Positions 1 through 64,000 of a stretch of 64,000 nucleotides of DNA are shown here, one piece after another. The stretch is taken from assembly GCF_044647545.1 (NCBI RefSeq), contig NZ_CP172818.1. The stretch is one strand, 5' to 3'. A model generated the notes under the pieces. The model saw only the letters and a list, made by a program, of their open reading frames with translations, did not search any database and was not told where the DNA came from. Made by a program: the position numbers and the translations under genes. Positions within the stretch are counted from its first letter, which is position 1. Each line of letters starts with the position of its first letter. This DNA comes from Escherichia coli (GTDB lineage Bacteria > Pseudomonadota > Gammaproteobacteria > Enterobacterales > Enterobacteriaceae).

Positions 1-1
1 G

Positions 2-937
2 GAGTACGGCTTCCGCCTGCCATCAGCGCTGGATAACCGTCCGCTGAAATTTGAAGAGTTCGAAGCATTAGCGCCGCAAACCATCTATGTTTCGGCGACG
101 CCGGGTAATTACGAGCTGGAAAAATCCGGCGGCGATGTGGTGGATCAGGTGGTGCGTCCAACAGGCTTACTTGACCCGATTATTGAAGTGCGTCCGGTAG
201 CGACACAGGTCGATGATCTTCTATCGGAGATTCGTCAGCGAGCGGCAATTAACGAACGCGTACTGGTTACAACTCTGACCAAGCGGATGGCGGAAGATCT
301 CACTGAATATCTCGAAGAACACGGTGAGCGCGTGCGTTATCTTCACTCAGATATCGACACCGTCGAACGTATGGAGATTATCCGCGACTTGCGTCTGGGT
401 GAGTTCGACGTATTGGTAGGGATCAACTTACTGCGCGAAGGTCTGGATATGCCGGAAGTGTCGCTGGTGGCGATCCTCGACGCTGACAAAGAAGGCTTCC
501 TGCGTTCCGAACGTTCGTTGATCCAGACCATTGGTCGTGCGGCACGTAACGTTAACGGTAAAGCGATTCTCTACGGCGATAAGATCACCCCATCAATGGC
601 GAAAGCGATTGGCGAAACCGAACGTCGCCGCGAGAAACAGCAGAAGTACAACGAGGAACACGGCATTACGCCGCAAGGCTTGAACAAGAAAGTGGTCGAT
701 ATCCTGGCGCTGGGGCAGAACATTGCCAAAACCAAAGCGAAGGGCAGAGGAAAATCGCGCCCGATTGTTGAGCCAGATAATGTGCCGATGGATATGTCGC
801 CTAAAGCGTTGCAGCAGAAGATCCATGAACTGGAAGGGTTGATGATGCAACACGCGCAGAATCTGGAGTTCGAAGAAGCGGCGCAAATTCGTGACCAGTT
901 GCATCAGCTGCGTGAGCTGTTTATTGCCGCGTCGTGA
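2..937 (+). CDS. uvrB: Excinuclease ABC subunit B, C-terminal part (5' end lies outside the window)
   Basis: Open frame from window start; translation matches the UvrB C-terminus ending ...[12 protein letters not shown]; stop at 935-937. Confidence 0.95.
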
Positions 938-943
938 CAAGAA

Positions 944-970
944 CGAAGCCGGAATATTCTTCCGGCTTCG
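944..970. terminator. Bidirectional stem-loop between convergent uvrB and ybhK
   Basis: Inverted repeat cgaagccggaa / ttccggcttcg with 5-nt loop, directly after the uvrB stop and 3 nt before the ybhK stop. Confidence 0.6.
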
Positions 971-972
971 TG

Positions 973-1941
<969 letters not shown>

Positions 1942-2139
1942 TTAACCTGCCAATATTGAGGATACAAACTATTTTCTTCTACCTCTAAAGGACGATGTAC
2001 GCTATGCCTTCCTGATGATGTATATCAAAGTAAAACCGCCATTTTCCCTTATTCTGTAGCGAAATAGCACGATCATGACGCTATATACATGATTACATAG
2101 CGAAAGTGTGGATGGTAAAAATCTCATTTACACGCTAGT

Positions 2140-2277
2140 ATCGGCTTAACCACTAAACACTCTAGCCTCTGCACCTGGGTCAACTGATACGGTGCTTTGG
2201 CCGTGACAATGCTCGTAAAGATTGCCACCAGGGCGAAGGAAGAAATGACTTCGCCTCCCGTATCTGGAAAGGTGTAC
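2140..2277 (+). ncRNA. Molybdenum-cofactor (Moco) riboswitch in the moaA 5' leader
   Basis: About 140 nt structured leader immediately upstream of the moaA ATG; position matches the known E. coli moaABCDE Moco RNA element; boundaries approximate. Confidence 0.55.
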
Positions 2278-3267
2278 ATGGCTTCACAACTGACTGATGC
2301 ATTTGCGCGTAAGTTTTACTACTTGCGCCTGTCGATTACCGATGTGTGTAACTTTCGTTGCACCTACTGCCTGCCGGATGGCTACAAACCGAGCGGCGTC
2401 ACCAATAAAGGCTTTCTTACCGTCGATGAAATTCGCCGGGTTACGCGCGCCTTCGCCAGTCTTGGCACCGAAAAAGTCCGTCTGACGGGCGGTGAGCCAT
2501 CTTTACGCCGCGACTTTACCGATATCATCGCCGCTGTGCGAGAAAACGACGCTATCCGCCAGATTGCGGTCACCACCAATGGTTACCGTCTGGAACGCGA
2601 TGTGGCGAACTGGCGCGATGCTGGACTTACTGGCATCAACGTCAGCGTTGATAGCCTTGACGCTCGCCAGTTTCATGCCATTACCGGGCAGGATAAATTC
2701 AACCAGGTCATGGCAGGGATCGATGCTGCATTTGAGGCCGGTTTTGAGAAGGTCAAAGTCAATACCGTGCTGATGCGTGATGTTAATCATCATCAGCTCG
2801 ACACCTTTCTGAACTGGATCCAGCATCGCCCTATCCAGCTGCGTTTCATCGAATTGATGGAAACGGGCGAGGGCAGCGAGCTCTTCCGTAAGCATCACAT
2901 CTCTGGTCAGGTTCTGCGGGACGAGCTACTGCGTCGCGGCTGGATCCACCAATTACGTCAACGCAGCGACGGTCCCGCGCAAGTCTTTTGTCATCCGGAT
3001 TACGCCGGAGAGATTGGCCTTATCATGCCGTATGAAAAAGACTTCTGCGCCACTTGCAACCGCCTGCGCGTTTCCTCCATTGGTAAACTCCATCTCTGCC
3101 TGTTTGGTGAAGGCGGCGTTAACCTGCGCGATCTGCTGGAAGACGATACCCAGCAACAGGCGCTGGAAGCGCGTATTTCAGCGGCGCTGCGGGAGAAAAA
3201 ACAGACCCATTTCCTGCATCAAAACAACACCGGTATTACGCAAAACTTATCGTACATTGGTGGCTAA
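2278..3267 (+). CDS. moaA: GTP 3',8-cyclase (radical SAM), molybdopterin biosynthesis
   Basis: 329 aa from ATG at 2278; CxxxCxxC radical-SAM motif (CNFRCTYC). Confidence 0.95.
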
Positions 3268-3288
3268 AACGTCAAAAGGAGAGATCAG

Positions 3289-3801
3289 ATGAGTCAGGTA
3301 AGCACTGAATTTATCCCGACCCGTATTGCTATTCTTACGGTTTCTAATCGTCGCGGTGAAGAAGACGATACCTCCGGTCACTATCTGCGCGACTCGGCGC
3401 AAGAAGCGGGCCATCACGTTGTCGATAAAGCCATTGTGAAAGAAAACCGCTACGCTATTCGCGCTCAGGTATCTGCGTGGATCGCCAGCGACGATGTACA
3501 AGTGGTGTTGATTACGGGTGGTACTGGCCTGACGGAAGGAGATCAGGCTCCCGAAGCGCTGCTGCCGTTGTTCGACCGTGAAGTTGAAGGTTTTGGTGAA
3601 GTGTTCCGGATGTTGTCGTTCGAAGAGATTGGCACTTCCACGTTGCAATCTCGTGCGGTAGCGGGCGTCGCTAACAAAACGCTGATTTTCGCCATGCCGG
3701 GTTCGACCAAAGCGTGCCGTACCGCATGGGAAAATATCATTGCGCCGCAGCTGGATGCCCGTACGCGTCCGTGTAATTTCCATCCACATTTGAAGAAATA
3801 A
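3289..3801 (+). CDS. moaB: Molybdenum cofactor biosynthesis protein B
   Basis: 170 aa ORF, operon position after moaA. Confidence 0.95.
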
Positions 3802-3803
3802 GT

Positions 3804-4289
3804 ATGTCGCAACTGACCCATATCAACGCCGCTGGCGAAGCGCACATGGTGGATGTCTCCGCCAAAGCGGAAACCGTGCGTGAAGCGCGCGCCGAAGCCT
3901 TTGTCACCATGCGCAGCGAGACGCTGGCGATGATTATTGATGGTCGCCACCACAAAGGCGACGTATTTGCCACTGCGCGTATTGCCGGTATTCAGGCGGC
4001 AAAACGCACCTGGGATCTGATCCCGCTGTGTCACCCGCTGATGCTCAGCAAAGTTGAAGTCAATTTACAGGCTGAGCCGGAGCACAATCGGGTACGTATA
4101 GAAACCTTATGCCGCCTGACCGGGAAAACCGGTGTCGAAATGGAAGCATTAACCGCGGCCTCCGTGGCGGCGCTGACCATTTATGACATGTGCAAAGCGG
4201 TGCAAAAAGATATGGTGATTGGTCCGGTACGTTTGCTGGCAAAGAGCGGCGGCAAATCAGGTGACTTTAAGGTGGAAGCGGATGATTAA
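3804..4289 (+). CDS. moaC: Cyclic pyranopterin monophosphate synthase
   Basis: 161 aa ORF, expected length. Confidence 0.95.
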
Positions 4290-4527
4290 AGTTCTTTTTT
4301 TCGCCCAGGTGCGCGAGTTGGTGGGAACAGATGCAACCGAAGTAGCTGCGGATTTCCCAACCGTTGAAGCGTTACGCCAACATCTGGCTGCGCAGAGCGA
4401 TCGCTGGGCGCTGGCGCTGGAAGATGGCAAATTGCTGGCTGCTGTCAACCAGACGCTGGTGAGTTTTGACCATCCGCTGACTGACGGCGACGAAGTGGCT
4501 TTCTTCCCGCCGGTAACCGGAGGTTAA
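4282..4527 (+). CDS. moaD: Molybdopterin synthase sulfur-carrier subunit
   Basis: 81 aa from internal Met ([13 protein letters not shown]...), C-terminal GG; overlaps moaC end. Confidence 0.9.
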
Positions 4528-4528
4528 G

Positions 4529-4981
4529 ATGGCAGAAACCAAAATTGTTATCGGCCCGCAGCCGTTCAGCGTAGGAGAAGAGTATCCGTGGCTGGCGGAG
4601 CGTGATGAAGACGGTGCGGTAGTCACCTTTACCGGTAAGGTGCGCAACCATAACCTTGGCGACAGCGTCAAAGCATTAACCCTCGAACACTATCCGGGGA
4701 TGACTGAAAAAGCACTGGCAGAAATTGTCGATGAAGCGCGTAACCGCTGGCCGCTGGGGCGCGTCACGGTGATTCACCGCATCGGGGAATTATGGCCGGG
4801 CGATGAAATCGTTTTTGTCGGTGTCACCAGTGCGCATCGCAGCAGTGCGTTTGAAGCCGGGCAGTTTATTATGGATTATCTCAAAACCCGCGCACCGTTC
4901 TGGAAGCGCGAAGCCACGCCGGAAGGCGACCGCTGGGTCGAAGCTCGGGAGAGCGATCAGCAGGCGGCAAAACGCTGGTAG
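4529..4981 (+). CDS. moaE: Molybdopterin synthase catalytic subunit
   Basis: 150 aa ORF starting 2 nt after moaD stop. Confidence 0.95.
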   Translation: MAETKIVIGPQPFSVGEEYPWLAERDEDGAVVTFTGKVRNHNLGDSVKALTLEHYPGMTEKALAEIVDEARNRWPLGRVTVIHRIGELWPGDEIVFVGVTSAHRSSAFEAGQFIMDYLKTRAPFWKREATPEGDRWVEARESDQQAAKRW

Positions 4982-4991
4982 TTTTTTGTTA

Positions 4992-5019
4992 GCCGGATAA
5001 GGCACCGCTGCGTCCGGCA
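4992..5019. repeat. REP (repetitive extragenic palindromic) element after moaE
   Basis: gccggataaggcaccgctgcgtccggc, typical REP palindrome. Confidence 0.7.
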
Positions 5020-5117
5020 ATTTCACCGCTCAGTATATGCGTTTACGCTGCGTCGATGCACAGCCTCATCATTTTGCAGTATCCTTAAGATATTCCTTAT
5101 ATCTTCAGGAGATCGTC

Positions 5118-5822
5118 ATGGACAGATTCCCACGTTCTGATTCAATCGTACAAACCCGAACTGGCCTGCAAACCTATATGGCACAGGTCTATGGCTGGAT
5201 GACAGTAGGCTTGCTGCTTACTGCGTTTGTTGCCTGGTATGCGGCTAATTCCGCGGCCGTTATGGAGCTATTATTCACCAACCGCATCTTTTTAATTGGT
5301 CTGGTAATAGCACAATTAGCTCTGGTTATTGTGTTATCAGCGATGATTCAAAAGCTGAGCGCAGGTGTAACGACGATGCTCTTTATGCTTTATTCCGCGC
5401 TGACTGGCCTGACGCTTTCCAGTATTTTCATTGTCTATACCGCTGCTTCTATCGCCAGTACTTTCGTCGTTACTGCCGGGATGTTCGGCGCAATGAGCCT
5501 GTACGGTTACACCACGAAGCGCGATCTAAGTGGTTTCGGCAATATGCTGTTTATGGCGTTGATCGGCATTGTGCTGGCATCGCTGGTCAACTTCTGGCTG
5601 AAAAGCGAAGCGTTGATGTGGGCAGTCACATACATCGGCGTGATTGTCTTTGTCGGATTGACGGCGTATGACACCCAGAAACTGAAAAATATGGGTGAGC
5701 AGATTGATACCCGCGACACGTCGAACCTGCGCAAATATTCCATTCTTGGCGCGTTGACCTTGTATCTGGACTTCATCAACCTGTTCCTGATGTTGCTGCG
5801 GATCTTCGGCAACCGCCGTTAA
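5118..5822 (+). CDS. ybhL: BAX-inhibitor-1 (TMBIM) family inner membrane protein
   Basis: 234 aa from internal Met (MDRFPRSDS...); multi-pass hydrophobic protein. Confidence 0.9.
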   Translation: MDRFPRSDSIVQTRTGLQTYMAQVYGWMTVGLLLTAFVAWYAANSAAVMELLFTNRIFLIGLVIAQLALVIVLSAMIQKLSAGVTTMLFMLYSALTGLTLSSIFIVYTAASIASTFVVTAGMFGAMSLYGYTTKRDLSGFGNMLFMALIGIVLASLVNFWLKSEALMWAVTYIGVIVFVGLTAYDTQKLKNMGEQIDTRDTSNLRKYSILGALTLYLDFINLFLMLLRIFGNRR

Positions 5823-5841
5823 TTCTTTTTTCACCATCAAT

Positions 5842-5868
5842 ATCCCGGCCTGGTGCCGGGATTTTTTT
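5842..5868 (+). terminator. Rho-independent terminator of ybhL
   Basis: cccggc-ctggt-gccggg hairpin followed by a T7 run. Confidence 0.8.
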
Positions 5869-6028
5869 CTTACTAAAAACGACACTTAACAAGTACCAGG
5901 TATAAAATATGCCTTATGGCCGAGCGGAAGTGTTTTCTGTATCCATAAATGCAAAAGTATTTTGTATGCGTGGTTTTAAATTTATTGATGGTGAATATTA
6001 ATGTTTTTTTCTAAGGACAACAAAAAGA

Positions 6029-6742
6029 ATGGAATCATTCTCACAAAATAGCAATAAATTAGATTTTCAGCACGAAGCCAGGATATTAAACGGCATATGG
6101 CTCATTACCGCTTTGGGTTTGGTGGCAACCGCAGGGCTGGCCTGGGGCGCTAAGTATCTCGAAATTACGGCAACAAAATATGATTCACCGCAAATGTATA
6201 TTGCTATAGGATTATTATTACTTTGTATGTATGGCTTAAGTAAGGATATCAACAAGATAAATGCCGCCATCGCAGGCGTAATATATCTGTTTTTAATCTC
6301 TTTGGTGGCGATTGTCGTTGCGAGTTTAGCGCCTGTATCTGCCATTATCGTCGTGTTCAGCACTGCGGGATCGATGTTTTTAATCAGTATGCTGGCAGGT
6401 CTATTGTTTAAATTTGATCCTGGTTCTCACCGTTTTATCATTATGATGACGTTGGCAGGGTTGGCCCTGGTAATCATCGTGAATGCCACATTAATGAGTG
6501 AACGACCCATTTGGGTAATAAGTTGCTTAATGATTGTCTTATGGTCAGGCATTATCTCGCATGGACGAAATAAGCTCCTTGAATTGACAGGAAAAAGCCA
6601 TAGTGAAGAATTATGGAGTCCGGTTCGTTGTGCTTTTATAGGTGCATTAACACTCTATTACTATTTTATCGGCTTCTTTGGGATTCTTGCCGCTATAGCT
6701 ATAACGCTTGTCTGGCAAAGGCATACGCGGTTTTTTCATTAG
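6029..6742 (+). CDS. ybhM: BAX-inhibitor-1-like inner membrane protein
   Basis: 237 aa hydrophobic ORF. Confidence 0.85.
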   Translation: MESFSQNSNKLDFQHEARILNGIWLITALGLVATAGLAWGAKYLEITATKYDSPQMYIAIGLLLLCMYGLSKDINKINAAIAGVIYLFLISLVAIVVASLAPVSAIIVVFSTAGSMFLISMLAGLLFKFDPGSHRFIIMMTLAGLALVIIVNATLMSERPIWVISCLMIVLWSGIISHGRNKLLELTGKSHSEELWSPVRCAFIGALTLYYYFIGFFGILAAIAITLVWQRHTRFFH

Positions 6743-6777
6743 CCGTAAATGCACATACTAAAGAACTTAACTATACT

Positions 6778-7734
6778 TCACATCGCCGCTTCATTTTTCG
6801 CCCGCAGCTTCTTCGCCTGGCTTTCCAGTACCAGATAGCAAACCAGCGCCAGCAGCAGCGGGATAAAGTAATACAGCACACGGTAAGCGAGTAGGGCGGC
6901 GATAATTGTGCCCTTGGATGTATGCTCCCCAGCCAGTAGCGCGATAAACACCGCTTCCAGCACACCAATCCCCGCTGGAATATGCACGATGACGCCAGCA
7001 ATACTACTAACCAGTAACACGCCCAGTACAAAGAAATAGTTCACGCTTTGACCAAGTAACAGCCAGATAATCGCCCCCATTACCATCCAGTTAACACTGG
7101 AAATCAGCATTTGGGCGAGGGCGAATTTCCATGAAGGCAGCACCAGTTTTTGTCCTTTGATGGTCATATGGCGGTGCTTCGCGAAAGCGCAAAACCACAA
7201 ATAAACCGCGATAATCATCAGTAAGCCAATGCCGAGAATGCGCAGCGTGGTTTGATCGACATACCAGTGGTCCGGCAACTCCACCACGCCTGCGGTAAAG
7301 ATAACCCCCGCTAGCAAAATATAGCCTAGCCAGTTGGTGGTAATACTGAGCGAAAAAATCCGCGTAATAGTGCTGCCCGGTAACCCCAGTCGGGAGTACA
7401 AACGATAGCGCATACCAATGCCGCCGACCCAGGTACTGAGTGTCAGGTTGAAGGCGTAGCAGATAAACGACACCAGCATCACCTGGCGCTTCGCCAGTTT
7501 GTGACCGCAGTAGAAACGGGCGAGCAGGTCGTAGCAACCGTAAATCAGATAACTGACGACCACCAGCCCGACCGCACTAAGCAGCGCAACGCGATTGTAG
7601 TCGCGGATGACCTTCCAGACCTCTTCCCAGTCCACTTTTTTGGCGTAGACCACCAACAACACAATCACCGCGATAAAAAACAGCCAGGTGAGGAGTTTCT
7701 TTGCTAAGCGCCAGCGTGGGTGTGATTTACTCAT
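6778..7734 (-). CDS. ybhN: Inner membrane protein (lysylphosphatidylglycerol-synthase-like TM region family)
   Basis: 318 aa ORF; start shares one nucleotide with the clsB stop. Confidence 0.9.
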   Translation of the reverse strand: MSKSHPRWRLAKKLLTWLFFIAVIVLLVVYAKKVDWEEVWKVIRDYNRVALLSAVGLVVVSYLIYGCYDLLARFYCGHKLAKRQVMLVSFICYAFNLTLSTWVGGIGMRYRLYSRLGLPGSTITRIFSLSITTNWLGYILLAGVIFTAGVVELPDHWYVDQTTLRILGIGLLMIIAVYLWFCAFAKHRHMTIKGQKLVLPSWKFALAQMLISSVNWMVMGAIIWLLLGQSVNYFFVLGVLLVSSIAGVIVHIPAGIGVLEAVFIALLAGEHTSKGTIIAALLAYRVLYYFIPLLLALVCYLVLESQAKKLRAKNEAAM

Positions 7735-8975
7735 CAGGGTTTTACCCCCGTGTTTTCAGTTTCTACCCGATCCTGCGTTTCCATTGTCGGTTGTGCGGGG
7801 GGATCAACCTGCGCCAGACGTGGCGTGTGTGCCGGAAGCCAGCCAACCAGCGCCGGGAAGTGGCGTAAAAAGTGGAACGCCAGCACGCTTTTAGTCAGGT
7901 TCCACCAGGTGCGTTTGGGCAGCATGGTTTCATCCACCTGCTGACAATCTGCGGCGATGATGCCGTTCAGATTATCGCGCAGCGTCTGGTTAAAATGACG
8001 ATCGTGGATGATGACATTTGCTTCGAGATTCAGTGACAAACTGAGCGGATCGAGATTACTGGACCCTACTGTCGCCCAGTGATCGTCCATCAATGCTACT
8101 TTGCCGTGGAGCGGGCGGCGGCGGTACTCAAAAACCTGAACGCCGCCTTTAACCAGATAGTTATACAGCAAACGCGCACCGACTCTGACAATCGGCATAT
8201 CCGGTTCGCCCTGAATGATCAGTTTGATCCGCACCCCGCGCCGTGCCGCTTTACGCAAGGCGTGTAAAAATCGATAGCCGGGGAAGAAGTAGGCGTTGGC
8301 GATAATCACTTCTCGCCGCGCCTGAGTGAGCATTTTCAGATAGTGACGTTCAATATCATCGCGATGTTCTTCGTTATCGCGCCAGACCAGCAATACCTGC
8401 GCTTCTCCCGGCTGGCGGTTCTCTTCCGCTTTGTGATGACGTCGCCACCAGCGTCGTGCCGCGCTCTGTCCTGGCAGGTTTTCCAGTTCAAATTGCAGAA
8501 TATCTTCGACAATCGGCCCTTCAAGGCGCACCGCGTAATCCTGTTTAGCCTCTGGACCGTAGCTGGACATATGCTCGGCGGAGTAATTCAGCCCGCCAAT
8601 AAAGGCGATAAGCGCGTCGATCACCACAATTTTGCGATGCATCCGGCGAAACACATTGGTGCGCATACCAAAAAGGCGCGGGCGGGGATCGTAGTAGCGA
8701 AATACCACGCCAGCTGCCGTCAGTTCATTGACAAACTCATCGCTGAGATCCGGCGAACCGTAGCCATCCAGCAAGACTTCCGCTTTCACCCCGCGTTGCG
8801 CTGCTGCCAGTAGCGCCGCATGCAGCTGTTTGCCGACGTCATCCTCAAACCAGATAAACGTTTCAAGAATGATGCGTTCTTGCGCCTCGCCAATCGCCTT
8901 AAACACCGCGGGATAATATTGCTCGCCGTTTTCCAGCAACTGGATCTTATTGCCTTCGCGCCAGCTACATTTCAT
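7734..8975 (-). CDS. clsB: Cardiolipin synthase B (phospholipase D family)
   Basis: 413 aa ORF with HxK-type PLD motifs; overlaps ybhP. Confidence 0.95.
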
Positions 8976-9733
8976 AAATGAATCTCCGCACTTAAAGGGG
9001 CATGATCAGAAAGGTGTCGCCATGTCCGCAGCGGCAACGCGGTTGGCGCGCTGGCGCTGGCATTTTTGACGTAGATCCTGTCCAGTCGTAGTAGAGGAAA
9101 TTGCACCGGAAACGTGCGCGCCGGGCGTCCGTGGGCGCGGGTAAAAATCTCATCCAGTCCGGCCTGCACTTTTAACGGATGATTAGCTTTTTGCCGCCAG
9201 TCATTGAAATCACCCGCCACCAATACCGGTTCGCCGTCCGGTAGCTCATTCACCCATTCGGCGAGCATCGCAAGCTGCGCCTGACGGTGCGCCTCACGCA
9301 GGCCCAGATGTACGCACATCACATGAATCGCTTTCCCGGTCATCGGCGGCACAATGCGGCAGTAGAGCACGCCGCGCTTTTCCGCACCATCGACCGAAAC
9401 ATCACGATTCTCATAATGTTCAATGGGATAACGTGAAAGAACCGCATTACCGTGATGTCCTTCCGGGTATACGGCATTGCGACCGTAGGCGAAATCGCTC
9501 CACATGGTGTCGGCGAGAAACTCGTAGTGCGAGGTATCGGGCCAGTTTTCCACATGCAGCGGATGAACTTCGTGCGCGCCCATCACTTCCTGCAGGCAAA
9601 CAATATCGGCACTGACGGTACGCACGGCGTCGCGAAGTTCCGGCAAAATGAAGCGTCGGTTAAACGCGGTAAAGCCTTTGTGAATATTGATGGTGAGCAC
9701 CTTGAACGAAAATTGTTGTGTTTGATCGGGCAT
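8972..9733 (-). CDS. ybhP: Endonuclease/exonuclease/phosphatase family protein
   Basis: 253 aa ORF, first gene of the ybhP-clsB-ybhN operon. Confidence 0.9.
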
Positions 9734-9865
9734 AATTTTCCTGTCTTTGCCTCTTATCTCATTGAAATAGTGTAGTCGGCGTCACAAAAAGGTGCGGTCT
9801 TACGGAATTTTCCGTAAAGTTCGGTACTCTGAATAAGTAGAGATAAATTCTTCAGGAGAGAAGCC

Positions 9866-10276
9866 ATGAAGTGGCAACAACGTGTTCGTGTCGCAACGGG
9901 TCTAAGTTGCTGGCAGATTATGTTGCATTTACTGGTAGTGGCGCTGCTGGTGGTGGGCTGGATGAGTAAGACTCTGGTTCACGTCGGCGTGGGATTATGC
10001 GCACTGTATTGTGTCACGGTAGTGATGATGCTGGTGTTTCAGCGCCACCCCGAGCAACGCTGGCGTGAGGTGGCAGACGTGCTGGAAGAGCTGACCACGA
10101 CCTGGTATTTTGGTGCAGCGCTGATTGTGCTGTGGCTGTTGTCCCGCGTACTGGAAAACAACTTTTTGCTGGCAATTGCAGGGCTGGCAATCCTTGCTGG
10201 CCCGGCGGTAGTGTCTTTGCTGGCGAAAGATAAGAAGTTACATCACCTTACGTCTAAACATCGCGTACGCCGCTGA
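9866..10276 (+). CDS. ybhQ: Inner membrane protein
   Basis: 136 aa hydrophobic ORF; 3' end overlaps convergent ybhR. Confidence 0.85.
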
Positions 10277-11344
10277 CCCTGTCGTGGCCGTTATCACCAG
10301 TAGCGGCCACAAACTATTCCACACAATATCCAGACTCGCATCCTTCAAATAAATCTGCTTGGTAATGTCCGTAAAGTGGCGAATAGGGTTAATCCACGTC
10401 AGATTTTGCAGCCACACTGGCATGTTTTCCACCGGCGAAACGTAACCGGAAAGGAGAATGGCGGGCATCATAAAGACAAACACGCCGATAAACGCCTGCT
10501 GTTGTGTCGAGCAGAGTGATGAAATCAACAGACCGAAGCCTACCAGCGATAAACCGTAAATCACCATCGTAAAGTAGAACAGCGCCAGCGATCCGGCGAA
10601 GGGGATTTGATACGCCCAGATACCAATCGCCAGCACAATGGTGGCCTGGAAGGTGGCGACAATTAATGCCGGTACGGCCTTGCCGATGAATATCTGCCAG
10701 GTGGTGAGCGGCGAAACCAGTAACTGATCGAGCGTACCTTGTTCACGTTCGCGGGCGACGGAAAGTGAAGTGACGATCATTACGCCGATAGTGGTGATCA
10801 TGGCGATCAGCGACGGCACCACAAACCATTTGTAGTCGAGATTCGGGTTATACCAGTTGCGTACCACCAGCTCGCTGTTGTTGGGTTTCGGTTTTCCTTC
10901 CAGCAGCTCCTGCTGATAATTTTTGACGATCTGTTGCAGGTAGTTGGCGGCAATTTGCGCACTGTTGGAGTTACGCCCGTCTAGGATCAACTGTAACGGC
11001 GCGGTCTGGAAGGTATCCAGTTTGCGCGAGAAGTCAGCCGGGAAACGCACCAGGAGTAACGCCTTTTGTGTGTCGATGGTCGGGCGGATCTCCTGCGGGC
11101 TTTTCAGCAGCAGCACATGGGTAAAGGCGCTGGCGCGGGCAAAACGTTGGGTCAGCTCCACCGAATGCTCGCCGTTATCTTCATCGTAGATGGCGATGGT
11201 GGCGTTAGTCACTTCCAGCGTGGCGGCGAACGGGAACAGGATCACCTGAATCAGCACGGGTAAAATAAGAATCGCACGGGTTTGCGGTTCGCGCAGCAGC
11301 GACTGCAACTCTTTGCGGATTAACGTCCATAAGCGATGAAACAT
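10238..11344 (-). CDS. ybhR: ABC-2 type efflux permease
   Basis: 368 aa ORF. Confidence 0.9.
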
Positions 11345-11354
11345 GCTCTTCTCC

Positions 11355-12480
11355 CTAATCCAGCCGACGTTTGGTTTTCAGCCACGTCAGGCCGATAAAC
11401 ATCACCGCCGAAGCGATCAAAAACAGCACGTTTACCACCAGCACCACTGGAATATTCCCGGCGAGGAACAGGCTTTGCAGGGTGCTGACGAAATAACGAG
11501 CGGGAATAATGTACGTCACCGCGCGGATCACCGCGGGCATACTGTCGATCTGAAAAATAAAGCCGGAAAGCATAATCGACGGCAGGAACGCGGCGTTCAG
11601 GGCGACCTGAGCGGCATTGAACTGGTTGCGGGTAATCGTGGAAATCAGTAGCCCCATCCCCAGGGTACTGAGTAAAAACAGGCTGGAGATAAAAAACAGA
11701 ATCAGCAGCGACCCGCGATACGGCACGCCGAGAATAAACACCGACACCAGCATACACAGCAACATCGCCAGCATCCCGAGAAAGTAATAAGGGATCAGCT
11801 TACACAGCAGCAGCTCCGTGCGGGTAATCTCCGTAGAGAGCAAAGCCTCCATGGTGCCGCGTTCCCATTCTCGCGCCACCACCAGCGAGGTGAGAATCGC
11901 ACCGATGACCGTCATGATAATAGTCACCGCACCGGGGATAATAAAGTGCTGGCTTATCGCCGCCGGGTTAAACCAGTAGCGGGTTTGTACATCAATAAGC
12001 GGTTCAAAAGTCTGCCCGTTATCCTCCGCGCGCTGCATTTGCCAGATCTGCCAGATCCCTTCGACATACCCCTGCACAAAGTTAGCGGTATTCGGCTCAC
12101 TGCCGTCGGTGATCACCTGAATCGGTGCAATGGCGTTGGCGCGCTCCATCTGTTCGGCGAAATCCACCGGAATAACCACCAGACCGCGAATTTTCCCCGC
12201 CTGCATTTTGGCGATCAGTTCCTGACGGTTATCGCTGATGGTGGCGTCGATGTAGGGCGAACCGGTCATGGTGTGGGTGAAATCCAGCGCCGCTTCGCTA
12301 CGCTGTTCCAGTAAAATCCCGACCCGCAGCTTGCTGGAGTCGAGGTTAATGCCGTAACCAAAAATAAACAGCAGTAGCAGCGGGATCACCACCGCAATCA
12401 GCCAGCTACTCGGATCGCGAACGATCTGCCGCGTCTCTTTGACGCACAGTGCCCGCACGCGACGCCAGGACAGGATCGGA

Positions 12481-12488
<8 letters not shown>
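11355..12488 (-). CDS. ybhS: ABC-2 type efflux permease
   Basis: ORF 11355..12494; start trimmed to give the expected 377 aa. Confidence 0.9.
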
Positions 12489-15879
<3,391 letters not shown>

Positions 15880-16107
15880 CGCACAGTCCATTCTTAATCA
15901 AATGATTGATTAAGATTATGACTCCATAGGGGAGTTGTCCAGTATGGCTAAGAATTTTAGCTACGCCAGTCACAGGGATAATTTATGCGCTGCGTCACAA
16001 AAACTGCTACACTCCGCTCCCTCATGACATTGTGGTTTTTGTCATTTTCCTTTTCAGTATCTCCCTGAAAACTACACCGGTAACGGTCGGGGCGGTTCGG
16101 AGTAGTT

Positions 16108-17469
16108 ATGTCTTTCGATTCTTTGGGTTTAAGCCCTGATATCCTGCGCGCCGTTGCCGAGCAGGGTTACCGTGAACCCACCCCTATTCAGCAGCAGGCG
16201 ATCCCTGCGGTGCTGGAAGGCCGCGACCTGATGGCCAGCGCCCAGACCGGTACCGGCAAAACAGCGGGCTTTACGCTGCCGCTGTTGCAACACCTGATCA
16301 CTCGCCAGCCGCACGCCAAAGGGCGTCGTCCGGTACGTGCGCTCATTCTTACCCCAACCCGTGAACTGGCGGCGCAGATTGGCGAAAACGTCCGTGATTA
16401 CAGCAAATACCTGAATATCCGTTCGCTGGTGGTGTTTGGCGGTGTCAGCATTAACCCGCAGATGATGAAGTTGCGCGGCGGCGTTGATGTGCTGGTGGCA
16501 ACGCCGGGACGTCTGCTGGACCTGGAACATCAGAATGCGGTGAAGCTGGATCAGGTTGAAATCCTCGTCCTCGATGAAGCTGACCGCATGCTCGACATGG
16601 GCTTTATCCACGATATCCGTCGCGTGTTAACAAAACTGCCAGCGAAGCGCCAGAACCTGTTGTTCTCCGCGACCTTCTCTGACGATATTAAAGCTCTGGC
16701 GGAAAAACTGTTGCACAACCCGCTGGAAATCGAAGTGGCACGCCGCAATACCGCGTCTGATCAGGTGACCCAGCATGTTCACTTTGTCGATAAGAAACGC
16801 AAACGCGAATTGCTGTCGCACATGATTGGGAAAGGGAACTGGCAGCAGGTGCTGGTGTTTACCCGTACCAAACATGGCGCTAACCATCTCGCTGAACAGC
16901 TCAATAAAGATGGCATCCGTAGTGCGGCGATCCACGGTAATAAATCGCAAGGTGCGCGTACTCGTGCGCTGGCCGATTTTAAATCGGGCGATATTCGTGT
17001 ACTGGTGGCAACTGACATCGCTGCGCGCGGCCTGGATATTGAAGAGCTGCCGCACGTGGTCAACTATGAACTGCCAAACGTACCGGAAGATTATGTCCAC
17101 CGTATCGGGCGTACCGGTCGTGCGGCTGCTACCGGTGAAGCGTTGTCGCTGGTGTGTGTTGATGAACACAAACTGCTGCGTGATATCGAAAAACTGCTGA
17201 AAAAAGAGATCCCGCGCATTGCGATTCCGGGGTATGAGCCGGACCCGTCAATCAAAGCCGAACCGATACAGAACGGTCGCCAGCAACGTGGCGGCGGTCG
17301 TGGACAAGGCGGTGGTCGCGGTCAACAGCAACCACGCCGTGCGGAAAGTGGTGCGAAGTCTGGTAACGCGAAGCCCGCAGAAAAACCGTCTCGTCGTCCC
17401 GGCGATGCCAAACCGGCAGGCGAACAACAACGTCGCCGCCGTCCGCGTAAACCTGCCGCTGCGCAGTAA
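16108..17469 (+). CDS. rhlE: ATP-dependent DEAD-box RNA helicase
   Basis: 453 aa ORF with Q motif, Walker A (AQTGTGKT), DEAD and SAT motifs; basic Gly/Arg-rich tail. Confidence 0.95.
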
Positions 17470-17474
17470 TCTTT

Positions 17475-17621
<147 letters not shown>

Positions 17622-17702
17622 TTTCACAACAAGCACTTGTCAGCAATTTGAGAACACGGGAAAAAATTTCTCTGTTTTACCTCCCATAAGCCACCCGAGA
17701 CG

Positions 17703-18185
17703 TTACTTCTCTATAGCCAATTGTTCGCGCAACTCCATTAAAAGGTAGCCCAGTCGATTCTTGCCCTTACCATTACCACCGTCTCCCCAGTAAGCATCAT
17801 TTTCCGTATGCTCAACCAGTTTTGCGGGCGCGGTTGCCAGCAAGAGCGCACGCAGTTCTGCATGCTGTTCGAATTTAGCGCGAAGTGCTTTTCGCATCAC
17901 CTGTTCTTTGACCGACTCCCAGTTTTTACGCAGAGGCTTAGAACGATCGCGCCCCATGCGTGCGGCGACCATAGGGGAAGAAACCCGACGGATCTCTTCG
18001 CGGTATTTTTCATCAAGGAATTTTTGTGCCTGAAAATAGTGTTCTGAGGTGGGCCAGGTTTTCCCGTCAACCTTGATGGGCCAGGCGGCAAAGTTAGAAA
18101 AATCACCGTAGTCATCGCCGGTGCTGTAGAAATTTATGATGGTGTCTTGCATGACGTGTTGGATCCTTTGTGCTCGAACGGGCAT
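17703..18185 (-). CDS. ybiA: N-glycosidase acting on riboflavin-pathway intermediates
   Basis: 160 aa ORF. Confidence 0.9.
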   Translation of the reverse strand: MPVRAQRIQHVMQDTIINFYSTGDDYGDFSNFAAWPIKVDGKTWPTSEHYFQAQKFLDEKYREEIRRVSSPMVAARMGRDRSKPLRKNWESVKEQVMRKALRAKFEQHAELRALLLATAPAKLVEHTENDAYWGDGGNGKGKNRLGYLLMELREQLAIEK

Positions 18186-18270
18186 TAAACCGCATTATGT
18201 TGATGGTTATTGCGAGCCGCTTTCCAGAAACAGAAAAACCATTACCCCTGAAAACCGAAAAATGCCACAA

Positions 18271-18290
18271 TATTGGCTGTTTATACAGTA
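18271..18290 (+). promoter_or_regulatory. LexA (SOS) box in the dinG promoter
   Basis: tattggCTGTttatACAGta, CTGT-N4-ACAG core, 15 nt upstream of the dinG ATG; spacing is shorter than the canonical CTGT-N8-ACAG SOS box and the dinG operator is known to be non-canonical. Confidence 0.8.
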
Positions 18291-18304
18291 TTTCAGGTTT
18301 TCTC

Positions 18305-20455
18305 ATGGCATTAACCGCCGCGCTTAAAGCGCAAATTGCCGCCTGGTATAAGGCGCTTCAGGAACAGATCCCCGACTTTATTCCCCGTGCGCCGCAGCGG
18401 CAGATGATTGCGGACGTCGCCAAAACGCTGGCCGGAGAAGAAGGGCGGCATCTGGCGATTGAAGCACCCACCGGCGTTGGGAAAACGCTCTCCTATTTGA
18501 TCCCCGGCATCGCCATTGCCCGCGAAGAGCAAAAAACGCTGGTGGTAAGTACCGCCAACGTGGCATTGCAGGATCAGATCTACAGCAAAGATTTACCGCT
18601 GCTGAAAAAGATCATTCCCGATCTTAAATTCACTGCTGCTTTTGGGCGTGGGCGCTACGTTTGCCCGCGTAATCTGACGGCGCTCGCCAGTACTGAACCC
18701 ACGCAACAGGATCTGCTGGCGTTTCTTGACGACGAGCTGACACCGAACAATCAGGAAGAGCAAAAACGTTGTGCGAAGCTGAAGGGCGATCTCGACACTT
18801 ATAAATGGGATGGCCTGCGCGATCATACTGATATCGCTATAGATGATGATCTCTGGCGTCGTTTGAGTACCGACAAAGCCAGCTGCCTCAACCGCAACTG
18901 TTACTACTATCGCGAATGCCCGTTTTTTGTTGCTCGTCGGGAAATTCAGGAAGCGGAAGTGGTGGTGGCAAACCATGCGCTGGTGATGGCGGCGATGGAA
19001 AGCGAAGCCGTATTGCCTGACCCGAAAAATTTACTGCTGGTGCTGGACGAAGGTCATCACCTGCCAGATGTGGCGCGGGATGCGCTGGAGATGAGCGCCG
19101 AAATCACCGCGCCCTGGTATCGACTACAGTTGGACTTGTTCACGAAACTGGTCGCTACCTGCATGGAGCAGTTTCGCCCGAAGACCATCCCACCGCTGGC
19201 GATCCCTGAACGTTTGAATGCGCATTGTGAAGAGCTGTATGAGCTTATCGCCTCGTTAAACAACATTCTCAATCTCTACATGCCTGCCGGGCAGGAGGCA
19301 GAGCACCGTTTTGCGATGGGCGAACTGCCTGATGAAGTGCAGGAGATCTGCCAGCGGCTGGCAAAACTCACCGAGATGCTGCGTGGCCTGGCGGAGTTAT
19401 TTCTTAACGATTTAAGTGAGAAAACCGGCAGCCATGACATTGTACGTCTGCATCGGTTGATTTTGCAGATGAATCGCGCGTTGGGGATGTTCGAGGCGCA
19501 AAGCAAACTCTGGCGGCTGGCGTCTCTGGCGCAATCTTCCGGTGCGCCGGTGACCAAATGGGCGACGCGGGAAGAGCGCGAAGGGCAGCTGCATCTCTGG
19601 TTTCACTGTGTGGGTATTCGTGTCAGCGATCAGCTGGAAAGGCTGCTGTGGCGCAGTATTCCGCACATTATTGTCACCTCCGCAACCTTGCGTTCGCTGA
19701 ACAGTTTTTCGCGTTTGCAGGAGATGAGTGGTCTGAAAGAGAAAGCGGGCGACCGTTTTGTGGCGCTGGATTCCCCCTTCAACCACTGCGAACAGGGCAA
19801 AATTGTTATTCCCCGGATGCGCGTTGAGCCTTCTCTCGACAACGAAGAGCAGCATATTGCCGAAATGGCGGCCTTTTTCCGTAAGCAGGTGGAGAGCAAA
19901 AAACATCTCGGTATGTTGGTACTGTTTGCCAGCGGACGGGCGATGCAGCGCTTTCTCGACTATGTGACGGATTTACGTCTGATGTTGCTGGTGCAGGGCG
20001 ATCAGCCGCGTTACCGTTTAGTTGAACTGCACCGCAAACGCGTCGCCAACGGTGAGCGCAGCGTGCTGGTGGGCTTACAGTCATTTGCCGAAGGGCTTGA
20101 TCTGAAAGGCGATCTGCTCAGCCAGGTGCATATCCACAAAATCGCTTTTCCGCCCATCGACAGTCCGGTGGTGATCACCGAAGGTGAATGGCTGAAAAGC
20201 CTCAACCGCTATCCGTTTGAGGTGCAAAGCCTGCCGAGCGCTTCGTTTAACCTGATTCAGCAGGTTGGGCGACTGATTCGAAGCCACGGTTGCTGGGGGG
20301 AAGTGGTTATCTACGACAAACGCTTGCTGACCAAAAATTATGGCAAGCGACTACTGGATGCATTACCGGTATTTCCGATAGAGCAACCGGAAGTCCCTGA
20401 AGGTATAGTTAAAAAGAAAGAAAAAACGAAATCCCCACGCCGTCGGCGGCGTTAA
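18305..20455 (+). CDS. dinG: ATP-dependent DNA helicase DinG (damage-inducible, Fe-S)
   Basis: 716 aa from ATG at 18305 (MALTAALKAQIAAWYK...); the 761 aa ORF-track entry is an upstream extension. Confidence 0.95.
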   Translation: MALTAALKAQIAAWYKALQEQIPDFIPRAPQRQMIADVAKTLAGEEGRHLAIEAPTGVGKTLSYLIPGIAIAREEQKTLVVSTANVALQDQIYSKDLPLLKKIIPDLKFTAAFGRGRYVCPRNLTALASTEPTQQDLLAFLDDELTPNNQEEQKRCAKLKGDLDTYKWDGLRDHTDIAIDDDLWRRLSTDKASCLNRNCYYYRECPFFVARREIQEAEVVVANHALVMAAMESEAVLPDPKNLLLVLDEGHHLPDVARDALEMSAEITAPWYRLQLDLFTKLVATCMEQFRPKTIPPLAIPERLNAHCEELYELIASLNNILNLYMPAGQEAEHRFAMGELPDEVQEICQRLAKLTEMLRGLAELFLNDLSEKTGSHDIVRLHRLILQMNRALGMFEAQSKLWRLASLAQSSGAPVTKWATREEREGQLHLWFHCVGIRVSDQLERLLWRSIPHIIVTSATLRSLNSFSRLQEMSGLKEKAGDRFVALDSPFNHCEQGKIVIPRMRVEPSLDNEEQHIAEMAAFFRKQVESKKHLGMLVLFASGRAMQRFLDYVTDLRLMLLVQGDQPRYRLVELHRKRVANGERSVLVGLQSFAEGLDLKGDLLSQVHIHKIAFPPIDSPVVITEGEWLKSLNRYPFEVQSLPSASFNLIQQVGRLIRSHGCWGEVVIYDKRLLTKNYGKRLLDALPVFPIEQPEVPEGIVKKKEKTKSPRRRRR

Positions 20456-20482
20456 TGATGTGAGTCAGGTAAGGAGTCGTAA

Positions 20483-21445
<963 letters not shown>

Positions 21446-21451
21446 TTCTTT

Positions 21452-22671
<1,220 letters not shown>

Positions 22672-22677
22672 AAAAAA

Positions 22678-22699
22678 GCCCGTCCAGTGGCGGACGGGC
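22678..22699 (-). terminator. Stem-loop between convergent hcxB and ybiJ
   Basis: gcccgtcc-agtgg-cggacgggc hairpin; the U-run lies on the minus-strand side. Confidence 0.55.
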
Positions 22700-22809
22700 A
22701 AACAAGGGTAACATAGGATCAATGAGGGTTAGAGCATATGCGTCTGTCGGCAAACAGACAGGGAAATACTTGTGCTGAACGTAGCGTAACCGCCTGATTA
22801 GCATACGAA

Positions 22810-23070
22810 TTACTTATAAATTACCGCAGTACCGCTTAATTTATTGTTGTTGGTGGCAGAAGTGATGCTGTATCCACTGGCACCGGCCGCCGCGGCTTTC
22901 TCAGCCAGTTTCGCTTCCAGGGCATCGAGGGTGGATGCGCCATCGGCAGAAACCACGCCGATTTTATTCATGTTCTGTGCCTGGGATGCCGTTACCGGTT
23001 CCGCCGCGAACACGCCAAATGACAGAGTTGAAAGAGCCATAGCAGCAACAACAGTATTGATAGTTTTCAT
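22810..23070 (-). CDS. ybiJ: DUF1471 (YhcN-family) small periplasmic protein
   Basis: 86 aa with signal peptide, ends GTAVIYK; paralog of mcbA. Confidence 0.9.
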   Translation of the reverse strand: MKTINTVVAAMALSTLSFGVFAAEPVTASQAQNMNKIGVVSADGASTLDALEAKLAEKAAAAGASGYSITSATNNNKLSGTAVIYK

Positions 23071-23334
23071 AATTAATCTCTCGCAGGTGATTTTTGTATA
23101 AGTGACGTTGTTTCGTCGATGTGATGAGTATCACGTTTTTTTACGAGAGATAAAATCGAAGAGAATTGACCGCCTTGTTCAAATAAATTGATTGATATCT
23201 AACATACTGATAAACCATTTATTTGTTGTACTTATGGACTTGTTTTATACCGCGTGGCAGTCACGGTAGCGTTAAAGGCACGGAATGCCACGCAAAATAC
23301 AAATTATACTCGCTATACATCCCGCCAGTTGTAG

Positions 23335-23601
23335 TTAACGTAACTGGCTGTCTTTCGAACCTCTGCGATTATATCCTGTATAAGCTGGTTTTTGTAAATC
23401 TTTCTCCTGCTGACAATGAATGCATAAGCGCACGCCAGGAATGGCTTCCCGACGGGCCTGCGGGATAGGGGCACCGCACTCTTCACATTCATACAGGCTT
23501 TCGCCATGCGGAATTTCACCCCGAGCGCGGGCAATCGCATCTTCAATTGTACTGTTGATCTGTTCGTTGACGGCGTCATCATTAGCCCAACCGGATGCCA
23601 T
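23335..23601 (-). CDS. ybiI: DksA/TraR-type C4 zinc-finger protein
   Basis: 88 aa with CxxC...CxxC (CEECGAPI...CIHCQ). Confidence 0.9.
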   Translation of the reverse strand: MASGWANDDAVNEQINSTIEDAIARARGEIPHGESLYECEECGAPIPQARREAIPGVRLCIHCQQEKDLQKPAYTGYNRRGSKDSQLR

Positions 23602-23674
23602 ATCGTCCTCCCCATATCAATGCTTGTACAGCTAAGTGTAGCTAATATAGGGACGAACTCGGGCAGTTCAAGCG

Positions 23675-24352
23675 TCAGATCTCCGACCATTCCCGCAGCA
23701 GATTATGATAAAGATTGAGCAGCGACAGGATCTCTTCACTTTCGCCATGGCGGCTTTTCAGCGACTGAATATTGGTGTCCAGTTCGAACAGCATGGCGCG
23801 CTTTTTATCATCGCGGATCATCGACTGGATCCACATAAATGATGCCACCCGTACGCCACGGGTTACGGGTGTCACGCAGTGCAGGCTGCTGGAAGGGTAC
23901 AACACCAGATCGCCTGCCGGGAGTTTTACCCGATGTTGCCCGAAGGTGTCATTAACGACCAGTTCGCCGCCGTCGTAGCTTTCTGGATCGCTTAAAAACA
24001 GCGTGGCAGAAAGGTCAGTGCGCATCCAGCCGTTTTGTGGATGGCTGCGTACTGCGCCATCCACATGGAAACCATAGGTTTCATTGTTCTGATAGCGATT
24101 AAACAGCGGCGTGGAAAGGGTACGCGGCAAGGCCGCGGCAAAGAACAAAGCATGTTGATTAACCGCGTTCAGCACCTCATTTTGCAGGGCGGCGTATAAC
24201 GTGCTGCGGGTGTCTACCTGTTGATTGTTCTTAACTTGCGCACCTTGTGCGCCGGTGGTGACGCGTCCATCCACCCATTCGGCTTGTTCCAGTTGTTCGC
24301 GAAACCGGGCGACGTCCTTTGGCGATAGCACGCCGGGAATGTGGTACATCAT
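23675..24352 (-). CDS. ybiX: PKHD-type Fe(II)/2-oxoglutarate-dependent hydroxylase
   Basis: 225 aa from internal Met (MMYHIPGVL...); directly downstream of fiu. Confidence 0.85.
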
Positions 24353-24393
24353 ACAAGTTCTCCAAAAAATGGGGCCTGCGCCCCACATCTGAA

Positions 24394-26676
24394 TCAGAAA
24401 TGCATATTGGCCGTGAGCAAGAAGGTTCTTGGCTCGCCCGGGTGATAACGGTAGCCGCTCTTGTTGATTGAGGCGACGTAATCGGTATCAAACAGGTTGT
24501 AGACGTTTAGCTGGAAGTCGAGATTGCGATTAACCCGATACCCCAGTTTAGCGTCGGCGACCCAATAACCTTCGGTAAACGCTGGCGTTCCCACCGCGCC
24601 GTCAGAACCTTTATGCATACTGCCGATATACCGTGCGCCCGCACCAACGGAAATATCATCGGTTGCCTGATATTGGCTCCATAAGGTAAAGGCGTGCTCC
24701 GGCGTATAGGGCAGCGATGAGGAACCATCTTGGGCAACATCTTTGCCGTTTTTGATGGTTGCTTTTTGCTGGGTATAGCCGCCAATCACCTGCCACGCGG
24801 GAGTGATATTCCCGGCCACGGATATCTCATAGCCTTCGACGCGTTTCTTACCGTATTGCGAGTAAGTTCCGTCATCATTTTGCTCAACTTCATTTTCGAT
24901 ATCAGTACGGAACAGCGCGGCGGTGAGCAACAGGCGTTTATCCAGAACCTGCCATTTGGTGCCAATCTCGCTGGTGTTGGCTTTTTGCGGTTTAAAATCG
25001 GTGCGGTTGGCACTGTTACCGCTGCCAGACTGCGCAAGGGCGAAGTTGTTGCCGCCCGGCGGCTGCTGGGAAACGGCATAGTTAATATAGACATTGCCGT
25101 TTTCCGTCAGGTGATACAGCGCCCCGGCTTTCCAGTTCACCAGATTGCCCGACTTGGCGGTATCGACGGTGGTGACCGGAGAACCTTTTGCCACGCCAGC
25201 AGGGCAGGTGATGGCACCGCGTCCGCTGCCGCCGCAGGCGGTGGCACTGTCATATTCAGTATGATAATTATCCAGACGGATCCCGCCGTTCAGCTCAAAA
25301 TCACGGGTGATTTGCAGCGTATCGAAGGCGTAAATTGCGAAGGTATCCGTCTGACCATTGGCGTTTGCGCCGTTGCGCGTCAGGCCGCCGGGATGAATGC
25401 TGCTGTCAGGATGATAAATATTTACCGCAGGTAACGTCACCGGATTAACGCCGTAGTTAGTCTGCGTTTCACGGGTAAATTCCACGCCGGTACTGACATC
25501 ATGACCGATAGAACCGGTATAGAACGTCGAGGTCAGGTTGGTCTGGTTGGTGAGAATTTTATTACTCACATCTTTAGTATTCGCCGTGCGTGACCAGGTC
25601 CAGCTATTCACATCGCTGGTGGGCTGGGTAATATTCGACGCCCCGCCCATAATCGCCGTCATCAGGTAATCCTGCTTCACGCGCGACCAACGGGTAGTAT
25701 TGCGAATGGTGGTGTTATCGTTGATGTCGTGCTCAAAACGCATGGTAGCGGTGTCGGTGGTCGAATCGTCGTAATCGGAATCCGTGCCGTAAAAGTTATG
25801 CGTATCAACTTTTCCGGAATGATTCAGGGCCGCCGTTCCCGCAGATGGGGCAGAATAACCCGGTAAACCGATGGTCGGAATGCCGCCGTCTGGCGTGTTG
25901 TGCTGGGTGACATGCAGATAATTAAGATACAAACGATTCGCTGTACCAAGGCCAAAAGCGACAGAAGGGGCGACGCCGTAACGCTCATTTTTGACTTTGT
26001 CGCGTCCGGCATCGTGCGTTTTTTCGCCCATCACGTTCAGGCGCACCGCAGTGGTATCACCAATGACCTGATTGACGTCCAGCGTGCCGCGGCGGAACCA
26101 GGCGCTGCCAATACTCGCGGAGGCGTCAATGCCCGAATCATTGCGCGGCTGCTTGCTGATCATATTGATCGAGCCCGTCGGCGCGCTGCGCCCGTAGTCG
26201 GTGCCGGACGGCCCTTTAATTACTTCGACCTGCTCGGTATTGAAGGTGTCGCGCGAGACGCTGCCGATATCGCGAATGCCATCAATATAAATACTGTTAG
26301 AAGTATCGGCACCGCGCATATAAATGGCGTCGCCAGTGGTGGAGTTACCGTTCTCACCCGCAAAAAACGCACCCACGCCGGGGACGTTTTTGAGCGCGTC
26401 GGTAAGGTTGGTTGCGCCCTGATCTTTAATCACTTGTTCAGAAATCACCGTCATCGTGCGGGTAGTATCCGCTACCGGACGCGAGAATTTCGGATCGGCA
26501 GATTGTTGTGGCGCATAAAGCGAAGGCGTTGATGCTTCGACAACCAGCGTGTCATCCGCGTTAGTTTGCCCTTCGGCGGCGAGAGCCTGAGCCACAGGCG
26601 TGATGCCAATACAAAGACCGGCAAAGAACGTGAGCGAATGAAATTGTCTGGCAGGGAAATTGCGATTGTTTTCCAT
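24394..26676 (-). CDS. fiu: TonB-dependent catecholate siderophore receptor
   Basis: 760 aa ORF with signal peptide and C-terminal aromatic residue (ends ...ANMHF). Confidence 0.95.
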
Positions 26677-26780
26677 TTTGCAGGTGACTTTTTCTTATAT
26701 GTTGAAATTTTCACTGCCACGAGAAAGCATCTCTGCGGATGCGATGCCACTGTTAATCTCGTGATAGCGTTCGTGCAAGT

Positions 26781-26806
26781 GATAATAATTTTGATAAGCA
26801 TTATCA
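26781..26806 (-). promoter_or_regulatory. Fur box in the fiu promoter
   Basis: gataataattttgataagcattatca, close to the GATAATGATAATCATTATC consensus, about 100 nt upstream of the fiu start. Confidence 0.75.
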
Positions 26807-26940
26807 CTTAGCGCGATTTTCTATCACCCATTGCGCGAAAAAGAAATACATTTATTTACATTGCGTTCATATTTGATGTTTTTTGCTTACAAATCGGACG
26901 AAAACTGCATCCAGAGGCGAATGCAGTTACGTTGGTGGGG

Positions 26941-27201
26941 TTATTTGTAGATGATTGCAGTACCGAACATCTGGTCATTTCCGCCTGCGGAATTAATGAC
27001 ATAACCTTTCGCGCCTTGTTCGCGCGCTTTTTCTGCCAGTTTATCCTCCAGATCGCTTAGGTTTGATGCGCCAGTTGCCGAAACGGTACCGGCGGGCCGT
27101 AGCTGACCGCTGTCCAGGTTACTCATCGGTTGCGCGGCATAAGCCGTGAGAGAGATTCCGCTCAGGACGGTGGCAATCAGTAGTGTGAGGCACTTTTTCA
27201 T
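26941..27201 (-). CDS. mcbA: DUF1471 (YhcN-family) periplasmic protein, colanic-acid mucoidy/biofilm regulator
   Basis: 86 aa from internal Met (MKKCLTLLIAT...), ends GTAIIYK. Confidence 0.9.
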   Translation of the reverse strand: MKKCLTLLIATVLSGISLTAYAAQPMSNLDSGQLRPAGTVSATGASNLSDLEDKLAEKAREQGAKGYVINSAGGNDQMFGTAIIYK

Positions 27202-27476
27202 AATGACATCCTCATAAATACAACGGGTAGTGCCTGATAAGTGTAGGTCGCCTGGGCGATGAAAATGACGCAAAAAATTGACAGAGATGTGCTTGTTTTT
27301 TGAACGATATATTTTTACAAAACAAGACAAATCAATGATATGCATAATGCTGACTTTTATGATGAATTGCCATAAACCATAGCCATGTGAAGGTTTATAG
27401 AAATGATAAACGCAGCCAGATATTTACCCTGTCGCGTTATGCGGGTATCTTACGCCGCTGCTTAAAGGAGAATGCT

Positions 27477-28403
27477 ATGTCCGCCCAGAAACCGGGGTTG
27501 CATCCGCGCAACCGTCATCACAGCCGCTACGATCTCGCCACGCTTTGTCAGGTCAATCCTGAACTCAGGCAATTCCTCACGCTTACACCCGCCGGGGAGC
27601 AAAGCGTAGACTTTGCCAATCCGCTGGCGGTGAAGGCGCTCAATAAGGCGTTGCTGGCCCATTTTTACGCCGTAGCGAACTGGGATATCCCCGACGGTTT
27701 TCTCTGCCCACCAGTACCGGGCCGGGCGGATTATATTCATCACCTTGCCGATTTACTGGCAGAAGCAACAGGATCAATTCCAGCTAATGCCAGCATTCTG
27801 GATATCGGCGTTGGTGCGAACTGTATTTATCCGCTGATTGGCGTACATGAATATGGCTGGCGTTTTACTGGTAGTGAAACCAGCAGCCAGGCGTTAAGCA
27901 GTGCGCAGGCGATCATCAGTGCTAATCCGGGGCTTAACCGCGCCATTCGTCTGCGTCGGCAAAAAGAGAGTGGGGCGATTTTTAACGGCATCATCCATAA
28001 AAACGAGCAATACGACGCGACCTTGTGTAACCCGCCATTCCACGATTCCGCCGCTGCGGCACGGGCAGGTAGTGAACGTAAACGCCGTAACCTGGGGCTA
28101 AACAAAGACGATGCACTGAATTTTGGTGGTCAGCAACAGGAGTTGTGGTGTGAAGGCGGTGAAGTCGCTTTTATTAAAAAGATGATTGAAGAGAGCAAAG
28201 GCTTCGCGAAGCAGGTGATGTGGTTTACCTCGCTGGTATCTCGTGGTGAAAACTTACCGCCGTTGTATCGTGCCCTGACGGACGTGGGCGCGGTGAAGGT
28301 GGTTAAAAAAGAGATGGCCCAGGGGCAAAAGCAGAGTCGCTTTATTGCCTGGACCTTTATGAACGACGAGCAGCGCCGCCGTTTTGTCAATCGCCAGCGT
28401 TAA
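27477..28403 (+). CDS. rlmF: 23S rRNA (adenine1618-N6)-methyltransferase
   Basis: 308 aa from internal Met ([12 protein letters not shown]...); NPPF motif. Confidence 0.9.
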
Positions 28404-30625
28404 AGCGTTGGTTCCCCCGGCGGCAACGGTTCAGCCGGGGTCGCGCCCGGAGCAGGCAGCACCTGATAAGTCTGCACTGGCGCGCGAACGCCCGCCAGGT
28501 CGAAATGTTTTTTCACCTGGCTGTCGAGGGCAAAGCGGACCGTCCACTGTTTGAGTGGCAGCGTGGTGAACGAAACACGCAGTGTAAACGCGGTATTGCT
28601 TAAGCCGACAATCCCGGCAAAATTCGGTTCACCAATAATCAGCCCGCGAATTTCTTCGTTTTCCATCAATTCCGCTACCGCATCTTTCAGTGCCTGATTG
28701 GCTTTATCAGCATCTTCATGGCGATCAACATCGTAATTTGCCACCACCGAACCAATGCCGCGGACGAAGTTAGCAAAGGTAGTTATAGAAGACCACGGAA
28801 TGATGTGATACGCCCCGGTATCCTGACGCACGCCCACGGAGCGAATCGACATCCGTTCCACAGTGCCGGTCAACGGCCCGATAGTCACCAAATCTCCAGT
28901 GTTCATACCGTTTTCAAACTGAATAAATACCCCGGTGATAATATCTTTCACCAGCGTTTGCGAACCAAACGAGATAGCCAGACCTAATGCCCCGGCACCT
29001 GCCAGCAATGGCGCGATATTGACGCCGATTTCCGACAACACAATCATGATGGTGATGGTACTGATAATCACCGCCAGCGCGTTACGAAACAGCGTAAGCA
29101 GGGTACGCGTGCGGGCGCTGGGTAGCGGGCGGCCATGAATATCCGAAGCCAGCCGGTTTTCGATCAAACTGGCGAGCACCGTCCAGCCAACCGCCGAGAA
29201 GAAAAGAATGAGTGCGATACGGATCAGGATATCTACGGTTTTCTGCCCCGCACCGTTTTGCAGCCAGTTCCAGAAATCGAACAATCCCCATGCGCTCAAC
29301 AGCAGCATTACCGCCACGCAGACGGTCAGAATACGCGCCGTTTTCAATGCCGCCGAAAGCCAGCCGTTCAGCCGTTTTTGCAGCTCCGGATAATTTCGCT
29401 GAGTATGTGGCGAGAGGGTGATGGTTTTCGCCAGCCAGCGGGAAAACATACCGGAAACAAATGCTGCGATACCAATAATCGCCAGGCTACGCACCGTTGC
29501 ACCCATCATAAATTTCAGGCTGTTGCCCGGATCGAACAACGAAAAGAAAAACAGCACGATAAAATAGGCGCTTGCCAGCCAGTGCCACACCAGCGCAAAG
29601 GCGCGGATAAACAGGCTGAAAAAGGCCAGCGAATGCTCCGCGAAGTTGAGCAAATGCTGGGTAATCTCTTTTTTATTACGAAAGATCAGGTACAGCGCCC
29701 AGACCGTCATGCACAGCATAATGATGACGTTCGCCAGCGCACCTATCTGTACATTCACCTGATTAGAGATAATCGGCACAGCCACAATCAGACCATAGCC
29801 AATCAGGCTGCTTAACCAGCTCAGGCGACGACTCCAGTAACGGGCGGTCTCGTCATGAATCGTGAACGGGCGCAGTTCAGCCACGTTTGGGCAAAAAATC
29901 AGGCGTAGTACGGCTTTGAAAAATTCAATCAGGGCAAAGGCGTTGAGAAACAAACTTTGTTGGAAAGCGATGGTGCGACTGCCCGCATTCAGGTTGTCGC
30001 TTAAAACCTGACCGACAAATAATGTCAGTGCCAGTAACAGCAGGTCGATAATAAACGCCCCGATAATCATCGCCGGAAGCTGCAACCAGTTACTGCGCTC
30101 ACGATTTTTTTGCCGCGCCCACTGGCCCATTTTGCGATACAGCGGAAGTGCGCACAGGCGAATCAGCCAGTAAAAACCAAACACTAATACCGCTAACATT
30201 GAAAAATGGGTCAACGCATTGCTGAAGGTTTGTGGATTAAACGGCTTATGCGGGGAGCCGGTGATATTGCGATAAAGTTGCCCGAAGCGGGCGGAAAGGG
30301 CTTCACCATAATGGCGGCTGACTTCGGTGACCTTTTGCAGCACGGTTTGCTCTTCAACCAGCGTCGGCGGCACGATCTTCGGTACGGGTTCTGCCGGGGG
30401 CGTCGCGGCGACGGTGCGCAACTGGTCGATCAACTCTTTACGCGAGGTGTCATTATCCAGCACATCCGCCAGTGCGCCATAGGCCGCTTTTTTTTGTTCG
30501 ATATCCGGTTCCGGGGCCGGTTCAGTCGTTGAGTCCGTTGTCGTTGTGGTTGTAACGCCGGGTATGGATACCGCGTGGGCAGGTGCGCCCAGCAGGCAGA
30601 AGAGGATGAACAGGATCCACCGCAT
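28400..30625 (-). CDS. ybiO: MscS-family mechanosensitive channel with large periplasmic N-terminal domain
   Basis: 741 aa from internal Met (MRWILFILF...) with signal peptide; MscS-like C-terminal core. Confidence 0.9.
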
Positions 30626-30707
30626 GACTCCTCCAGTGAGAAAACAGAGCAAAAAGATAAGTATAGATGCTGGGGGAGGAGCGATTTTAAATGAGAGGAA
30701 TCTGGTG

Positions 30708-30732
30708 TGCCTCCCTTTCGGGGAAAGGGAGG
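30708..30732 (-). terminator. Stem-loop after glnQ (end of glnHPQ operon)
   Basis: gcctccctttc-ggg-gaaagggaggc perfect 11-bp stem just downstream of the glnQ stop. Confidence 0.55.
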
Positions 30733-30737
30733 CTGAG

Positions 30738-31460
30738 TTAAGAGACGTGCTGCAAAAATTCCTGCAAGCGCTGGCTCGGTGGGTTCTTGATCAACACCTG
30801 CGGATCGCCATCTTCCGCAATCCGGCCTTTGTCGATAAAGATCAGGCGCGAAGCTACTTTCTCGGCAAAACCGATTTCGTGTGTCACGATCACCATCGTC
30901 ATCCCTTCTTCAGCCAGATCCTGCATAACCTTCAGCACTTCATGGCGCAGTTCCGGGTCAAGAGCGGAAGTCGGTTCATCAAACAGCATCATTTTCGGCT
31001 TCACCGCCAGCGCGCGTGCGATCGCCACACGCTGCTGTTGACCACCAGAAAGTTCGGAAGGGTAGTGATGTGCACGTTCTGCCAGACCGACTTTCGCCAG
31101 CAGCTCACGCGCCAGTTTTTCCGCCTCTTCTTTGTTCGCGCCACGCACGCGTAGCGGACCAAACATGACGTTTTCCAGCGCCGTCAGATGCGGGAAGAGG
31201 TAAAACTGCTGGAACACCATACCTGCTTCCTGGCGAATCAGGCGCTCGTCAACTTTCGGATCGTTAACCTTCAGGCCATCGACAATCAGATCGCCGGAAG
31301 TGATTTCTTCCAGTTTGTTGATGCAGCGCAGCAGGGTCGATTTACCGGAACCGGACGGCCCGATAATCACCACGACTTCGCCCTGAGCAATGTTCAAATC
31401 GATATTGTGCAGCACCTGGGTTGGACCAAAATGCTTGGAGACGTTTTTAAATTCAATCAC
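30738..31460 (-). CDS. glnQ: Glutamine ABC transporter ATP-binding protein
   Basis: 240 aa with Walker [10 protein letters not shown]. Confidence 0.95.
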
Positions 31461-32116
31461 AGGATTTTCATCCTTCTTTCCAGACGACGCAGAATAAAGC
31501 TCAGCACCAGGGTAATAATCAGATAGAACACCGCCACGGCGCTCCAGATCTCAAGGGCGCGGAAGTTACCGGCAATAATTTCTTGCCCCTGACGGGTCAG
31601 TTCCGCCACGCCGATAACAATAAACAGCGAGGTGTCTTTAATGCTGATGATCCACTGGTTACCCAGCGGCGGCAGCATACGACGCAGTGCCAGCGGTAAA
31701 ATGACGTAGCGAATGGTTTCCCAACGTGAAAGACCGAGCGCCAGTCCTGCTTCACGAAAACCTTTATGAATAGACAGCACCGCACCACGCGTGATTTCCG
31801 CAATGTACGCGCCAGAGTTGATCATGATGGTGACCACCGCCGCAGTAAACGGGTCGATGCGTAAGTCGTTAAACGCCATCGGCAGGGCGAAATAGATAAA
31901 CATCACTTGGACGACGATAGGTGTGCCGCGGATCACTTCAATAAAGACCAGCGCGACGTGGTTGGCTATCCAACCACCGAAGGTGCGTGCAAAACCTGCC
32001 AGCAATCCGATCACCAGGCCGCCAGCCAGACCGAGGACCGAGATCCACAGGGTCATTTTGGCACCTTCAATCAGAAGCGGAATGGCAGGCCAGATGGCAC
32101 TCCAGTCAAACTGCAT
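31457..32116 (-). CDS. glnP: Glutamine ABC transporter permease
   Basis: 219 aa ORF. Confidence 0.95.
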
Positions 32117-32200
32117 ATGTTGTTCCTGTTACCGTGGTGTAAATAATCAAATTCAGGGTAATTAATGGCCCCGGAGCGGGTTTGCGCCCCTCACCCTAAT

Positions 32201-32221
32201 CCTCTCCCCAGAGGGGAGAGG
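32201..32221. repeat. Intra-operon stem-loop/REP-like element between glnH and glnP
   Basis: cctctcccc-aga-ggggagagg perfect 9-bp stem. Confidence 0.5.
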
Positions 32222-32254
32222 GAACTGCCAGTGCGCCTTACAGGCGTAGCGTTA

Positions 32255-33016
<762 letters not shown>

Positions 33017-33055
33017 CTATCCACGGGACGATCCCCTGCGTGACATTCACATATA

Positions 33056-33071
33056 TGAAAAAATCGTGCCA
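33056..33071 (-). promoter_or_regulatory. Sigma-54 (-24/-12) promoter element, glnHp2
   Basis: Minus strand reads TGGCAC-gattt-TTTCA about 55 nt upstream of the glnH start. Confidence 0.55.
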
Positions 33072-33342
33072 GTTTTGCAACTCATTGATTTATCGAGATG
33101 CGGTAAAAACGTGATGCACGATTTATAGGGCAATACCCTGAAGATGCACCATTCTGGGGCACCAAACTGGTGCGCTAAAATTGTGCACTCAACACAGTGA
33201 TTATTTAGCGTAAAACCTGATGAAAAAACAATCTTTATGTAACGATTGTGTGATGATGTGGATACAAAAAATTTACTTAATCAGCTGGAGATAGCAGATG
33301 GATGCACTAAATAAGTGCGTTGAGGTGGGCTGCAAAACAAAA

Positions 33343-33363
33343 CGGCCTCCTGTCAGGAAGCCG
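33343..33363 (-). terminator. Terminator hairpin downstream of dps
   Basis: GC-rich hairpin flanked by T-runs on both strands, about 45 nt after the dps stop. Confidence 0.6.
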
Positions 33364-33404
33364 CTTTTATCGTGTACTAAAGTTCTGCACCATCAGCGAT
33401 GGAT

Positions 33405-34081
<677 letters not shown>

Positions 34082-34206
34082 TTATTTGCTCGCCAGGAAT
34101 TTTCGGAATAAATATGCTTTTGCATAATTCGATATATAAAGACGGTGTAGAGGAAAAGTAGCGAGAAAATCTGCATGGTTATGCATAACCATGCAGAAAT
34201 GTAAAT

Positions 34207-35094
34207 TTAATTTATATCTAATTCTTTTATTTTGCTCTCTTTGCGTACTGTCAGCGTAGAACCCATTGAAGCGGCGATGATAGCGCCGAGCGCCAGCAGC
34301 TGTATGGGTGTCAGTGTTTCTCCGAGGAAAATCATCCCGGAAACGGCAGCCAGCGCAGGTTCCATGCTCATTAGCGTACCAAATGTGCGTGTTGGCAAAC
34401 GGGTGAGGGCAATCATTTCCAGCGAATAAGGCAGAGCGGTCGAGAGAATAGCGACCGCCAGACCCAATGGAATAACCGACCAGTGCCAGAGTGCTTCACC
34501 AGCCTGAAGCGCTCCAATTGGCACGAAAATTAACGCTGCAATCAACGAACCAATTGCCACCGTCGCAGGGCCATGTTCCGCTCCTGCGCGTTGCCCACTT
34601 AAAATGTAAATAGCCCAACAAGCCCCGGCGCCCAGAGCCAGCGCACAGCCGGTTAAATCGACATGGGAAACGTCTTGCCCCAGCGGTAGCAGGAACCACA
34701 GACCAAGAACCGCCAGAACAACCCAGACGAAATCTACCGGGCGACGAGAAGAGAACAGCGCCACCGCCAGTGGTCCGGTGAACTCCAGCGCCACCGCAAT
34801 ACCCAGCGGTACCGTCTGAATAGAAAGATAAAAAAGATAATTCATCCCCCCCAGCGAAACGCCGTAAAACAACAGCGGTAACCGCTGCTCTTTGGCAAAG
34901 CGCAGTCGCCATGGCTTAAAGAACGCGATGAGGATCAGCGTGCCTAATGCCAGACGCAGCGCAGTGACCCCCGGTGCGCCCACCAGAGGAAAAAGTGACT
35001 TAGCTAACGAGGCTCCACTCTGAATAGACGCCATGGCAACGAGCAATATGACTATTGGTAACCAGACCGGCATTTTACGTAATGAACCAGGCAT
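34207..35094 (-). CDS. rhtA: Threonine/homoserine exporter (DMT superfamily)
   Basis: 295 aa from internal Met (MPGSLRKMPVW...). Confidence 0.9.
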   Translation of the reverse strand: MPGSLRKMPVWLPIVILLVAMASIQSGASLAKSLFPLVGAPGVTALRLALGTLILIAFFKPWRLRFAKEQRLPLLFYGVSLGGMNYLFYLSIQTVPLGIAVALEFTGPLAVALFSSRRPVDFVWVVLAVLGLWFLLPLGQDVSHVDLTGCALALGAGACWAIYILSGQRAGAEHGPATVAIGSLIAALIFVPIGALQAGEALWHWSVIPLGLAVAILSTALPYSLEMIALTRLPTRTFGTLMSMEPALAAVSGMIFLGETLTPIQLLALGAIIAASMGSTLTVRKESKIKELDIN

Positions 35095-35446
35095 CCTTTC
35101 TCCCACAAATATCTAAACCTAAGTAAAGCGTGGAGTGTACTGGATATACCCAATGCTGGTTGAGCATTTGTTGAAAAAATTTTCCCCCGTTTTGACTAAA
35201 ATGCGCCAGGATTGATGGAATCATTAGTCTGGTGATTAGGAATAATCTGGATGAATGACAGGGAAAACATGCGTAATACTTACGCAGTTCTCTGAAAAAG
35301 TGATTTAAATTTAGATGGATAGCGGTGTATGGAAACGTTCTGTTACATGAAATGGCCCGTTAGACATCACAAATCGCGAAGAGTTTCCCATTAATTTTTG
35401 ATATATTTAAAACTTAGGACTTATTTGAATCACATTTGAGGTGGTT

Positions 35447-35962
35447 ATGAAAAAAATTGCATGTCTTTCAGCACTGGCCGCAGTTCTGGCTTTCACCGCA
35501 GGTACTTCCGTAGCTGCGACTTCTACTGTAACTGGCGGTTACGCACAGAGCGACGCTCAGGGCCAAATGAACAAAATGGGCGGTTTCAACCTGAAATACC
35601 GCTATGAAGAAGACAACAGCCCGCTGGGTGTGATCGGTTCTTTCACTTACACCGAGAAAAGCCGTACTGCAAGCTCTGGTGACTACAACAAAAACCAGTA
35701 CTACGGCATCACTGCTGGTCCGGCTTACCGCATTAACGACTGGGCAAGCATCTACGGTGTAGTGGGTGTGGGTTATGGTAAATTCCAGACCACTGAATAC
35801 CCGACCTACAAACACGACACCAGCGACTACGGTTTCTCCTACGGTGCTGGTCTGCAGTTCAACCCGATGGAAAACGTTGCTCTGGACTTCTCTTACGAGC
35901 AGAGCCGTATTCGTAGCGTTGACGTAGGCACCTGGATTGCCGGTGTTGGTTACCGCTTCTAA
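35447..35962 (+). CDS. ompX: Outer membrane protein X
   Basis: 171 aa with signal peptide and C-terminal Phe. Confidence 0.95.
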   Translation: MKKIACLSALAAVLAFTAGTSVAATSTVTGGYAQSDAQGQMNKMGGFNLKYRYEEDNSPLGVIGSFTYTEKSRTASSGDYNKNQYYGITAGPAYRINDWASIYGVVGVGYGKFQTTEYPTYKHDTSDYGFSYGAGLQFNPMENVALDFSYEQSRIRSVDVGTWIAGVGYRF

Positions 35963-35980
35963 TCACTTCGGTGATATAAA

Positions 35981-36012
35981 AAATCCGCCTCTCGGGGCGG
36001 ATTTTTGTTTTT
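35981..36012. terminator. Bidirectional rho-independent terminator between ompX and opgE
   Basis: aaatccgcc-tctcgg-ggcggattt hairpin flanked by A-run and T-run. Confidence 0.85.
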
Positions 36013-37594
36013 AAGGTTTCGGGTCGAAAATATCGGTTCCGAGATGGTTGTAATCTACCTTCTGTAACTGGAAGTTGGTGATGTATATCGGCCCGGCTTT
36101 CTTCTCAGATATAAACGGGTATTTGATGTTAATTTCCTTCGCTTTAATTCCCGTCCACTGGGAGAAAAAACCTAAGAAGTCATTGGCTGAGCGGCGGGCT
36201 TTAATCACCCGATGCGCTTTATCGTCGCTCGAAATGACCATAAAAGGCACCTGGAAATTCTGCTGATATTTATCATCATGGGCAAGGTATTGCACGTCTT
36301 TGCCGCGCTCTTTAAAGGCCAGACCGTGGTCAGAAAAGTAAACCAGCGAGAAGCTGCTGCCGCTGTTGCGTAACTGATCGTACAGCTTACGCAGTAAATC
36401 GTCCGTTTGCGTCATGGTATAGAGATAGCACGACGTTTCTTTCGATTGCACAAAGGTTTCGTATTTGCCTTGTGTCCGGTCGCAGGCCTGCGGATGTGAG
36501 CCCATCAGATGTAAAACAATCAGCTGCGGTTGCGAGTGCTCTTGCGCCAGCACTTGAGCGGTCATATCCAGTAACGCTTCGTCTTTCGTGTTTTTATCTG
36601 CTTCAAAATTACCTTCTTTCAGGAAGTACACTTCATCTGCACGTTTGGCGATGCTGGCGATAGCGGTATCGTATTCGCCGATTTGCCCCTGGTTGGAAAA
36701 CCACCAGGTCTGGAAGCCCGCGCGATTTGCCAGGGTGACAAAGTTATCCTGAAACTGTGGTTTGCCATCGACAACGCGATTGAGCGTTAAGCCAAGCGAT
36801 TTCTGCGTGGAGCCACTGGCGGCAATGTAGTCAGCAAATATCAAACCGTTAACGCTGCTGGCAAACGGGGTATTGTCCCAGTGACCGCCAAAGGCACCGA
36901 GGGCATCGCGACGCGCGCTTTCACCGATCACCACCACATAGGTCTGATACTTCGGCTTAACGGCAGTGACCGTCCAGGTATCTTTCATTCCGGAAAGTTT
37001 TGCCATCCGTTCTTGCTCTTCAATCACCTCGTTATTATTGACGATGACATCCTTAGCAAAACGAAATACCGGATAGCCAGTATCTTTCAGTTTAAATACG
37101 CCGCCCCAGGCCAGGTTTTGCACGGGAGCAACAAAAAATGTCGCCACACTGAATACCAGACACAGGCTGTCGAAGGTATTCCAGCGCGCTTTTTCATTCT
37201 CTTTTTTTCGCCTGATTGCTATTACGCCGAGCGCAAAAATAAATAAGCCGACCAGGTAGCTGTACCACGGAAAAATCGTCAGGATTTCGGTCGACTCTTC
37301 CATATTGGTGGAGTGCAATGCCAGCAATGTATTGAAATTAGGCGCGCCGTAGGCCTGAGCAAAAGGGAAATAACAAGCCGCCACCAGCGAACTGACACCG
37401 ACCAGAACTTTTTGTACGCGAGGCAATGTTCGCCATAGCAAAAGCAAAATAGCCGTAAACGCAGCGGTGTAGAGCAAACTGAAGGGATAACCTAAGCCGA
37501 GGTTAATTAATAGCGACTGTAAAAAGTAGAACGCAGTCCACGGGCTAAATACCCGGCTACGGGTAACAAGCGATTCTTTGAGGGTTAAATTCAT
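36011..37594 (-). CDS. opgE: Phosphoethanolamine transferase for osmoregulated periplasmic glucans
   Basis: 527 aa ORF (ybiP). Confidence 0.9.
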   Translation of the reverse strand: MNLTLKESLVTRSRVFSPWTAFYFLQSLLINLGLGYPFSLLYTAAFTAILLLLWRTLPRVQKVLVGVSSLVAACYFPFAQAYGAPNFNTLLALHSTNMEESTEILTIFPWYSYLVGLFIFALGVIAIRRKKENEKARWNTFDSLCLVFSVATFFVAPVQNLAWGGVFKLKDTGYPVFRFAKDVIVNNNEVIEEQERMAKLSGMKDTWTVTAVKPKYQTYVVVIGESARRDALGAFGGHWDNTPFASSVNGLIFADYIAASGSTQKSLGLTLNRVVDGKPQFQDNFVTLANRAGFQTWWFSNQGQIGEYDTAIASIAKRADEVYFLKEGNFEADKNTKDEALLDMTAQVLAQEHSQPQLIVLHLMGSHPQACDRTQGKYETFVQSKETSCYLYTMTQTDDLLRKLYDQLRNSGSSFSLVYFSDHGLAFKERGKDVQYLAHDDKYQQNFQVPFMVISSDDKAHRVIKARRSANDFLGFFSQWTGIKAKEINIKYPFISEKKAGPIYITNFQLQKVDYNHLGTDIFDPKP

Positions 37595-37865
37595 ATGCCA
37601 CTATCGTAACAAACGCCATGTGCTTACCCTGGCGTCAAGGGTCAATACCTGCAAGAGTGCGTGGAGAGGGGAAAGGGGTCCGCATCCGCGAGCCGCAATA
37701 TACGCAGGGCTGCAAGAAGATAGAGCGAGCCGCCGTTCAGGTCAACTACTGACGAACAAATCTTTTGCGAAGGGGATTGCAAATCCGACAAAAAGTGGGG
37801 TTTTTCAGACCAAAACGCGTTGTGCCTGCATAAAAGCAGGAGTGAAGCGGCGTACCGCGACGCCG

Positions 37866-37994
37866 CTATTTATCGGAAGGTTTATCTTGCTGCGGTTTGT
37901 TGTTGACCATATCGCACAACATAGAGAGCAGCATTAACCGTACTTTAAAGGGAGAATGACTAAACACGCGCATACACCTCTTGAACTCATTCAT
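37866..37994 (-). CDS. mntS: Small protein MntS, manganese homeostasis (within the RybA transcript)
   Basis: 42 aa: MNEFKRCMRVFSHSPFKVRLMLLSMLCDMVNNKPQQDKPSDK; absent from the ORF track (below its length cutoff). Confidence 0.85.
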   Translation of the reverse strand: MNEFKRCMRVFSHSPFKVRLMLLSMLCDMVNNKPQQDKPSDK

Positions 37995-38052
37995 AAGACC
38001 TCCTGACTTGCTAATCCCGTCGATCCTTGAGGGATGATTGCATTACATACAG

Positions 38053-38087
38053 ATATAGCACAGGCTATATTATATAGCTATTGCTAA
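38053..38087. promoter_or_regulatory. Putative MntR operator (two adjacent palindromes) between mntS and mntR
   Basis: ATATAGC-acag-GCTATAT followed by ATAGC-tatt-GCTA, 60-90 nt upstream of the mntS start. Confidence 0.6.
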
Positions 38088-38179
38088 AACGTTAATTTTT
38101 TGTACCTTCGCAACTCTGGTTTACAATGTGCGCACGAAATGAGAACGCTATGTATGCGTCACCATAATGAGGAAGCACA

Positions 38180-38647
38180 ATGAGTCGTCGCGCAGGTACG
38201 CCAACAGCAAAAAAAGTGACGCAGTTAGTGAACGTGGAAGAGCACGTTGAAGGGTTCCGCCAGGTCAGAGAGGCGCATCGGCGCGAGCTTATTGATGATT
38301 ACGTTGAGCTGATTTCTGACTTGATCAGGGAAGTGGGGGAAGCTCGTCAGGTAGACATGGCTGCTCGTTTGGGAGTTTCGCAACCGACGGTGGCTAAAAT
38401 GCTTAAGCGACTGGCAACCATGGGGCTGATTGAAATGATCCCCTGGCGTGGCGTGTTTTTAACGGCAGAAGGAGAGAAGCTGGCGCAGGAAAGCCGCGAG
38501 CGACATCAGATAGTCGAAAATTTCTTGTTGGTGTTGGGCGTCAGTCCGGAAATCGCCCGTCGCGACGCGGAAGGCATGGAGCACCATGTTAGTGAAGAGA
38601 CGCTCGACGCTTTTCGTTTGTTTACCCAGAAACACGGTGCCAAATGA
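38180..38647 (+). CDS. mntR: Mn(II)-responsive transcriptional regulator (DtxR family)
   Basis: 155 aa ORF. Confidence 0.95.
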
Positions 38648-39762
38648 GCCTGCCTTTTTTAAGCACGCTGCAAGGCGATCGTTTTTTTCAGTTATTAATT
38701 CTTGTTGGCATCGGATTAAGCTTTTTCGTTCCCTTTGCACCGAAATCCTGGCCTGCTGCTATCGACTGGCACACCATCATCACCTTAAGCGGCCTGATGC
38801 TGCTGACCAAAGGTGTCGAGTTAAGCGGTTATTTTGATGTGCTGGGGCGCAAAATGGTGCGCCGTTTTGCTACGGAGCGTCGGCTGGCGATGTTTATGGT
38901 ACTGGCGGCGGCGCTGCTTTCTACCTTTCTGACCAACGATGTCGCGCTGTTTATAGTTGTTCCGCTGACTATCACGCTAAAAAGACTGTGTGAGATCCCG
39001 GTTAATCGGCTGATTATTTTTGAGGCGCTGGCAGTCAACGCTGGTTCGCTACTGACGCCAATTGGCAACCCGCAAAATATTCTTATCTGGGGACGTTCTG
39101 GTCTTTCGTTTGCCGGATTTATTGCCCAAATGGCACCGCTGGCTGGCGCAATGATGCTGACACTCCTGCTGTTGTGCTGGTGTTGTTTCCCTGGAAAGGC
39201 GCTGCAATACCATACGGGGGCGCAAACGCCGGAGTGGAAACCGCGGCTGGTGTGGAGTTGTCTGGGGCTGTATATCGTTTTTCTGACGGCGCTGGAGTTC
39301 AAACAAGAGCTGTGGGGACTGGTGATTGTGGCGGCCGGCTTTGCGCTGCTGGCACGTTGCGTGGTGCTCAGTGTGGACTGGACGCTGCTGCTGGTGTTTA
39401 TGGCGATGTTTATCGACGTCCATTTACTGACCCAGCTTCCAGCGTTGCAAGGCGTGTTGGGTAACGTGAGTCATTTATCTGAACCCGGGTTATGGTTAAC
39501 GGCAATCGGTTTATCGCAGGTGATCAGTAATGTGCCGAGCACGATTTTGCTGCTCAATTATGTGCCACCGTCTTTATTATTGGCATGGGCGGTAAACGTA
39601 GGTGGCTTTGGTTTATTACCCGGATCGCTGGCAAATTTGATTGCGTTACGGATGGCGAACGATCGCCGTATCTGGTGGCGTTTTCATCTTTATTCGATAC
39701 CGATGCTGTTGTGGGCGGCGCTGGTGGGATACGTTTTATTCGTTATGCTCCCGGCCAACTAG
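38644..39762 (+). CDS. ybiR: Anion permease family inner membrane protein
   Basis: 372 aa; start overlaps the mntR stop. Confidence 0.9.
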
Positions 39763-39775
39763 GGTCTGGCCAAAT

Positions 39776-39808
39776 AAAAAAGGCGGATGATGAGTCCGCC
39801 TCTGTTTT
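39776..39808. terminator. Bidirectional terminator between ybiR and ldtB
   Basis: aggcgga-tgatgag-tccgcct hairpin flanked by A6 and TGTTTT. Confidence 0.8.
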
Positions 39809-39820
39809 ACGTTTTGACGA

Positions 39821-40741
39821 TTAATTCAGACGAACCGGCATCCCAGAACGATTTTTGATCGCTTCATCAAGAACAACCTGGTCAACATCTGGCTGACCGG
39901 TCACTGTCTGCACGCTCTTCGTCAGGGTAATTGGCACAATTTCCTGACCTTCAAACTGGGCTTCGGTGGTAGACAGCGGATTATGGACTTCAATATAACG
40001 GCTGCCGTCTGGCTCGGTGGTCGCTTTTACCGGCTCATCAATAAACTGCACGCGAGTACCGACAGGCACTTTCTCGAACAGGAATTTAATGTCTTCGTTA
40101 CGCAGACGCACACAGCCATGACTTACACGCAGGCCGATACCGAAGTTGGCGTTGGTGCCATGGATAGCGTACAGGCGACCGATGTAGAGTGCATACAGAC
40201 CCATCGGGTTATCCGGACCTGCCGGAACGACAGCCGGAAGCGGTTCGCCCGCAGCGCGGTACTCTGCGTGCATTTTGGCGGTCGGCGTCCAGGTCGGGCC
40301 TGCTTTCTTACGCTCAACTTTGGTGGTCCAGTTGATAGGCGTGTCTTTGCCTAACTGACCAATGCCGATGGGCAGCACGATAACGGTGTTGCTGCCTTTC
40401 GGATAGTAATAGAGACGCATCTCTGCGCTGTTAATGACAATGCCTTCATGAACGGTATCCGGCAGGATCAGCTGCTGCGGAATGTTCAGTACAGTACCGC
40501 CTTTCGGCAGGAAGGTATCCACACCCGGGTTAGCTTCCATCATGTTGGAAAGACCCATCTGGTACTCGGCGGCAAAATACTCCAGCGGCTGAGTGTTACC
40601 TTCAGGAATGGTGATTACCTGATTCTGACCAACCAGGCGACTCCCGTCGGTTGGCAGAGGATAAGTTACCGCAGAGGCGGTACTGCAAAAGCCGACAACA
40701 GCGAAGGCCGCTGCGAATAATGTTTTCAATTTCATATTCAT
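39821..40741 (-). CDS. ldtB: L,D-transpeptidase (links Lpp to peptidoglycan)
   Basis: 306 aa with signal peptide; catalytic Cys in ...RVSHGCVRL. Confidence 0.9.
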
Positions 40742-40959
40742 GTTAAGCGAGATTTTGTGCCTGGCAGGCCATTGGGTTGAGAATATTAGAGTATTGGAAG
40801 CGCATTATAAGTTCATTCCAGCTCACAGTGAAATCAGATGTGTACGAAATCACATTTTTTGCCTTTGGGAAGAGTGTAGACCTTAAGCGGGGGACGGGAT
40901 CTTCTTTCAGACTTATGGCATAATACGCGGTTTGTCATATCTCTTTTCAGGATACGCCT

Positions 40960-42552
40960 GTGTTAGTTTCCAGTAACGTCACCATGCAGTTCGGCAGTAA
41001 GCCGTTGTTTGAAAACATTTCCGTCAAGTTTGGCGGCGGCAACCGTTACGGCCTGATTGGCGCGAACGGTAGTGGTAAATCCACCTTTATGAAGATCCTC
41101 GGCGGCGACTTAGAGCCGACGCTGGGTAACGTTTCCCTCGATCCCAACGAGCGCATTGGTAAGCTGCGTCAGGATCAGTTTGCCTTTGAAGAGTTCACTG
41201 TGCTGGATACGGTGATCATGGGGCATAAAGAATTATGGGAAGTGAAGCAGGAGCGCGACCGCATCTATGCTTTGCCGGAAATGAGTGAGGAAGACGGCTA
41301 TAAAGTGGCCGATCTGGAAGTGAAATACGGCGAAATGGACGGTTACTCTGCGGAAGCTCGCGCCGGTGAACTGTTGCTTGGCGTGGGAATTCCAGTGGAA
41401 CAGCACTACGGCCCGATGAGTGAAGTTGCTCCTGGCTGGAAGCTGCGTGTGCTGCTGGCGCAGGCGCTGTTTGCTGATCCGGACATTCTCCTGCTCGACG
41501 AACCGACCAACAACCTCGACATCGACACCATTCGTTGGCTGGAACAGGTGCTGAACGAGCGTGACAGCACCATGATCATCATCTCGCACGACCGTCACTT
41601 CCTTAACATGGTTTGTACCCACATGGCGGATCTGGATTACGGCGAGCTGCGCGTTTATCCGGGCAACTACGATGAGTACATGACGGCGGCGACCCAGGCG
41701 CGTGAACGTCTGCTGGCTGATAACGCCAAGAAGAAGGCGCAGATTGCTGAGCTGCAATCTTTCGTTAGCCGCTTTAGCGCCAACGCCTCGAAATCTCGCC
41801 AGGCAACTTCGCGCGCGCGCCAGATTGATAAAATCAAACTGGAAGAGGTGAAAGCCTCCAGCCGTCAGAACCCGTTCATCCGTTTTGAACAGGATAAGAA
41901 ACTGTTCCGTAACGCGCTGGAAGTGGAAGGTCTGACCAAAGGGTTTGATAACGGTCCGCTGTTTAAAAATCTCAACCTGCTGCTGGAAGTCGGTGAAAAA
42001 CTGGCGGTACTGGGTACCAACGGCGTCGGTAAATCAACGCTGTTGAAAACGCTGGTGGGCGATCTGCAACCGGACAGCGGCACCGTAAAATGGTCTGAAA
42101 ACGCGCGCATTGGTTACTATGCTCAGGACCACGAATATGAGTTTGAAAATGATCTGACCGTGTTCGAATGGATGAGCCAGTGGAAGCAGGAAGGCGATGA
42201 CGAGCAGGCGGTACGCAGCATTCTCGGTCGTTTGCTGTTCAGCCAGGACGACATTAAAAAGCCAGCTAAAGTGCTTTCCGGTGGGGAAAAAGGGCGGATG
42301 CTGTTTGGTAAGTTAATGATGCAGAAGCCGAACATTCTGATCATGGACGAACCGACCAACCACCTGGATATGGAATCTATTGAGTCGCTGAACATGGCGC
42401 TGGAACTGTATCAGGGCACGCTGATCTTTGTTTCACACGACCGTGAGTTCGTAAGCTCCCTGGCGACCCGTATTCTGGAAATCACCCCGGAACGCGTGAT
42501 CGACTTTAGCGGTAATTACGAAGATTATCTGCGTAGTAAAGGGATCGAGTAA
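40960..42552 (+). CDS. ybiT: ABC-F family ATPase with two nucleotide-binding domains, no membrane domain
   Basis: 530 aa; Walker [10 protein letters not shown] and GTNGVGKST. Confidence 0.9.
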
Positions 42553-42637
42553 CTGTTGATCTCGTTTCCCAGATCCAGCAGCTGCTGAGGTTGTCATAAA
42601 ACAGGCCGAAGCTAAACGTCATTGCGGCGGGTGATGG

Positions 42638-43205
42638 CTAATGGAATGTGTTGTACAGCGGGTCAGTACTCACGGCGTTGTAGCCCATCGCGTCGAGGTT
42701 ACGCATCTCGTAACGTTTACCGTTGCGTTGCAGGTCGCCGGCTTTATCTCCGAGGCCATAAAAGCGTTCATCTTTACGACGGCTCTGATAGTGCGCCACA
42801 CCGTCACCGTGGGCATTCAGCAGATAAGCGCTGGTCGGTCGGTCATTCACTAACGGCAGCCATTTCGTCTTCGTTGTTACTATAGTGCCACTCCAGCCAC
42901 AGCGGCTGGTGAACGGTGGACCAGTGACTCGGTGGCGATAACCACGGCGTTGTTGTGCTGGTTCAGGTTCATGCGGGCAGGCCAGCCGCTGGACATTTTG
43001 CCGGCCGCGCCCTTCCCGATGGCACATCCTGCTGGAGCAATGCTCCAGGTGCGATCCAGCGCCAGCTCGCCTTTGCGTTTTAACAGCACGCGGAACAGAA
43101 TTCCAGCACGTACAGACGCAATACGCCCGCCATCGACCAGCAGTTCAACGTGGTGGGCAGACTGTTTGAGGTCCAGTTTTTCAGCGTTTCGACGTTGCAC
43201 ATCAC
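42638..43205 (-). pseudogene. Glycoside hydrolase family 31-like N-terminal fragment, frameshifted and 3'-truncated
   Basis: Two consecutive frames: ...HHVELLVDGGRIASVRAGILFRV...NQHNNAVVIATESL then ...RFYGLGDKAGDLQRNGKRYEMRNLDAMGYNAVSTDPLY-stop; same motif spacing as YicI ([23 protein letters not shown]); about 190 aa retained of an expected 700+. Confidence 0.55.
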
Positions 43206-43207
43206 TC

Positions 43208-44445
43208 TCAGGCGCGTTTTGCGCGACGTTCAGCAATAAAGGTGACCAGGAAGAAAGCGCCAATCAGGTCAAAGAAGCCCATGGCGATAAACAGGGCTTA
43301 AAGCCGATTTTGTCAGCAGTAACCCCGATAATCAGGGAGAAACAGGAAACTTGCTATCGACGCGGCAGAACCGCGCATGCCGTTACAGTGGCCATCTGAC
43401 CTTTGTCGAGGATTCCACTACTAATGCGCTAAGCATGCAGGAGATGATCTGGTCAACCGAAGCCGCCTATGGAAGATAAGGACGATGGCGATATGGGTTA
43501 TCCAGAAAGGCCATCACCGCCAGCGAAACCATCAGGAATGCGCCACTGACCGATCTATGCGCAATGGAGTTCACACTGACTCAGCCCAAACAGGCGGGTG
43601 TAAAGTTTGGTCAGATAGCCGCTGGCAATACTGCCAAGATCAGCGGCGAAGGAACGGCAACCAGGCGAAAGAGTGCGATCTGCTTCAGGTCGATGCCATA
43701 GGCATCTGGACAGGTATAGCGGAACCCAGAAACTCATCACCGCCCACGCCGGTTCTGCCATAAAGGCTGGGATAGTGATACCGTAAAAGCGTTTATTTTT
43801 GCCCACGGTTTTCAGTGCGGTCAGAAAGGGTAACTTGACCGGGGAGCTTCGTTATCCTGGCGGAGCAACCAGCTTGGCTTCGCTGAAGGTCAGGATGCTT
43901 ATCCGGGTTGCGATAAAACCCACCACAGCACCACCCACAGCATCGCCAGGATGCCAGTGGCATAAATGCGCCCTGCCAGCGAATGAAGCGTGGGCAAAAT
44001 AGATAATCGGTGGGGCCAGCATGGCACCGATGGAGTCTACGTCTGCCCAGCGGCGATCGGGCGTTGCGATTTTGGAAACCATTCACCTCATAGTTTTGGG
44101 GTTTGCCGGGGTGGCCGCGGCTTCCGCACCGCCCGATAAAGAAGCGCAACAGCGCCAGATGTACCCAGTTTCCCGCCCCCGCATGCATCAGACAGGCCAG
44201 CGCCCACAGCCCCTGTGCAGATCAGAAGCCCAGTTTGAGGCCAATGACGTCAATGAGCCACCGCATAACGGTTGAAATAGGGTATAGGCGAGTTGGAAAG
44301 CACCTACAATCCAGGAATATTGTTTTGTGCAATCCCCAGGCTGCTTTTCAACTCGGCGTACACCCAGCGAATTACGTGTGATGTAGTTGACAGTAACACC
44401 GAGCAAAAAAAGGACCAGCATCCACCAACGCAGATTTTTGAACAC
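43208..44445 (-). pseudogene. ExuT-like (anion:cation symporter family MFS) sugar-acid transporter, multiply frameshifted
   Basis: Fragments in at least four frames align in order along ExuT: N-terminus MFKNLRWWMLVLFLLGVTVNYITRN...KQYSWIVGAFQLAYTLFQP, then WRCCGWCCGGFYRNPDKHPDL, then KNKRFYGITIPAFMAEPAWAVMSFWVPLYL, then C-terminus IGVTADKIGFKP...FIAMGFFDLIGAFFLVTFIAERRAKRA. Confidence 0.7.
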
Positions 44446-44779
44446 CGGCGTGGTTTACTGGCAGTCATATCAATCGATACCCACTGATATGCACTCCACA
44501 GAATGGTATAGGGGGGCGGCAACGTCAGACGGAGTTGTCACACCACTTTTAACCTTTTGATAAATAAAGTCTTTATTGTCTGTTTTTCCATTGTTCTTGT
44601 ACTGGAAGTTGTTGTCACATTTTTACAGTAAGAGACACTAAAAGCGAAAAAGAAAGCGGGTTTTGTGCACGTTTTTCCATGCGGCCCATACATTACTGAA
44701 ATGGATTTAATGCCAGACAGAATGGGCTTTTTTTGCTCATGAAAATTCTGTCATTTCCGAATTAGAGGACATCAGAAAT

Positions 44780-45830
44780 CGGCAAAGAGCTTAAATTGCC
44801 GATATCGCCGCACGTACCGGATTATCGCCGATACGGTTTCGCGGGTGCTGCTGGCAAAGCGAATACCAGTGCACGCGCTCGCGAACAGGCGCTGGCCTGC
44901 GCGTGAGTTGGGCGCGATGGATGGCATGGCAGCAGGTCATGTTGCTGAATACAACTCATCATTTTGCGCCGCAACGCGCGTTTGACCAACGATCTGATAT
45001 CTTTTATTACCTGGTGTGATCCAGCATCAGCAAAGCGTTATCGCCCGCATGAAGTGCGGCTGCGTTACTGCGTGTTAAGGTAGTTCTACAGCTGATCCCT
45101 GGCGTGATCTGGCGGCATGAATGAAGCAGATACGCAGGCGGCGATCCTGCTGGGGATCGACGATCCGCACATCCATGATCTGGCCGCCGATCGCTAAGCC
45201 TTGCGCTGATCGACTGCTGGTGATGAACGAATGCGCCTCCCGACGATTGCGCCGGACCATCGGTTAATCGGCGTGTCTGCCGCCCGCTATCTGTTTGAAA
45301 TGGGTCACCGGGAGGTGATGAACGTTATGTGCCTGCGCTCGGCCACACTATGGAGCAGCGGTTTGCAGGGATCAAAGAATCATGGCGTCAGCATAATCTG
45401 GCCTTTCACCATGACCGTCATTTGCTGAATATCAGCAGTTTTCTCAGCGCTAAAGAAGCGGAAGAAGGTCGGAGCGCGGCCTGATGCCGCCAATGGCAAT
45501 ACGTTGCCGACGGCGTTTCTGGTCGGCGGGGATTTTTATGGCGGCGGGAACGGTAAATGCGCTACATCGTCGTGGTCTGCGCGTACCACAGGATGTCTCG
45601 GTGATGAGTATCGATGGTCTTCAATCTTGCGGCAATCGAGGATGTTCCCGACGGCTGTGACGTGCCACGCGATCAGCTAAGGGTTAAGTGGTGCAAATGT
45701 TGCAACAGCGGCTGATTCGCCGGATGTCTGCGGTGGGCTCGCTGCTGCTGCACGGACGATTAGCGGTGCGGACGCGCGGCGGTTGCCCAGGAAAAGGGAA
45801 CACCGCCGTGGAACGGGAAGGGCTGTACGA
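44780..45830 (+). pseudogene. LacI-family transcriptional regulator, multiply frameshifted
   Basis: N-terminal helix-turn-helix spread over three frames (IADIAARTGLSP / TVSRVL / GKANTSARAREQALACA); sugar-binding-domain fragments PDHRLIGVSAARYLFEMGHREV and ALHRRGLRVPQDVSVMSIDG; boundaries approximate. Confidence 0.65.
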
Positions 45831-45833
45831 CAA

Positions 45834-47102
45834 TCATTCCATTCCCAGCGCTCGCTTACCGTGAATGTTGAGGTCGGCAAGCGTAAAGCGTCCTTCCCAG
45901 TTTGTTTCATAGTCCTCGCGCGGGAAGTCGCCCGGCGATGCGCCTTTTTCCAGTGCGGCCTTCACCTTGTGCGCGTAGGCAAGATTTTTCTCGCACATCG
46001 GTGCCGCAGGAATGTACATCACGTTGCCCCAACCCTGTTGATTTTCAACGGGGGCAACGGAATGGATGACGTCGCAGTGCCACCAGACGGAGTCTCCGGC
46101 TTCGAGTTGTGGAATGCTGGTTAATGCCTCAATCAACAGTGGATGCCATTGCTCTGATACCGGCAACACTCTTCCGGGCGCTACGCCGCACAGTTCATCC
46201 TCCGGCACATCATCAAGCAGCGGACGTAACAGCACGTACGCCATGGCTTCAGGAATGGGCACGACGTGCAGCAGTCCCTGACCAGGCAGCATATCAGAGA
46301 GCGCTGTCCAGCCCTGGAATGTCCGAAACACGGAACATTTGGTGGTGTTGTCCACCGTGTACTCTTCAACTTCTGTACGATGTGCCGCATGCCAGGGATC
46401 ATATTGCGCCAGATTGCCATTAAAGACGTTGGCGAAAACGCGCTGATACGCTGGAAGCAGCCAGCGTTCCAGTGCCCCGGAGTCGGTATGCGCTCCGAGA
46501 CCTTTGGAGGCCGTTCCGGGCGGACGGCGGCGGATACGGTCAGGGTAGATGACGCTCACATCCGGGTTAAACCATTGCTTTCCATCACTTTCAAATGTCC
46601 ACAGACGATTGAGAAACGACTGCGCATTCGCCATTTCTTCACTCTGGCGGGCCTGCATTTGCGCCTGCGACCAGTAGATGGGGTAAATCTCGGGACGTGA
46701 AGCGCTGAGCGTCCCGAAGAAATTATCGCCGGGGCCTTTGTAGACCTCATCAAAGCGGTTGCGGTCCAGATAGTCCAGCATCGACTGATCCCAGCCTAGC
46801 GCTTGTTCGCGGGGGAAATGGCCTTTTATCACCGCACAACCGCGACGTTTAATCTGTTCGCGTTGCTCTGCAGTAACATGACCTGCTTTGATATCGGCAT
46901 AAGACAGCACCGGCCAGACTGCATCGCCCTGTGCTTTGAGTGCGTTGATTTCAGCCACTCGCGTGGCAATGTCATCGCTTAGCTGATTAAAGATCTGCTG
47001 GACGTCGCCAAGCTGCGCCCGCAGCGCGTGCTTCATCTGACGGATAGCTGCTTTGTGATCGGCAGGCAATGTGTTGCTGGTAAAAGTAGAAGCCATAACC
47101 AC
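45834..47102 (-). CDS. ybiU: DUF1479 family protein
   Basis: 422 aa intact ORF. Confidence 0.85.
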   Translation of the reverse strand: MVMASTFTSNTLPADHKAAIRQMKHALRAQLGDVQQIFNQLSDDIATRVAEINALKAQGDAVWPVLSYADIKAGHVTAEQREQIKRRGCAVIKGHFPREQALGWDQSMLDYLDRNRFDEVYKGPGDNFFGTLSASRPEIYPIYWSQAQMQARQSEEMANAQSFLNRLWTFESDGKQWFNPDVSVIYPDRIRRRPPGTASKGLGAHTDSGALERWLLPAYQRVFANVFNGNLAQYDPWHAAHRTEVEEYTVDNTTKCSVFRTFQGWTALSDMLPGQGLLHVVPIPEAMAYVLLRPLLDDVPEDELCGVAPGRVLPVSEQWHPLLIEALTSIPQLEAGDSVWWHCDVIHSVAPVENQQGWGNVMYIPAAPMCEKNLAYAHKVKAALEKGASPGDFPREDYETNWEGRFTLADLNIHGKRALGME

Positions 47103-47247
47103 CTCGCATTAACTTTCATTCGAAACTATGCTGATTTGCATGTGACAATATAAGTTATAAATAAGTTAATGCAAGTTTAATGATTTGATGTGATGTACAG
47201 GATGTAAAAAGAAGGGAAAACCGGAGCGCATGGCTCCGGTAGAGAGG

Positions 47248-48063
47248 TCAGCTGTTAAAAGGGGATCTGTTATCCAGCACAGCCTGAATCACGTTCAGCG
47301 CGCCTTCATGATTATTATCATCGGTAGCATAACGGGCGATTTGTTTAATGTTTTCCGCAGCATTGCCCATCGCAAAGGAATAACGCGCCATTTTCAGCAT
47401 CTCCGCATCGTTACCGCTGTCGCCAATCGCTACCACATTTTGCGGTGACAGATCCCAGCGTTTCAGTAACCGCGAAATACCGTTTGCTTTATGTAGACCG
47501 GGAATAATCAGGTCGATAAAGCCAAAACCACTGGTGACGGGTTTCATAATGCCATCCAGCGCTATGTGCAGTTTGTCGATCACTAACGGGATTTGTTCAT
47601 CCGGCAGGTTGAGCGAAAACTTGAACAGTACGTCGTCAATCTCCTGATAATCTTTTACAGGTTTCAGGCGATGGTAGTGTTTTGCCATCAGTGCGACGAA
47701 TGCTTCGGGGGCATTTTCGCTGACATATGCACTTTGCAGACCGCAAGCGACAAAATTGAGTTGCTTATCTTTTAGCAACTCGCCAATAACAATCCGCGAT
47801 TCATGTCGGGTCAGTTCGCCGTGGAACAACTGCTTGCCATGTTCGTAAACCAGTGCGCCGTTTTCCGCGACAAAAGAGATCTCATCCTTTAGCTCAGGAA
47901 AGAACGAAATAAGCTGGTAATACTGATTACCGCTGGCGACAACGAACTCAATGCCGCGCTTTTTCAGTTCCTGATATTGCGCCATAAAACGTGGTTGGTT
48001 GTACGTTTTGGCGTCGTTAAGAAAAGTACCGTCCATGTCTGTGACGATAACTTTTACGCTCAT
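47248..48063 (-). CDS. ybiV: HAD-superfamily (Cof-type) sugar phosphatase
   Basis: 271 aa; N-terminal DMDGT motif. Confidence 0.9.
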
Positions 48064-48208
48064 AGGTGTGCTCCTGGCTCGAAAATGAAACCGTAACAGT
48101 GTAATAACAATGTGACGCAGAGCACAAATTATATTTCGAATGAAAGCGAGGCTGAAATTGATGATGTGAATGATTTAGCCCGGCGACGACGACGCCGGGC
48201 TGAGGAGA

Positions 48209-50641
48209 TTACAGCATATGTTCAGTACGGGCGATGATATCGTCCTGAGCGTCTGGAGAGAGCGCGGTGAAGAAGGCGGAATAGCCCGCGACACGCACTA
48301 CCAGATCGCGGTACTGATCCGGATGTTTTTTCGCTTCCAGCAGCGTTTCGCGGGAAACGATGTTGTACTGAATATGCCAGCCTTTATGCACTTCAAAGAA
48401 GGTGCGTAGCAGGATCATCAGTTTCTGCTTGTCAGATTCGTTCTCCAGCGTTGCCGGATTCAGTTTCTGGTTGAGCAACACGCCGCCGAGAATCGCGGCC
48501 GTAGGCAGTTTACCCACCGAGCCAATGACCGCAGTAGGGCCAAGATGATCAGTACCGGAGGCCGGACTAGCTCCTTCTGCCAGCGGGGTATGCGCTTTAC
48601 GTCCGTCCGGCGTTGCCATCGTCTGCGCGCCAAAGGGTACGTTAGCGGAGATAGATGACGTACCCGCGTAATAATTGCCGCCAACCGGACCACGACCATA
48701 GCGCGGGTTATGGTACTGTTTTAGTTCGTCGATATAGGTCTGATAAGCGCGAGCCAGCAGCGTATCGACAGTATCATCGTCGTTGCCGTACTTAGGCGCA
48801 CCGTTAATCAGCCGCTGACGCAGCTGCTCGTGAGTCAGGCCGTCGAAGTCATCCGCCAGTGCGGCAGCCAGCTGTTGCTGACCAATCGCGCCCTGTTCAA
48901 ATACCAGTTTCTTCACTGCCGCCAGGCTGTTGCCGAGGTTAGCAATGCCGACCTGCAGGCCAGAAACCCAGTCATATTTCGCGCCGCCTTGCTTGATACT
49001 TTTCGCTCGCTCAATACAGTCATCCACCAGCGCCGAGCAGAGAATATCGTGTACGTTCTCTTCCAGCATGGTGTCGACGACATATTCGATTTCGATTGAT
49101 TTACGCGTGTAGTAACGGATTTGCGTATCCCATGCGTCCATTACTTCATCGAAGTTGTTGAAGTTACCCGCTGACAACGCTTTTTCTTGTGGCAGGAACA
49201 CTTTGCCGCTGGTGGCATCACGACCGCCTTCCAGCGCCGCCAGCATCACGCGGGCGAAGTTGATAAAGCTCATGCCGGTACAGCGATAGCCCCATTTGCC
49301 ACCGACGGCGGTTTCGATACAACCAATCGCTGCGTAGTCGTAAGCGTCCTGCGGTTCAATACCGAGTTTAATAAATTCCGGGATGACGATTTCATCGTTG
49401 TTGAACGCCGGCATCCCGAAACCACAGCGGATCACCTGAACACAGGCATCGAGGAAATCGTTACTCATACCCGCATGGTAACGCACGCTGAGGTTAGGCT
49501 GAGTCGAACGCAGGCGACCGCAGGATTCGAGGATCGCATAAGAGAGTGGATTTACCGCGTCCATCGGTTGACCATCAACCAGATTTTGCCCGCCAATGGT
49601 GACGTTCTGATACAGCGGACTTCCCGCAGAGGCTTTTGAGTGTGAGCCGGAGCGGATTTTGTTCACTTCCAGCAATTTCAACCAGCAGCTATGCAGCATC
49701 TCGATGGCGTGTTCGCGATCCAGTGTCTGGTTCAGTTCAACGTCACGGCGATAGTATGGATAGAGATACTGGTCCATACGACCAAAAGATACTGAGTGAC
49801 CGTTAGATTCGATCTGCAATATCAACTGGATGAAGTAACACAGTTGCAGCGCCTGCCAGAAAGTCTGCGGCGGTTGGTGGGCGATAAGATCGCAGTTTTC
49901 TGCCATCGCCAGCAGTTCATCGCGACGGCTTTCGCGGGTTTCGGTCGTGGCCATTTCACGCGCCAGGGCAGCGAAACGTTCAATGTGTTCACTGACTGCC
50001 ACCAGCACGATATCAATCGCTTTCAGGAATTGCTCGCCGTGCAGATCTTCCAGTACCGTCAGATTGATGCGCGAGCGACGTTCCGCCACTTTCTCACGCA
50101 GACCATCAAGCCCTTTTTCCAGCAGTAGCGGGAAATTCACCGCCAGGTGCGCATCGCCGGAGGTCATATTGCCCTCCGCTTTAATGATGCCGGTCGCCAG
50201 CAGACCTTTTTGCTCATCGGTAAACATGCCGTAGCAGCGATCCTGTACCGTCTGACCGCGCCACCACGGGCACACTTCATGCAGAACACGTTTGTTCTCC
50301 TCGCTCACCGCAAAACCAGCACCCGGACGATCTGCCAGATCATCAATCTCTTTTTCGATCCACGAGACGGTATATTCCGGGAAGATCGGCGCGGCGCGAA
50401 CCTCGCTTGCCTGGTTGCCGATGATCAACTCATCGTGCTTGATCCAGATGGTGCGATTCGCCAGGTGATGCGCCAGTGCCAGCGCGCGACGTACCGGGAT
50501 CGGCTTATCGAGATGTTGTTGATACATCTCGGTATAGTGCTGCGCGCGCTCGGTACAGACTGGTGGTTTCACAATATGCACCAGCGCATTTTTGTGCGCT
50601 TTAATGCGGTCGCTGAGCGTGTCCAGTTTCAGTGTGGTCAT
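48209..50641 (-). CDS. ybiW: Glycyl radical enzyme (pyruvate formate-lyase-like), substrate not established
   Basis: 810 aa; C-terminal glycyl-radical signature ...VVRVAGYSAFF. Confidence 0.9.
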   Translation of the reverse strand: MTTLKLDTLSDRIKAHKNALVHIVKPPVCTERAQHYTEMYQQHLDKPIPVRRALALAHHLANRTIWIKHDELIIGNQASEVRAAPIFPEYTVSWIEKEIDDLADRPGAGFAVSEENKRVLHEVCPWWRGQTVQDRCYGMFTDEQKGLLATGIIKAEGNMTSGDAHLAVNFPLLLEKGLDGLREKVAERRSRINLTVLEDLHGEQFLKAIDIVLVAVSEHIERFAALAREMATTETRESRRDELLAMAENCDLIAHQPPQTFWQALQLCYFIQLILQIESNGHSVSFGRMDQYLYPYYRRDVELNQTLDREHAIEMLHSCWLKLLEVNKIRSGSHSKASAGSPLYQNVTIGGQNLVDGQPMDAVNPLSYAILESCGRLRSTQPNLSVRYHAGMSNDFLDACVQVIRCGFGMPAFNNDEIVIPEFIKLGIEPQDAYDYAAIGCIETAVGGKWGYRCTGMSFINFARVMLAALEGGRDATSGKVFLPQEKALSAGNFNNFDEVMDAWDTQIRYYTRKSIEIEYVVDTMLEENVHDILCSALVDDCIERAKSIKQGGAKYDWVSGLQVGIANLGNSLAAVKKLVFEQGAIGQQQLAAALADDFDGLTHEQLRQRLINGAPKYGNDDDTVDTLLARAYQTYIDELKQYHNPRYGRGPVGGNYYAGTSSISANVPFGAQTMATPDGRKAHTPLAEGASPASGTDHLGPTAVIGSVGKLPTAAILGGVLLNQKLNPATLENESDKQKLMILLRTFFEVHKGWHIQYNIVSRETLLEAKKHPDQYRDLVVRVAGYSAFFTALSPDAQDDIIARTEHML

Positions 50642-50646
50642 GGTTG

Positions 50647-51573
50647 TTATCCTCGTAAGGTCGCGGTTAACCCTTTCTGGCAGGCGTACTGCTGGGCAAA
50701 GTCGAGCAGTTCTGGCGCATCAAGCGGTTTTTCCGGGGCGTCATAGGGCAGATTAAGTAAGTGATATTTGTTGATGCCCAGCGTGTGGTAGGGCAGAAAA
50801 TGAATTTCGCCAACGTGCAGCTCGTCGGCGGCAAAATCGGTAATGGCTTTTACAGAGGTTTCGTCGGCATTAAAGCCCTGAATCAGCGGTACGCGGATAA
50901 TGATTTTTTTGCCCGCTGAGGCGAGTTTTTTCAGGTTATCCAGCACTCTGGCGGCGTTACCGTCGGTCCACTGTTTAAACGGCGCGTCGGCAACGTGTTT
51001 TAAATCGGCAAGAAACAGATCGATATAGGGCAGAGAAGGGGCGATATATTTCCACGGCACATGCAGACAGGTTTCTACCGCAGTATGAATGCCAGCCTCG
51101 TGGCTGGCTTGCAGTAGCGCCATCGCCATTTCCGGCTGCATAAACGGTTCACCGCCAGAAAGCGTTAAGCCGCCGCCGCTGCGATCGTAAAACGGTTTAT
51201 CGCGCAGAACGGTCGCCATGATCTCCTCAACGCTTTTCACTTCACCACACACGGTTAACGCCTGTGTCGGGCAGCAGTCGGTTAGCGCCGTCAGATGCTC
51301 CGGGGTTAACTTTTCCCGATGAATAAGCAAACCATTCAACGCGCGCTCAATCACGTCCGGCGCGGCCTTAGCGCACAGCTCACAGCCTTCCAGGCACAGA
51401 CGTGGGTCATACAGCAGATCCTGCGTGCGGGCGCGGCTTTCCGGGTTCTGACACCAGCGGCAGCCCAGCGAACAGCCTTTAAGAAATACGACCGTGCGGA
51501 TACCGGGGCCATCATGGGTCGAGTAGCGCTGAATATTGAAAATCATAGTTGCCTCTCTGTTTCGTTCAAACAT
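50647..51573 (-). CDS. ybiY: Glycyl-radical-enzyme activating enzyme (radical SAM)
   Basis: ORF 50647..51573; radical-SAM CxxxCxxC motif (CSLGCRWC) plus additional Cys clusters; true start may be a downstream Met. Confidence 0.85.
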
Positions 51574-51676
51574 TAAAATACTTTCGAATGAAAGTTAGAT
51601 TGATGTGCGTCAACTGTTCAGAGAGTTTTCCCGTGATAGTCTACATTCAGACAAAAAGTACATTTTGAGGATGGTT

Positions 51677-52339
51677 ATGGAACTGTATCTGGATACTTCA
51701 GACGTTGTTGCGGTGAAGGCGCTGTCACGTATTTTTCCGCTGGCGGGTGTGACCACTAACCCAAGCATTATCGCCGCGGGTAAAAAACCGCTGGAGGTTG
51801 TGCTTCCGCAACTTCACGAGGCGATGGGCGGTCAGGGGCGTCTGTTTGCCCAGGTAATGGCTACCACTGCCGAAGGGATGGTGAATGACGCGCTTAAGCT
51901 GCGTTCTATTATTGCGGATATCGTGGTGAAAGTTCCGGTGACCGCCGAGGGGCTGGCAGCGATTAAGATGTTAAAAGCGGAAGGGATTCCGACGCTGGGA
52001 ACCGCGGTATATGGCGCAGCACAAGGGCTACTGTCGGCGCTGGCAGGTGCGGAATATGTTGCGCCTTACGTTAATCGTATTGATGCTCAGGGCGGTAGCG
52101 GTATTCAGACTGTGACCGACTTACACCAGTTATTGAAAATGCATGCGCCGCAGGCGAAAGTGTTAGCCGCGAGTTTCAAAACCCCGCGTCAGGCGCTGGA
52201 CTGCTTACTGGCAGGATGTGAATCAATTACTCTGCCACTGGATGTGGCACAACAGATGATTAGCTATCCGGCGGTTGATGCCGCTGTGGCGAAGTTTGAG
52301 CAGGACTGGCAGGGAGCGTTTGGCAGAACGTCGATTTAA
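51677..52339 (+). CDS. fsaA: Fructose-6-phosphate aldolase 1
   Basis: 220 aa from internal Met ([11 protein letters not shown]...). Confidence 0.9.
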
Positions 52340-52491
52340 CCGGACGTTCTGCATCCTCATCAATTGCTGATAACGTTGTGGAGTGCACCAAGCTTCCGCG
52401 CCTGAAATTCGCCCGAACTAGGCAGATAAGGTTACGCCGATTGGGTCTGAGAAAATTATCTGCCGCGACTTATCAGGCCTGGGGCTGGCAG

Positions 52492-53241
52492 TTACTGCCC
52501 GCACACCTCACACCCCGGATTACGCATCAGTTTCATTTCGCGAAACTGACAGGTCATCGCATCGTACATCACGATTTTTCCGCTGGCCGGTTTGCCATAA
52601 CCTGCCAGCAGTTTGATCGCTTCCATTGCCTGCAACGAACCAATTACGCCGATTAACGGTGCCATCACGCCTGCTTCTACGCAGGTTAACGCGTTCTCGC
52701 CAAACAAACGGCTAAGGCAGCGATAGCACGGTTCGCCGTCCTGATAAGTGAAGACCGTGATTTGCCCTTCCATACGAATTGCCGCGCCGGAAACCAGCGG
52801 CACCTTCGCGGCAAAACAGCCTGCGTTCAGTTGATTACGTACTGCAACGTTATCCGTACAGTCGAGCACCAGATCGTGTTTTGCAATCATCGCAGCAAGT
52901 TCAGCGTCATCAAGCAGTGCATTGACTGGCGTAATCGCGATATGTGGGTTGATCCGCGTCAGGGCGTCACGGGCGGATTTCACCTTCGGTTGCCCGACCG
53001 TGGCATCGCTGTGCAGCGTCTGGCGTTGCAGATTCGAGAGCGAAACCGTGTCGAAGTCGAGCAGCGTCAGGTTGCCGACACCGGCGCTTGCCAGATACTG
53101 CGAAGCTGCGCAGCCGAGTCCACCGAGGCCGACGATCAGCACACGAGAATCTTTTAGCGCCTCCTGACCGTCAAAATCAAAACCGCGCAGAATGATTTGC
53201 CGGTTGTAGCGCAGCATCTCCTGATCGCTGAGTTCCGCCAT
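52492..53241 (-). CDS. moeB: Molybdopterin-synthase adenylyltransferase
   Basis: 249 aa with GxGxxG dinucleotide fold and C-terminal CxxC pairs. Confidence 0.95.
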   Translation of the reverse strand: MAELSDQEMLRYNRQIILRGFDFDGQEALKDSRVLIVGLGGLGCAASQYLASAGVGNLTLLDFDTVSLSNLQRQTLHSDATVGQPKVKSARDALTRINPHIAITPVNALLDDAELAAMIAKHDLVLDCTDNVAVRNQLNAGCFAAKVPLVSGAAIRMEGQITVFTYQDGEPCYRCLSRLFGENALTCVEAGVMAPLIGVIGSLQAMEAIKLLAGYGKPASGKIVMYDAMTCQFREMKLMRNPGCEVCGQ

Positions 53242-54476
53242 TACAGGCCTCCGAACAACGCGTTAAACGGTTCTACTTCCACCCATTCGCCCACTTCCAC
53301 ATTGCCGCGATCGCGTTCCAGCACGATAAAGCAGTTGCCGAGGCTAAAGGAGCTAAATATATGTGAACCCTGATGTCCGGTGGTCGTCACTTCCAGTTCG
53401 CCATCGGCGTTGCGTTGCAGCACGCCGCGCTGGAAATCAAGGCGTCCTGGCGATTTCTTCAGAGGCGATGCCGTGCGCACACGCTGGCGCGCGGGCAGGC
53501 CGCTGGCGGTATTGCCGCTTAGTTTTGCCAGCAAAGGCTGTACCAGTTGATAGAAGGTCAGCGTTGCTGAAACCGGGTTGCCCGGCAGGCCGCAGAACCA
53601 GCTATTGCTGAGTTTACCGAACGCGAACGGTTTACCTGGTTTAATCGCCAGCTTCCAGAAGGCGATCTCCCCCAGCTCTTCAAGAATGGTTTTGGTGTAA
53701 TCCGCTTCACCCACTGAAACACCGCCGGAACTGATCACCACATCCGCCTGGCTGTCGGCTTCAATAAATGCGGCGCGCAGGGCATGGGGATCGTCGCGGA
53801 TAATCCCTAAGTTGATTACCTCGCATCCCAACTGTTCTAACATCAGGTGTACGGCGAGACGGTTGGTATCGTAGATTTGGCCGTCGCCCAGCGGCTGGCC
53901 TGGCAACTGGAGTTCATCACCGGTAGAAAACAGCGCTACACGCACTTTACGAATCACCGGAACTTCGGCAATCCCCAGTGAAGCAATTACTGGCAGCTCT
54001 GCGGTAGTCAGGCGAGTCCCCGCCGGGAAAACAACCGCACCTGCAGAGATATCTTCACCGCGACGGCGAATATTTTGCCCGCTACGCACTTCAGCAGTAA
54101 AACGCACGCCATTGTCCGTTTGTTCAGTCTGCTCCTGCATCACCACCGCTTCGCAGCCTTCCGGCACCGGCGCACCGGTCATAATACGAATGCAGGTACC
54201 CGCAGGCCATTCACCATGGTACGGCTGACCGGCAAAGGATTTACCGGCAACGGGCAGCGGTTGCCCGGAGGCAATATCGGCTAAACGCACCGCGTAGCCG
54301 TCCATAGCGGAGTTATCAAACCCCGGGACATCCAGTGGCGAAACGACATCGCTCGCCAGAATACGACCAAAACACTGAACCAGTGGCAGCGTTTCCTGGG
54401 CGGTCAGTGGGGTAACGCGAGAAAGCATCTCATTAAGCGCGGTGTCGAGCGACATCAATCCGGTGGTAAATTCCAT
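53241..54476 (-). CDS. moeA: Molybdopterin molybdenumtransferase
   Basis: 411 aa ORF; stop/start overlap with moeB. Confidence 0.95.
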
Positions 54477-54679
54477 GAAAACACTCCTGCGGAGGCAAAA
54501 TCGAATTTGCCTATTATGTCAGAAAAACGCCACAGACTGTATGCCACCTCGGGCGTAGCGTTGGCTCCTGCCTTTACATGCCATATCCATCTTTCTATAT
54601 TCAAAAATTGAATGAGTAATTCATAAAAATTCTGATATTTATAGCAAAAGTGGCGAGCCACCCTTAATGGACGAATACT

Positions 54680-55645
54680 ATGGGCAAAGCAGTCATTGCA
54701 ATTCATGGTGGCGCAGGTGCAATTAGCCGCGCGCAGATGAGTCTGCAACAGGAATTACGCTACATCGAGGCGCTGTCTGCCATTGTTGAAACCGGGCAGA
54801 AAATGCTGGAAGCGGGCGAAAGTGCGCTGAATGTGGTGACGGAAGCGGTGCGTCTGCTGGAAGAGTGTCCACTGTTTAACGCCGGAATTGGCGCTGTCTT
54901 TACGCGTGATGAAACCCATGAACTGGACGCCTGTGTGATGGATGGTAACACCCTGAAAGCCGGTGCGGTGGCGGGCGTTAGTCATCTGCGTAATCCGGTT
55001 CTTGCCGCCCGACTGGTGATGGAGCAAAGCCCGCATGTGATGATGATTGGCGAAGGGGCAGAAAATTTTGCGTTTGCTCATGGCATGGAGCGCGTCTCAC
55101 CGGAGATTTTCTCCACGCCTTTGCGTTATGAACAACTACTGGCAGCGCGCGAGGAAGGGGCAACAGTCCTCGACCATAGCGGTGCGCCACTGGATGAAAA
55201 ACAGAAAATGGGCACCGTGGGGGCCGTGGCGTTGGATTTAGACGGCAATCTGGCGGCAGCCACGTCCACGGGCGGAATGACCAATAAATTACCCGGACGA
55301 GTTGGCGATAGTCCCTTAGTGGGTGCCGGATGCTACGCCAATAACGCCAGTGTGGCAGTTTCTTGTACCGGCACGGGCGAAGTCTTCATCCGCGCGCTGG
55401 CGGCATATGACATCGCCGCGTTAATGGATTACGGCGGATTAAGTCTCGCGGAAGCCTGCGAGCGGGTAGTAATGGAAAAACTCCCTGCGCTTGGCGGTAG
55501 CGGTGGCTTAATCGCTATCGACCATGAAGGGAATGTCGCGCTACCGTTTAACACCGAAGGAATGTATCGCGCCTGGGGCTACGCAGGCGATACGCCAACC
55601 ACCGGTATCTACCGTGAAAAAGGGGACACCGTTGCCACACAGTGA
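54680..55645 (+). CDS. iaaA: Isoaspartyl dipeptidase / L-asparaginase (Ntn-hydrolase)
   Basis: 321 aa ORF. Confidence 0.9.
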
Positions 55646-57503
55646 TGAACTTGATGCCGGTGATGTGCTGGCGGTTGAAAATCTGAATATTGCCTTTATG
55701 CAGGACCAGCAGAAAATAGCTGCGGTCCGCAATCTCTCTTTTAGCCTGCAACGCGGTGAGACGCTGGCAATTGTTGGCGAATCCGGCTCCGGTAAGTCAG
55801 TGACTGCGCTGGCATTGATGCGTCTGTTGGAACAGGCGGGCGGTTTAGTACAGTGCGATAAAATGCTGTTGCGGCGGCGCAGTCGCGAAGTGATTGAACT
55901 TAGCGAGCAGAGCGCTGCACAAATGCGCCATGTGCGCGGTGCGGATATGGCGATGATATTTCAGGAACCGATGACATCGCTGAACCCGGTATTTACTGTG
56001 GGTGAACAGATTGCCGAATCAATTCGTCTGCATCAGAACGCCAGTCGTGAAGAAGCGATGGTCGAGGCGAAGCGGATGCTGGATCAGGTACGCATTCCGG
56101 AGGCACAAACCATTCTTTCACGTTATCCGCATCAACTCTCTGGCGGGATGCGCCAGCGAGTGATGATTGCGATGGCGCTGTCATGCCGCCCGGCGGTGCT
56201 GATTGCCGATGAGCCAACCACCGCGCTGGATGTCACTATTCAGGCGCAGATCCTGCAATTAATCAAAGTATTGCAAAAAGAGATGTCGATGGGCGTTATC
56301 TTTATCACTCACGATATGGGCGTGGTGGCAGAGATTGCCGATCGGGTACTGGTGATGTATCAGGGCGAGGCGGTGGAAACGGGTAGCGTCGAACAGATTT
56401 TTCATGCACCGCAACATCCTTACACCCGTGCGCTGTTAGCTGCTGTTCCGCAACTTGGTGCGATGAAAGGGTTAGATTATCCCCGACGTTTCCCATTGAT
56501 ATCGCTTGAACATCCAGCGAAACAGGAACCACCCATCGAGCAGAAAACGGTGGTGGATGGCGAACCTGTTTTACGGGTGCGTAATCTGGTCACCCGTTTC
56601 CCTTTGCGCAGCGGTTTGTTGAATCGCGTAACGCGGGAAGTGCATGCCGTTGAGAAAGTCAGTTTTGATCTCTGGCCTGGCGAAACGCTATCGCTGGTGG
56701 GCGAGTCTGGCAGCGGTAAATCCACTACCGGGCGGGCGTTGCTGCGCCTGGTCGAATCGCAGGGCGGCGAAATTATCTTTAACGGTCAGCGAATCGATAC
56801 CTTGTCATCCGGTAAACTTCAGGCATTGCGCCGCGATATTCAGTTTATTTTTCAGGACCCTTACGCTTCGCTGGACCCACGTCAGACCATCGGTGATTCG
56901 ATTATCGAACCGCTGCGCGTACACGGTTTATTGCCAGGTAAAGAAGCGGCTGCACGCGTTGCGTGGTTGCTGGAGCGCGTGGGCCTGTTACCGGAACATG
57001 CCTGGCGTTACCCGCATGAGTTTTCCGGCGGTCAGCGCCAGCGCATCTGCATTGCTCGCGCGTTGGCATTGAATCCAAAAGTGATCATTGCCGACGAAGC
57101 CGTCTCGGCGCTGGATGTATCTATTCGCGGGCAGATTATCAACTTGTTGCTCGATCTCCAGCGTGATTTCGGCATTGCGTATCTGTTTATCTCCCACGAT
57201 ATGGCCGTGGTAGAGCGGATTAGTCATCGTGTGGCGGTGATGTATCTCGGACAAATTGTTGAAATTGGTCCACGGCGCGCGGTCTTTGAAAATCCGCAGC
57301 ATCCTTATACGCGTAAATTACTGGCGGCAGTTCCGGTCGCTGAACCGTCCCGACAACGACCGCAGCGTGTACTGCTGTCGGACGATCTTCCCAGCAATAT
57401 TCATCTGCGTGGTGAAGAGGTTGTAGCCGTCTCGTTGCAATGCGTCGGGCCGGGGCATTACGTCGCACAACCACAATCAGAATACGCATTCATGCGTAGA
57501 TAA
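55632..57503 (+). CDS. gsiA: Glutathione import ATP-binding protein (two fused nucleotide-binding domains)
   Basis: 623 aa from TTG at 55632 ([11 protein letters not shown]...); Walker A GESGSGKS twice; overlaps the iaaA 3' end by 14 nt. Confidence 0.85.
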
Positions 57504-57522
57504 CATTCAGGCGGAGAATAAA

Positions 57523-59061
57523 ATGGCAAGAGCTGTACACCGTAGTGGGTTAGTGGCGCTGGGCATTGCGACAGCGTTGATGGCATCTTGTGCATTCGCT
57601 GCCAAAGATGTGGTGGTGGCGGTAGGATCGAACTTCACCACGCTCGATCCATATGACGCGAATGACACGTTATCTCAGGCCGTAGCGAAATCGTTTTACC
57701 AGGGGCTGTTCGGTCTCGATAAAGAGATGAAACTGAAAAACGTGCTGGCGGAGAGTTATACCGTTTCCGATGACGGCCTTACTTACACCGTGAAACTGCG
57801 GGAAGGAATTAAATTCCAGGATGGAACCGACTTCAACGCAGCGGCGGTAAAAGCGAATCTGGACCGGGCCAGCGATCCGGCGAATCATCTTAAACGCTAC
57901 AACCTGTATAAGAATATTGCCAAAACGGAAGCGATCGATCCGACAACGGTAAAGATTACCCTCAAACAGCCGTTCTCAGCGTTTATTAATATTCTTGCCC
58001 ATCCGGCGACCGCGATGATTTCACCGGCAGCGCTGGAAAAATATGGCAAGGAGATTGGTTTTCATCCGGTGGGAACCGGGCCGTATGAACTGGATACCTG
58101 GAATCAGACCGATTTTGTGAAGGTGAAAAAATTCGCGGGTTACTGGCAGCCAGGATTGCCCAAACTGGACAGCATAACCTGGCGTCCGGTGGCGGATAAC
58201 AACACCCGCGCGGCCATGCTGCAAACCGGTGAAGCGCAGTTTGCTTTCCCCATTCCCTACGAGCAGGCCGCACTGCTGGAGAAAAACAAAAATATCGAGT
58301 TGATGGCCAGTCCGTCAATTATGCAGCGTTATATCAGTATGAACGTGACGCAAAAGCCGTTCGATAACCCGAAGGTCCGTGAGGCGCTGAATTACGCCAT
58401 TAACCGCCCGGCGCTGGTGAAAGTGGCCTTCGCGGGTTATGCAACGCCAGCTACTGGTGTGGTACCGCCGAGTATCGCCTACGCGCAAAGTTATAAACCG
58501 TGGCCTTACGATCCGGCGAAAGCGCGCGAATTACTGAAAGAGGCGGGATATCCCAACGGTTTCAGTACCACGCTGTGGTCGTCACATAACCACAGCACTG
58601 CGCAGAAAGTGCTGCAATTTACCCAGCAGCAGTTAGCGCAGGTCGGGATTAAAGCCCAGGTGACTGCGATGGATGCCGGACAGCGGGCGGCAGAAGTTGA
58701 AGGTAAAGGGCAAAAAGAGAGCGGCGTGCGGATGTTCTACACTGGCTGGTCGGCTTCAACCGGCGAAGCAGACTGGGCTCTATCGCCGCTGTTTGCCTCG
58801 CAGAACTGGCCACCGACGCTGTTTAATACCGCGTTTTACAGCAATAAACAGGTGGATGACTTCCTGGCTCAGGCATTGAAAACTAATGATCCGGCGGAAA
58901 AGACCCGTTTATATAAGGCGGCGCAGGATATCATCTGGCAAGAGTCGCCGTGGATCCCGCTGGTGGTAGAAAAACTGGTGTCGGCACACAGTAAAAACCT
59001 GACCGGTTTTTGGATCATGCCAGACACCGGCTTCAGCTTTGAAGACGCGGATTTGCAATAA
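57523..59061 (+). CDS. gsiB: Glutathione-binding periplasmic protein
   Basis: 512 aa with signal peptide. Confidence 0.95.
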
Positions 59062-59078
59062 GCAACGCAGGGAGTGGA

Positions 59079-59999
59079 ATGCTTAATTACGTTATCAAAC
59101 GCTTGCTGGGGTTGATTCCGACGCTGTTTATCGTCTCGGTGCTGGTGTTTTTATTTGTCCATATGCTGCCCGGCGATCCGGCGCGATTGATTGCCGGGCC
59201 CGAAGCTGATGCGCAGGTTATAGAACTGGTGCGTCAGCAGCTGGGGTTGGATCAGCCGCTGTATCACCAGTTCTGGCACTATATCAGCAATGCTGTGCAG
59301 GGGGATTTTGGCCTGGCGATGGTGTCGCGTCGTCCGGTTGGCGATGAGATTGCCAGCCGCTTTATGCCAACGCTGTGGCTGACCATAACCAGTATGGTCT
59401 GGGCGGTGATATTTGGTATGGCGGCGGGAATTATCGCCGCCGTCTGGCGTAATCGTTGGCCGGATCGATTGAGTATGACCATTGCGGTGTCGGGGATCTC
59501 GTTTCCGGCATTTGCTCTGGGGATGCTTTTAATTCAGGTATTCTCCGTTGAACTGGGCTGGCTGCCTACCGTGGGAGCAGACAGTTGGCAGCACTACATT
59601 TTACCCACCCTGACGCTCGGCGCGGCAGTGGCAGCCGTGATGGCGCGCTTTACCCGCGCGTCGTTTGTCGACGTTTTAAGCGAAGATTATATGCGTACCG
59701 CGAGGGCGAAAGGGGTGAGCGAAACCTGGGTTGTCCTCAAGCACGGGCTACGCAACGCGATGATCCCGGTAGTGACCATGATGGGCTTACAGTTTGGCTT
59801 TTTGCTCGGTGGTTCCATCGTGGTGGAGAAAGTTTTCAACTGGCCCGGACTTGGACGCTTACTCGTTGACTCCGTAGAAATGCGCGATTACCCGGTGATT
59901 CAGGCGGAAATTCTGCTTTTCTCGCTGGAATTTATTCTTATCAACTTAGTGGTGGATGTGCTTTACGCCGCCATTAACCCGGCTATCAGGTACAAGTAA
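59079..59999 (+). CDS. gsiC: Glutathione ABC transporter permease
   Basis: 306 aa ORF. Confidence 0.95.
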
Positions 60000-60001
60000 G
60001 G

Positions 60002-60913
60002 ATGCGACTATTTAACTGGCGACGTCAGGCGGTGTTAAACGCCATGCCACTGGTCAAACCTGACCAGGTACGTACACCGTGGCATGAATTCTGGCGACGA
60101 TTTCGCCGTCAGCATATGGCGATGACCGCCGCATTGTTCGTTATTTTATTGATTGTGGTGGCCATTTTTGCACGCTGGATTGCTCCCTATGACGCCGAAA
60201 ATTATTTTGATTATGACAATCTGAATAACGGACCTTCTTTGCAGCACTGGTTTGGCGTCGATTCACTGGGGCGTGACATTTTCAGCCGTGTCCTGGTTGG
60301 TGCGCAAATCTCGCTGGCGGCGGGCGTGTTTGCCGTGTTTATCGGTGCGGCGATCGGGACGTTGCTGGGCTTGCTGGCTGGATATTATGAAGGCTGGTGG
60401 GATCGGCTGATCATGCGCATTTGCGATGTGCTGTTTGCCTTCCCGGGTATTTTACTGGCGATCGCTGTTGTTGCGGTGTTGGGAAGCGGCATTGCTAACG
60501 TGATTATCGCAGTCGCCATTTTTTCCATCCCCGCGTTTGCCCGACTGGTGCGCGGCAACACGCTGGTGTTGAAACAGCAAACCTTTATTGAGTCAGCACG
60601 CAGTATTGGTGCCAGCGATATGACCATTTTATTGCGTCATATCCTGCCTGGGACCGTCTCTTCTATCGTGGTGTTTTTCACCATGCGCATTGGTACCTCG
60701 ATTATCTCTGCCGCCAGCCTGTCATTTCTCGGCCTCGGTGCGCAGCCGCCGACACCAGAGTGGGGAGCAATGCTCAATGAGGCACGAGCGGATATGGTTA
60801 TCGCGCCGCATGTCGCTGTTTTTCCGGCCCTGGCTATTTTTCTGACCGTACTGGCGTTCAATTTGTTGGGCGATGGTTTACGCGATGCGCTGGATCCGAA
60901 AATTAAAGGATAG
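60002..60913 (+). CDS. gsiD: Glutathione ABC transporter permease
   Basis: 303 aa ORF. Confidence 0.95.
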
Positions 60914-61089
60914 TTACGTTTGAATATTGCTTGAAAGGGTAATCACCTCACAGGAAATTATTGCCCTAAGCAAGTGTTGTAACTTTCTGCTGATTTTGTA
61001 GAATCGGGTAATTTGGTTAAAAAGCCGCAGCAAGGGACTATTTTGCAGCGGCACAGCGTTCAGACAGTTATTTTGTTAAATGTATTAAC

Positions 61090-63438
61090 ATGCTGAGTTT
61101 ATACGAAAAGATAAAGATAAGGCTGATAATTTTATTTTTATTGGCAGCACTGTCATTTATTGGTCTTTTTTTCATCATTAACTATCAACTGGTATCGGAA
61201 CGCGCGGTAAAACGTGCCGATAGCCGCTTTGAACTTATTCAGAAAAACGTTGGCTATTTCTTTAAAGATATTGAACGTTCGGCCCTGACATTAAAGGACT
61301 CACTGTATTTATTAAAAAATACAGAGGAGATTCAACGCGCCGTAATTCTGAAAATGGAAATGATGCCATTTTTAGACTCGGTGGGACTGGTACTTGATGA
61401 TAATAAATATTATCTCTTTTCGCGGAGGGCGAATGATAAAATCGTTGTTTATCATCAGGAACAAGTAAATGGACCGCTTGTCGACGAGTCAGGGCGGGTT
61501 ATTTTTGCCGATTTTAACCCATCGAAACGACCGTGGTCGGTGGCTTCAGATGACTCTAACAACAGCTGGAATCCGGCATACAATTGCTTTGATCGTCCGG
61601 GTAAAAAATGTATCTCTTTTACGCTACACATCAACGGCAAAGATCACGATTTGTTAGCGGTGGATAAAATTCATGTCGATTTAAACTGGCGATATCTGAA
61701 CGAGTATCTTGATCAAATCAGCGCTAATGATGAAGTTCTATTTTTAAAGCAAGGTCATGAGATCATTGCTAAGAATCAACTCGCTCGTGAAAAATTGATT
61801 ATTTATAATAGCGAAGGTAATTATAATATTATTGATTCTGTCGATACGGAATATATTGAAAAAACATCAGCGGTGCCAAACAACGCATTATTCGAAATCT
61901 ATTTTTATTATCCTGGTGGTAATTTATTGAACGCATCAGATAAACTTTTTTATCTGCCGTTTGCTTTCATTATTATCGTATTGCTGGTGGTTTATTTAAT
62001 GACCACTCGAGTTTTCCGTCGGCAATTTTCTGAAATGACCGAACTGGTTAATACGCTGGCGTTTTTGCCTGACTCTACGGATCAAATCGAGGCCCTGAAG
62101 ATTCGTGAAGGCGATGCGAAAGAGATTATCAGTATCAAAAATTCGATCGCGGAAATGAAAGATGCTGAAATTGAACGGGCAAATAAATTGCTCTCGCTGA
62201 TCTCTTACGATCAGGAAAGCGGTTTTATTAAAAATATGGCGATTATTGAGTCCAACAATAATCAGTATCTGGCTGTGGGGATCATCAAACTGTGTGGTCT
62301 GGAAGCTGTGGAAGCGGTGTTTGGTGTTGATGAACGCAATAAAATCGTCAGGAAATTGTGTCAGCGAATTGCCGAGAAATATGCGCAATGCTGCGATATC
62401 GTGACATTTAATGCCGATCTCTATTTACTCCTGTGCCGGGAAAATGTACAGACGTTTACCCGTAAGATAGCGACGGTAAACGATTTTGACAGCAGTTTTG
62501 GCTACCGCAATCTGCGCATCCATAAGTCTGCTATTTGTGAACCTTTGCAGGGGGAAAACGCCTGGAGTTACGCAGAAAAGCTGAAACTGGCGATTTCCAG
62601 TATCCGCAACCATATGTTCTCAGAGTTTATTTTCTGTGATGATGCGAAACTCAACGAAATAGAAGAGAATATCTGGATTGCGCGTAATATTCGCCATGCA
62701 ATGGAAATTGGCGAACTATTCCTCGTCTATCAACCGATCGTTGATATTAACACCCGCGCCATTCTGGGCGCGGAGGCGTTGTGCCGTTGGGTGTCTGCGG
62801 AGCGGGGGATCATTTCACCGCTAAAGTTCATTACCATTGCTGAAGATATCGGGTTTATCAATGAGCTGGGTTATCAGATTATTAAAACCGCGATGGGTGA
62901 ATTCAGACATTTTAGTCAGCGTGCGGTCCTGAAGGACGGTTTCTTACTGCATATTAATGTTTCGCCCTGGCAGTTAAACGAACCACACTTTCATGAGCGT
63001 TTTACCACCATCATGGAAGAAAATGGCCTGAAGGCGAACAGCCTCTGTGTTGAGATCACTGAAACCGTGATTGAGCGAATTAATGAACATTTTTATCTCA
63101 ATATTGAACAACTGCGTAAACAAGGGGTACGGATATCGATTGATGACTTTGGCACCGGTTTGTCAAACCTGAAACGTTTTTATGAAATTAATCCAGATAG
63201 CATAAAAGTGGACTCACAATTTACCGGCGATATTTTCGGTACTGCGGGAAAAATTGTGCGCATTATTTTCGATCTGGCACGCTATAACCGGATCCCGGTG
63301 ATTGCGGAAGGCGTAGAGAGCGAAGACGTTGCGCGCGAATTAATCAAATTAGGATGTGTTCAGGCTCAGGGGTATCTGTACCAGAAACCCATGCCGTTCT
63401 CCGCCTGGGATAAAAGTGGAAAATTAGTAAAAGAGTAG
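61090..63438 (+). CDS. pdeI: c-di-GMP phosphodiesterase (membrane-anchored, EAL domain)
   Basis: 782 aa (yliE); N-terminal TM segment and periplasmic region; EAL-domain motifs in the C-terminal third. Confidence 0.9.
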
Positions 63439-63445
63439 TTTACGT

Positions 63446-64000
63446 ATGTCCAGAATCAATAAGTTCGTACTTACAGTCAGTCTGCTGATTTTTATCATGA
63501 TTTCAGCAGTTGCCTGCGGGATCTACACTCAAATGGTAAAGGAACGGGTGTATGGCCTGAAACAGTCCGTTATTGATACTGCTTTTGCGGTGGCAAATAT
63601 TGCTGAATATCGGCGTAGTGTGGCAATTGATCTGATCAACACGCTAAATCCTACGGAGGAACAGCTGTTGGTTGGCTTACGCACAGCTTACGCCGACTCG
63701 CTTTCACCCTCTTATTTGTACGATGTCGGTCCTTATCTGATTTCCAGTGACGAATGTATTCAGGTAAAGGAGTTCGAGAAAAATTATTGTGCAGATATTA
63801 TGCAGGTTGTGAAGTATCGACATGTCAAAAATACAGGGTTTATCTCTTTTGATGGTAAAACCTTCGTCTATTACCTCTATCCGGTAACTCACAATCGTAG
63901 TCTGATATTTTTGCTTGGTCTGGAACGTTTTTCTTTACTGTCAAAATCGCTGGCGATGGATAGCGAGAACCTGATGTTCTCCCTGTTTAAGAACGGTAAA
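63446..64000 (+). CDS. dgcI: Diguanylate cyclase DgcI, N-terminal part (3' end lies outside the window)
   Basis: ATG at 63446, open frame to window end ([23 protein letters not shown]...); not in the ORF track because no stop is reached. Confidence 0.8.

Follow-up and report, generated by a model that had tools for sequence, protein, structure and literature searches.

A damaged ST648 sugar-utilisation island between ybiT and ybiU of an Escherichia coli assembly most likely reflects sequence noise rather than gene decay

Is the region between ybiT and ybiU in this Escherichia coli assembly the remains of a catabolic operon that has decayed, or is its broken appearance a matter of how the sequence was made? 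In the window, i.e. the whole 64,000-nucleotide stretch of DNA that was analysed, positions 42553-45833 (3,281 bp) form the largest stretch without an ORF, whether the limit is set at 160 residues or more or at 200 or more. The next-largest ORF-free gap in the window measures 1,205-1,769 bp, and the longest ORF within the stretch is 155 aa. An earlier interpretation based on the letters alone, below called the sequence-only reading, had described the same region as ~3.3 kb with no intact ORF, and this holds.

An intact counterpart exists in other strains, as that reading had hoped a search would find. Of 5426 complete E. coli genomes, 577 (~10.6%) have a complete three-gene island between ybiT and ybiU, while K-12 lacks it and has only a 240-bp, REP-containing spacer between the two genes; the locus is thus accessory, as proposed. 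Intact examples in E. coli ST648 are found in MS6198 (MS6198_RS04415-RS04430) and WWCOL-236 (ACLZ0G_RS08635-RS08645). The stretch aligns to the intact island over its full length with 92.2% identity, which places its protein-like look far from chance. The copy in the window agrees with the ST648 island in where it lies and in the order and orientation of its genes, but it lacks 1,887 bp and none of its genes is intact. The top score over positions 34000-54000 of the window is shared by at least 38 complete genomes, all of them annotated with an intact island.

When the three intact proteins of WWCOL-236 were used as tblastn queries against the stretch, all three were found colinear and correctly oriented, with the frame switching repeatedly. 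The proposed layout, a minus-strand ExuT-like transporter and GH31 glycosidase with a divergent plus-strand LacI-type regulator, was therefore correct, and the three families align in the expected order when frameshifts are tolerated. They are also broken in the way that had been described: relative to the intact allele there are 14 frameshifting indels in the GH31 gene, 31 in the MFS gene and 38 in the LacI gene, and every reading frame of the three remnants contains 3-17 stops. In the alignment to the intact allele the annotated start codons of all three genes are altered, for which the chance is ~0.01. An Rfam search of the stretch gave no matches, i.e. no hidden RNA genes, and a search for IS elements and repeats in it gave nothing meaningful.

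The left flank is ybiT (40960-42552, plus strand), encoding an ABC-F ATPase, which is intact and 100% identical to WWCOL-236 up to position 42548. Here, between 42548 and 42549, lies the junction of a deletion with the sequence ATCGAGTAACTGTTGATCTCG. This deletion has taken 1,887 bp out of the ST648 island (4109-5995 of allele L001), made up of the last 7 bp of ybiT, a 179-bp spacer and, from the 3' part of the GH31 gene, 1,701 bp. No microhomology is evident at this deletion, and its junction falls exactly where the homology between ST648 and K-12 breaks. The junction changes the final codons of ybiT: the C-terminus of YbiT in the window reads GIE*, the same as in K-12, while it is GIDG* in ST648.

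The GH31 remnant (42549-43193, minus strand) covers the N-terminal ~221 codons (residues 1 to ~220 by tblastn), and its start codon is destroyed. Codons 222-787 are deleted, so 566 of 787 residues are missing, in agreement with the claim that most of the glycosidase is gone. The catalytic TIM barrel (PF01055, residues 262-586 of the intact enzyme), with the nucleophile and the acid/base aspartates, is absent from the window. What the remnant retains, across three frames, is the N-terminal galactose-mutarotase-like domain (PF13802, residues 26-212 of the intact enzyme). The remnant of the ExuT-like MFS transporter, of the anion:cation symporter family (43208-44488, minus strand), is full length (residues 1-433 by tblastn); however, it has CAT>GAT (plus strand) at the annotated start, 11-17 stops in every frame and no uninterrupted ORF for the 12-helix protein. 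The MFS and LacI genes are separated by what was their divergent promoter/operator spacer (44489-44777), which is hit as densely as the genes, at ~8 events per 100 bp.

The LacI-family remnant (44778-45864, plus strand, by tblastn) carries ATG>ATC at its annotated start and is left without an intact reading frame. As in intact strains, it overlaps the 3' end of ybiU by its final 31 bp. The right flank, ybiU (45834-47096, minus strand, DUF1479), is intact and 100% identical to ST648 upstream of its altered end; only its last 2-3 codons are changed, giving ALGME* in the window and ALGIDS* in ST648.

The properties of the intact proteins tell what the island may do. The intact transporter resembles ExuT/DgoT-type transporters along its full length: it has 43% identity to K-12 ExuT across an alignment of 414 residues (E 7e-120), and its best NCBIfam match is TIGR00893 (3e-78), below the NCBIfam cut-off. 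It is a paralogue of ExuT at another locus, with GH31 instead of uxaCA as partner, and it is unreadable in the window. The intact enzyme contains PF13802, PF01055 and PF21365 and scores under all NCBIfam equivalog cut-offs. Its assignment to GH31 was right, although it is nearer to ER glucosidase II alpha (PDB 5f0e) and a Flavobacterium GH31 (6jr6), both at E ~1e-79, than to the only distantly related E. coli YicI (7e-36) and YihQ (1e-31). The intact regulator contains PF00356, PF00532 and PF13377, with an N-terminal HTH (PF00356) and a sugar-binding domain of the periplasmic-binding-protein type, and is also matched by the RbsR, CytR and PurR models. Judging from family membership only, the island would be a LacI-repressed operon in which the symporter imports an acidic alpha-glycoside that the GH31 enzyme cleaves. 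A literature search on the ybiT-ybiU island found nothing relevant.

Next, we consider the amount of damage. Against the intact island the stretch shows ~130-185 substitutions and ~100 indel events in addition to the 1,887-bp deletion; the per-base rates are 3.9% for mismatches, 2.9% for deletions and 1.2% for insertions. The ~60 kb of the window beyond the stretch depart from ST648 strain MS6198 in one SNP, five small deletions and an eroded REP, and the flanks have no synonymous changes. At the flank rate 0.3 events would be expected in 3.3 kb, while ~280 are seen. The damaged tract, from 42549 to ~45841, begins and ends at the points where ST648 loses and then regains homology to K-12.

The sequence-only reading took the region to be a gene-decay fossil, i.e. 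an island that lost its function in this lineage and then decayed neutrally in place. Several features agree with such an origin: all three genes are broken, the lack of codon-position bias is what would be expected in the absence of selection, the reading frames of ybiT and ybiU are kept despite their changed ends, and deletions outnumber insertions, which is the known direction in bacterial pseudogenes. However, ~5% neutral substitutions would need roughly the time of species diversification, which is at odds with the nearly unchanged flanks. In a three-way comparison of the window, MS6198 and allele L002, there are 181 substitutions, 87 deleted bases and 31 inserted bases private to the window, against two changes private to MS6198. 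A relative-rate test of 181 versus 2 gives P = 2e-17 even when neutral evolution is allowed to be 3.6-fold faster.

The spectrum of changes is also difficult to reconcile with evolution. Natural pseudogenes diverge in proportion to their flanks, have few indels per substitution, are common to relatives, and show a strand-symmetric, transition-rich spectrum. In the stretch there are ~0.4-0.75 indel events per substitution under every aligner setting, ts/tv is 1.25 compared with 2.6 between natural alleles, and a GC>AT bias is absent. Counted on the plus strand, there are 75 C<->T changes against 25 of the G<->A type (binomial P = 6e-7). With transversions at ~10 per type, C<->T is ~3.7 times and G<->A ~1.2 times the mean transversion. 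The excess at third codon positions, strong in the natural differences between L001 and L002, is absent from the substitutions private to the window; purifying selection before decay is ruled out by this lack of a codon-position signal. Decay in host-restricted enterobacteria such as Shigella, as generally known, has frameshifts, truncation and loss of accessory catabolism in common with the stretch, but the stretch fails to show the flank-proportional divergence, the low indel ratio and the sharing among relatives.

Further, none of the public collections searched contains the version in the window. None of the 5,426 complete E. coli genomes has a match above 95% to the stretch, and none has a match above 85% to the REP variant of the window. 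In a public gene collection the ST648 allele of YbiU is found in 6,001 blocks, while the allele of the window, with either possible start, is found in none. Scans of the GTDB representative genomes for the deletion junction pattern, and of the JGI metagenomes for a 33-mer from inside the stretch, were negative. We therefore abandon the fossil interpretation and regard a genuine pseudogene as very unlikely: the flanks are nearly identical to ST648 strains with an intact island, while the stretch is ~8% damaged with a non-evolutionary spectrum. Indel-rich, strand-asymmetric damage between ST648-identical flanks instead fits errors of sequence or assembly; the sequence-only reading had itself named assembly errors as a ground for refuting it.

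Could the damage be old but the sequence foreign? A long-decayed allele from an unsampled, divergent Escherichia might have been imported into an ST648 background by recombination. Damage limited to the island between conserved flanks is what an allele swap predicts, and the ends of ybiT and ybiU are unlike those of ST648. However, of ~60 informative sites the copy in the window has the ST648 state at 55-56 and that of a second E. coli allele at only 4, which rules out a divergent natural allele; the ancestor of the stretch is the ST648 allele. An imported copy would accordingly fall within the ST648-type allele on a branch ~90 times too long. Both flanks are free of donor SNPs all the way to the junction, and the scars at four other breakpoints, described below, as well as the strand asymmetry would be left unexplained. 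We give import an even smaller chance than in-place decay.

The least probable of the explanations, in our view, is that the damage is real, i.e. that the island was focally hypermutated in vivo by an unknown mutagenic process or by engineered, targeted mutagenesis. Such strand-biased, indel-rich hypermutation, confined to segments without homologues in other E. coli, would have affected the accessory island, the REP insert and junctions of hypervariable spacers; it would have spared the core, perhaps through restoration by homologous recombination. It would account for damage that is sharply local and for transitions that are strand-asymmetric. However, C<->T confusion that is symmetric, combined with ~100 random small indels within 3.3 kb, is not produced by any known natural process. 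The C<->T over G<->A bias keeps its sign in minus-strand and plus-strand genes alike, i.e. it is independent of the direction of transcription, and mutagenesis linked to transcription or gene orientation is rejected on these grounds. In addition, the window has scars at unrelated hypervariable spacers.

These scars concern all five structural breakpoints between ST648 and K-12 in the window, at ~943, ~22799 and ~30736, at the island and at the REP (52396-52461), and each of them is private to the window. A hypervariable or structural breakpoint is the sole predictor of scars that survives. K-12 as the literal backbone of a reference-guided consensus was considered and rejected, since the first three breakpoints are surrounded by pure ST648 sequence. 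A homopolymer frameshift in dps suggests indel-type errors elsewhere in the window. Two observations count against an artefact: the REP erosion consists almost entirely of G/C deletions, unlike the profile of the island, and elsewhere the window has high quality.

Taken together, we favour, with a probability of roughly 80%, that the stretch is a corrupted copy of the ST648 GH31/ExuT-like MFS/LacI island whose damage is technical and not biological. We infer that the cause is either a real artefact of assembly or polishing or a deliberate in-silico degradation. Most likely the ~8% substitutions and small indels were introduced during the building of the sequence, and the 1.9-kb truncation was probably introduced at the same stage. 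A likely route would be that an uncorrected long-read segment of single-read quality, or its simulated counterpart, stayed in place. Such noise might survive where polishing or reference-guided consensus fails, as in segments that K-12 and other E. coli without the island do not have. The actual organism probably carries an intact island.

How well does the stretch resemble known read errors? In nanopore reads the total error is 6-8% with more deletions than insertions, one transition class is 3-5 times the transversions while the other is only slightly above them, and recent basecallers have a mismatch share of 1.2-2.2% (Delahaye & Nicolas 2021, PMC8486125). The stretch is similar to raw single-read nanopore data in its ~8% error, its deletions exceeding insertions and its fixed-strand transition asymmetry. 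However, its mismatch share (3.9-5.5%) is above the published one, which counts against a nanopore-type origin, and its homopolymer enrichment is weaker. The indels have a near-random sequence context: of 14 homopolymer runs of at least 5 nt, 7 are altered, about the rate of random hits, and 58% of the 1-bp deletions fall in runs of at least 2 compared with a background of 45%. A deletion of 1.9 kb beginning precisely at the island edge is an atypical read error and also counts against an artefact. The hit on each of the three start codons could indicate deliberate in-silico inactivation rather than an artefact of the assembler. A deficit of indels of length 3n was considered as a signature of design; it is present in the MAFFT alignment and not robust to aligner settings, and the idea was dropped.

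The underlying biology is modest, an uncharacterised GH31 enzyme at ybiT-ybiU that goes with a LacI repressor and an ExuT-like symporter for acidic sugars. Damage that proved genuine after all would mean a focal mutagenesis of a very unusual kind. The case is foremost one for caution: what appears to be a textbook decayed operon is most likely an artefact, synthetic or of sequence quality, once it is compared with near-identical genomes, and calls of pseudogenes or "genome reduction" that rest on single assemblies can arise from such noise.

The segment at 42553-45833 (3,281 bp), between ybiT and ybiU, is the longest part of the window to lack ORFs when a minimum length of 160-200 aa is set: the runner-up gap measures 1.2-1.8 kb, while the longest ORF inside the segment is 155 aa. 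The lack of an intact ORF, first remarked on from sequence alone, is thus confirmed. Its base composition is unremarkable, and neither Rfam families nor any meaningful repeat was found in it. When the intact GH31, MFS and LacI proteins are compared with the window by tblastn, the matches are colinear and in the orientation of the intact genes, with many frame switches; the sequence-only reading was therefore right about both the identity of the genes (GH31, ExuT-like transporter, LacI regulator) and their operon-like layout.

By megablast the stretch is found in 577 of 5,426 complete E. coli genomes (10.6%), at 90-92% identity throughout. All matches are chromosomal, and in essentially all genomes single-copy. 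In these genomes the space between ybiT and ybiU is occupied by an island of three intact genes: a GH31 glycosidase (787 aa) and an MFS transporter (433 aa) on the minus strand, and a divergent LacI-family regulator (367-386 aa). Whether K-12 carries the stretch had been left undecided; it does not, as its ybiT-ybiU junction consists only of a 240-bp REP-containing spacer. In its intact form the GH31 protein shows the complete set of domains (PF13802, PF01055, PF21365, DUF5110) and scores under every cut-off of the NCBIfam equivalog models; its nearest relatives are glucosidase II alpha and a Flavobacterium GH31 enzyme (E about 1e-79), YicI and YihQ being far more distant. Full-length comparison of the MFS protein with K-12 ExuT gives 43% identity. 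The LacI-family gene and ybiU of intact strains are convergent, their 3' ends overlapping by 34 bp (L001, the WWCOL-236 locus with the ST648-type allele, 9337-9370; window 45834-45864). In strain IH5 the GH31 N-terminus/MFS C-terminus junction occurs a second time as a partial copy (hit H30, NZ_CP168949.1 5054186-5055163) adjoining an annotated phage capsid-cement gene, which suggests that part of the island was mobilised or duplicated there.

Compared with the ST648-type allele, the window copy lacks 1,887 bp, comprising the last 7 bp of ybiT, a 179-bp spacer and 1,701 bp of GH31, so that 221 codons of the latter are left and its catalytic barrel is gone. The retained 3.3 kb contains about 130-185 substitutions, 45-65 deletion events and 26-35 insertion events, the ranges reflecting the choice of aligner. 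The three remnants carry 14, 31 and 38 frameshifting indels, and the annotated start codon is altered in each. On both sides the island edge falls within the final codons of the flanking gene (42541-42552 and 45834-45845). YbiT ends in GIDG* in island-bearing strains and in GIE* in both K-12 and the window; YbiU ends in ALGIDS*, ALGMDV* and ALGME*, respectively.

Outside the stretch the window is sequence of the ST648 clone. Over roughly 60 kb a single SNP, an eroded REP and five small deletions separate it from strain MS6198; across this same region two ST648 genomes are seven SNPs and one single-base indel apart. For 34000-54000 at least 38 complete genomes tie at the maximal score, and the island is annotated as intact in all of them. 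At the flank rate 0.3 events would be expected in the stretch; about 280 are observed. With such flanks, the gene-decay fossil proposed earlier is not supported, and natural decay of the island in place is very unlikely. When a second natural allele serves as the outgroup, 181 private substitutions and 118 indel bases fall on the window branch and 2 changes on that of MS6198, an excess with P = 2e-17 even when a pseudogene is granted 3.6 times faster evolution. Import of an old, decayed allele is a slightly poorer candidate still: the window agrees with ST648 at 55-56 of about 60 informative sites, which argues against an imported divergent allele.

The window's version of the stretch occurs in none of the 5,426 genomes, and searches for the deletion-junction pattern in GTDB representative genomes and for a 33-mer from inside the stretch in JGI metagenomes were negative. 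The ST648 YbiU allele is present in 6,001 blocks of a public gene collection, beside an intact island in every instance among the matches listed, against no blocks for the window allele (…ALGME). The reference strain WWCOL-236 carries a 1-bp frameshift of its own in pdeI (window ~61859), where the window and MS6198 are intact.

The spectrum of changes is also unlike that between natural alleles: the third-codon excess seen there is absent from the window-private substitutions, and ts/tv is 1.25 versus 2.6. There are 0.4-0.75 indel events per substitution, in near-random sequence context. On the plus strand, C>T (36) and T>C (39) exceed G>A (12) and A>G (13; P = 6e-7), with about 10 transversions per type, and this asymmetry has one sign throughout, in the two genes on the minus strand, in the spacer and in the LacI gene on the plus strand. 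Changes that stand alone are mostly C<->T preceding G. Each change X>Y is about as frequent as its reverse Y>X, a symmetry that a measurement confusion would also show. True focal hypermutation, the third biological account, is the least probable of all. Nanopore reads in read orientation show one transition class at 3-5 times the transversions and the other just slightly above them, a global error of 6-8%, and more deletions than insertions (PMC8486125). The stretch, with 2.9% deletions, 3.9% mismatches and 1.2% insertions, matches this profile closely but imperfectly, as mismatches make up a large share and errors favour homopolymers only weakly.

The damage has sharp limits: the window equals ST648 up to 42548 and again from about 45841, the points where ST648 loses and then regains homology to K-12. 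All five ST648/K-12 structural breakpoints in the window bear a window-private scar: deletions of 2 bp at 943, 1 bp at 22799 and 3 bp at 30736, the island tract (42549 to about 45841), and the fsa-moeB spacer (52396-52461), where a 99-bp REP insert has lost about 25 bases. The three small deletions lie a few bases from REP-containing insertions of 150, 73 and 139 bp in K-12 relative to ST648. The 99-bp insert is a REP doublet present in ST648 and absent in K-12; its losses are scattered single-base deletions, nearly all G/C, with one substitution, and this variant is in no complete E. coli genome (best match 85%). Elsewhere, a 1-bp deletion at 33828 shortens a T6 run (so in ST648 and K-12) to T5 and breaks dps (33405-34048) into two ORFs; this is probably an error in sequencing the homopolymer rather than true Dps loss. 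The terminator T-run after ybhL (5862) is T7, as in K-12, against T8 in ST648, and a private A for G near the ybhM start (6043) is, apart from those in the damaged tracts, the sole substitution in about 60 kb.

We therefore consider the apparent fossil to be a non-biological corruption of the ST648 island, an assembly artefact or synthetic noise (probability roughly 0.8) that may include the 1.9-kb truncation, and all three biological accounts to be much less likely. A polishing or consensus procedure blind to non-reference segments would leave damage in them, which fits damage limited to segments unalignable to other E. coli beside a perfect strain-specific core; the picture would be the same if accessory segments had been degraded in silico on purpose. 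K-12 as consensus backbone is ruled out, as the breakpoint surroundings are pure ST648.

If the damage were real, the stretch would be a pseudogenised accessory operon, ordinary in all but its inexplicable rate; should the damage be artefactual, the stretch is not a feature. The intact island is a small unexplored part of E. coli accessory metabolism, in which a GH31 enzyme is paired with an ExuT-like acidic-sugar symporter under predicted LacI repressor control.

Follow-up and report, generated by a model that had tools for sequence, protein, structure and literature searches.

A Truncated GH31 Glycosidase Gene at the ybiT-ybiU Locus of an Escherichia coli Assembly and Its Probable Technical Origin

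The ybiT-ybiU island and its intact counterparts

The window, that is, the whole stretch of 64,000 nucleotides that was analysed, belongs to the E. coli chromosome and runs from uvrB through ybiT and ybiU to dgcI. Between ybiT and ybiU it carries the remains of a three-gene island (Table 1), a known and annotated accessory locus for sugar utilisation that is intact in 576 of 5,426 complete E. coli genomes (~11%). In its intact form, the island comprises the genes for a GH31 alpha-glycosidase and an MFS transporter, with a LacI-family regulator gene divergent from both. The islands of FDAARGOS_497 and WWCOL-236 resemble that of the window in locus, gene order and allele type, with flanks near-identical over ~60 kb, and the locus of strain WWCOL-236 (hereafter L001) was used for the reference coordinates of a relative. 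The window differs from both in lacking 1,887 bp and in carrying 228 private small changes in the remainder of the island, so that none of the three genes is readable. K-12-type genomes have just a REP-containing spacer of ~240 bp at this position.

Table 1. Features of the ybiT-ybiU region, a second noisy patch in the window, and the intact island genes of relatives
Feature	Position	Strand	Size	Remarks
ybiT (ABC-F ATPase), intact	40960-42552	+	530 aa	Protein identical to the K-12 YbiT form
Junction of the gap	42548/42549		1,887 bp missing	L001 1750-3636 missing
GH31 glycosidase remnant	42549-43193	-	codons 1-221	N-terminal beta-sandwich domain only, by alignment to the 787-aa ortholog
ORF within the GH31 remnant	42638-43027	-	129 aa	Contains ERFYGLGDKAGDLQRNGKRYEMRNLDAMGYNAVSTDPLY; PF13802 match, E=3.3e-17
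Longest difference-free stretch of the patch	42651-42862	-	212 bp	Carries the motif block of the original prediction
MFS transporter remnant	43208-44488	-		31 frameshifting indels, 44 substitutions
Divergent intergenic region	44489-44777			0.075 events per bp, as noisy as the genes
LacI-family regulator remnant	44778-45864	+		40 frameshifting indels, 42 substitutions
ybiU (DUF1479)	45834-47096	-	420 aa	WP_400165218.1; private C-terminus ...ALGME
Second private noisy patch	52395-52460			~27 deletions, nearly all of G or C, and 1 substitution; best match 88.5% in 5,426 genomes
Intact GH31 glycosidase	relatives' island		787 aa	FDAARGOS_497 and WWCOL-236, WP_000854254.1
Intact MFS transporter	relatives' island		433 aa	FDAARGOS_497, WP_000077533.1; WWCOL-236, WP_063814900.1
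Intact LacI-family regulator	relatives' island		367 aa	FDAARGOS_497, WP_001571153.1; WWCOL-236, WP_413395474.1

The intact GH31 ortholog contains PF13802 (residues 27-213), the PF01055 TIM barrel (263-587) and PF21365 (596-681), together with DUF5110. Its nearest solved structures are ER alpha-glucosidase II (5F0E, E=1e-79) and a Flavobacterium GH31 enzyme (6JR6, E=7e-79). The alpha-xylosidase YicI (PDB 1XSI, 2F2H) is also a GH31 enzyme and has the N-terminal-domain motif region in common with the remnant, but it is more distant than 5F0E and 6JR6, aligning to the intact ortholog over residues 147-685 with E=7e-36, and its subfamily is not the closest one to the island GH31. Scores of the ortholog against the NCBIfam MalA, alpha-xylosidase and YihQ models fall far under each cutoff. 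For the MFS transporter, the top NCBIfam model is the D-galactonate transporter subfamily, with a score below the cutoff.

The two neighbours of the island take different ends in island-bearing strains, where ybiT closes with GAC GGT TAA (531 aa, ...KGIDG), that is, in DG rather than E, and where the LacI-family gene (L001 5908-7011) converges with ybiU (L001 6978-8243) such that their 3' ends overlap by 34 bp. Gain or loss of the island thus remodels the last codons of both neighbours. In the divergent region between the transporter and the regulator of the intact island (L001 5710-5806), CGTTTTTCCAT is present in two direct copies ~85 bp apart; a search of this region for a LacI-type palindromic operator found no inverted repeat. 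Across E. coli, the ybiT-ybiU locus is a structural-variation hotspot; B2-type strains such as Nissle are without ybiU, with ybiT followed by ybiV, and some strains carry an IS621 insertion in the ybiT-ybiU spacer.

The ybiT junction and the glycosidase remnant

Up to 42548, the ybiT DNA of the window matches L001 with 100% identity, after which the window resumes at L001 3637, with GGGATCGA on the left of the junction and GTAACTGTTGATCTCG on its right (sequence across the ybiT/GH31 junction, GGGATCGAGTAACTGTTGATC). Of the 1,887 bp that the relative has in between, the GH31 gene accounts for 1,701 bp (codons 222-787 and the stop), and the rest comprises the last 7 bp of ybiT and a 179-bp spacer. 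Through the join, GAG TAA becomes the last codon and stop of ybiT, and the protein ends in ...KGIE as in K-12. When the junction was sought in complete E. coli genomes, no other genome was found to have it; the top matches were K-12-type genomes, whose alignment is confined to ybiT and a further 22 nt of weak similarity (15/22). The patchy similarity between the K-12 sequence following ybiT and the GH31 interior was considered as a cause of the join and is too weak to conclude from. Microhomology, for which the original prediction had proposed an alignment against intact orthologs, did not appear at the junction (0 bp shared; left ...ATCGA/CGGT, right ...GTGTG/GTAG), a result weakened by the noise at this site.

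The original prediction, made from the sequence alone, had described a GH31-type glycosidase reduced to its N-terminal ~190 codons and ending 85 bp from the ybiT stop, the catalytic barrel having been removed by a deletion of about 1.5-2 kb. Assignment to GH31 is confirmed by the PF13802 match of the 129-aa ORF. The barrel is indeed missing at both protein and DNA level, since tblastn and blastn of the window gave no trace of the ortholog past residue ~227, and so none of PF01055 with its catalytic residues; a search for the downstream part elsewhere in the window likewise found nothing. The C-terminal beta-sandwich PF21365 is also absent from the window and falls inside the missing 1,887 bp, a measured gap that lies within the estimated size. 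The extent of the remnant, by comparison, was understated, as the DNA retains 221 codons, broken across frames rather than forming a single ORF. The 85 bp that had appeared to separate the fragment from ybiT (42553-42637) correspond to GH31 codons ~193-221, which a 4-bp deletion and a 1-bp insertion have shifted out of frame, and GH31 homology reaches the ybiT stop codon. The junction falls slightly outside the interval 42553-42640 proposed for the endpoint, and the remnant is joined to the coding end of ybiT rather than to its 3' flank, the whole 179-bp 3' spacer being gone. Damage to the remnant amounts to 14 frameshifting indels and 28 substitutions, with the ATG start codon destroyed. Its 129-aa ORF forms a singleton cluster among ~15 billion proteins.

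Small changes across the island and anomalies elsewhere in the window

Compared with the allele of the relatives, the part of the island that remains (42549-45843, 3.3 kb) has 127 substitutions, 37 insertions and 64 small deletions, for a total difference of 7.95% (mismatches 3.7%, deleted bases 3.0%, inserted bases 1.2%; 101 bases deleted versus 42 inserted). About 85 frameshifts are distributed over the three genes, and event density ranges from 0.059 to 0.077 per bp, alike in genes and intergenic DNA. Substitutions at codon positions 1, 2 and 3 number 46, 23 and 45, respectively. The noise is over-dispersed (variance/mean 2.1, with the 212-bp clean stretch), which requires partial polishing or variable read quality. 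Among 1-bp deletions, 31% lie in runs of three or more bases versus 17% in the background, while 15 of 33 1-bp insertions extend a run. At sites that distinguish the two natural island alleles, the window is of the FDAARGOS/L001 type at 60 of 72, with ~300 further columns private to it, and identity over the patch does not exceed 93% in any of the 5,426 complete E. coli genomes. Introduction of an old decayed allele by recombination was rejected, because the patch consists of the FDAARGOS-type allele with private changes added and is confined to one assembly.

The noise ends at ~45843, where homology to island-less genomes resumes, and the edges of the patch coincide with the island-specific segment as defined against those genomes. 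At both island junctions the base is that of K-12-type genomes, with GAGTAA next to ybiT and TCCATTCCC next to ybiU. The last noisy cluster, at 45834-45843, alters the C-terminus of YbiU, which ends in ...ALGIDS in relatives and in ...ALGMDV in K-12. The altered protein occurs on one NCBI contig of 4,499,902 bp, and the variant is probably an artefact despite having its own RefSeq accession. With the ORF, the YbiU variant and the patch all private, the allele exists solely in one public record.

Substitutions in the patch show a pronounced strand asymmetry. On the plus strand, T<->C changes (60) outnumber A<->G changes (16; binomial p=4e-7), and the ratio is unchanged by gene strand, being 35:9 in the minus-strand genes and 20:6 in the plus-strand regulator (Fisher p=1). 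Because the ratio is equal across oppositely oriented genes, the bias is a property of one physical strand and does not stem from transcription. A transcription-coupled or deaminase-type bias was rejected on the grounds that the asymmetry does not flip between genes and that the indels would be left unexplained. In the minus-strand reading, A<->G changes amount to 30 per type, or 4.7 times the mean transversion type (6.4), and C<->T changes to 8 per type, or 1.25 times that mean. In raw nanopore reads, taken in read orientation, A-G substitutions are 3-5 times as frequent as transversions and C-T substitutions only a bit commoner than transversions; deletions are the commonest indel and rank first among errors, and the global error is ~6% in HAC mode and ~8% in FAST mode (Delahaye & Nicolas 2021, PMC8486125). 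The patch resembles this profile in its total of ~8%, its excess of deleted over inserted bases and its A<->G and C<->T pattern, whereas it departs from it in that mismatches (3.7%) slightly exceed deleted bases (3.0%) and in that the noise is patchy. Both departures suggest partial polishing.

Outside the island, the window differs from strains such as FDAARGOS_497 by ~8 small events over ~60 kb; relative to FDAARGOS_497 itself, 1 SNP and 5 small deletions are found in the 42.5 kb upstream and one REP patch in the 18 kb downstream. Structural differences between the FDAARGOS type and a K-12-type genome were mapped across the whole window, yielding five large ones (~945, ~22798, ~30735, the ybiT-ybiU island and a REP insertion), and private anomalies occur at all five. 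At ~945, ~22798 and ~30735, three sites at which 75-150 bp are additional or replaced in K-12-type genomes, private over-deletions of 2, 1 and 3 bp are found near 942, 22798 and 30735, a few bases from the junctions and not in homopolymers; from the positions, the chance of three such small over-deletions coinciding with junctions is estimated at ~3e-8. The fifth site is the second noisy patch, which sits in a REP insertion of ~100 bp between fsa and moeB that K-12-type genomes are without, and whose noise stops exactly where K-12 homology resumes. Unpolished repeats were rejected as a general cause, as another REP element, at 17591-17620, is free of noise; a search with one variant of a REP consensus pattern gave 0 matches. 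Away from the five structural sites, only three events differ from FDAARGOS_497 (5861, 6043 and 33827). Among the upstream 1-3-bp indel differences from K-12, 9 of 10 follow the sample and not K-12, indicating that the reference influenced structure and not base calls. The source contig, at 4.50 Mb, is ~0.4-0.8 Mb shorter than the 4.9-5.3 Mb chromosomes of close relatives.

Origin of the truncated allele

The truncation of the GH31 gene is most probably an artefact of an assembly that was poorly polished or reference-guided, with raw long-read fill, and not a biological deletion. This reading follows from the location of the remnant within a 3.3-kb stretch whose errors match those of uncorrected nanopore reads. 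The right-hand 3.3 kb of the island would then be represented by essentially uncorrected nanopore-type long-read sequence, in an assembly or polishing step guided by a genome of K-12-like structure without the island. Under such guidance, sequence common to sample and guide would have been corrected to near-perfection, to the true bases of the strain, deletions relative to the guide would have been placed a few bases off, and insertions relative to the guide would have been filled with raw long-read sequence. The 3.3 kb may represent the overhang of a single minus-strand read with its start within the GH31 gene, butt-joined to the flank on the ybiT side, in which case the apparent deletion would be island sequence beyond the reach of that read, and the ~85 frameshifts in the three genes would be read errors and not mutations. 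We infer this pipeline from the pattern of anomalies described above, and an intact island in the isolate itself from its relatives: at least 11 of the 12 nearest genomes listed (~5 differing bases in a 22.5-kb flank) have the island intact, so that the isolate most likely possesses a working regulator, transporter and GH31 set.

Against an artefact stand the over-dispersed noise, the slight excess of mismatches over deleted bases, the upstream indels that follow the sample, the clean REP element at 17591-17620 and the new ybiT stop, which is exactly in frame, as a real deletion under selection would also explain. The in-frame stop is the best argument for a real and recent loss, in this isolate, of the 1,887 bp (the catalytic portion of GH31 together with the spacer and the final 7 bp of ybiT) in which only the small changes would be technical, since the junction supplies GAG TAA and leaves a full-length YbiT equal to the K-12 protein. 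The missing DNA is moreover nowhere else in the window, and accessory islands are commonly degraded by deletion. Nevertheless, such a deletion is unlikely, as its left breakpoint coincides to the base with the left boundary of the island relative to island-less genomes, which would be unexpected for a random endpoint, the junction is without microhomology and private among complete genomes, and the noise on one strand runs from the junction to the other island boundary, as it would for a butt-joined read overhang. The deletion proposed in the original prediction therefore stands as a description of the deposited sequence with respect to family, barrel loss and size, whereas its biological reality is not well supported in view of the noise patch, the confinement to one record and the intact island in relatives.

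That all changes are real, either as an old decaying pseudogene cluster or through extreme localised hypermutation beside the deletion, is very improbable. The restriction of the changes to dispensable DNA, stopping at the ends of ybiT and ybiU, and the lack of a third-codon-position excess, as neutral decay predicts, would agree with it. A natural pseudogene, however, should show decay commensurate with its flanks, and here a patch differing by 7.95%, with 3.7% substitutions and 101 indels in 3.3 kb, stands beside 1 SNP and a few 1-3-bp indels in ~60 kb of flank; a natural allele should be shared by related isolates, and this one is the FDAARGOS-type allele plus private changes in a single assembly. 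The 4:1 single-strand transition bias, independent of gene orientation, is unlike natural decay, the remaining intergenic and REP DNA of the window is pristine, and private anomalies are found at every other K-12-type structural junction as well. To our knowledge, no bacterial process yields ~8% change including 1-2-bp insertions. More improbable still is the specific scenario in which the 228 changes arose when a kataegis-like burst of error-prone repair synthesis rewrote the dispensable 3.3-kb island, at ~8% per base and on one strand, beside a fresh deletion; if true, this burst in a natural isolate of E. coli would far exceed in density anything described in bacteria.

With an assembly artefact as the preferred explanation, the locus carries little biological weight, being a known accessory locus whose truncated and frameshifted state is most likely technical. 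At every site where the strain departs in structure from a K-12-like genome, the record appears to hold patches of raw read sequence or imprecisely placed junctions, so that pseudogenes, truncations and apparent deletions called in its accessory regions should not be taken as evidence of gene decay. Equal care is due with the altered C-terminus of YbiU (WP_400165218.1) and perhaps with a frameshift in dps. The latter is one of the three events away from the structural sites: at 33827, a T6 to T5 change splits dps (~33405-33908, minus strand) into two ORFs, setting the N-terminal 27 residues apart from the rest. T6 is kept in K-12 and all close relatives, and the change probably reflects an assembly error in the homopolymer and not a true knockout. 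The event at 6043 is a single private A/G SNP, and that at 5861, in the ybhL-ybhM spacer, is a T8 to T7 change in which the window has the K-12 state and not that of its close relatives.

Follow-up and report, generated by a model that had tools for sequence, protein, structure and literature searches.

The window analyzed here is a 64,000-nt stretch of an Escherichia coli chromosome (contig NZ_CP172818.1). Between ybiT and ybiU it carries the remnant of an MFS transporter gene, with the remnants of a GH31 glycoside hydrolase gene on one side and of a LacI-family regulator gene on the other. In E. coli strain FDAARGOS_497 the same island is intact and reads, in order, ybiT, GH31 (787 aa, minus strand), MFS transporter WP_000077533.1 (433 aa, minus strand), LacI-family regulator (367 aa, plus strand) and ybiU. 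Aligned with locus L001 of that strain, the island region of the window contains the following features.

42548..42549, no strand: junction at which 1,887 nt are missing (L001 2109-3995 of FDAARGOS_497)
42549..43193, minus strand: remnant of the GH31 glycoside hydrolase gene (orthologue WP_000854254.1, 787 aa), aligned to L001 3996-4658 of FDAARGOS_497
43208..44488, minus strand: scrambled ExuT-family (ACS) MFS transporter gene, aligned to L001 4673-5974 of FDAARGOS_497 and supported by a frameshift map and tblastn
44489..44778, no strand: divergent MFS/LacI intergenic (promoter) region, noisy, with 25 bases changed in 292 nt of reference
44779..45864, plus strand: scrambled LacI-family regulator gene (orthologue WP_001571153.1, 367 aa), with 57 substitutions and 48 indel bases

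All reading frames between 42900 and 44800 hold short ORFs only, several of which, on the minus strand, encode MFS-like peptides. A first-pass annotation had placed an ExuT-like gene, split into at least four frames, at 43208-44445, and a gene of this type is indeed present there on the minus strand. When the segment 43100-44600 is searched by tblastn, the intact orthologue WP_000077533.1 matches with E = 7e-99 and K-12 ExuT itself with E = 2e-28, far beyond chance. The ExuT motifs that had drawn attention to the locus are also real: RFYGITIPAFMAEPAW lies in the ORF at 43555-43806, and LWW.FYRNPDKHPDL is found as well.

The gene is indeed broken, but four frames greatly understate the damage. 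Relative to the intact gene of FDAARGOS_497, the remnant has undergone 31 indel events, of which 19 are deletions and 12 insertions; together they amount to 45 nt, and nearly all of them shift the reading frame. It also has 46 substitutions and one nonsense codon, and the original ATG is destroyed. The substitutions fall at codon positions 1, 2 and 3 in the proportions 20/9/17. The 43208 end had been placed correctly, but the other end, the 5' end of the gene, was set 43 nt short, the orthologous gene extending to 44488. Small deletions have occurred as proposed, for a net loss of 21 nt, yet they have not made the gene substantially shorter: at 1,281 nt, against 1,302 nt in the intact gene, it is nearly full length. 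After frame correction, the translation agrees with the intact protein at 382 of 434 residues. The broken N-terminal ORF still matches the NCBIfam family TIGR00893 weakly (E = 0.0036).

We assigned the family from the intact orthologue. It has the same length as ExuT, the hexuronate:H+ symporter (TC 2.A.1.14), and shares with it the motifs FYxxPxxHP and FxGIxIPxFxAEPAW. Among the E. coli paralogues tested, ExuT is also the closest, with the K-12 protein 43.5% identical over 414 aa (E = 1e-120). The record of the intact product carries Pfam MFS_1 (PF07690). Of the NCBIfam profiles, that of the anion:cation symporter subfamily, TIGR00893, gives the best match (E = 7e-79, over positions 1-397 of 399); the score of 265.6 bits falls short of the curated threshold of 395 bits. 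Among solved structures the nearest is DgoT, the D-galactonate:H+ symporter (PDB 6E9N/6E9O), which matches over the full length (E = 6e-38) and belongs to the same ACS family, the relationship being distant. The intact protein has the MFS fold, and its closest characterized relatives are in the ACS family (TC 2.A.1.14).

ExuT itself is a different gene. The true exuT is core, present in 5420 of 5426 E. coli genomes, and in K-12 it adjoins uxaCA and exuR. The ExuT-family paralogue is accessory, present in 577 of 5426 genomes, and lies beside a GH31 glycosidase and a LacI regulator. Because its identity to ExuT is 43.5%, because the genuine exuT is elsewhere, and because its neighbors are GH31 and LacI genes rather than uxaC-uxaA and exuR, the transporter is not an ExuT orthologue. 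Judged from its sequence, it is an accessory paralogue of ExuT, and the "ExuT-like" of the first-pass annotation holds as a family label only. The gene underlying the remnant is an already annotated, uncharacterized ExuT-family paralogue that is intact in approximately 10% of E. coli genomes.

The three genes are best read as an accessory island for sugar utilization in ST648-type E. coli. The neighboring genes share both the distribution of the transporter and its damage. A megablast search with 42553-45833 against 5,426 complete E. coli genomes found the island in 577, always at 90-95% identity and annotated as three intact genes; within the transporter region, DNA identity to the intact gene of these genomes is 92%. 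The GH31 remnant keeps the N-terminal ~220 codons, which are equally noisy, and lacks the C-terminal 566 codons; its 129-aa ORF has a weak MalA/GH31 match. The intact WP_000854254.1 is a GH31 protein nearest to the glucosidase-II and alpha-glucosidase types. We considered a sulfoquinovose island, given the combination of GH31 with an anion-type MFS transporter, and dropped the idea, as YihQ is far down the GH31 match list. A literature search on the ybiT-ybiU island found no relevant paper.

The two edges of the island are unusual. The missing 1,887 nt comprise the C-terminal 566 GH31 codons, the spacer between GH31 and ybiT, and the final 7 nt of ybiT; the first base lost is also the first in the island for which K-12 offers no counterpart. 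As a result, YbiT ends in KGIE-stop in the window, as it does in K-12 and in island-less strains, whereas in ST648 it ends in KGIDG-stop. On the other side, the last change in the LacI gene (45840) reaches into the end of the convergent ybiU and affects its last 3 codons, so that YbiU ends in ALGME-stop, compared to ALGIDS-stop in ST648 and ALGMDV-stop in K-12. Both flanking genes stay open, ybiT through an immediate stop and ybiU through an in-frame 3-nt deletion. The K-12-like bases at these junctions amount to one informative base per side; we considered them as proof of a K-12 backbone and kept them as suggestive only.

A second irregular copy of the island came up during these comparisons. 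NZ_CP168949.1 (strain IH5), deposited as a "complete" genome, contains only a 1-kb piece of the island amid unrelated partial genes, all of them flagged "partial in the middle of a contig." The IH5 locus looks like concatenated contigs and not like a genuine locus.

The damage in the window has sharp limits. All differences from the intact island fall within 42549-45840 and add up to 144 substitutions, with 96 bases deleted and 37 inserted. This corresponds to 8.3% of bases (4.3% mismatches and 2.9% deletions), and the GH31 gene, the intergenic region and the LacI gene are damaged at the same density as the transporter. Outside this block, the window and FDAARGOS_497 show 0 differences over 40441-42548 (2,108 nt) and again over 45841-52395, and only a handful over the remaining ~55 kb. 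At the SNP sites that separate ST648 from K-12, the window carries the ST648 state in 1459 of 1459 cases. On these comparisons, the window outside the damaged block is the chromosome of an ST648-clone E. coli. Its ST648 relatives all have an intact island, and approximately 298 changes are private to the window. Since the lesions are private and the flanks are identical to ST648, every lesion arose on the terminal branch.

This bears directly on the first-pass reading of the locus as a long-standing loss of function, in which frameshifts and small deletions were gathered slowly in situ after the gene ceased to be used. Such a history would fit the many independent lesions, the damage to both neighboring operon genes and the lack of synonymous bias in the transporter (11 synonymous, 34 non-synonymous and 1 nonsense substitution). 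It would also have left its mark on the flanks. If the island's 4.3% substitution density is taken as neutral decay, approximately 36 substitutions are expected at the 842 four-fold sites of ybiT, ybiU, ybiV and part of ybiW; relative to strains with an intact gene, we observed 0 (P about 2e-16). The lesions lie on an ST648-type allele, and the decayed version of the island is absent from all 5,426 complete E. coli genomes. A comparison of the locus across strains had been proposed as a way to order the inactivating events, but there are no shared lesions to order, all of them being private to this sequence. Exact look-ups of two window ORFs and of the altered YbiU found no record, while a control look-up of the intact-island YbiU found it in 6,001 blocks, beside an intact island in all places shown. 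As set out below, neither the mutation spectrum nor the distribution of damage along the window suits an old pseudogene, and we consider that explanation very improbable. As far as sequence comparison can tell, the idea of long-standing decay withstands none of the comparative tests.

A divergent block between identical flanks could also have been imported, as a decayed allele of a distant lineage that recombined into the ST648 background. The natural variation of the island allows this to be assessed. Natural intact islands form two alleles, ~1.8% apart, and of the 67 allele-diagnostic sites in the window, 56 carry the ST648 state and 3 that of the other allele, and the remaining 8 agree with neither. 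The 3 matches to the other allele are at chance level. Moreover, an imported segment should have brought flank SNPs with it, as the flanking sequence of island-less and group-2 strains is 1.7-3% divergent, and the window has none. No donor-like allele exists among the 5,426 genomes. Of the histories weighed here, import is the one to which we give the least credence.

The kinds of change in the island are equally informative. The natural mutation spectrum of E. coli is transition-rich and strand-symmetric, and G:C>C:G changes are rare. In the island, the transition:transversion count is 73:71, and G:C>C:G accounts for 29 of 144 substitutions (20%). Within the three genes there are 130 substitutions, of which 32 are synonymous, 95 non-synonymous and 3 nonsense, and they are spread roughly evenly over codon positions. 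The strands also behave differently. Changes of the class C<->T on the plus strand (A<->G on the minus strand) number 59, compared to 14 in the complementary class (p = 1e-7), and each transversion pair has approximately 18 changes against these 59. The bias is the same in the minus-strand GH31 and MFS genes and in the plus-strand LacI gene. We therefore rejected a transcription-linked asymmetry, as the plus-strand bias is alike in genes of both orientations. With a transition:transversion ratio of ~1, 20% G:C>C:G changes and a 4:1 strand asymmetry, the spectrum is not a natural one, and this, together with the private lesions and the unchanged flanks, is what overturns the idea of long-standing loss.

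Finer features of the changes point in the same direction. There is a context bias of the CG<->TG type, with 39 of the 59 C<->T changes preceding a G (p = 3e-9). Single-nucleotide indels are enriched in homopolymers: 4 of 27 one-nucleotide deletions fall in runs of at least 5, and such runs make up 2.2% of positions. Along the island region the events are overdispersed, with an index of dispersion of 1.77. At Dam (GATC) and Dcm (CCWGG) sites in the island, changes are not enriched.

Published error profiles of nanopore reads are similar in several respects. In bacteria, the read error is ~6-8%, with deletions, the most frequent type of error, exceeding insertions and with homopolymers under-called, and on the read strand A<->G substitutions occur 3-5 times as often as transversions (PMC8486125). 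We found a closer parallel in public sequence collections. A homology search with a frameshifted ORF from the window did not return this allele; its matches were all to further assemblies of the gene that are themselves noisy or frameshifted. Two of them, contig_2287 of ENA ERZ1714329 and contig_1377 of ENA ERZ1714338, are long-read metagenome contigs of E. coli that contain the same island. Both have 8-9% error over their whole length and are 91-92% identical to the intact island. Their transition:transversion ratio is ~1.1, 14% of their changes are G<->C, deletions exceed insertions, and the same CG<->TG/CA context bias is present. Frameshift-riddled database copies of this transporter gene are usually assembly noise.

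Over the range of the window, the alignment of ST648 with K-12 contains exactly five structural differences. Two are insertions found in ST648 only, the island (5,235 nt) and a REP element of 99 nt; at the other three sites it is K-12 that has extra REP sequence. All five are anomalous in the window. Those outside the island are as follows.

52396..52461, no strand: garbled 99-nt REP-type element between fsa and moeB, present in ST648 and not in K-12, with 25 bases deleted and 6 substitutions
943, no strand: two nucleotides (TG) lost from ST648-specific filler; K-12 carries an additional REP segment of 150 nt at this site
22799, no strand: one nucleotide (C) lost from ST648-specific filler; K-12 carries an additional REP segment of ~73 nt at this site
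30736, no strand: three nucleotides (AGA) lost from ST648-specific filler; K-12 carries an additional REP segment of ~139 nt at this site

The deletions at 943 and 22799 are shared by no complete E. coli genome, and the AGA deletion at 30736 is not found in the two ST648 genomes compared. None of these sites has any relation to the transporter operon, which again speaks against a pseudogene that decayed in place. The damage follows absence from a K-12-like reference and not biological units, and therefore suggests a technical step that was anchored on such a reference.

Only two other differences are private to the window, a synonymous SNP in ybhM (6043) and a frameshift in dps (33828). The latter shortens a run of six T to five (A6 on the coding strand) at about codon 27 of dps, which is on the minus strand, and changes SEKKATVELL to SEKKQQ and a stop. 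The T6 run is kept in the dps genes of K-12, FDAARGOS_497 and strain ST648. A homopolymer under-call, from the same technical source, is the probable cause; if the frameshift were real, the strain would be without Dps.

One further frameshift in this range belongs to a different record. In NZ_CP008697.1 (strain ST648), pdeI is annotated as frameshifted by one extra A (~23069-25418 of locus L022, corresponding to about 61603 in the window). The extra A is absent from both the window and FDAARGOS_497, and pdeI is presumably intact in the window.

A recent burst of localized hypermutation could, in principle, have struck the accessory DNA (the island, the REP element and the three REP-insertion sites) and spared the core, through error-prone repair or some unknown process. 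The restriction of the damage to non-core segments and the open state of the flanking ybiT and ybiU would be as expected. A true event of this kind would mean that some unknown mutagenic process singles out non-core DNA. To our knowledge, no bacterial process gives 8% substitutions and indels over 3.3 kb with base-sharp edges. In addition, the island's signature matches sequencing noise, and the same type of lesion occurs at unrelated short filler sequences. We find this explanation as hard to credit as old decay.

Deliberate degradation in silico deserves more weight, and we nevertheless regard it as unlikely. Here, the accessory segments of a real ST648 sequence would have been mutated by a program such as a long-read error simulator or a "gene ageing" model. 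The sharp boundaries, the private nature of all changes and the non-natural spectrum would follow directly, and the window version has no match in public collections. A realistic read simulator would, moreover, be indistinguishable from real read noise. A uniform mutation model, by contrast, is excluded by the context bias, the strand asymmetry, the homopolymer enrichment and the overdispersion. The choice of sites is also difficult to explain in this way: they are the structural differences from K-12-like E. coli, including lesions of 1-3 nt at three empty REP sites, which an annotation-based simulator would not choose.

We consider it likely, with a probability of roughly 70%, that the breakage of the transporter gene is technical, consisting of uncorrected long-read-type sequence in segments that the reference lacks, and that the strain's real gene is probably intact. 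As to the particular pipeline, we infer that the record was built or corrected by a step anchored on an island-less, K-12-like reference. One possibility is that a related genome was polished, or had structural-variant calls applied to it, with noisy nanopore-type reads. Non-reference insertions would then have been taken at roughly single-read accuracy, and the 1,887 nt may be missing because this insertion was only partly recovered. Non-reference deletions would have been left with imprecise breakpoints. Some observations count against an artifact of this kind. Deposited assemblies do not usually combine error at the level of single reads with a chromosome that is clean elsewhere, and ybiT and ybiU both stay open, an outcome that selection could produce too.

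The broken transporter is most likely of little biological interest, as it is most likely not a real evolutionary pseudogene. It does carry a caution, in that a pseudogene that appears ancient and many times broken can be an artifact of assembly or consensus. Comparing lesion density with flank divergence and with close relatives quickly exposes such artifacts. In every strain-specific segment, pseudogene counts or statements about gene decay based on this record would be in error.

The resemblance to known systems is instructive on both sides. Like nanopore noise, the island has ~8% error, more deleted than inserted bases (96 against 37), under-called homopolymers and an excess of A<->G changes on one strand, ~3-4 fold over other classes. 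Unlike nanopore noise, its mismatches exceed its deletions, and Dam and Dcm sites show no enrichment. It also differs from uncorrected long-read contigs, in which noise extends over the whole contig, whereas the noise in the window is confined to non-reference segments. With the classical pseudogenes of Shigella and host-restricted Salmonella, the remnant has frameshifts, a lost start and damaged operon neighbors in common. Those pseudogenes, however, carry one or a few lesions, which are shared within a lineage and proportionate to its divergence, whereas here 77 private lesions are packed into 1.3 kb between flanks that have not diverged.

Follow-up and report, generated by a model that had tools for sequence, protein, structure and literature searches.

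What does a perfect palindrome do in a control region whose flanking genes survive only as remnants? A 64,000-nucleotide stretch of an Escherichia coli genome (contig NZ_CP172818.1; the whole of this stretch is called the window below) contains, at 44563-44577, the sequence AATAAAGTCTTTATT, an inverted repeat of 15 bp that can be written AATAAAG-T-CTTTATT: two 7-bp arms flank one central T and, outside the G-T-C centre, the arms are pure A/T. A first-pass annotation, made from the sequence alone, had singled out this element as a possible fossil operator or promoter of a decayed gene module, while allowing that a short AT-rich palindrome can also arise by chance. The palindrome is indeed perfect, and it occurs in a single copy in the window; its surroundings are AT-rich, as described, with a G+C content of 40.4% across positions 44446-44779 (38.5% in the lowest 200-bp segment) against 51.9% window-wide. 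Is it an operator, a piece of a promoter or leader, a site for an architectural protein, or an accident of AT-rich DNA?

The accessory island and its decay

Positions 42500-46000 match a three-gene accessory island that sits between ybiT and ybiU and has three genes: the minus strand encodes a GH31 hydrolase and an MFS transporter, the plus strand a LacI-family regulator. Of 5426 complete E. coli genomes, 576-577 (about 11%) have the island intact, in at least two allele types, of which FDAARGOS_497 (L001) and Ecol_545 (L002) serve as references here; GMF054 represents a third, more divergent type. At the same place K-12 has no island, only a 240-bp spacer. Profile matches identify the hydrolase as GH31 alpha-glucosidase/alpha-xylosidase-like, under the equivalog cut-offs, and place the transporter in the D-galactonate-transporter (anion:cation symporter) subfamily; the regulator hits the LacI-family profiles RbsR, CytR (second best), and PurR, and these matches begin at its N-terminal DNA-binding domain. 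A search of the literature for the island or its protein accessions found nothing.

One genome per species was taken for the comparison, which gave 80 loci from about 25 enterobacterial genera, including Kluyvera, Citrobacter, Enterobacter, Klebsiella, Raoultella, Salmonella diarizonae, Kosakonia, Cedecea, and Buttiauxella. The hydrolase-transporter/regulator layout is common to all 80 loci, except for a few truncated or rearranged contigs, and the spacers measured in the orthologues span 255-312 bp. The interval had been annotated as the control region between divergent transporter and regulator pseudogenes: the layout holds in the intact orthologues, but the left edge has to be moved, since about 43 nt of former transporter coding sequence had been included. 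In the window, both start codons that flank the spacer, at 44486-44488 (minus strand) and 44778-44780 (plus strand), have changed from ATG to ATC, and the end of the regulator remnant overlaps the 3' end of ybiU. The ribosome-binding sites of both flanking genes are conserved among the orthologues. Table 1 lists the elements of the locus.

Table 1. Remnant genes and spacer elements of the island, in window coordinates.
Feature	Position	Strand	Sequence	Remarks
GH31 hydrolase, N-terminal remnant	42554-43192	-		Start codon destroyed; edges approximate
MFS (anion:cation symporter type) transporter remnant	43207-44488	-		Start lost; 15 in-frame stops; ~29 small indels; edges approximate
Intergenic control region remnant, transporter (-) to regulator (+)	44489-44777			292-294 bp in intact E. 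coli alleles
Transporter ribosome-binding site	44493-44499	-	GTGGAGT	Conserved; adjoins the destroyed start (44486-44488)
Block IV	44532-44544		GAGTTGTCACACC	Minus strand reads GGTGTGACAACTC; conservation 0.73
IHF-like core	44550-44562	-	TATCAAAAGGTTA	Perfect match to WATCAA-N4-TTR; abuts the palindrome
Palindrome	44563-44577		AATAAAGTCTTTATT	
Block III	44599-44613		GTA(C)TGGAAGTTGTT	Conservation 0.81; private 1-bp insertion in the window
Candidate -10	44625-44630	-	TACTGT	TANNNT at a fixed offset, 38 nt from O2, in 80/80 orthologues
O2	44665-44680		GTGCACGTTTTTCCAT	Consensus RTGCAAGnTTTYTCAT; second candidate operator; unchanged in the window
O1	44739-44754		ATGAAAATTCTGTCAT	Consensus 16-bp palindrome ATGAAAATTTTTTCAT; candidate autoregulatory operator; unchanged in the window
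LacI-family regulator remnant	44778-45864	+		ATG->ATC start; 13 in-frame stops; ~18 small indels

How did the island come to this state? Across the flanks (1-42548 and 45841-64000) the window differs from FDAARGOS_497 by one substitution and about 8 gap bases, apart from a patch at 52395-52460; from 42554 to about 45840 (3.3 kb), the two are separated by about 145 substitutions and 85 small indel events, as counted from local alignments (a global alignment of the island misplaced a large deletion). On this comparison gradual vertical decay of the island is excluded, because the flanks would have diverged too. Of the 68 sites that tell the two intact E. coli alleles apart, 62 are of the FDAARGOS_497 type in the window; thus, this copy is the FDAARGOS_497 allele plus private changes, not an old divergent lineage. 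The decayed allele is absent from the 5426 complete E. coli genomes, and one open reading frame of the decayed region is present once in a public protein collection, which means that the sequence has been deposited but is a singleton.

The large deletion removes 1892 bp (junction 42549-42554, equivalent to 19899-21790 of L083): it takes away the end of the ybiT coding sequence, the spacer between ybiT and the hydrolase gene, and 1.7 kb from the 3' part of the GH31 gene, and what are now the last ybiT codons are joined to the middle of the hydrolase gene. A search for terminators that this 1.9-kb deletion might have removed found none. The new end of ybiT (GIE-stop, 530 aa) equals that of the K-12 YbiT protein, compared with GIDG-stop and 531 aa in the intact island allele; the C-terminus of ybiU is altered in frame, reading GME-stop versus GIDS-stop, and resembles the K-12 GMDV-stop. 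Among the smaller changes, transitions are about as frequent as transversions, C/T exchanges on the plus strand number 60 versus 15 A/G exchanges, and only 17 of the 85 indels are of homopolymer type. Deletions of 1, 2, 3, 4, and 5 bp stand at 27:17:2:6:1, so that 3-bp deletions are under-represented. All three start codons are hit; the chance of this, estimated from the event density, is about 0.7%. Elsewhere in the window, the sole divergent spot is the patch at 52395-52460, in the REP-containing spacer that separates fsa from moeB; it has 31 differences from FDAARGOS_497, most of them deletions.

This pattern suggests either a local sequence-quality artefact, such as a noisy long-read bridge in a hybrid assembly, or a deliberate or simulated inactivation. 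An 8% deletion-biased error together with a second patch at a repeat would fit the former; the hits on start codons and the shortage of 3-bp deletions would fit the latter. A real recent mutational burst confined to one locus is very unlikely, even if the changes cover exactly the three island genes and their spacer while some 60 kb around them differ by one substitution; were it real, it would imply targeted hypermutation or inactivation of an accessory island in which the palindrome, O1, and O2 happen to be spared. The word "fossil" is doubtful as well, since natural pseudogenes of great age do not show this pattern. What look like pseudogenes here may thus be no relics of evolution, a caveat that affects any reading of the locus as gene decay, and in this neighbourhood the decay anomaly is more unusual than the palindrome.

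The palindrome in intact loci

How unusual is the palindrome in its own right? Perfect inverted repeats with arms of 7 or more and a loop of 0-3 occur 21 times in the window, and a first-order Markov model of the 334-bp region produces at least one palindrome of this kind in 9.3% of trials, or in 2.9% when the loop is limited to 1; an exact-pattern shuffle, with 0 expected, covers this one sequence only and not palindromes in general. With an expectation of 3-9% and 21 comparable repeats in the window, the early caution about chance was well placed: the palindrome is real but statistically only weakly unusual. As a hairpin, it folds at -1.7 kcal/mol (z = -1.5), and 18 of 200 shuffles are equally good; it lacks the stable G+C-rich stem of an intrinsic terminator, stable hairpin or cruciform, and a search for terminator-like sites found none.

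Within E. coli, the palindrome is constant. It is identical in the L001, L002, and GMF054 alleles, and the 71 bp around it are at least 90% identical in all 577 island-bearing E. coli genomes. This identity says little because the whole spacer is about 90% identical (88-90% between the window and the intact E. coli alleles). In the mutated window copy, a 49-bp stretch around the palindrome is free of private changes; so clean a stretch has a chance of about 3% at any one place, and about two are expected in 3.3 kb.

What happens outside this narrow circle? In Escherichia sp. MOD1-EC7003, in which the genes are intact (97-99% protein identity), the palindrome reads AATAAAGTCTTTGTT, one arm being broken by a mismatch. 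In the 76 further intact loci, all outside Escherichia, no version with up to four mismatches was found at the equivalent place. Around the aligned centre, only the three Escherichia sequences (3.75%) show dyad symmetry over 6 bp or more, as compared with 6% at random control centres in the same spacers, and column conservation is 0.60 across the palindrome, against a spacer mean of 0.65. Comparison with the spacers of intact orthologous loci was the check that the first-pass annotation had itself proposed, and its fossil operator does not survive it: outside Escherichia, the palindrome is lost in sequence and in symmetry. Across loci, O2 is anywhere between 137 and 194 nt from the transporter ATG, so the segment that carries the palindrome tolerates indels; the stretch from block IV to block III is 33-58 bp long in the orthologues, with a median A+T content of 70%. 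Judged from these alignments, the composition of this stretch is kept and its sequence is not.

Conserved elements and alternative roles for the palindrome

The alignments that establish the non-conservation of the palindrome also establish a pattern of conserved elements and fixed spacings in the same spacer. O1 (conservation 0.92; 19.4 bits) ends exactly 25 nt before the regulator ATG in 80/80 loci, in all of which its positions T2, G3, C14, and A15 are invariant. O2 (conservation 0.84) shares the TG-N10-CA frame with O1, and the distance from the start of O2 to that of O1 is 77 nt in 66 loci and 78 nt in the other 14; the window, at 74 bp, is unlike every intact locus. In 75 of the 82 loci examined, a matrix made from O1 and O2 scores nothing but this pair at 10 bits or above, a figure that is partly circular since the matrix was built from the same sites; it is also specific against flanking sequence. 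Its strongest off-target match, ATGAAAAAAATTGCAT at 35447-35462 (20.4 bits), starts about 5 nt before the ompX start (a position obtained by coordinate transfer from FDAARGOS_497) and is very probably due to chance.

Are these the sites of the LacI-family regulator? Among LacI-family motifs, 1251 of 1303 are even palindromes of 16-22 nt, with 4% odd ones of 17-21 nt; a central CG is found in 1173 of 1303 regulators and a different or degenerate centre in 78 (49 plus 29); more than three quarters of local regulators are autoregulated; and sites mostly lie about 140 to 30 nt upstream of the start codon of the regulated gene (PMC4052901). O1 and O2 are even palindromes within the 16-22 nt range, conserved in orthologues and adjoining a LacI-family regulator gene. 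Neither has the central CG: the central positions of O1 are T/T or T/C, and the centre of O2 is variable. O1 and O2 are probable operators of the regulator because they match the traits of that survey on all counts except the CG centre. In 51 of the 80 loci, O2 can also be read as a CRP-like TGTGC-N6-TCTCA.

Measured by the same yardstick, the palindrome is a poor operator. It has an odd length of 15 bp, below even the 17-21 nt of the odd-length minority, a G-T-C centre in place of CG, and no phylogenetic footprint. Its perfect dyad symmetry is a point in its favour, as is its position: the centre lies 84 nt upstream of the transporter ATG in L001 (82 nt in the window), within the range of LacI-family sites, and 209 nt upstream of the regulator ATG. 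However, far better conserved LacI-type palindromes are present in the same spacer, and these likely operators are 100-180 bases away. Could another dimeric factor, such as Fur or an FNR/CRP-type protein, be the reader? Taking GATAATGATAATCATTATC as the 19-bp Fur consensus, 13 of 19 positions match at 44559-44577, but the window contains 49 matches of at least 13/19, which makes this one background noise, and it is unconserved in the orthologues. The FNR/CRP-type dyad is TTGAT-N4-ATCAA, and the TTGAT that adjoins the palindrome is an FNR-type half-site; a perfect dyad is found there only in Kluyvera genomosp. 3, 23 of 81 sequences come within two mismatches, and Escherichia reaches only 6/10 (TTGAT-AAAT-AAAGT). 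A specific operator at the palindrome, fossil or otherwise, whether for the module's own regulator or for one of these proteins, is thus barely credible, having already been largely refuted by the orthologue comparison.

The FNR-type boxes of other genera deserve a remark of their own. In Kluyvera genomosp. 3 (L003), the perfect box, TTGATATTTATCAA, occupies the place of the Escherichia palindrome, about -215 from the regulator, and boxes that score 8-9/10 are present in Lelliottia and several Enterobacter species; anaerobic control of the operon is possible in Kluyvera genomosp. 3, Lelliottia, and Enterobacter.

Another thought is that the palindrome belongs to the promoter or 5' leader of the transporter-hydrolase operon. 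The minus-strand TANNNT hexamer that keeps a fixed offset in every orthologue is, by inference only, a candidate -10 of the operon promoter. If it is, transcription would start near 44618 and give a 5' leader of about 125-130 nt, in which the palindrome, at about 40-55 nt (coordinate estimates), would be transcribed as a weak A/U hairpin. In a promoter variant of this idea, the centre of the palindrome, AAGACT on the minus strand, would serve as a weak -35 for a -10 element TAAAAG (44552-44557, minus strand). An A-rich, -10-like run just upstream of block IV, seen by eye in the alignment of most orthologues, and the conserved AT-rich composition of the stretch also speak for a role of this kind. 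Against it, TANNNT is without a recognisable -35, consensus sigma-70 promoters with 16-18 bp spacing number 0 in the intact allele, and no sigma-70 promoter position was found to be kept across the orthologues. The window has one promoter-like match (1.3 expected), GTGACA-17-AACAAT from 44618 to 44590 on the minus strand, whose -35 arises from window-private mutations. As for the leader, the hairpin is marginal and its sequence unconserved, RNAalifold predicted no pairs in 29 transporter-leader sequences, and an Rfam search of the window and the intact spacer returned sub-threshold snoRNA and speF noise only. Taken together, a place for the palindrome in the promoter or leader is quite improbable.

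Blocks III and IV, which bound the AT-rich stretch, have the motif GGA(A)GTTGT in common; block III of the Enterobacter group also includes TGTGACA, which is TGTCACA of block IV in inverse orientation. A local hairpin that involves block IV has some changes in its arms in Kluyvera and Citrobacter, where a variable left arm pairs with the block (for example, CAACTC-N6-GAGTTG or ACTCA-N5-TGAGT), and is deleted in the Enterobacter group. CRP sites were considered by eye at block IV and O2 and rejected: although both have good half-sites, block IV lies at about -48 from the ATG and O2 at about -51.5 from the putative start, positions that do not suit the geometry of activation.

There remains the DNA next to the palindrome. 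IHF recognises WATCAR-N4-TTR, and some of its sites bear an A-tract in the other half (bioRxiv 10.1101/382655). The perfect IHF-like core at 44550-44562 (minus strand) has the palindrome directly 5' of it as A/T-rich DNA (AATAAAGACTTTATT on that strand); the palindrome could, then, supply the A/T-rich half of a site at which a nucleoid protein has an architectural role: IHF would sit on the core, the adjoining A/T tract would clamp the bent DNA, and the complex would give the control region its shape, the dyad symmetry of the palindrome being irrelevant. The TTGAT of the core is the best-conserved motif of the AT-rich stretch (its G is kept in 73 of 80 loci), a T-tract about 9 nt from it is fairly conserved, and the core has at most one mismatch in 45 of 81 sequences, being perfect in 14 (Escherichia, Kluyvera, a Pseudocitrobacter, Salmonella diarizonae, Cedecea, and Dryocola) and one mismatch away in 31. 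In the other 36, however, at least two positions differ, and in many genera TTGAT is instead part of TTGAT-N4-ATC, a half box of the FNR/CRP type. The core consensus is also short: the window has eight perfect matches, at least one is expected by chance in 3.6% of such regions, and this one was noticed after the fact. We regard an architectural site as unlikely, with IHF as its best candidate and H-NS, whose motif the AT-rich stretch may resemble, as an alternative. The palindrome could be a high-affinity architectural site specific to Escherichia, or, where it abuts TTGAT, it could contribute to a site that differs between genera.

A control region and its relatives

If the palindrome is not read by the regulator, how might the region work? 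The interval is what is left of a divergent control region that belonged to an accessory sugar-utilisation module, with the hydrolase and transporter expressed leftwards and the regulator rightwards. Its selected elements would be O1, O2, the two ribosome-binding sites, and the two conserved blocks. The regulator is expected to bind O1 and O2 and, as long as no sugar inducer releases it, to keep both its own gene and the transporter operon repressed, and the AT-rich stretch may be kept for its composition, as promoter, leader or bendable DNA, and not for the palindrome. We consider it probable that the palindrome is incidental, an Escherichia-specific feature in an AT-rich, length-variable stretch between conserved blocks, and that the operators of the regulator are O1 and O2 instead. 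A counterpoint is that the mutated window copy and three E. coli allele types all have it in perfect form. In itself the palindrome is of little consequence, being best read as noise in AT-rich DNA; the comparison around it yields a map that can be tested, covering the control region of a so far uncharacterised GH31/MFS/LacI sugar module of many Enterobacteriaceae, with two candidate operators at rigid spacing, an IHF-like core, and two conserved blocks.

How does this map compare with known systems? The local repressor regions of the LacI family (Ravcheev et al., 2014; PMC4052901) are close relatives: here too, the regulator gene diverges from its presumed target, the transporter/hydrolase operon; two conserved, even palindromes of 16 bp with a TG-N10-CA frame keep their spacing among orthologues; and the position of O1, shortly before the start codon of the regulator gene itself, is in line with autoregulation. 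The resemblance has its limits. The A/T-rich centres of O1 and O2 (AATT, AGTT, and similar) put them in a minority class, and in nearly all loci O2, at 137-194 nt from the transporter start, falls outside the range of -140 to -30; the 15-bp palindrome is out of keeping with the family.

The H' site of phage lambda, an IHF site, offers another comparison. Like H', the spacer studied here is regulatory and has a perfect core, with the A/T-tract palindrome where H' has its A-tract. In contrast to H', the candidate site here is a match to the short consensus, its core is degenerate in nearly half of the orthologues, and its tract is AATAAAG/CTTTATT and not a pure run of 4-6 A. The palindrome also invites comparison with the chance AT-rich inverted repeats of bacterial intergenic DNA. 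It departs from these in adjoining a moderately conserved TTGAT and in being unchanged across the sampled E. coli alleles. In other respects it is like them: its arms are short (7 bp) and almost pure A/T, its folding energy is negligible, its frequency is that expected from composition, and its conservation is confined to close relatives.

Follow-up and report, generated by a model that had tools for sequence, protein, structure and literature searches.

A scrambled LacI-family gene between ybiT and ybiU in an Escherichia coli genome record: probable artefact of record construction, not decay of a regulon

The DNA considered here (‘the window’, a stretch of 64,000 nucleotides) is a segment of the E. 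coli chromosome running from uvrB to dgcI, within which a regulator gene of the LacI family is found in pieces across three reading frames, beside a disrupted transporter gene and a truncated hydrolase gene. The original prediction saw in this arrangement the decay of a whole regulon unit. That reading is unsupported, and the pattern is the signature of record construction, not of evolution. As a pseudogene, the feature is most likely not real: the damage is very probably a technical artefact of some kind and, judged from the pattern of the sequence, there is a good chance that a K-12-like scaffold, devoid of the ‘island’ to which the gene belongs, was used to reconstruct or polish the record, with insertions being filled from error-rich sequence. 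The frameshifts in the LacI-family gene are most probably sequence errors, and the genes of the island are probably intact in the organism itself.

Anatomy of the scrambled segment

Between the end of ybiT (at 42552) and the convergent gene ybiU lie 3.28 kb, which together with their two boundaries are organized as follows.

42549 to 42553, plus strand: left junction, at which ybiT ends GAG TAA (...GIE*) as in K-12; the nearest relatives have GAC GGT TAA (...GIDG*)
42554 to 43193, minus strand: remnant of a GH31 glycosidase gene, with about 660 nt of the 5' end kept, of 2364 nt
43208 to 44488, minus strand: MFS transporter equivalent, a noisy counterpart of a 1302-nt gene
44489 to 44777, no strand: divergent intergenic region between the MFS and LacI equivalents (292 nt in intact strains), with a noise level equal to that of the genes
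44778 to 45864, plus strand: LacI-family regulator equivalent, a noisy counterpart of a 1104-nt gene, with its last difference from the reference at 45840
45834 to 47096, minus strand: ybiU (DUF1479), the same as in relatives save for its last codons

When an intact, 367-residue orthologue was compared by tblastn with positions 44700 to 45900 of the window, all three forward frames were matched (with E values of 4e-65, 1e-40, 1e-26 and 6e-17), and the similarity to the LacI family is therefore far above chance. The helix-turn-helix, which had been described as recognisable only by stitching three frames together, is indeed distributed in that manner: the frames of positions 44780, 44779 and 44778 hold IADIAARTGLSP, TVSRVL and AGKANTSARAREQALACA, respectively, and the third piece in the tblastn alignment, following TVSRVL, reads AGKANTSARAREQ in a frame of its own. 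The fragments GHREV and RRGLRVPQDVSVMSIDG, which had also been reported as out of frame, are both present, in differing frames. The limits first given for the gene (44780 to 45830) are slightly too narrow, the true extent being 44778 to 45864. Across that extent the DNA is 92% identical to the intact gene, from which it departs by 45 substitutions, 35 deleted nucleotides and 18 inserted nucleotides; the start codon is gone (ATGGAC has become ATCGGC), there are more than 30 changes of frame, and each frame holds 9 to 14 stop codons, in a gene whose reading frame is intact in relatives. Unlike the regulators of the LacI/GalR family, the copy in the window is, as written, unable to encode a protein.

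The adjoining genes had been called dead as well, and a disrupted MFS gene (43 substitutions, 34 deleted nucleotides and 13 inserted nucleotides) and a truncated GH31 gene do lie beside the regulator. The further step, from three damaged neighbors to a decaying regulon, is the part of the claim that did not hold: the density of the lesions, the allele in which they occur, their strand asymmetry and their coincidence with the structure of K-12 (all described below) leave it unsupported.

The same segment is found undamaged elsewhere. Its best match by megablast, at 92.2% identity over its full length, is to loci carrying GH31, MFS and LacI genes; matches at 90-92% identity are present in 577 of 5426 complete E. 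coli genomes, always on the chromosome, and the annotation in the matches listed is that of a GH31 glycoside hydrolase (or TIM-barrel protein), an MFS transporter and a LacI family DNA-binding transcriptional regulator. Whether any other strain possesses an intact copy is answered by those 577 genomes, which carry the intact island in the following form.

Minus strand, 2364 nt: GH31 gene
Minus strand, 1302 nt: MFS gene
Divergent spacer, 292 nt: MFS-LacI intergenic region
Plus strand, 1104 nt (367 residues): LacI-family gene

The position and gene order in the window are the same as in the intact islands of FDAARGOS_497, WWCOL-236 and WCHEC000837, and the allele is that of the window's nearest relatives. 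The window copy differs from those islands in lacking 1.9 kb (reference positions 42899 to about 44786, such that the sequence downstream of the ybiT junction jumps to the middle of the GH31 gene), in being about 8% different at the positions that remain, and in the alteration of both flanking gene ends.

Those gene ends are informative. In intact strains the LacI-family gene overlaps the convergent ybiU by 34 nt at its 3' end (7057-8160 versus 8127-9392 in the FDAARGOS_497 locus), so that the last codons of ybiU are supplied by the island, as are the last codons of ybiT (GIDG* versus GIE*). The proposal that the regulator abuts or overlaps the ybiU stop was correct, with that stop being at 45834-45836. 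On the left, the 100% match to FDAARGOS_497 and WWCOL-236 stops at window position 42548, and the YbiT protein of the window is exactly that of YBIT_ECOLI. On the right, where the edge of the noisy segment falls inside the final three codons of ybiU, the protein ends ...LGME* in the window, ...LGIDS* in relatives and ...LGMDV* in K-12, which means that neither state is matched; the ybiU tail in the window has the CAT of K-12, where relatives have GAT.

Contrast with the flanks and origin of the allele

Over about 60 kb, the flanks are essentially identical to a group of intact-island strains, among them FDAARGOS_497, IMT16316, MS6198 and WWCOL-236, which we take to be members of ST648 and phylogroup F. 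With FDAARGOS_497 as the reference for the comparison, the window is divided as follows.

1 to 42548 (42.5 kb): 9 differing positions
42554 to 45840 (3.29 kb): 127 substitutions, 62 deletion runs and 36 insertion runs, plus 1.9 kb missing
45841 to 52394 (6.5 kb): zero differences

The middle interval contains approximately 270 differences, or about 8%, at a density some 140-fold that of the flanks and with edges that are sharp to within a few bases. The divergence of an evolutionary pseudogene would be commensurate with that of the genome surrounding it; here, the roughly 270 differences in 3.29 kb contrast with a left flank of 42.5 kb that has 9 differing positions and a right flank of 6.5 kb that has none.

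A genuine pseudogenisation, in which the regulator, transporter and hydrolase either decayed in place or were imported from a long-decayed lineage, would account for several of these features: three of three genes are disrupted, deletions outnumber insertions, the damage extends no further than the stop codons of two conserved core genes (a boundary that selection would predict), and the small indels of the flanks are mostly intergenic. We nevertheless regard it as very improbable. A single SNP is the only synonymous change in the 60 kb of flanks, against approximately 4% substitutions in the island. At the 67 sites that are polymorphic between the two natural alleles of the island, the window has the state of its relatives' allele at 62, of the other allele at 2 and of neither at 3, so that the noisy copy derives from the relatives' own allele; an old imported pseudogene would not nest within the allele of its recipient. 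For a copy nested in this way the branches are grossly unequal (about 181 substitutions private to the window, against about 3 on the branch of the relatives), and relaxed selection would generate an asymmetry of only a few-fold, not the roughly 60-fold that is seen.

The distribution of the differences is equally difficult to reconcile with decay. Per 100 nt, they number 7.9 in the GH31 remnant, 6.9 in the MFS gene, 8.6 in the spacer and 8.9 in the LacI gene, and the density is thus equal in coding and non-coding parts; other spacers that possess K-12 counterparts are free of noise. Changes between C and T on the plus strand exceed those between A and G by 60 to 15 (p = 2e-8), and by 32 to 3 among isolated substitutions. 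This asymmetry is a single-strand signature; its sign is the same over genes that lie on opposite strands, and a 4:1 strand asymmetry that is independent of gene orientation is not what pseudogenisation would leave.

Several further routes to a divergent copy were considered and set aside. The import by recombination of a divergent natural allele is contradicted by the 62:2 grouping with the relatives' allele, and no closer allele exists in the 5426 genomes. Decay in a mismatch-repair mutator does not agree with a fraction of transversions that reaches 41% of substitutions, or with flanks that are clean. Transcription-coupled or deaminase-type mutagenesis does not agree with an asymmetry whose sign is unaffected by the strand of the gene, and leaves the dense indels unaccounted for.

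The altered states are also confined to this record. No island more than 95% identical to the window copy was found in any of the 577 island-bearing genomes among the 5426 complete E. coli genomes, and the lesions of the window are present in none of those 5426. The sharing of lesions by independent related genomes, which is expected of a pseudogene, was accordingly not seen among the 577 that bear the island. An exact look-up among about 15 billion proteins placed the altered, 420-residue YbiU (WP_400165218.1) on a single NCBI contig. Of eight ORF products from the noisy segment, seven are missing from that collection of about 15 billion proteins and one (129 residues, from the GH31 remnant) is likewise on one NCBI contig. 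An alteration of the sequence during preparation of the window was rejected, because the altered YbiU and the ORF of the GH31 remnant were already public, on one NCBI contig.

A separate observation concerns dps, a core gene on the minus strand, in which a run of six As (T6 on the plus strand) is reduced to five at window position 33827, with a resulting frameshift at about codon 27; the run is full in both K-12 and the nearest relatives. This loss is probably a homopolymer sequencing error, by which the record is seen to carry indel errors of the long-read type.

Coincidence of the defects with structural differences from K-12

Homology between K-12 MG1655 and the relatives is broken at five places within the window, and each of them coincides with a defect in the window.

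Reference 1289-1292, extra sequence in K-12: 2-nt loss at window position 942
Reference 23129-23144, extra sequence in K-12: 1-nt loss at window position 22798
Reference 31078-31087, extra sequence in K-12: 3-nt loss at window position 30735
Reference 42898-48134, island missing from K-12: the noisy, truncated island of the window
Reference 54682-54782, 100-nt REP-containing segment missing from K-12: a second noisy patch, at window positions 52395-52460

At the first three junctions K-12 is longer than the window's relatives by 74 to about 150 nt, and not one of the 5426 complete E. coli genomes shares the states seen at 22798 and 30735. The second noisy patch lies in the spacer between fsa and moeB, and consists of 25 deleted bases (nearly all of them G or C) and one substitution. 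In DNA that is homologous between K-12 and the relatives, the window agrees with the relatives at all 1452 SNPs and departs from them at only one of 13 small indels, a run of Ts at window position 5861, in the spacer between ybhL and ybhM, which has seven Ts (the K-12 state) where the nearest relatives have eight. The defects of the window are therefore located on structural differences from K-12 while its point differences are right, which is the behavior expected of a reference-guided artefact. So too is the persistence of scaffold-state bases at breakpoints, and K-12-state bases are present at the defects in the form of GAGTAA (the end of ybiT), CAT (the tail of ybiU) and T7 (at 5861). The spacer between ybiT and ybiU of K-12 was also considered as a possible remnant of the island and was rejected as such, being REP-type sequence with a short junction similarity that is compatible with chance.

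The same coincidence bears upon the possibility that a real, localised hypermutation took place in the living strain, whether by a natural process or by a laboratory system for targeted mutagenesis. Such an event would explain a sharply bounded segment with very dense and strand-biased changes. It would not explain why similar damage is found in the 100-nt REP insertion, at a distance of 6.5 kb, or at the three deletion junctions; moreover, the only property that the damaged sites share is a structural difference from K-12, which is a bioinformatic and not a biological property. We know of no bacterial process by which 3.3 kb would acquire mixed substitutions and 1-2-nt indels at a level of 8%, and the chance that hypermutation is responsible seems slight. 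Little more than a conjecture, and again quite implausible, is a process that would hypermutate (at about 8%, with strand bias and dense small indels) exactly the DNA that is accessory relative to most E. coli, while sparing the core.

Construction of the record

As a way to account for all of these features together, we suggest that a scaffold of K-12-like structure, from which the island was absent, served as the basis for building or polishing the genome record. Sequence with a counterpart in the scaffold would have been corrected to the true sequence of the strain, and segments for which there was no such counterpart would have been filled only in part, from error-rich and probably single-read or poorly supported long-read sequence. 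Such a process would yield an incomplete island with an error rate of about 8%, and would be the source of the scrambling of the LacI gene, of the ‘dead’ transporter and of the shortened hydrolase. Genomes built as a reference-guided consensus have a known class of assembly artefact, in which insertions are rich in errors and breakpoints are imprecise. The window resembles that class in having defects confined to structural differences from the scaffold, reference-state bases at breakpoints, and SNPs and small indels that are otherwise perfect; the genome is, in addition, smaller (a contig of 4.50 Mb, or 4,499,902 bp) than the records of the listed relatives (4.7-5.3 Mb). It differs from the class in its breakpoint sequences, which are not simple deletions relative to the reference.

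That last point is one of several that count against a K-12-like scaffold. Simple K-12 deletions would not account for the three deletion junctions, which include relatives-like bases beyond the K-12 breakpoints; the pipeline was therefore not a naive variant-to-reference consensus. The REP patch consists almost entirely of deletions of G or C, whereas the errors in the island are mixed, and one error process is not obviously the source of both. Errors were not enriched beside identical neighboring bases, where a neighbor might have been copied, and so do not name a sequencing platform. Four of the five small indels in the left flank are intergenic, which would fit selection too, and a record with such patches was still given RefSeq protein accessions.

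A technical origin need not involve a reference at all. A de novo long-read or hybrid assembly might retain raw-read accuracy in local patches where coverage was very low or polishing had failed, such as a bridge formed by a single read. The level and mixture of errors in the island (about 3.9% mismatch, 3.0% deletion and 1.25% insertion) are like those of raw long reads, as is the strand asymmetry, and homopolymer indels are present in the flanks and in dps. Unguided assembly would leave unexplained both the placement of five defects exactly on structural differences from K-12 and the K-12-state bases at their edges; the island, furthermore, is single-copy, which gives no reason for polishing to have failed there. 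We consider this explanation unlikely, albeit less so than either biological one, and favor construction on a K-12-like scaffold.

Consequences for the use of the record

Taken as biology, the scrambled regulator carries little weight: nothing here shows a regulon dying. Caution is called for in the use of the record, from which pseudogene or ‘decaying operon’ calls will be artefacts, and so, probably, will be every island in it that is missing from K-12-like genomes. The apparent reduction of the genome, to a contig of 4.50 Mb, may be artefactual as well. A simple test is available for records of this type, in which the sites that differ from the nearest relatives are compared with the structural differences of those relatives from a common reference.

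The intact island

The island that contains the LacI-family gene is already known, although uncharacterised, and hundreds of E. coli genomes have it intact. It is an accessory island, in which the GH31 and MFS genes form one minus-strand operon with a divergent LacI-family repressor, and is carried by about one in ten E. coli. The intact regulator displays a LacI helix-turn-helix (PF00356) at residues 7-47 (E = 6.4e-8), with Peripla_BP_3 (PF13377) at residues 172-337 (E = 1.7e-27) and Peripla_BP_1 (PF00532) at residues 73-314 (E = 1.4e-15), as identified with Pfam. It therefore shares with the LacI/GalR family (RbsR, CytR, PurR, GalR) an N-terminal helix-turn-helix and an effector domain that is like a periplasmic binding protein, and it likewise adjoins a transporter/hydrolase operon in a divergent arrangement. 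It falls into none of the characterised subfamilies, reaching no curated NCBIfam subfamily (RbsR 113, CytR 98 and PurR 94 bits, against cut-offs of 382-501 bits). The intact MFS protein resembles the D-galactonate-transporter (ACS) subfamily TIGR00893, and the intact GH31 protein resembles the alpha-glucosidase MalA and alpha-xylosidase, in each case below the NCBIfam cut-offs.

From its family and from the arrangement of the genes, the most likely role of the regulator in intact strains is to bind the 292-nt spacer and repress the divergent MFS-GH31 operon, with its release probably being brought about by a sugar or glycoside related to the substrate of the hydrolase. With its GH31 hydrolase and anion:cation-symporter-like MFS under a LacI-type regulator, the intact island represents a reasonable small target for functional work. 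An enzyme of the alpha-glucosidase/alpha-xylosidase-like type is here paired with an MFS of the anion:cation-symporter type, not with a symporter of the glycoside type (FDAARGOS_497 locus, 3085-6764), a pairing that hints at an acidic glycoside as the substrate.

In the spacer between the MFS and LacI genes, no operator of the even length and central CG typical of the LacI/GalR family was found, and a repeat finder returned no inverted repeat. The sole candidate from a custom scan is a perfect, AT-rich palindrome of 15 nt (7+1+7) at window positions 44563-44577, AATAAAGTCTTTATT, which could be an operator, albeit one atypical of the LacI family, or some other site. The two natural alleles of the island both retain that palindrome.

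Follow-up and report, generated by a model that had tools for sequence, protein, structure and literature searches.

A TTG start for gsiA inside the 3' end of iaaA in Escherichia coli, with an overlap apparently derived by stop-codon loss and coupling as a possibility

Introduction

In the Escherichia coli DNA analysed here (64,000 nucleotides of contig NZ_CP172818.1, hereafter the window), gsiA, which encodes the ATP-binding protein of a glutathione ABC transporter, appears to begin at a TTG codon within the last codons of the preceding gene, iaaA. This arrangement raises the question of where translation of gsiA begins, and of what the sharing of 14 nucleotides by two genes says about how the second of them is translated. 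The original prediction, made from the letters alone, had proposed that the expected 623-residue GsiA is obtained only from TTG 55632 and that the overlap implies translational coupling within an iaaA-gsiABCD operon. The position of the start is strongly supported by the present analysis; that the overlap in itself implies coupling is not supported as stated.

The TTG start of gsiA and its overlap with iaaA are already known, because the RefSeq and K-12 annotations and published ribosome profiling carry the same start. The additions made here are modest, namely the origin of the overlap by loss of a stop codon and a nonsense allele of iaaA in O157:H7 that offers a natural test case, and they leave the general picture of translation and of the gsi system as it was. 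Our overall reading, to which we give a probability of roughly 0.8, is that gsiA would start at UUG 55632 through its Shine-Dalgarno (SD) sequence, that the overlap is derived and that gsiA is not strictly dependent on the translation of iaaA.

Gene identity and reference annotation

Profile searches identified both genes. GsiA scored 1377.4 bits against the NCBIfam equivalog NF007613 (cutoff 1077), and model positions 1-623 aligned to residues 37-659 of the extended open reading frame, which places position 1 at TTG 55632. The protein is a fused double ATP-binding cassette with two ABC_tran and two oligo_HPY stretches, and its two domains align to Rv1281c and DppD in solved-structure comparison. 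IaaA matched Pfam Asparaginase_2 over its full length and the equivalog NF007589 at positions 1-321 of 321 (711.8 bits, cutoff 567), a model that itself contains the Escherichia-type tail of eight residues. Its residues 2-321 are 99% identical to 2zak_A, the solved E. coli precursor chain. The gene order iaaA-gsiA-gsiB-gsiC-gsiD is present at the locus (Table 1), and of 80 related loci, 67 have iaaA ahead of gsiA in the same orientation. Among the 52 mapped genes of the window, gsiA is the only one with a TTG start, and the -14 spacing of iaaA and gsiA is the longest co-directional overlap.

Table 1. Coordinates of the iaaA-gsiA junction and neighbouring features in the window.
Feature	Position	Strand	Description	Basis
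iaaA CDS	54680..55645	+	321 aa, beta-aspartyl/isoaspartyl peptidase; ATG 54680	ORF list, Pfam, NCBIfam, RefSeq
AAA codon (IaaA K314)	55619..55621	+	where most relatives carry the iaaA stop TAA	
Shine-Dalgarno AAGGGG of gsiA	55620..55625	+		16S 3'-end duplex, conservation
gsiA initiation codon TTG	55632..55634	+		sequence, NCBIfam model position 1, RefSeq, cross-genus column, TetRP
Dual-coding overlap, 14 nt	55632..55645	+	gsiA codons 1-5 (M P H S D); iaaA codons V A T Q stop	
iaaA stop TGA	55643..55645	+		sequence, ORF list
gsiA CDS	55632..57503	+	623 aa, glutathione ABC transporter ATP-binding protein, two ABC_tran domains	
GTG (V12)	55665..55667	+	start in 2006 K-12 record, 612 aa; rejected as main start	
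ATG (M23)	55698..55700	+	hypothetical downstream start, 601 aa; rejected	
gsiB	57523..59061	+	substrate-binding protein; next gene, 19 nt past gsiA	
gsiC	59079..59999	+	permease	neighbour gene listing
gsiD	60002..60913	+	permease	neighbour gene listing

Window positions 55300-56000 are 100% identical to E. coli FDAARGOS_497 and are matched in 5425 of the 5426 complete E. coli genomes, and RefSeq places iaaA at 3381-4346 and gsiA at 4333-6204 on the matching genome, which is the identical junction. The TTG start of gsiA is carried by the RefSeq annotation of eight E. coli genomes, and the SD sequence, the TTG and the AAA codon of iaaA are identical in six divergent E. coli genomes taken from successively lower places in the identity ranking. 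Farther from the junction, the window and FDAARGOS_497 are not collinear upstream of about 52.4 kb.

The same holds for K-12 MG1655, where gsiA (b0829, ECK0819, formerly yliA) starts at 867520 and iaaA occupies 866568-867533 (U00096.3 / NC_000913.3), with the TTG start, the 14-nt overlap and the geometry seen in the window. The K-12 sequence from -30 to +30 around the gsiA start equals that of the window. At residue 11 the window strain has D11 (GAT) and K-12 has N11 (AAT), and there are a few other substitutions, with the junction unchanged.

Evidence for the TTG start of gsiA

The gsiA frame is open in the ORF list from 55524 to the stop at 57503 and offers several in-frame starts, whose products are 659 aa (ATG 55524), 656 aa (ATG 55533), 629 aa (GTG 55614), 623 aa (TTG 55632), 612 aa (GTG 55665) and 601 aa (ATG 55698). 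The length of 623 residues is therefore reached from the TTG only, as the original prediction held, and this TTG does lie 14 nt before the end of iaaA, with both genes sharing the overlap. The SD sequence that remained to be looked for upstream of the TTG is present as AAGGGG, separated from it by ACACCG (6 nt). Its duplex with the 3' end of 16S rRNA is predicted at -7.8 kcal/mol with a spacer of 5-6 nt, the best value among the in-frame start candidates of gsiA. Of 3113 NTG triplets on the plus strand of the window, 3.5% reach -7 kcal/mol, and 3.9% reach -6 kcal/mol or better with a spacer of 4-10 nt.

Comparative evidence was drawn from 80 loci encoding GsiA relatives, each junction of which was dissected, and from 21 Enterobacteriaceae sequences that could be aligned around the start without indels. 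In these 21 sequences, the column homologous to the first base of the gsiA start holds T (8), G (9) or A (4), and the next two bases are invariant T and G. As a sequence pattern, this variable base followed by an invariant TG is the signature of an initiation codon and not of a sense codon. A GGRG motif is conserved at -10 to -7 in the same 21 sequences. Downstream of the start, entropy per codon position is 0.96/0.75/1.40 for gsiA codons 2-11 as compared with 0.77/0.75/1.40 for codons 23-50; codons 2-11 vary mostly at third positions, like codons 23-50, and are therefore translated. The solved homologues Rv1281c, DppD and OppD align from GsiA residues 9-13 onwards. The solved structures searched include no E. 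coli GsiA, and hence provide no observed N-terminus.

Published initiation data point to the same codon. Tetracycline ribosome profiling (TetRP) of K-12 gave a signal at the gsiA TTG (Nakahigashi et al., PMC4909307), with depths of 46.3/140.5/70.6 as compared with 0/0/2.98 at the formerly annotated GTG (Table S2). In U00096.2 coordinates, the profiled start of yliA is 866743, a TTG 33 nt upstream of the 2006 start at 866776, and it agrees with the 2014 re-annotation (PMC4909307). The authors considered overlap with an upstream gene a possible confounder for two other genes (PMC4909307), and the TetRP peak of gsiA falls within the iaaA coding region. In INRI-seq, gsiA was represented by a synthetic fragment spanning -30 to about +117, which yielded 0 CPM at the gsiA translation initiation site (TIS) in five of five replicates, even though its transcript accounted for 151 CPM in the pool and the method detected about 70% of genes (PMC9825163). 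The in vivo Ribo-RET value at the gsiA TIS is also 0, for a method that detected only about 18% of genes (PMC9825163). The N-terminomics and TIS resources searched, PMC4909307 included, yielded no N-terminal peptide for GsiA; TRAINSPOTTER holds an N-terminus for iaaA with no gsiA among the entries listed, and neither the Salmonella riboproteogenomics paper nor Giess 2017 has a gsiA entry. Short of protein-level proof, the TTG start is strongly supported by sequence and TetRP together.

In the window, the yliA start annotated in 2006 is GTG 55665, and the historical alternative is thus a GTG rather than an ATG. Initiation there, alone or in addition to the TTG, would yield the 612-aa GsiA of U00096.2, which would keep the whole fold, since the solved homologues start 3-4 residues ahead of the position that matches V12. 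In the window strain, GTG 55665 is directly preceded by GGTGAT, which is partly complementary to 16S rRNA, but SD pairing for this GTG is worth only -3.0 kcal/mol with a spacer of 2 nt. The codon itself reads GTA, GTT or GTC in seven of the 21 relatives, an E. coli locus (L003) among them, so its third base varies freely. Use of this GTG would further sit poorly with the coding constraint on codons 2-11 and with the TetRP depths, and Table S3 of the INRI-seq study lists no alternative TIS for gsiA (PMC9825163). We consider a start at V12, or the use of both codons, very unlikely.

Initiation at ATG 55698, the case that would have spoken against the original prediction, is hardly credible: it is the first in-frame ATG 3' of the TTG, but it has no SD (+0.4 kcal/mol) and no signal in INRI-seq Table S3 (PMC9825163), its Met-23 occurs only in Escherichia and is replaced by E, Q, P, R, S, A or G in other genera, and a start there would cost the protein residues 12-22, the stretch aligned with the first conserved positions of the solved ABC ATPase homologues. 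A longer GsiA of 629-659 aa, initiated within iaaA at ATG 55524, ATG 55533 or GTG 55614, is allowed by the open frame of the window but has next to no likelihood, since in-frame stops 12-18 nt 5' of the homologous start in seven relatives (L011, L012, L024, L025, L026, L035 and L042) exclude the longer forms, the candidates pair with 16S rRNA at only -1.5 to -4.8 kcal/mol and at the wrong spacing, GTG 55614 reads GCG in two loci (L003 and L004), the NF007613 model does not reach upstream of the TTG, and the sequence 5' of the TTG shows a periodic variation that follows the iaaA frame and not the gsiA frame.

The correct gene model is the 623-aa GsiA initiated at the TTG, and the 612-aa GTG or the ATG models are unfit for expression constructs and proteomics databases. 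Further, since the SD and the start of gsiA fall within the last 26 nt of iaaA, deleting iaaA or tagging the C-terminus of its product will interfere with ribosome binding at gsiA.

Origin of the overlap

Orthologous Enterobacterales junctions share with the window the gene order, the homologous start position and the SD sequence, and differ in where iaaA ends. IaaA terminates in ...IYR or ...IYRE in nearly all relatives sampled, from which Escherichia and Citrobacter differ. In Leclercia, Enterobacter, Lelliottia, Phytobacter, Superficieibacter, Pseudocitrobacter and Siccibacter, the protein ends ...IY(R/Q)E and the TAA that follows is embedded in the gsiA SD sequence (TAAGGGGG or TAAGGAG), 9-11 nt before the start in these genera and 9-13 nt over all loci with such a TAA. 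Only Escherichia (E. coli, E. albertii) and Citrobacter read AAA at this place, and their IaaA continues for eight more residues (KGDTVATQ) to a TGA inside gsiA. The contrast is visible in an alignment of 12 genera as GAATAAGG versus GAAAAAGG.

The distance from the iaaA stop to the gsiA start ranges from -14 to +19 nt across the Enterobacterales sampled. With the TAA inside the SD, Enterobacter, Lelliottia, Leclercia, Phytobacter and Superficieibacter have spacings of +10 or +11 nt, a GTG, ATG or TTG start and no overlap. Cedecea and related loci have a TGATG or TAATG junction (-1), Rahnella has ATGA (-4) and Pantoea sp. 1.19 has a spacing of -8. Because most relatives end IaaA at a TAA inside the SD where Escherichia and Citrobacter read AAA, the -14 overlap is, as far as these sequences tell, a derived state in which iaaA lost its stop (TAAGGGG to AAAGGGG) and the gsiA start was left unmoved. 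The junction sample is without Salmonella, and the change from TAA to AAA is placed on no exact branch. In a search with IaaA, the best 120 matches are all E. coli or Citrobacter-type 321-aa forms, and shorter metagenomic matches (308-314 aa) are internal deletions that keep the same tail.

Loss of a stop codon followed by 3' extension of the upstream gene is a general route to short same-strand overlaps. The change of the iaaA TAA to AAA, with the next, out-of-frame stop lying inside gsiA, does not differ in kind from this route. The pair is a clean, datable case of a same-strand overlap that arose by stop loss with the downstream start held fixed.

Initiation at gsiA and its relation to iaaA translation

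On the presumed iaaA-gsiABCD transcript, the 30S subunit would be placed at UUG 55632 by the AAGGGG within the last iaaA codons, and initiation there is probably of the ordinary, SD-directed kind for the most part, at a weak codon. Some re-initiation may come on top of this, from ribosomes that finish iaaA 8 nt beyond the UUG, but a strict dependence of gsiA on the translation of iaaA is unlikely. The overlap would then be a lineage-specific by-product of the lost ancestral TAA and no special device, with IaaA extended by eight codons, up to a TGA that lies within codons 4-5 of gsiA, and the gsiA start where it was. The position of the start, its SD, the pattern of conservation and the derived origin of the overlap come directly from the present analysis. 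How much de novo initiation and how much re-initiation contribute at gsiA is what we infer.

A tighter arrangement can be envisaged, in which most or all translation of gsiA comes from ribosomes that, on finishing iaaA, step back about 11 nt from UGA 55643 to the UUG, or in which new ribosomes gain access to the gsiA start only when translation of iaaA melts local structure. The stop and the start lie within 14 nt of each other, the junction is tight throughout the Enterobacterales sampled, and the start codon is a weak UUG. The spacing itself argues against this arrangement, as coupling is most efficient from -4 to +3 nt and drops faster with growing overlap than with growing separation (review, PMC12548453). 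The -14 spacing is outside this efficient range, though it still falls within a broader span over which a degree of coupling has been observed.

Folding predictions bear on the second route. A local hairpin from -30 to +15 (-9.7 kcal/mol) would hold the SD in a helix with iaaA codons, but in the 45-nt fold it is no stabler than shuffled sequence (z = -0.08), and a larger helix in a 121-nt fold is marginal (z = -1.87). No conserved occluding RNA structure was found across 12 genera, where the consensus amounts to -0.76 kcal/mol with 0 compensatory pairs, and Rfam and tRNA scans returned nothing at the junction. The gsiA start region is predicted to be accessible, with a mean unpaired probability of 0.60 in a context of +/-100 nt and a rank of 45 among 52 window genes ordered by increasing accessibility. 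Signals between the two genes offer no further guide: no intergenic signals are possible because iaaA and gsiA overlap, and a promoter and terminator pattern scan of 54300-61200 returned counts equal to the shuffle expectation and is uninformative.

Experimental data from other studies point both ways. The isolated fragment used in INRI-seq (PMC9825163) was silent at the gsiA TIS whereas TetRP on native mRNA (PMC4909307) was positive, and the INRI-seq zero, obtained where iaaA is not translated, could mean that independent initiation at gsiA is poor. This contrast fits some dependence on upstream translation, but the two systems differ too much for it to be decisive. In a kasugamycin translatome study, coupled downstream genes tend to be resistant; there iaaA falls in the resistant class but gsiA is average (KEV 0.73). 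In addition, genomes with no iaaA upstream (L008 and L014) keep SD-N6-GTG at the homologous site, as seen in Enterobacter sp. BIGb0383, where only a 14-residue iaaA remnant is left, and in Kosakonia cowanii, which has no iaaA. Taken with the accessible SD, these data make a gsiA that lives mainly or wholly on iaaA ribosomes rather improbable. Coupling of gsiA to iaaA is possible but unproven and is probably not obligatory; the overlap permits coupling and does not demonstrate it.

Known coupled pairs illustrate the difference. Short overlaps of the trpE-trpD type (NTGA at -4, TGATG at -1) and galT-galK (+3) resemble iaaA-gsiA in being co-directional with a stop near the start, but their dependence has been demonstrated and lies within -4 to +3 (PMC12548453), whereas iaaA-gsiA stands at -14 and any dependence there is hypothetical. 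In the coat-lysis overlaps of the phages fr and MS2 (-38 and -50), a re-initiating ribosome must go backwards, as it would at iaaA-gsiA (PMC12548453). Coupling in fr and MS2 was proven by experiment (PMC12548453), while gsiA has instead a strong SD that is predicted to be accessible, and coupling is a candidate there.

A related idea is that the stop loss in Escherichia and Citrobacter, by moving the spacing from about +10 to -14, rewired gsiA towards backward re-initiation. The evidence mostly leans against it, and we regard such a rewiring as doubtful. We favour SD-directed initiation at UUG 55632, with re-initiation as a possible supplement.

A natural experiment on coupling at the -14 junction is ready in O157:H7. 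Two STEC genomes carry iaaA Q116* (CAA to TAA), which lies some 610 nt ahead of the start of gsiA, and gsiA is annotated as intact in both, which speaks against tight coupling. The intact gsiA of O157:H7 need not be well translated there. If gsiA did depend on re-initiation by iaaA ribosomes, Q116* would silence the O157:H7 glutathione importer translationally. An exact 61-mer with the Q116* TAA occurs in 297 complete genomes, and those listed are O157:H7.

Start codon and C-terminus of IaaA

In vitro initiation profiling by INRI-seq (PMC9825163) called, in three replicates, an in-frame ATT about 15 nt 3' of the iaaA ATG at 54680 (approximately 54694-54697), whereas the N-terminal peptide of IaaA is present in the N-terminomics table of the TRAINSPOTTER resource. 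Because that table holds a matching N-terminal peptide, the ATG at 54680 is supported despite the ATT call. At the opposite end of the protein (residues 315-321, window 55622-55645), the deposited sequence of the EcAIII beta-chain 2zal_B stops at residue 315, while the other deposited chains reach residue 321. The end of 2zal_B would fit the idea that the lineage-specific eight-residue tail is dispensable or disordered.

Disrupted alleles of iaaA and gsiA

A nonsense allele of iaaA, Q116* (CAA to TAA; equivalent to 55025-55027 of the window), occurs in the STEC strains ERL04-3476 and STEC799 (fetched loci L091, at 3226-3228, and L093). In both strains iaaA is annotated as a pseudogene and gsiA is intact. 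A 61-mer carrying the TAA codon was found exactly in 297/5342 matching records, of which those listed are O157:H7.

Disrupted copies of gsiA were also observed in some E. coli, namely strain ExPEC from mussels (locus L002, 2833-4927) and strain 2013C_3964 (locus L092, 1333-2701). In one of these two genomes the gene is represented by a 1533-nt CDS and a partial CDS, and in the other it is frameshifted by annotation. Such disruptions may indicate that the importer is dispensable in some lineages, or they may be assembly errors.

Other features of the window

Between ybiT and ybiU, window 42554-45860 has as its counterpart an island of the E. coli genome FDAARGOS_497 encoding a GH31 glycoside hydrolase, an MFS transporter and a LacI-like protein. 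Relative to that genome, the island carries approximately 229 differences, about 100 of them small indels, and its GH31 gene lacks around 1.9 kb; by tblastn, all three genes are split over multiple frames with stops. The flanking sequence is 99.98-100% identical to FDAARGOS_497, and no match above 97.2% to window 42000-52500 was found among complete E. coli genomes. Either the island has decayed or the assembly is noisy at this place.

The dps frameshift lies in a homopolymer with five A in the window versus six in the reference (GAGAAAAAGCAACAGTAG). The reading frame from the ATG at 33907 consequently ends after 29 codons, and the remainder of Dps is legible in a different frame. Such a difference in run length may stem from an error in sequencing or mark a genuine null allele.

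Coordinates of dps and of non-coding elements in the window
Feature	Position	Strand	Remark
dps	33405-33907	-	Frameshift at 33828
Moco (molybdenum cofactor) riboswitch, 5' of moaA	2146-2290	+	Rfam gathering-level match
ES036/CssrF sRNA, rhlE-ybiA intergenic region	17544-17586	-	Rfam gathering-level match

A tRNA scan returned no tRNA genes in the window. The GC-rich fsa-moeB intergenic region (52396-52461) falls 25 nt short of its counterpart in FDAARGOS_497, a difference that BLAST distributes over 18 small gaps; the window seems to carry another version of a REP-like or hairpin element here.
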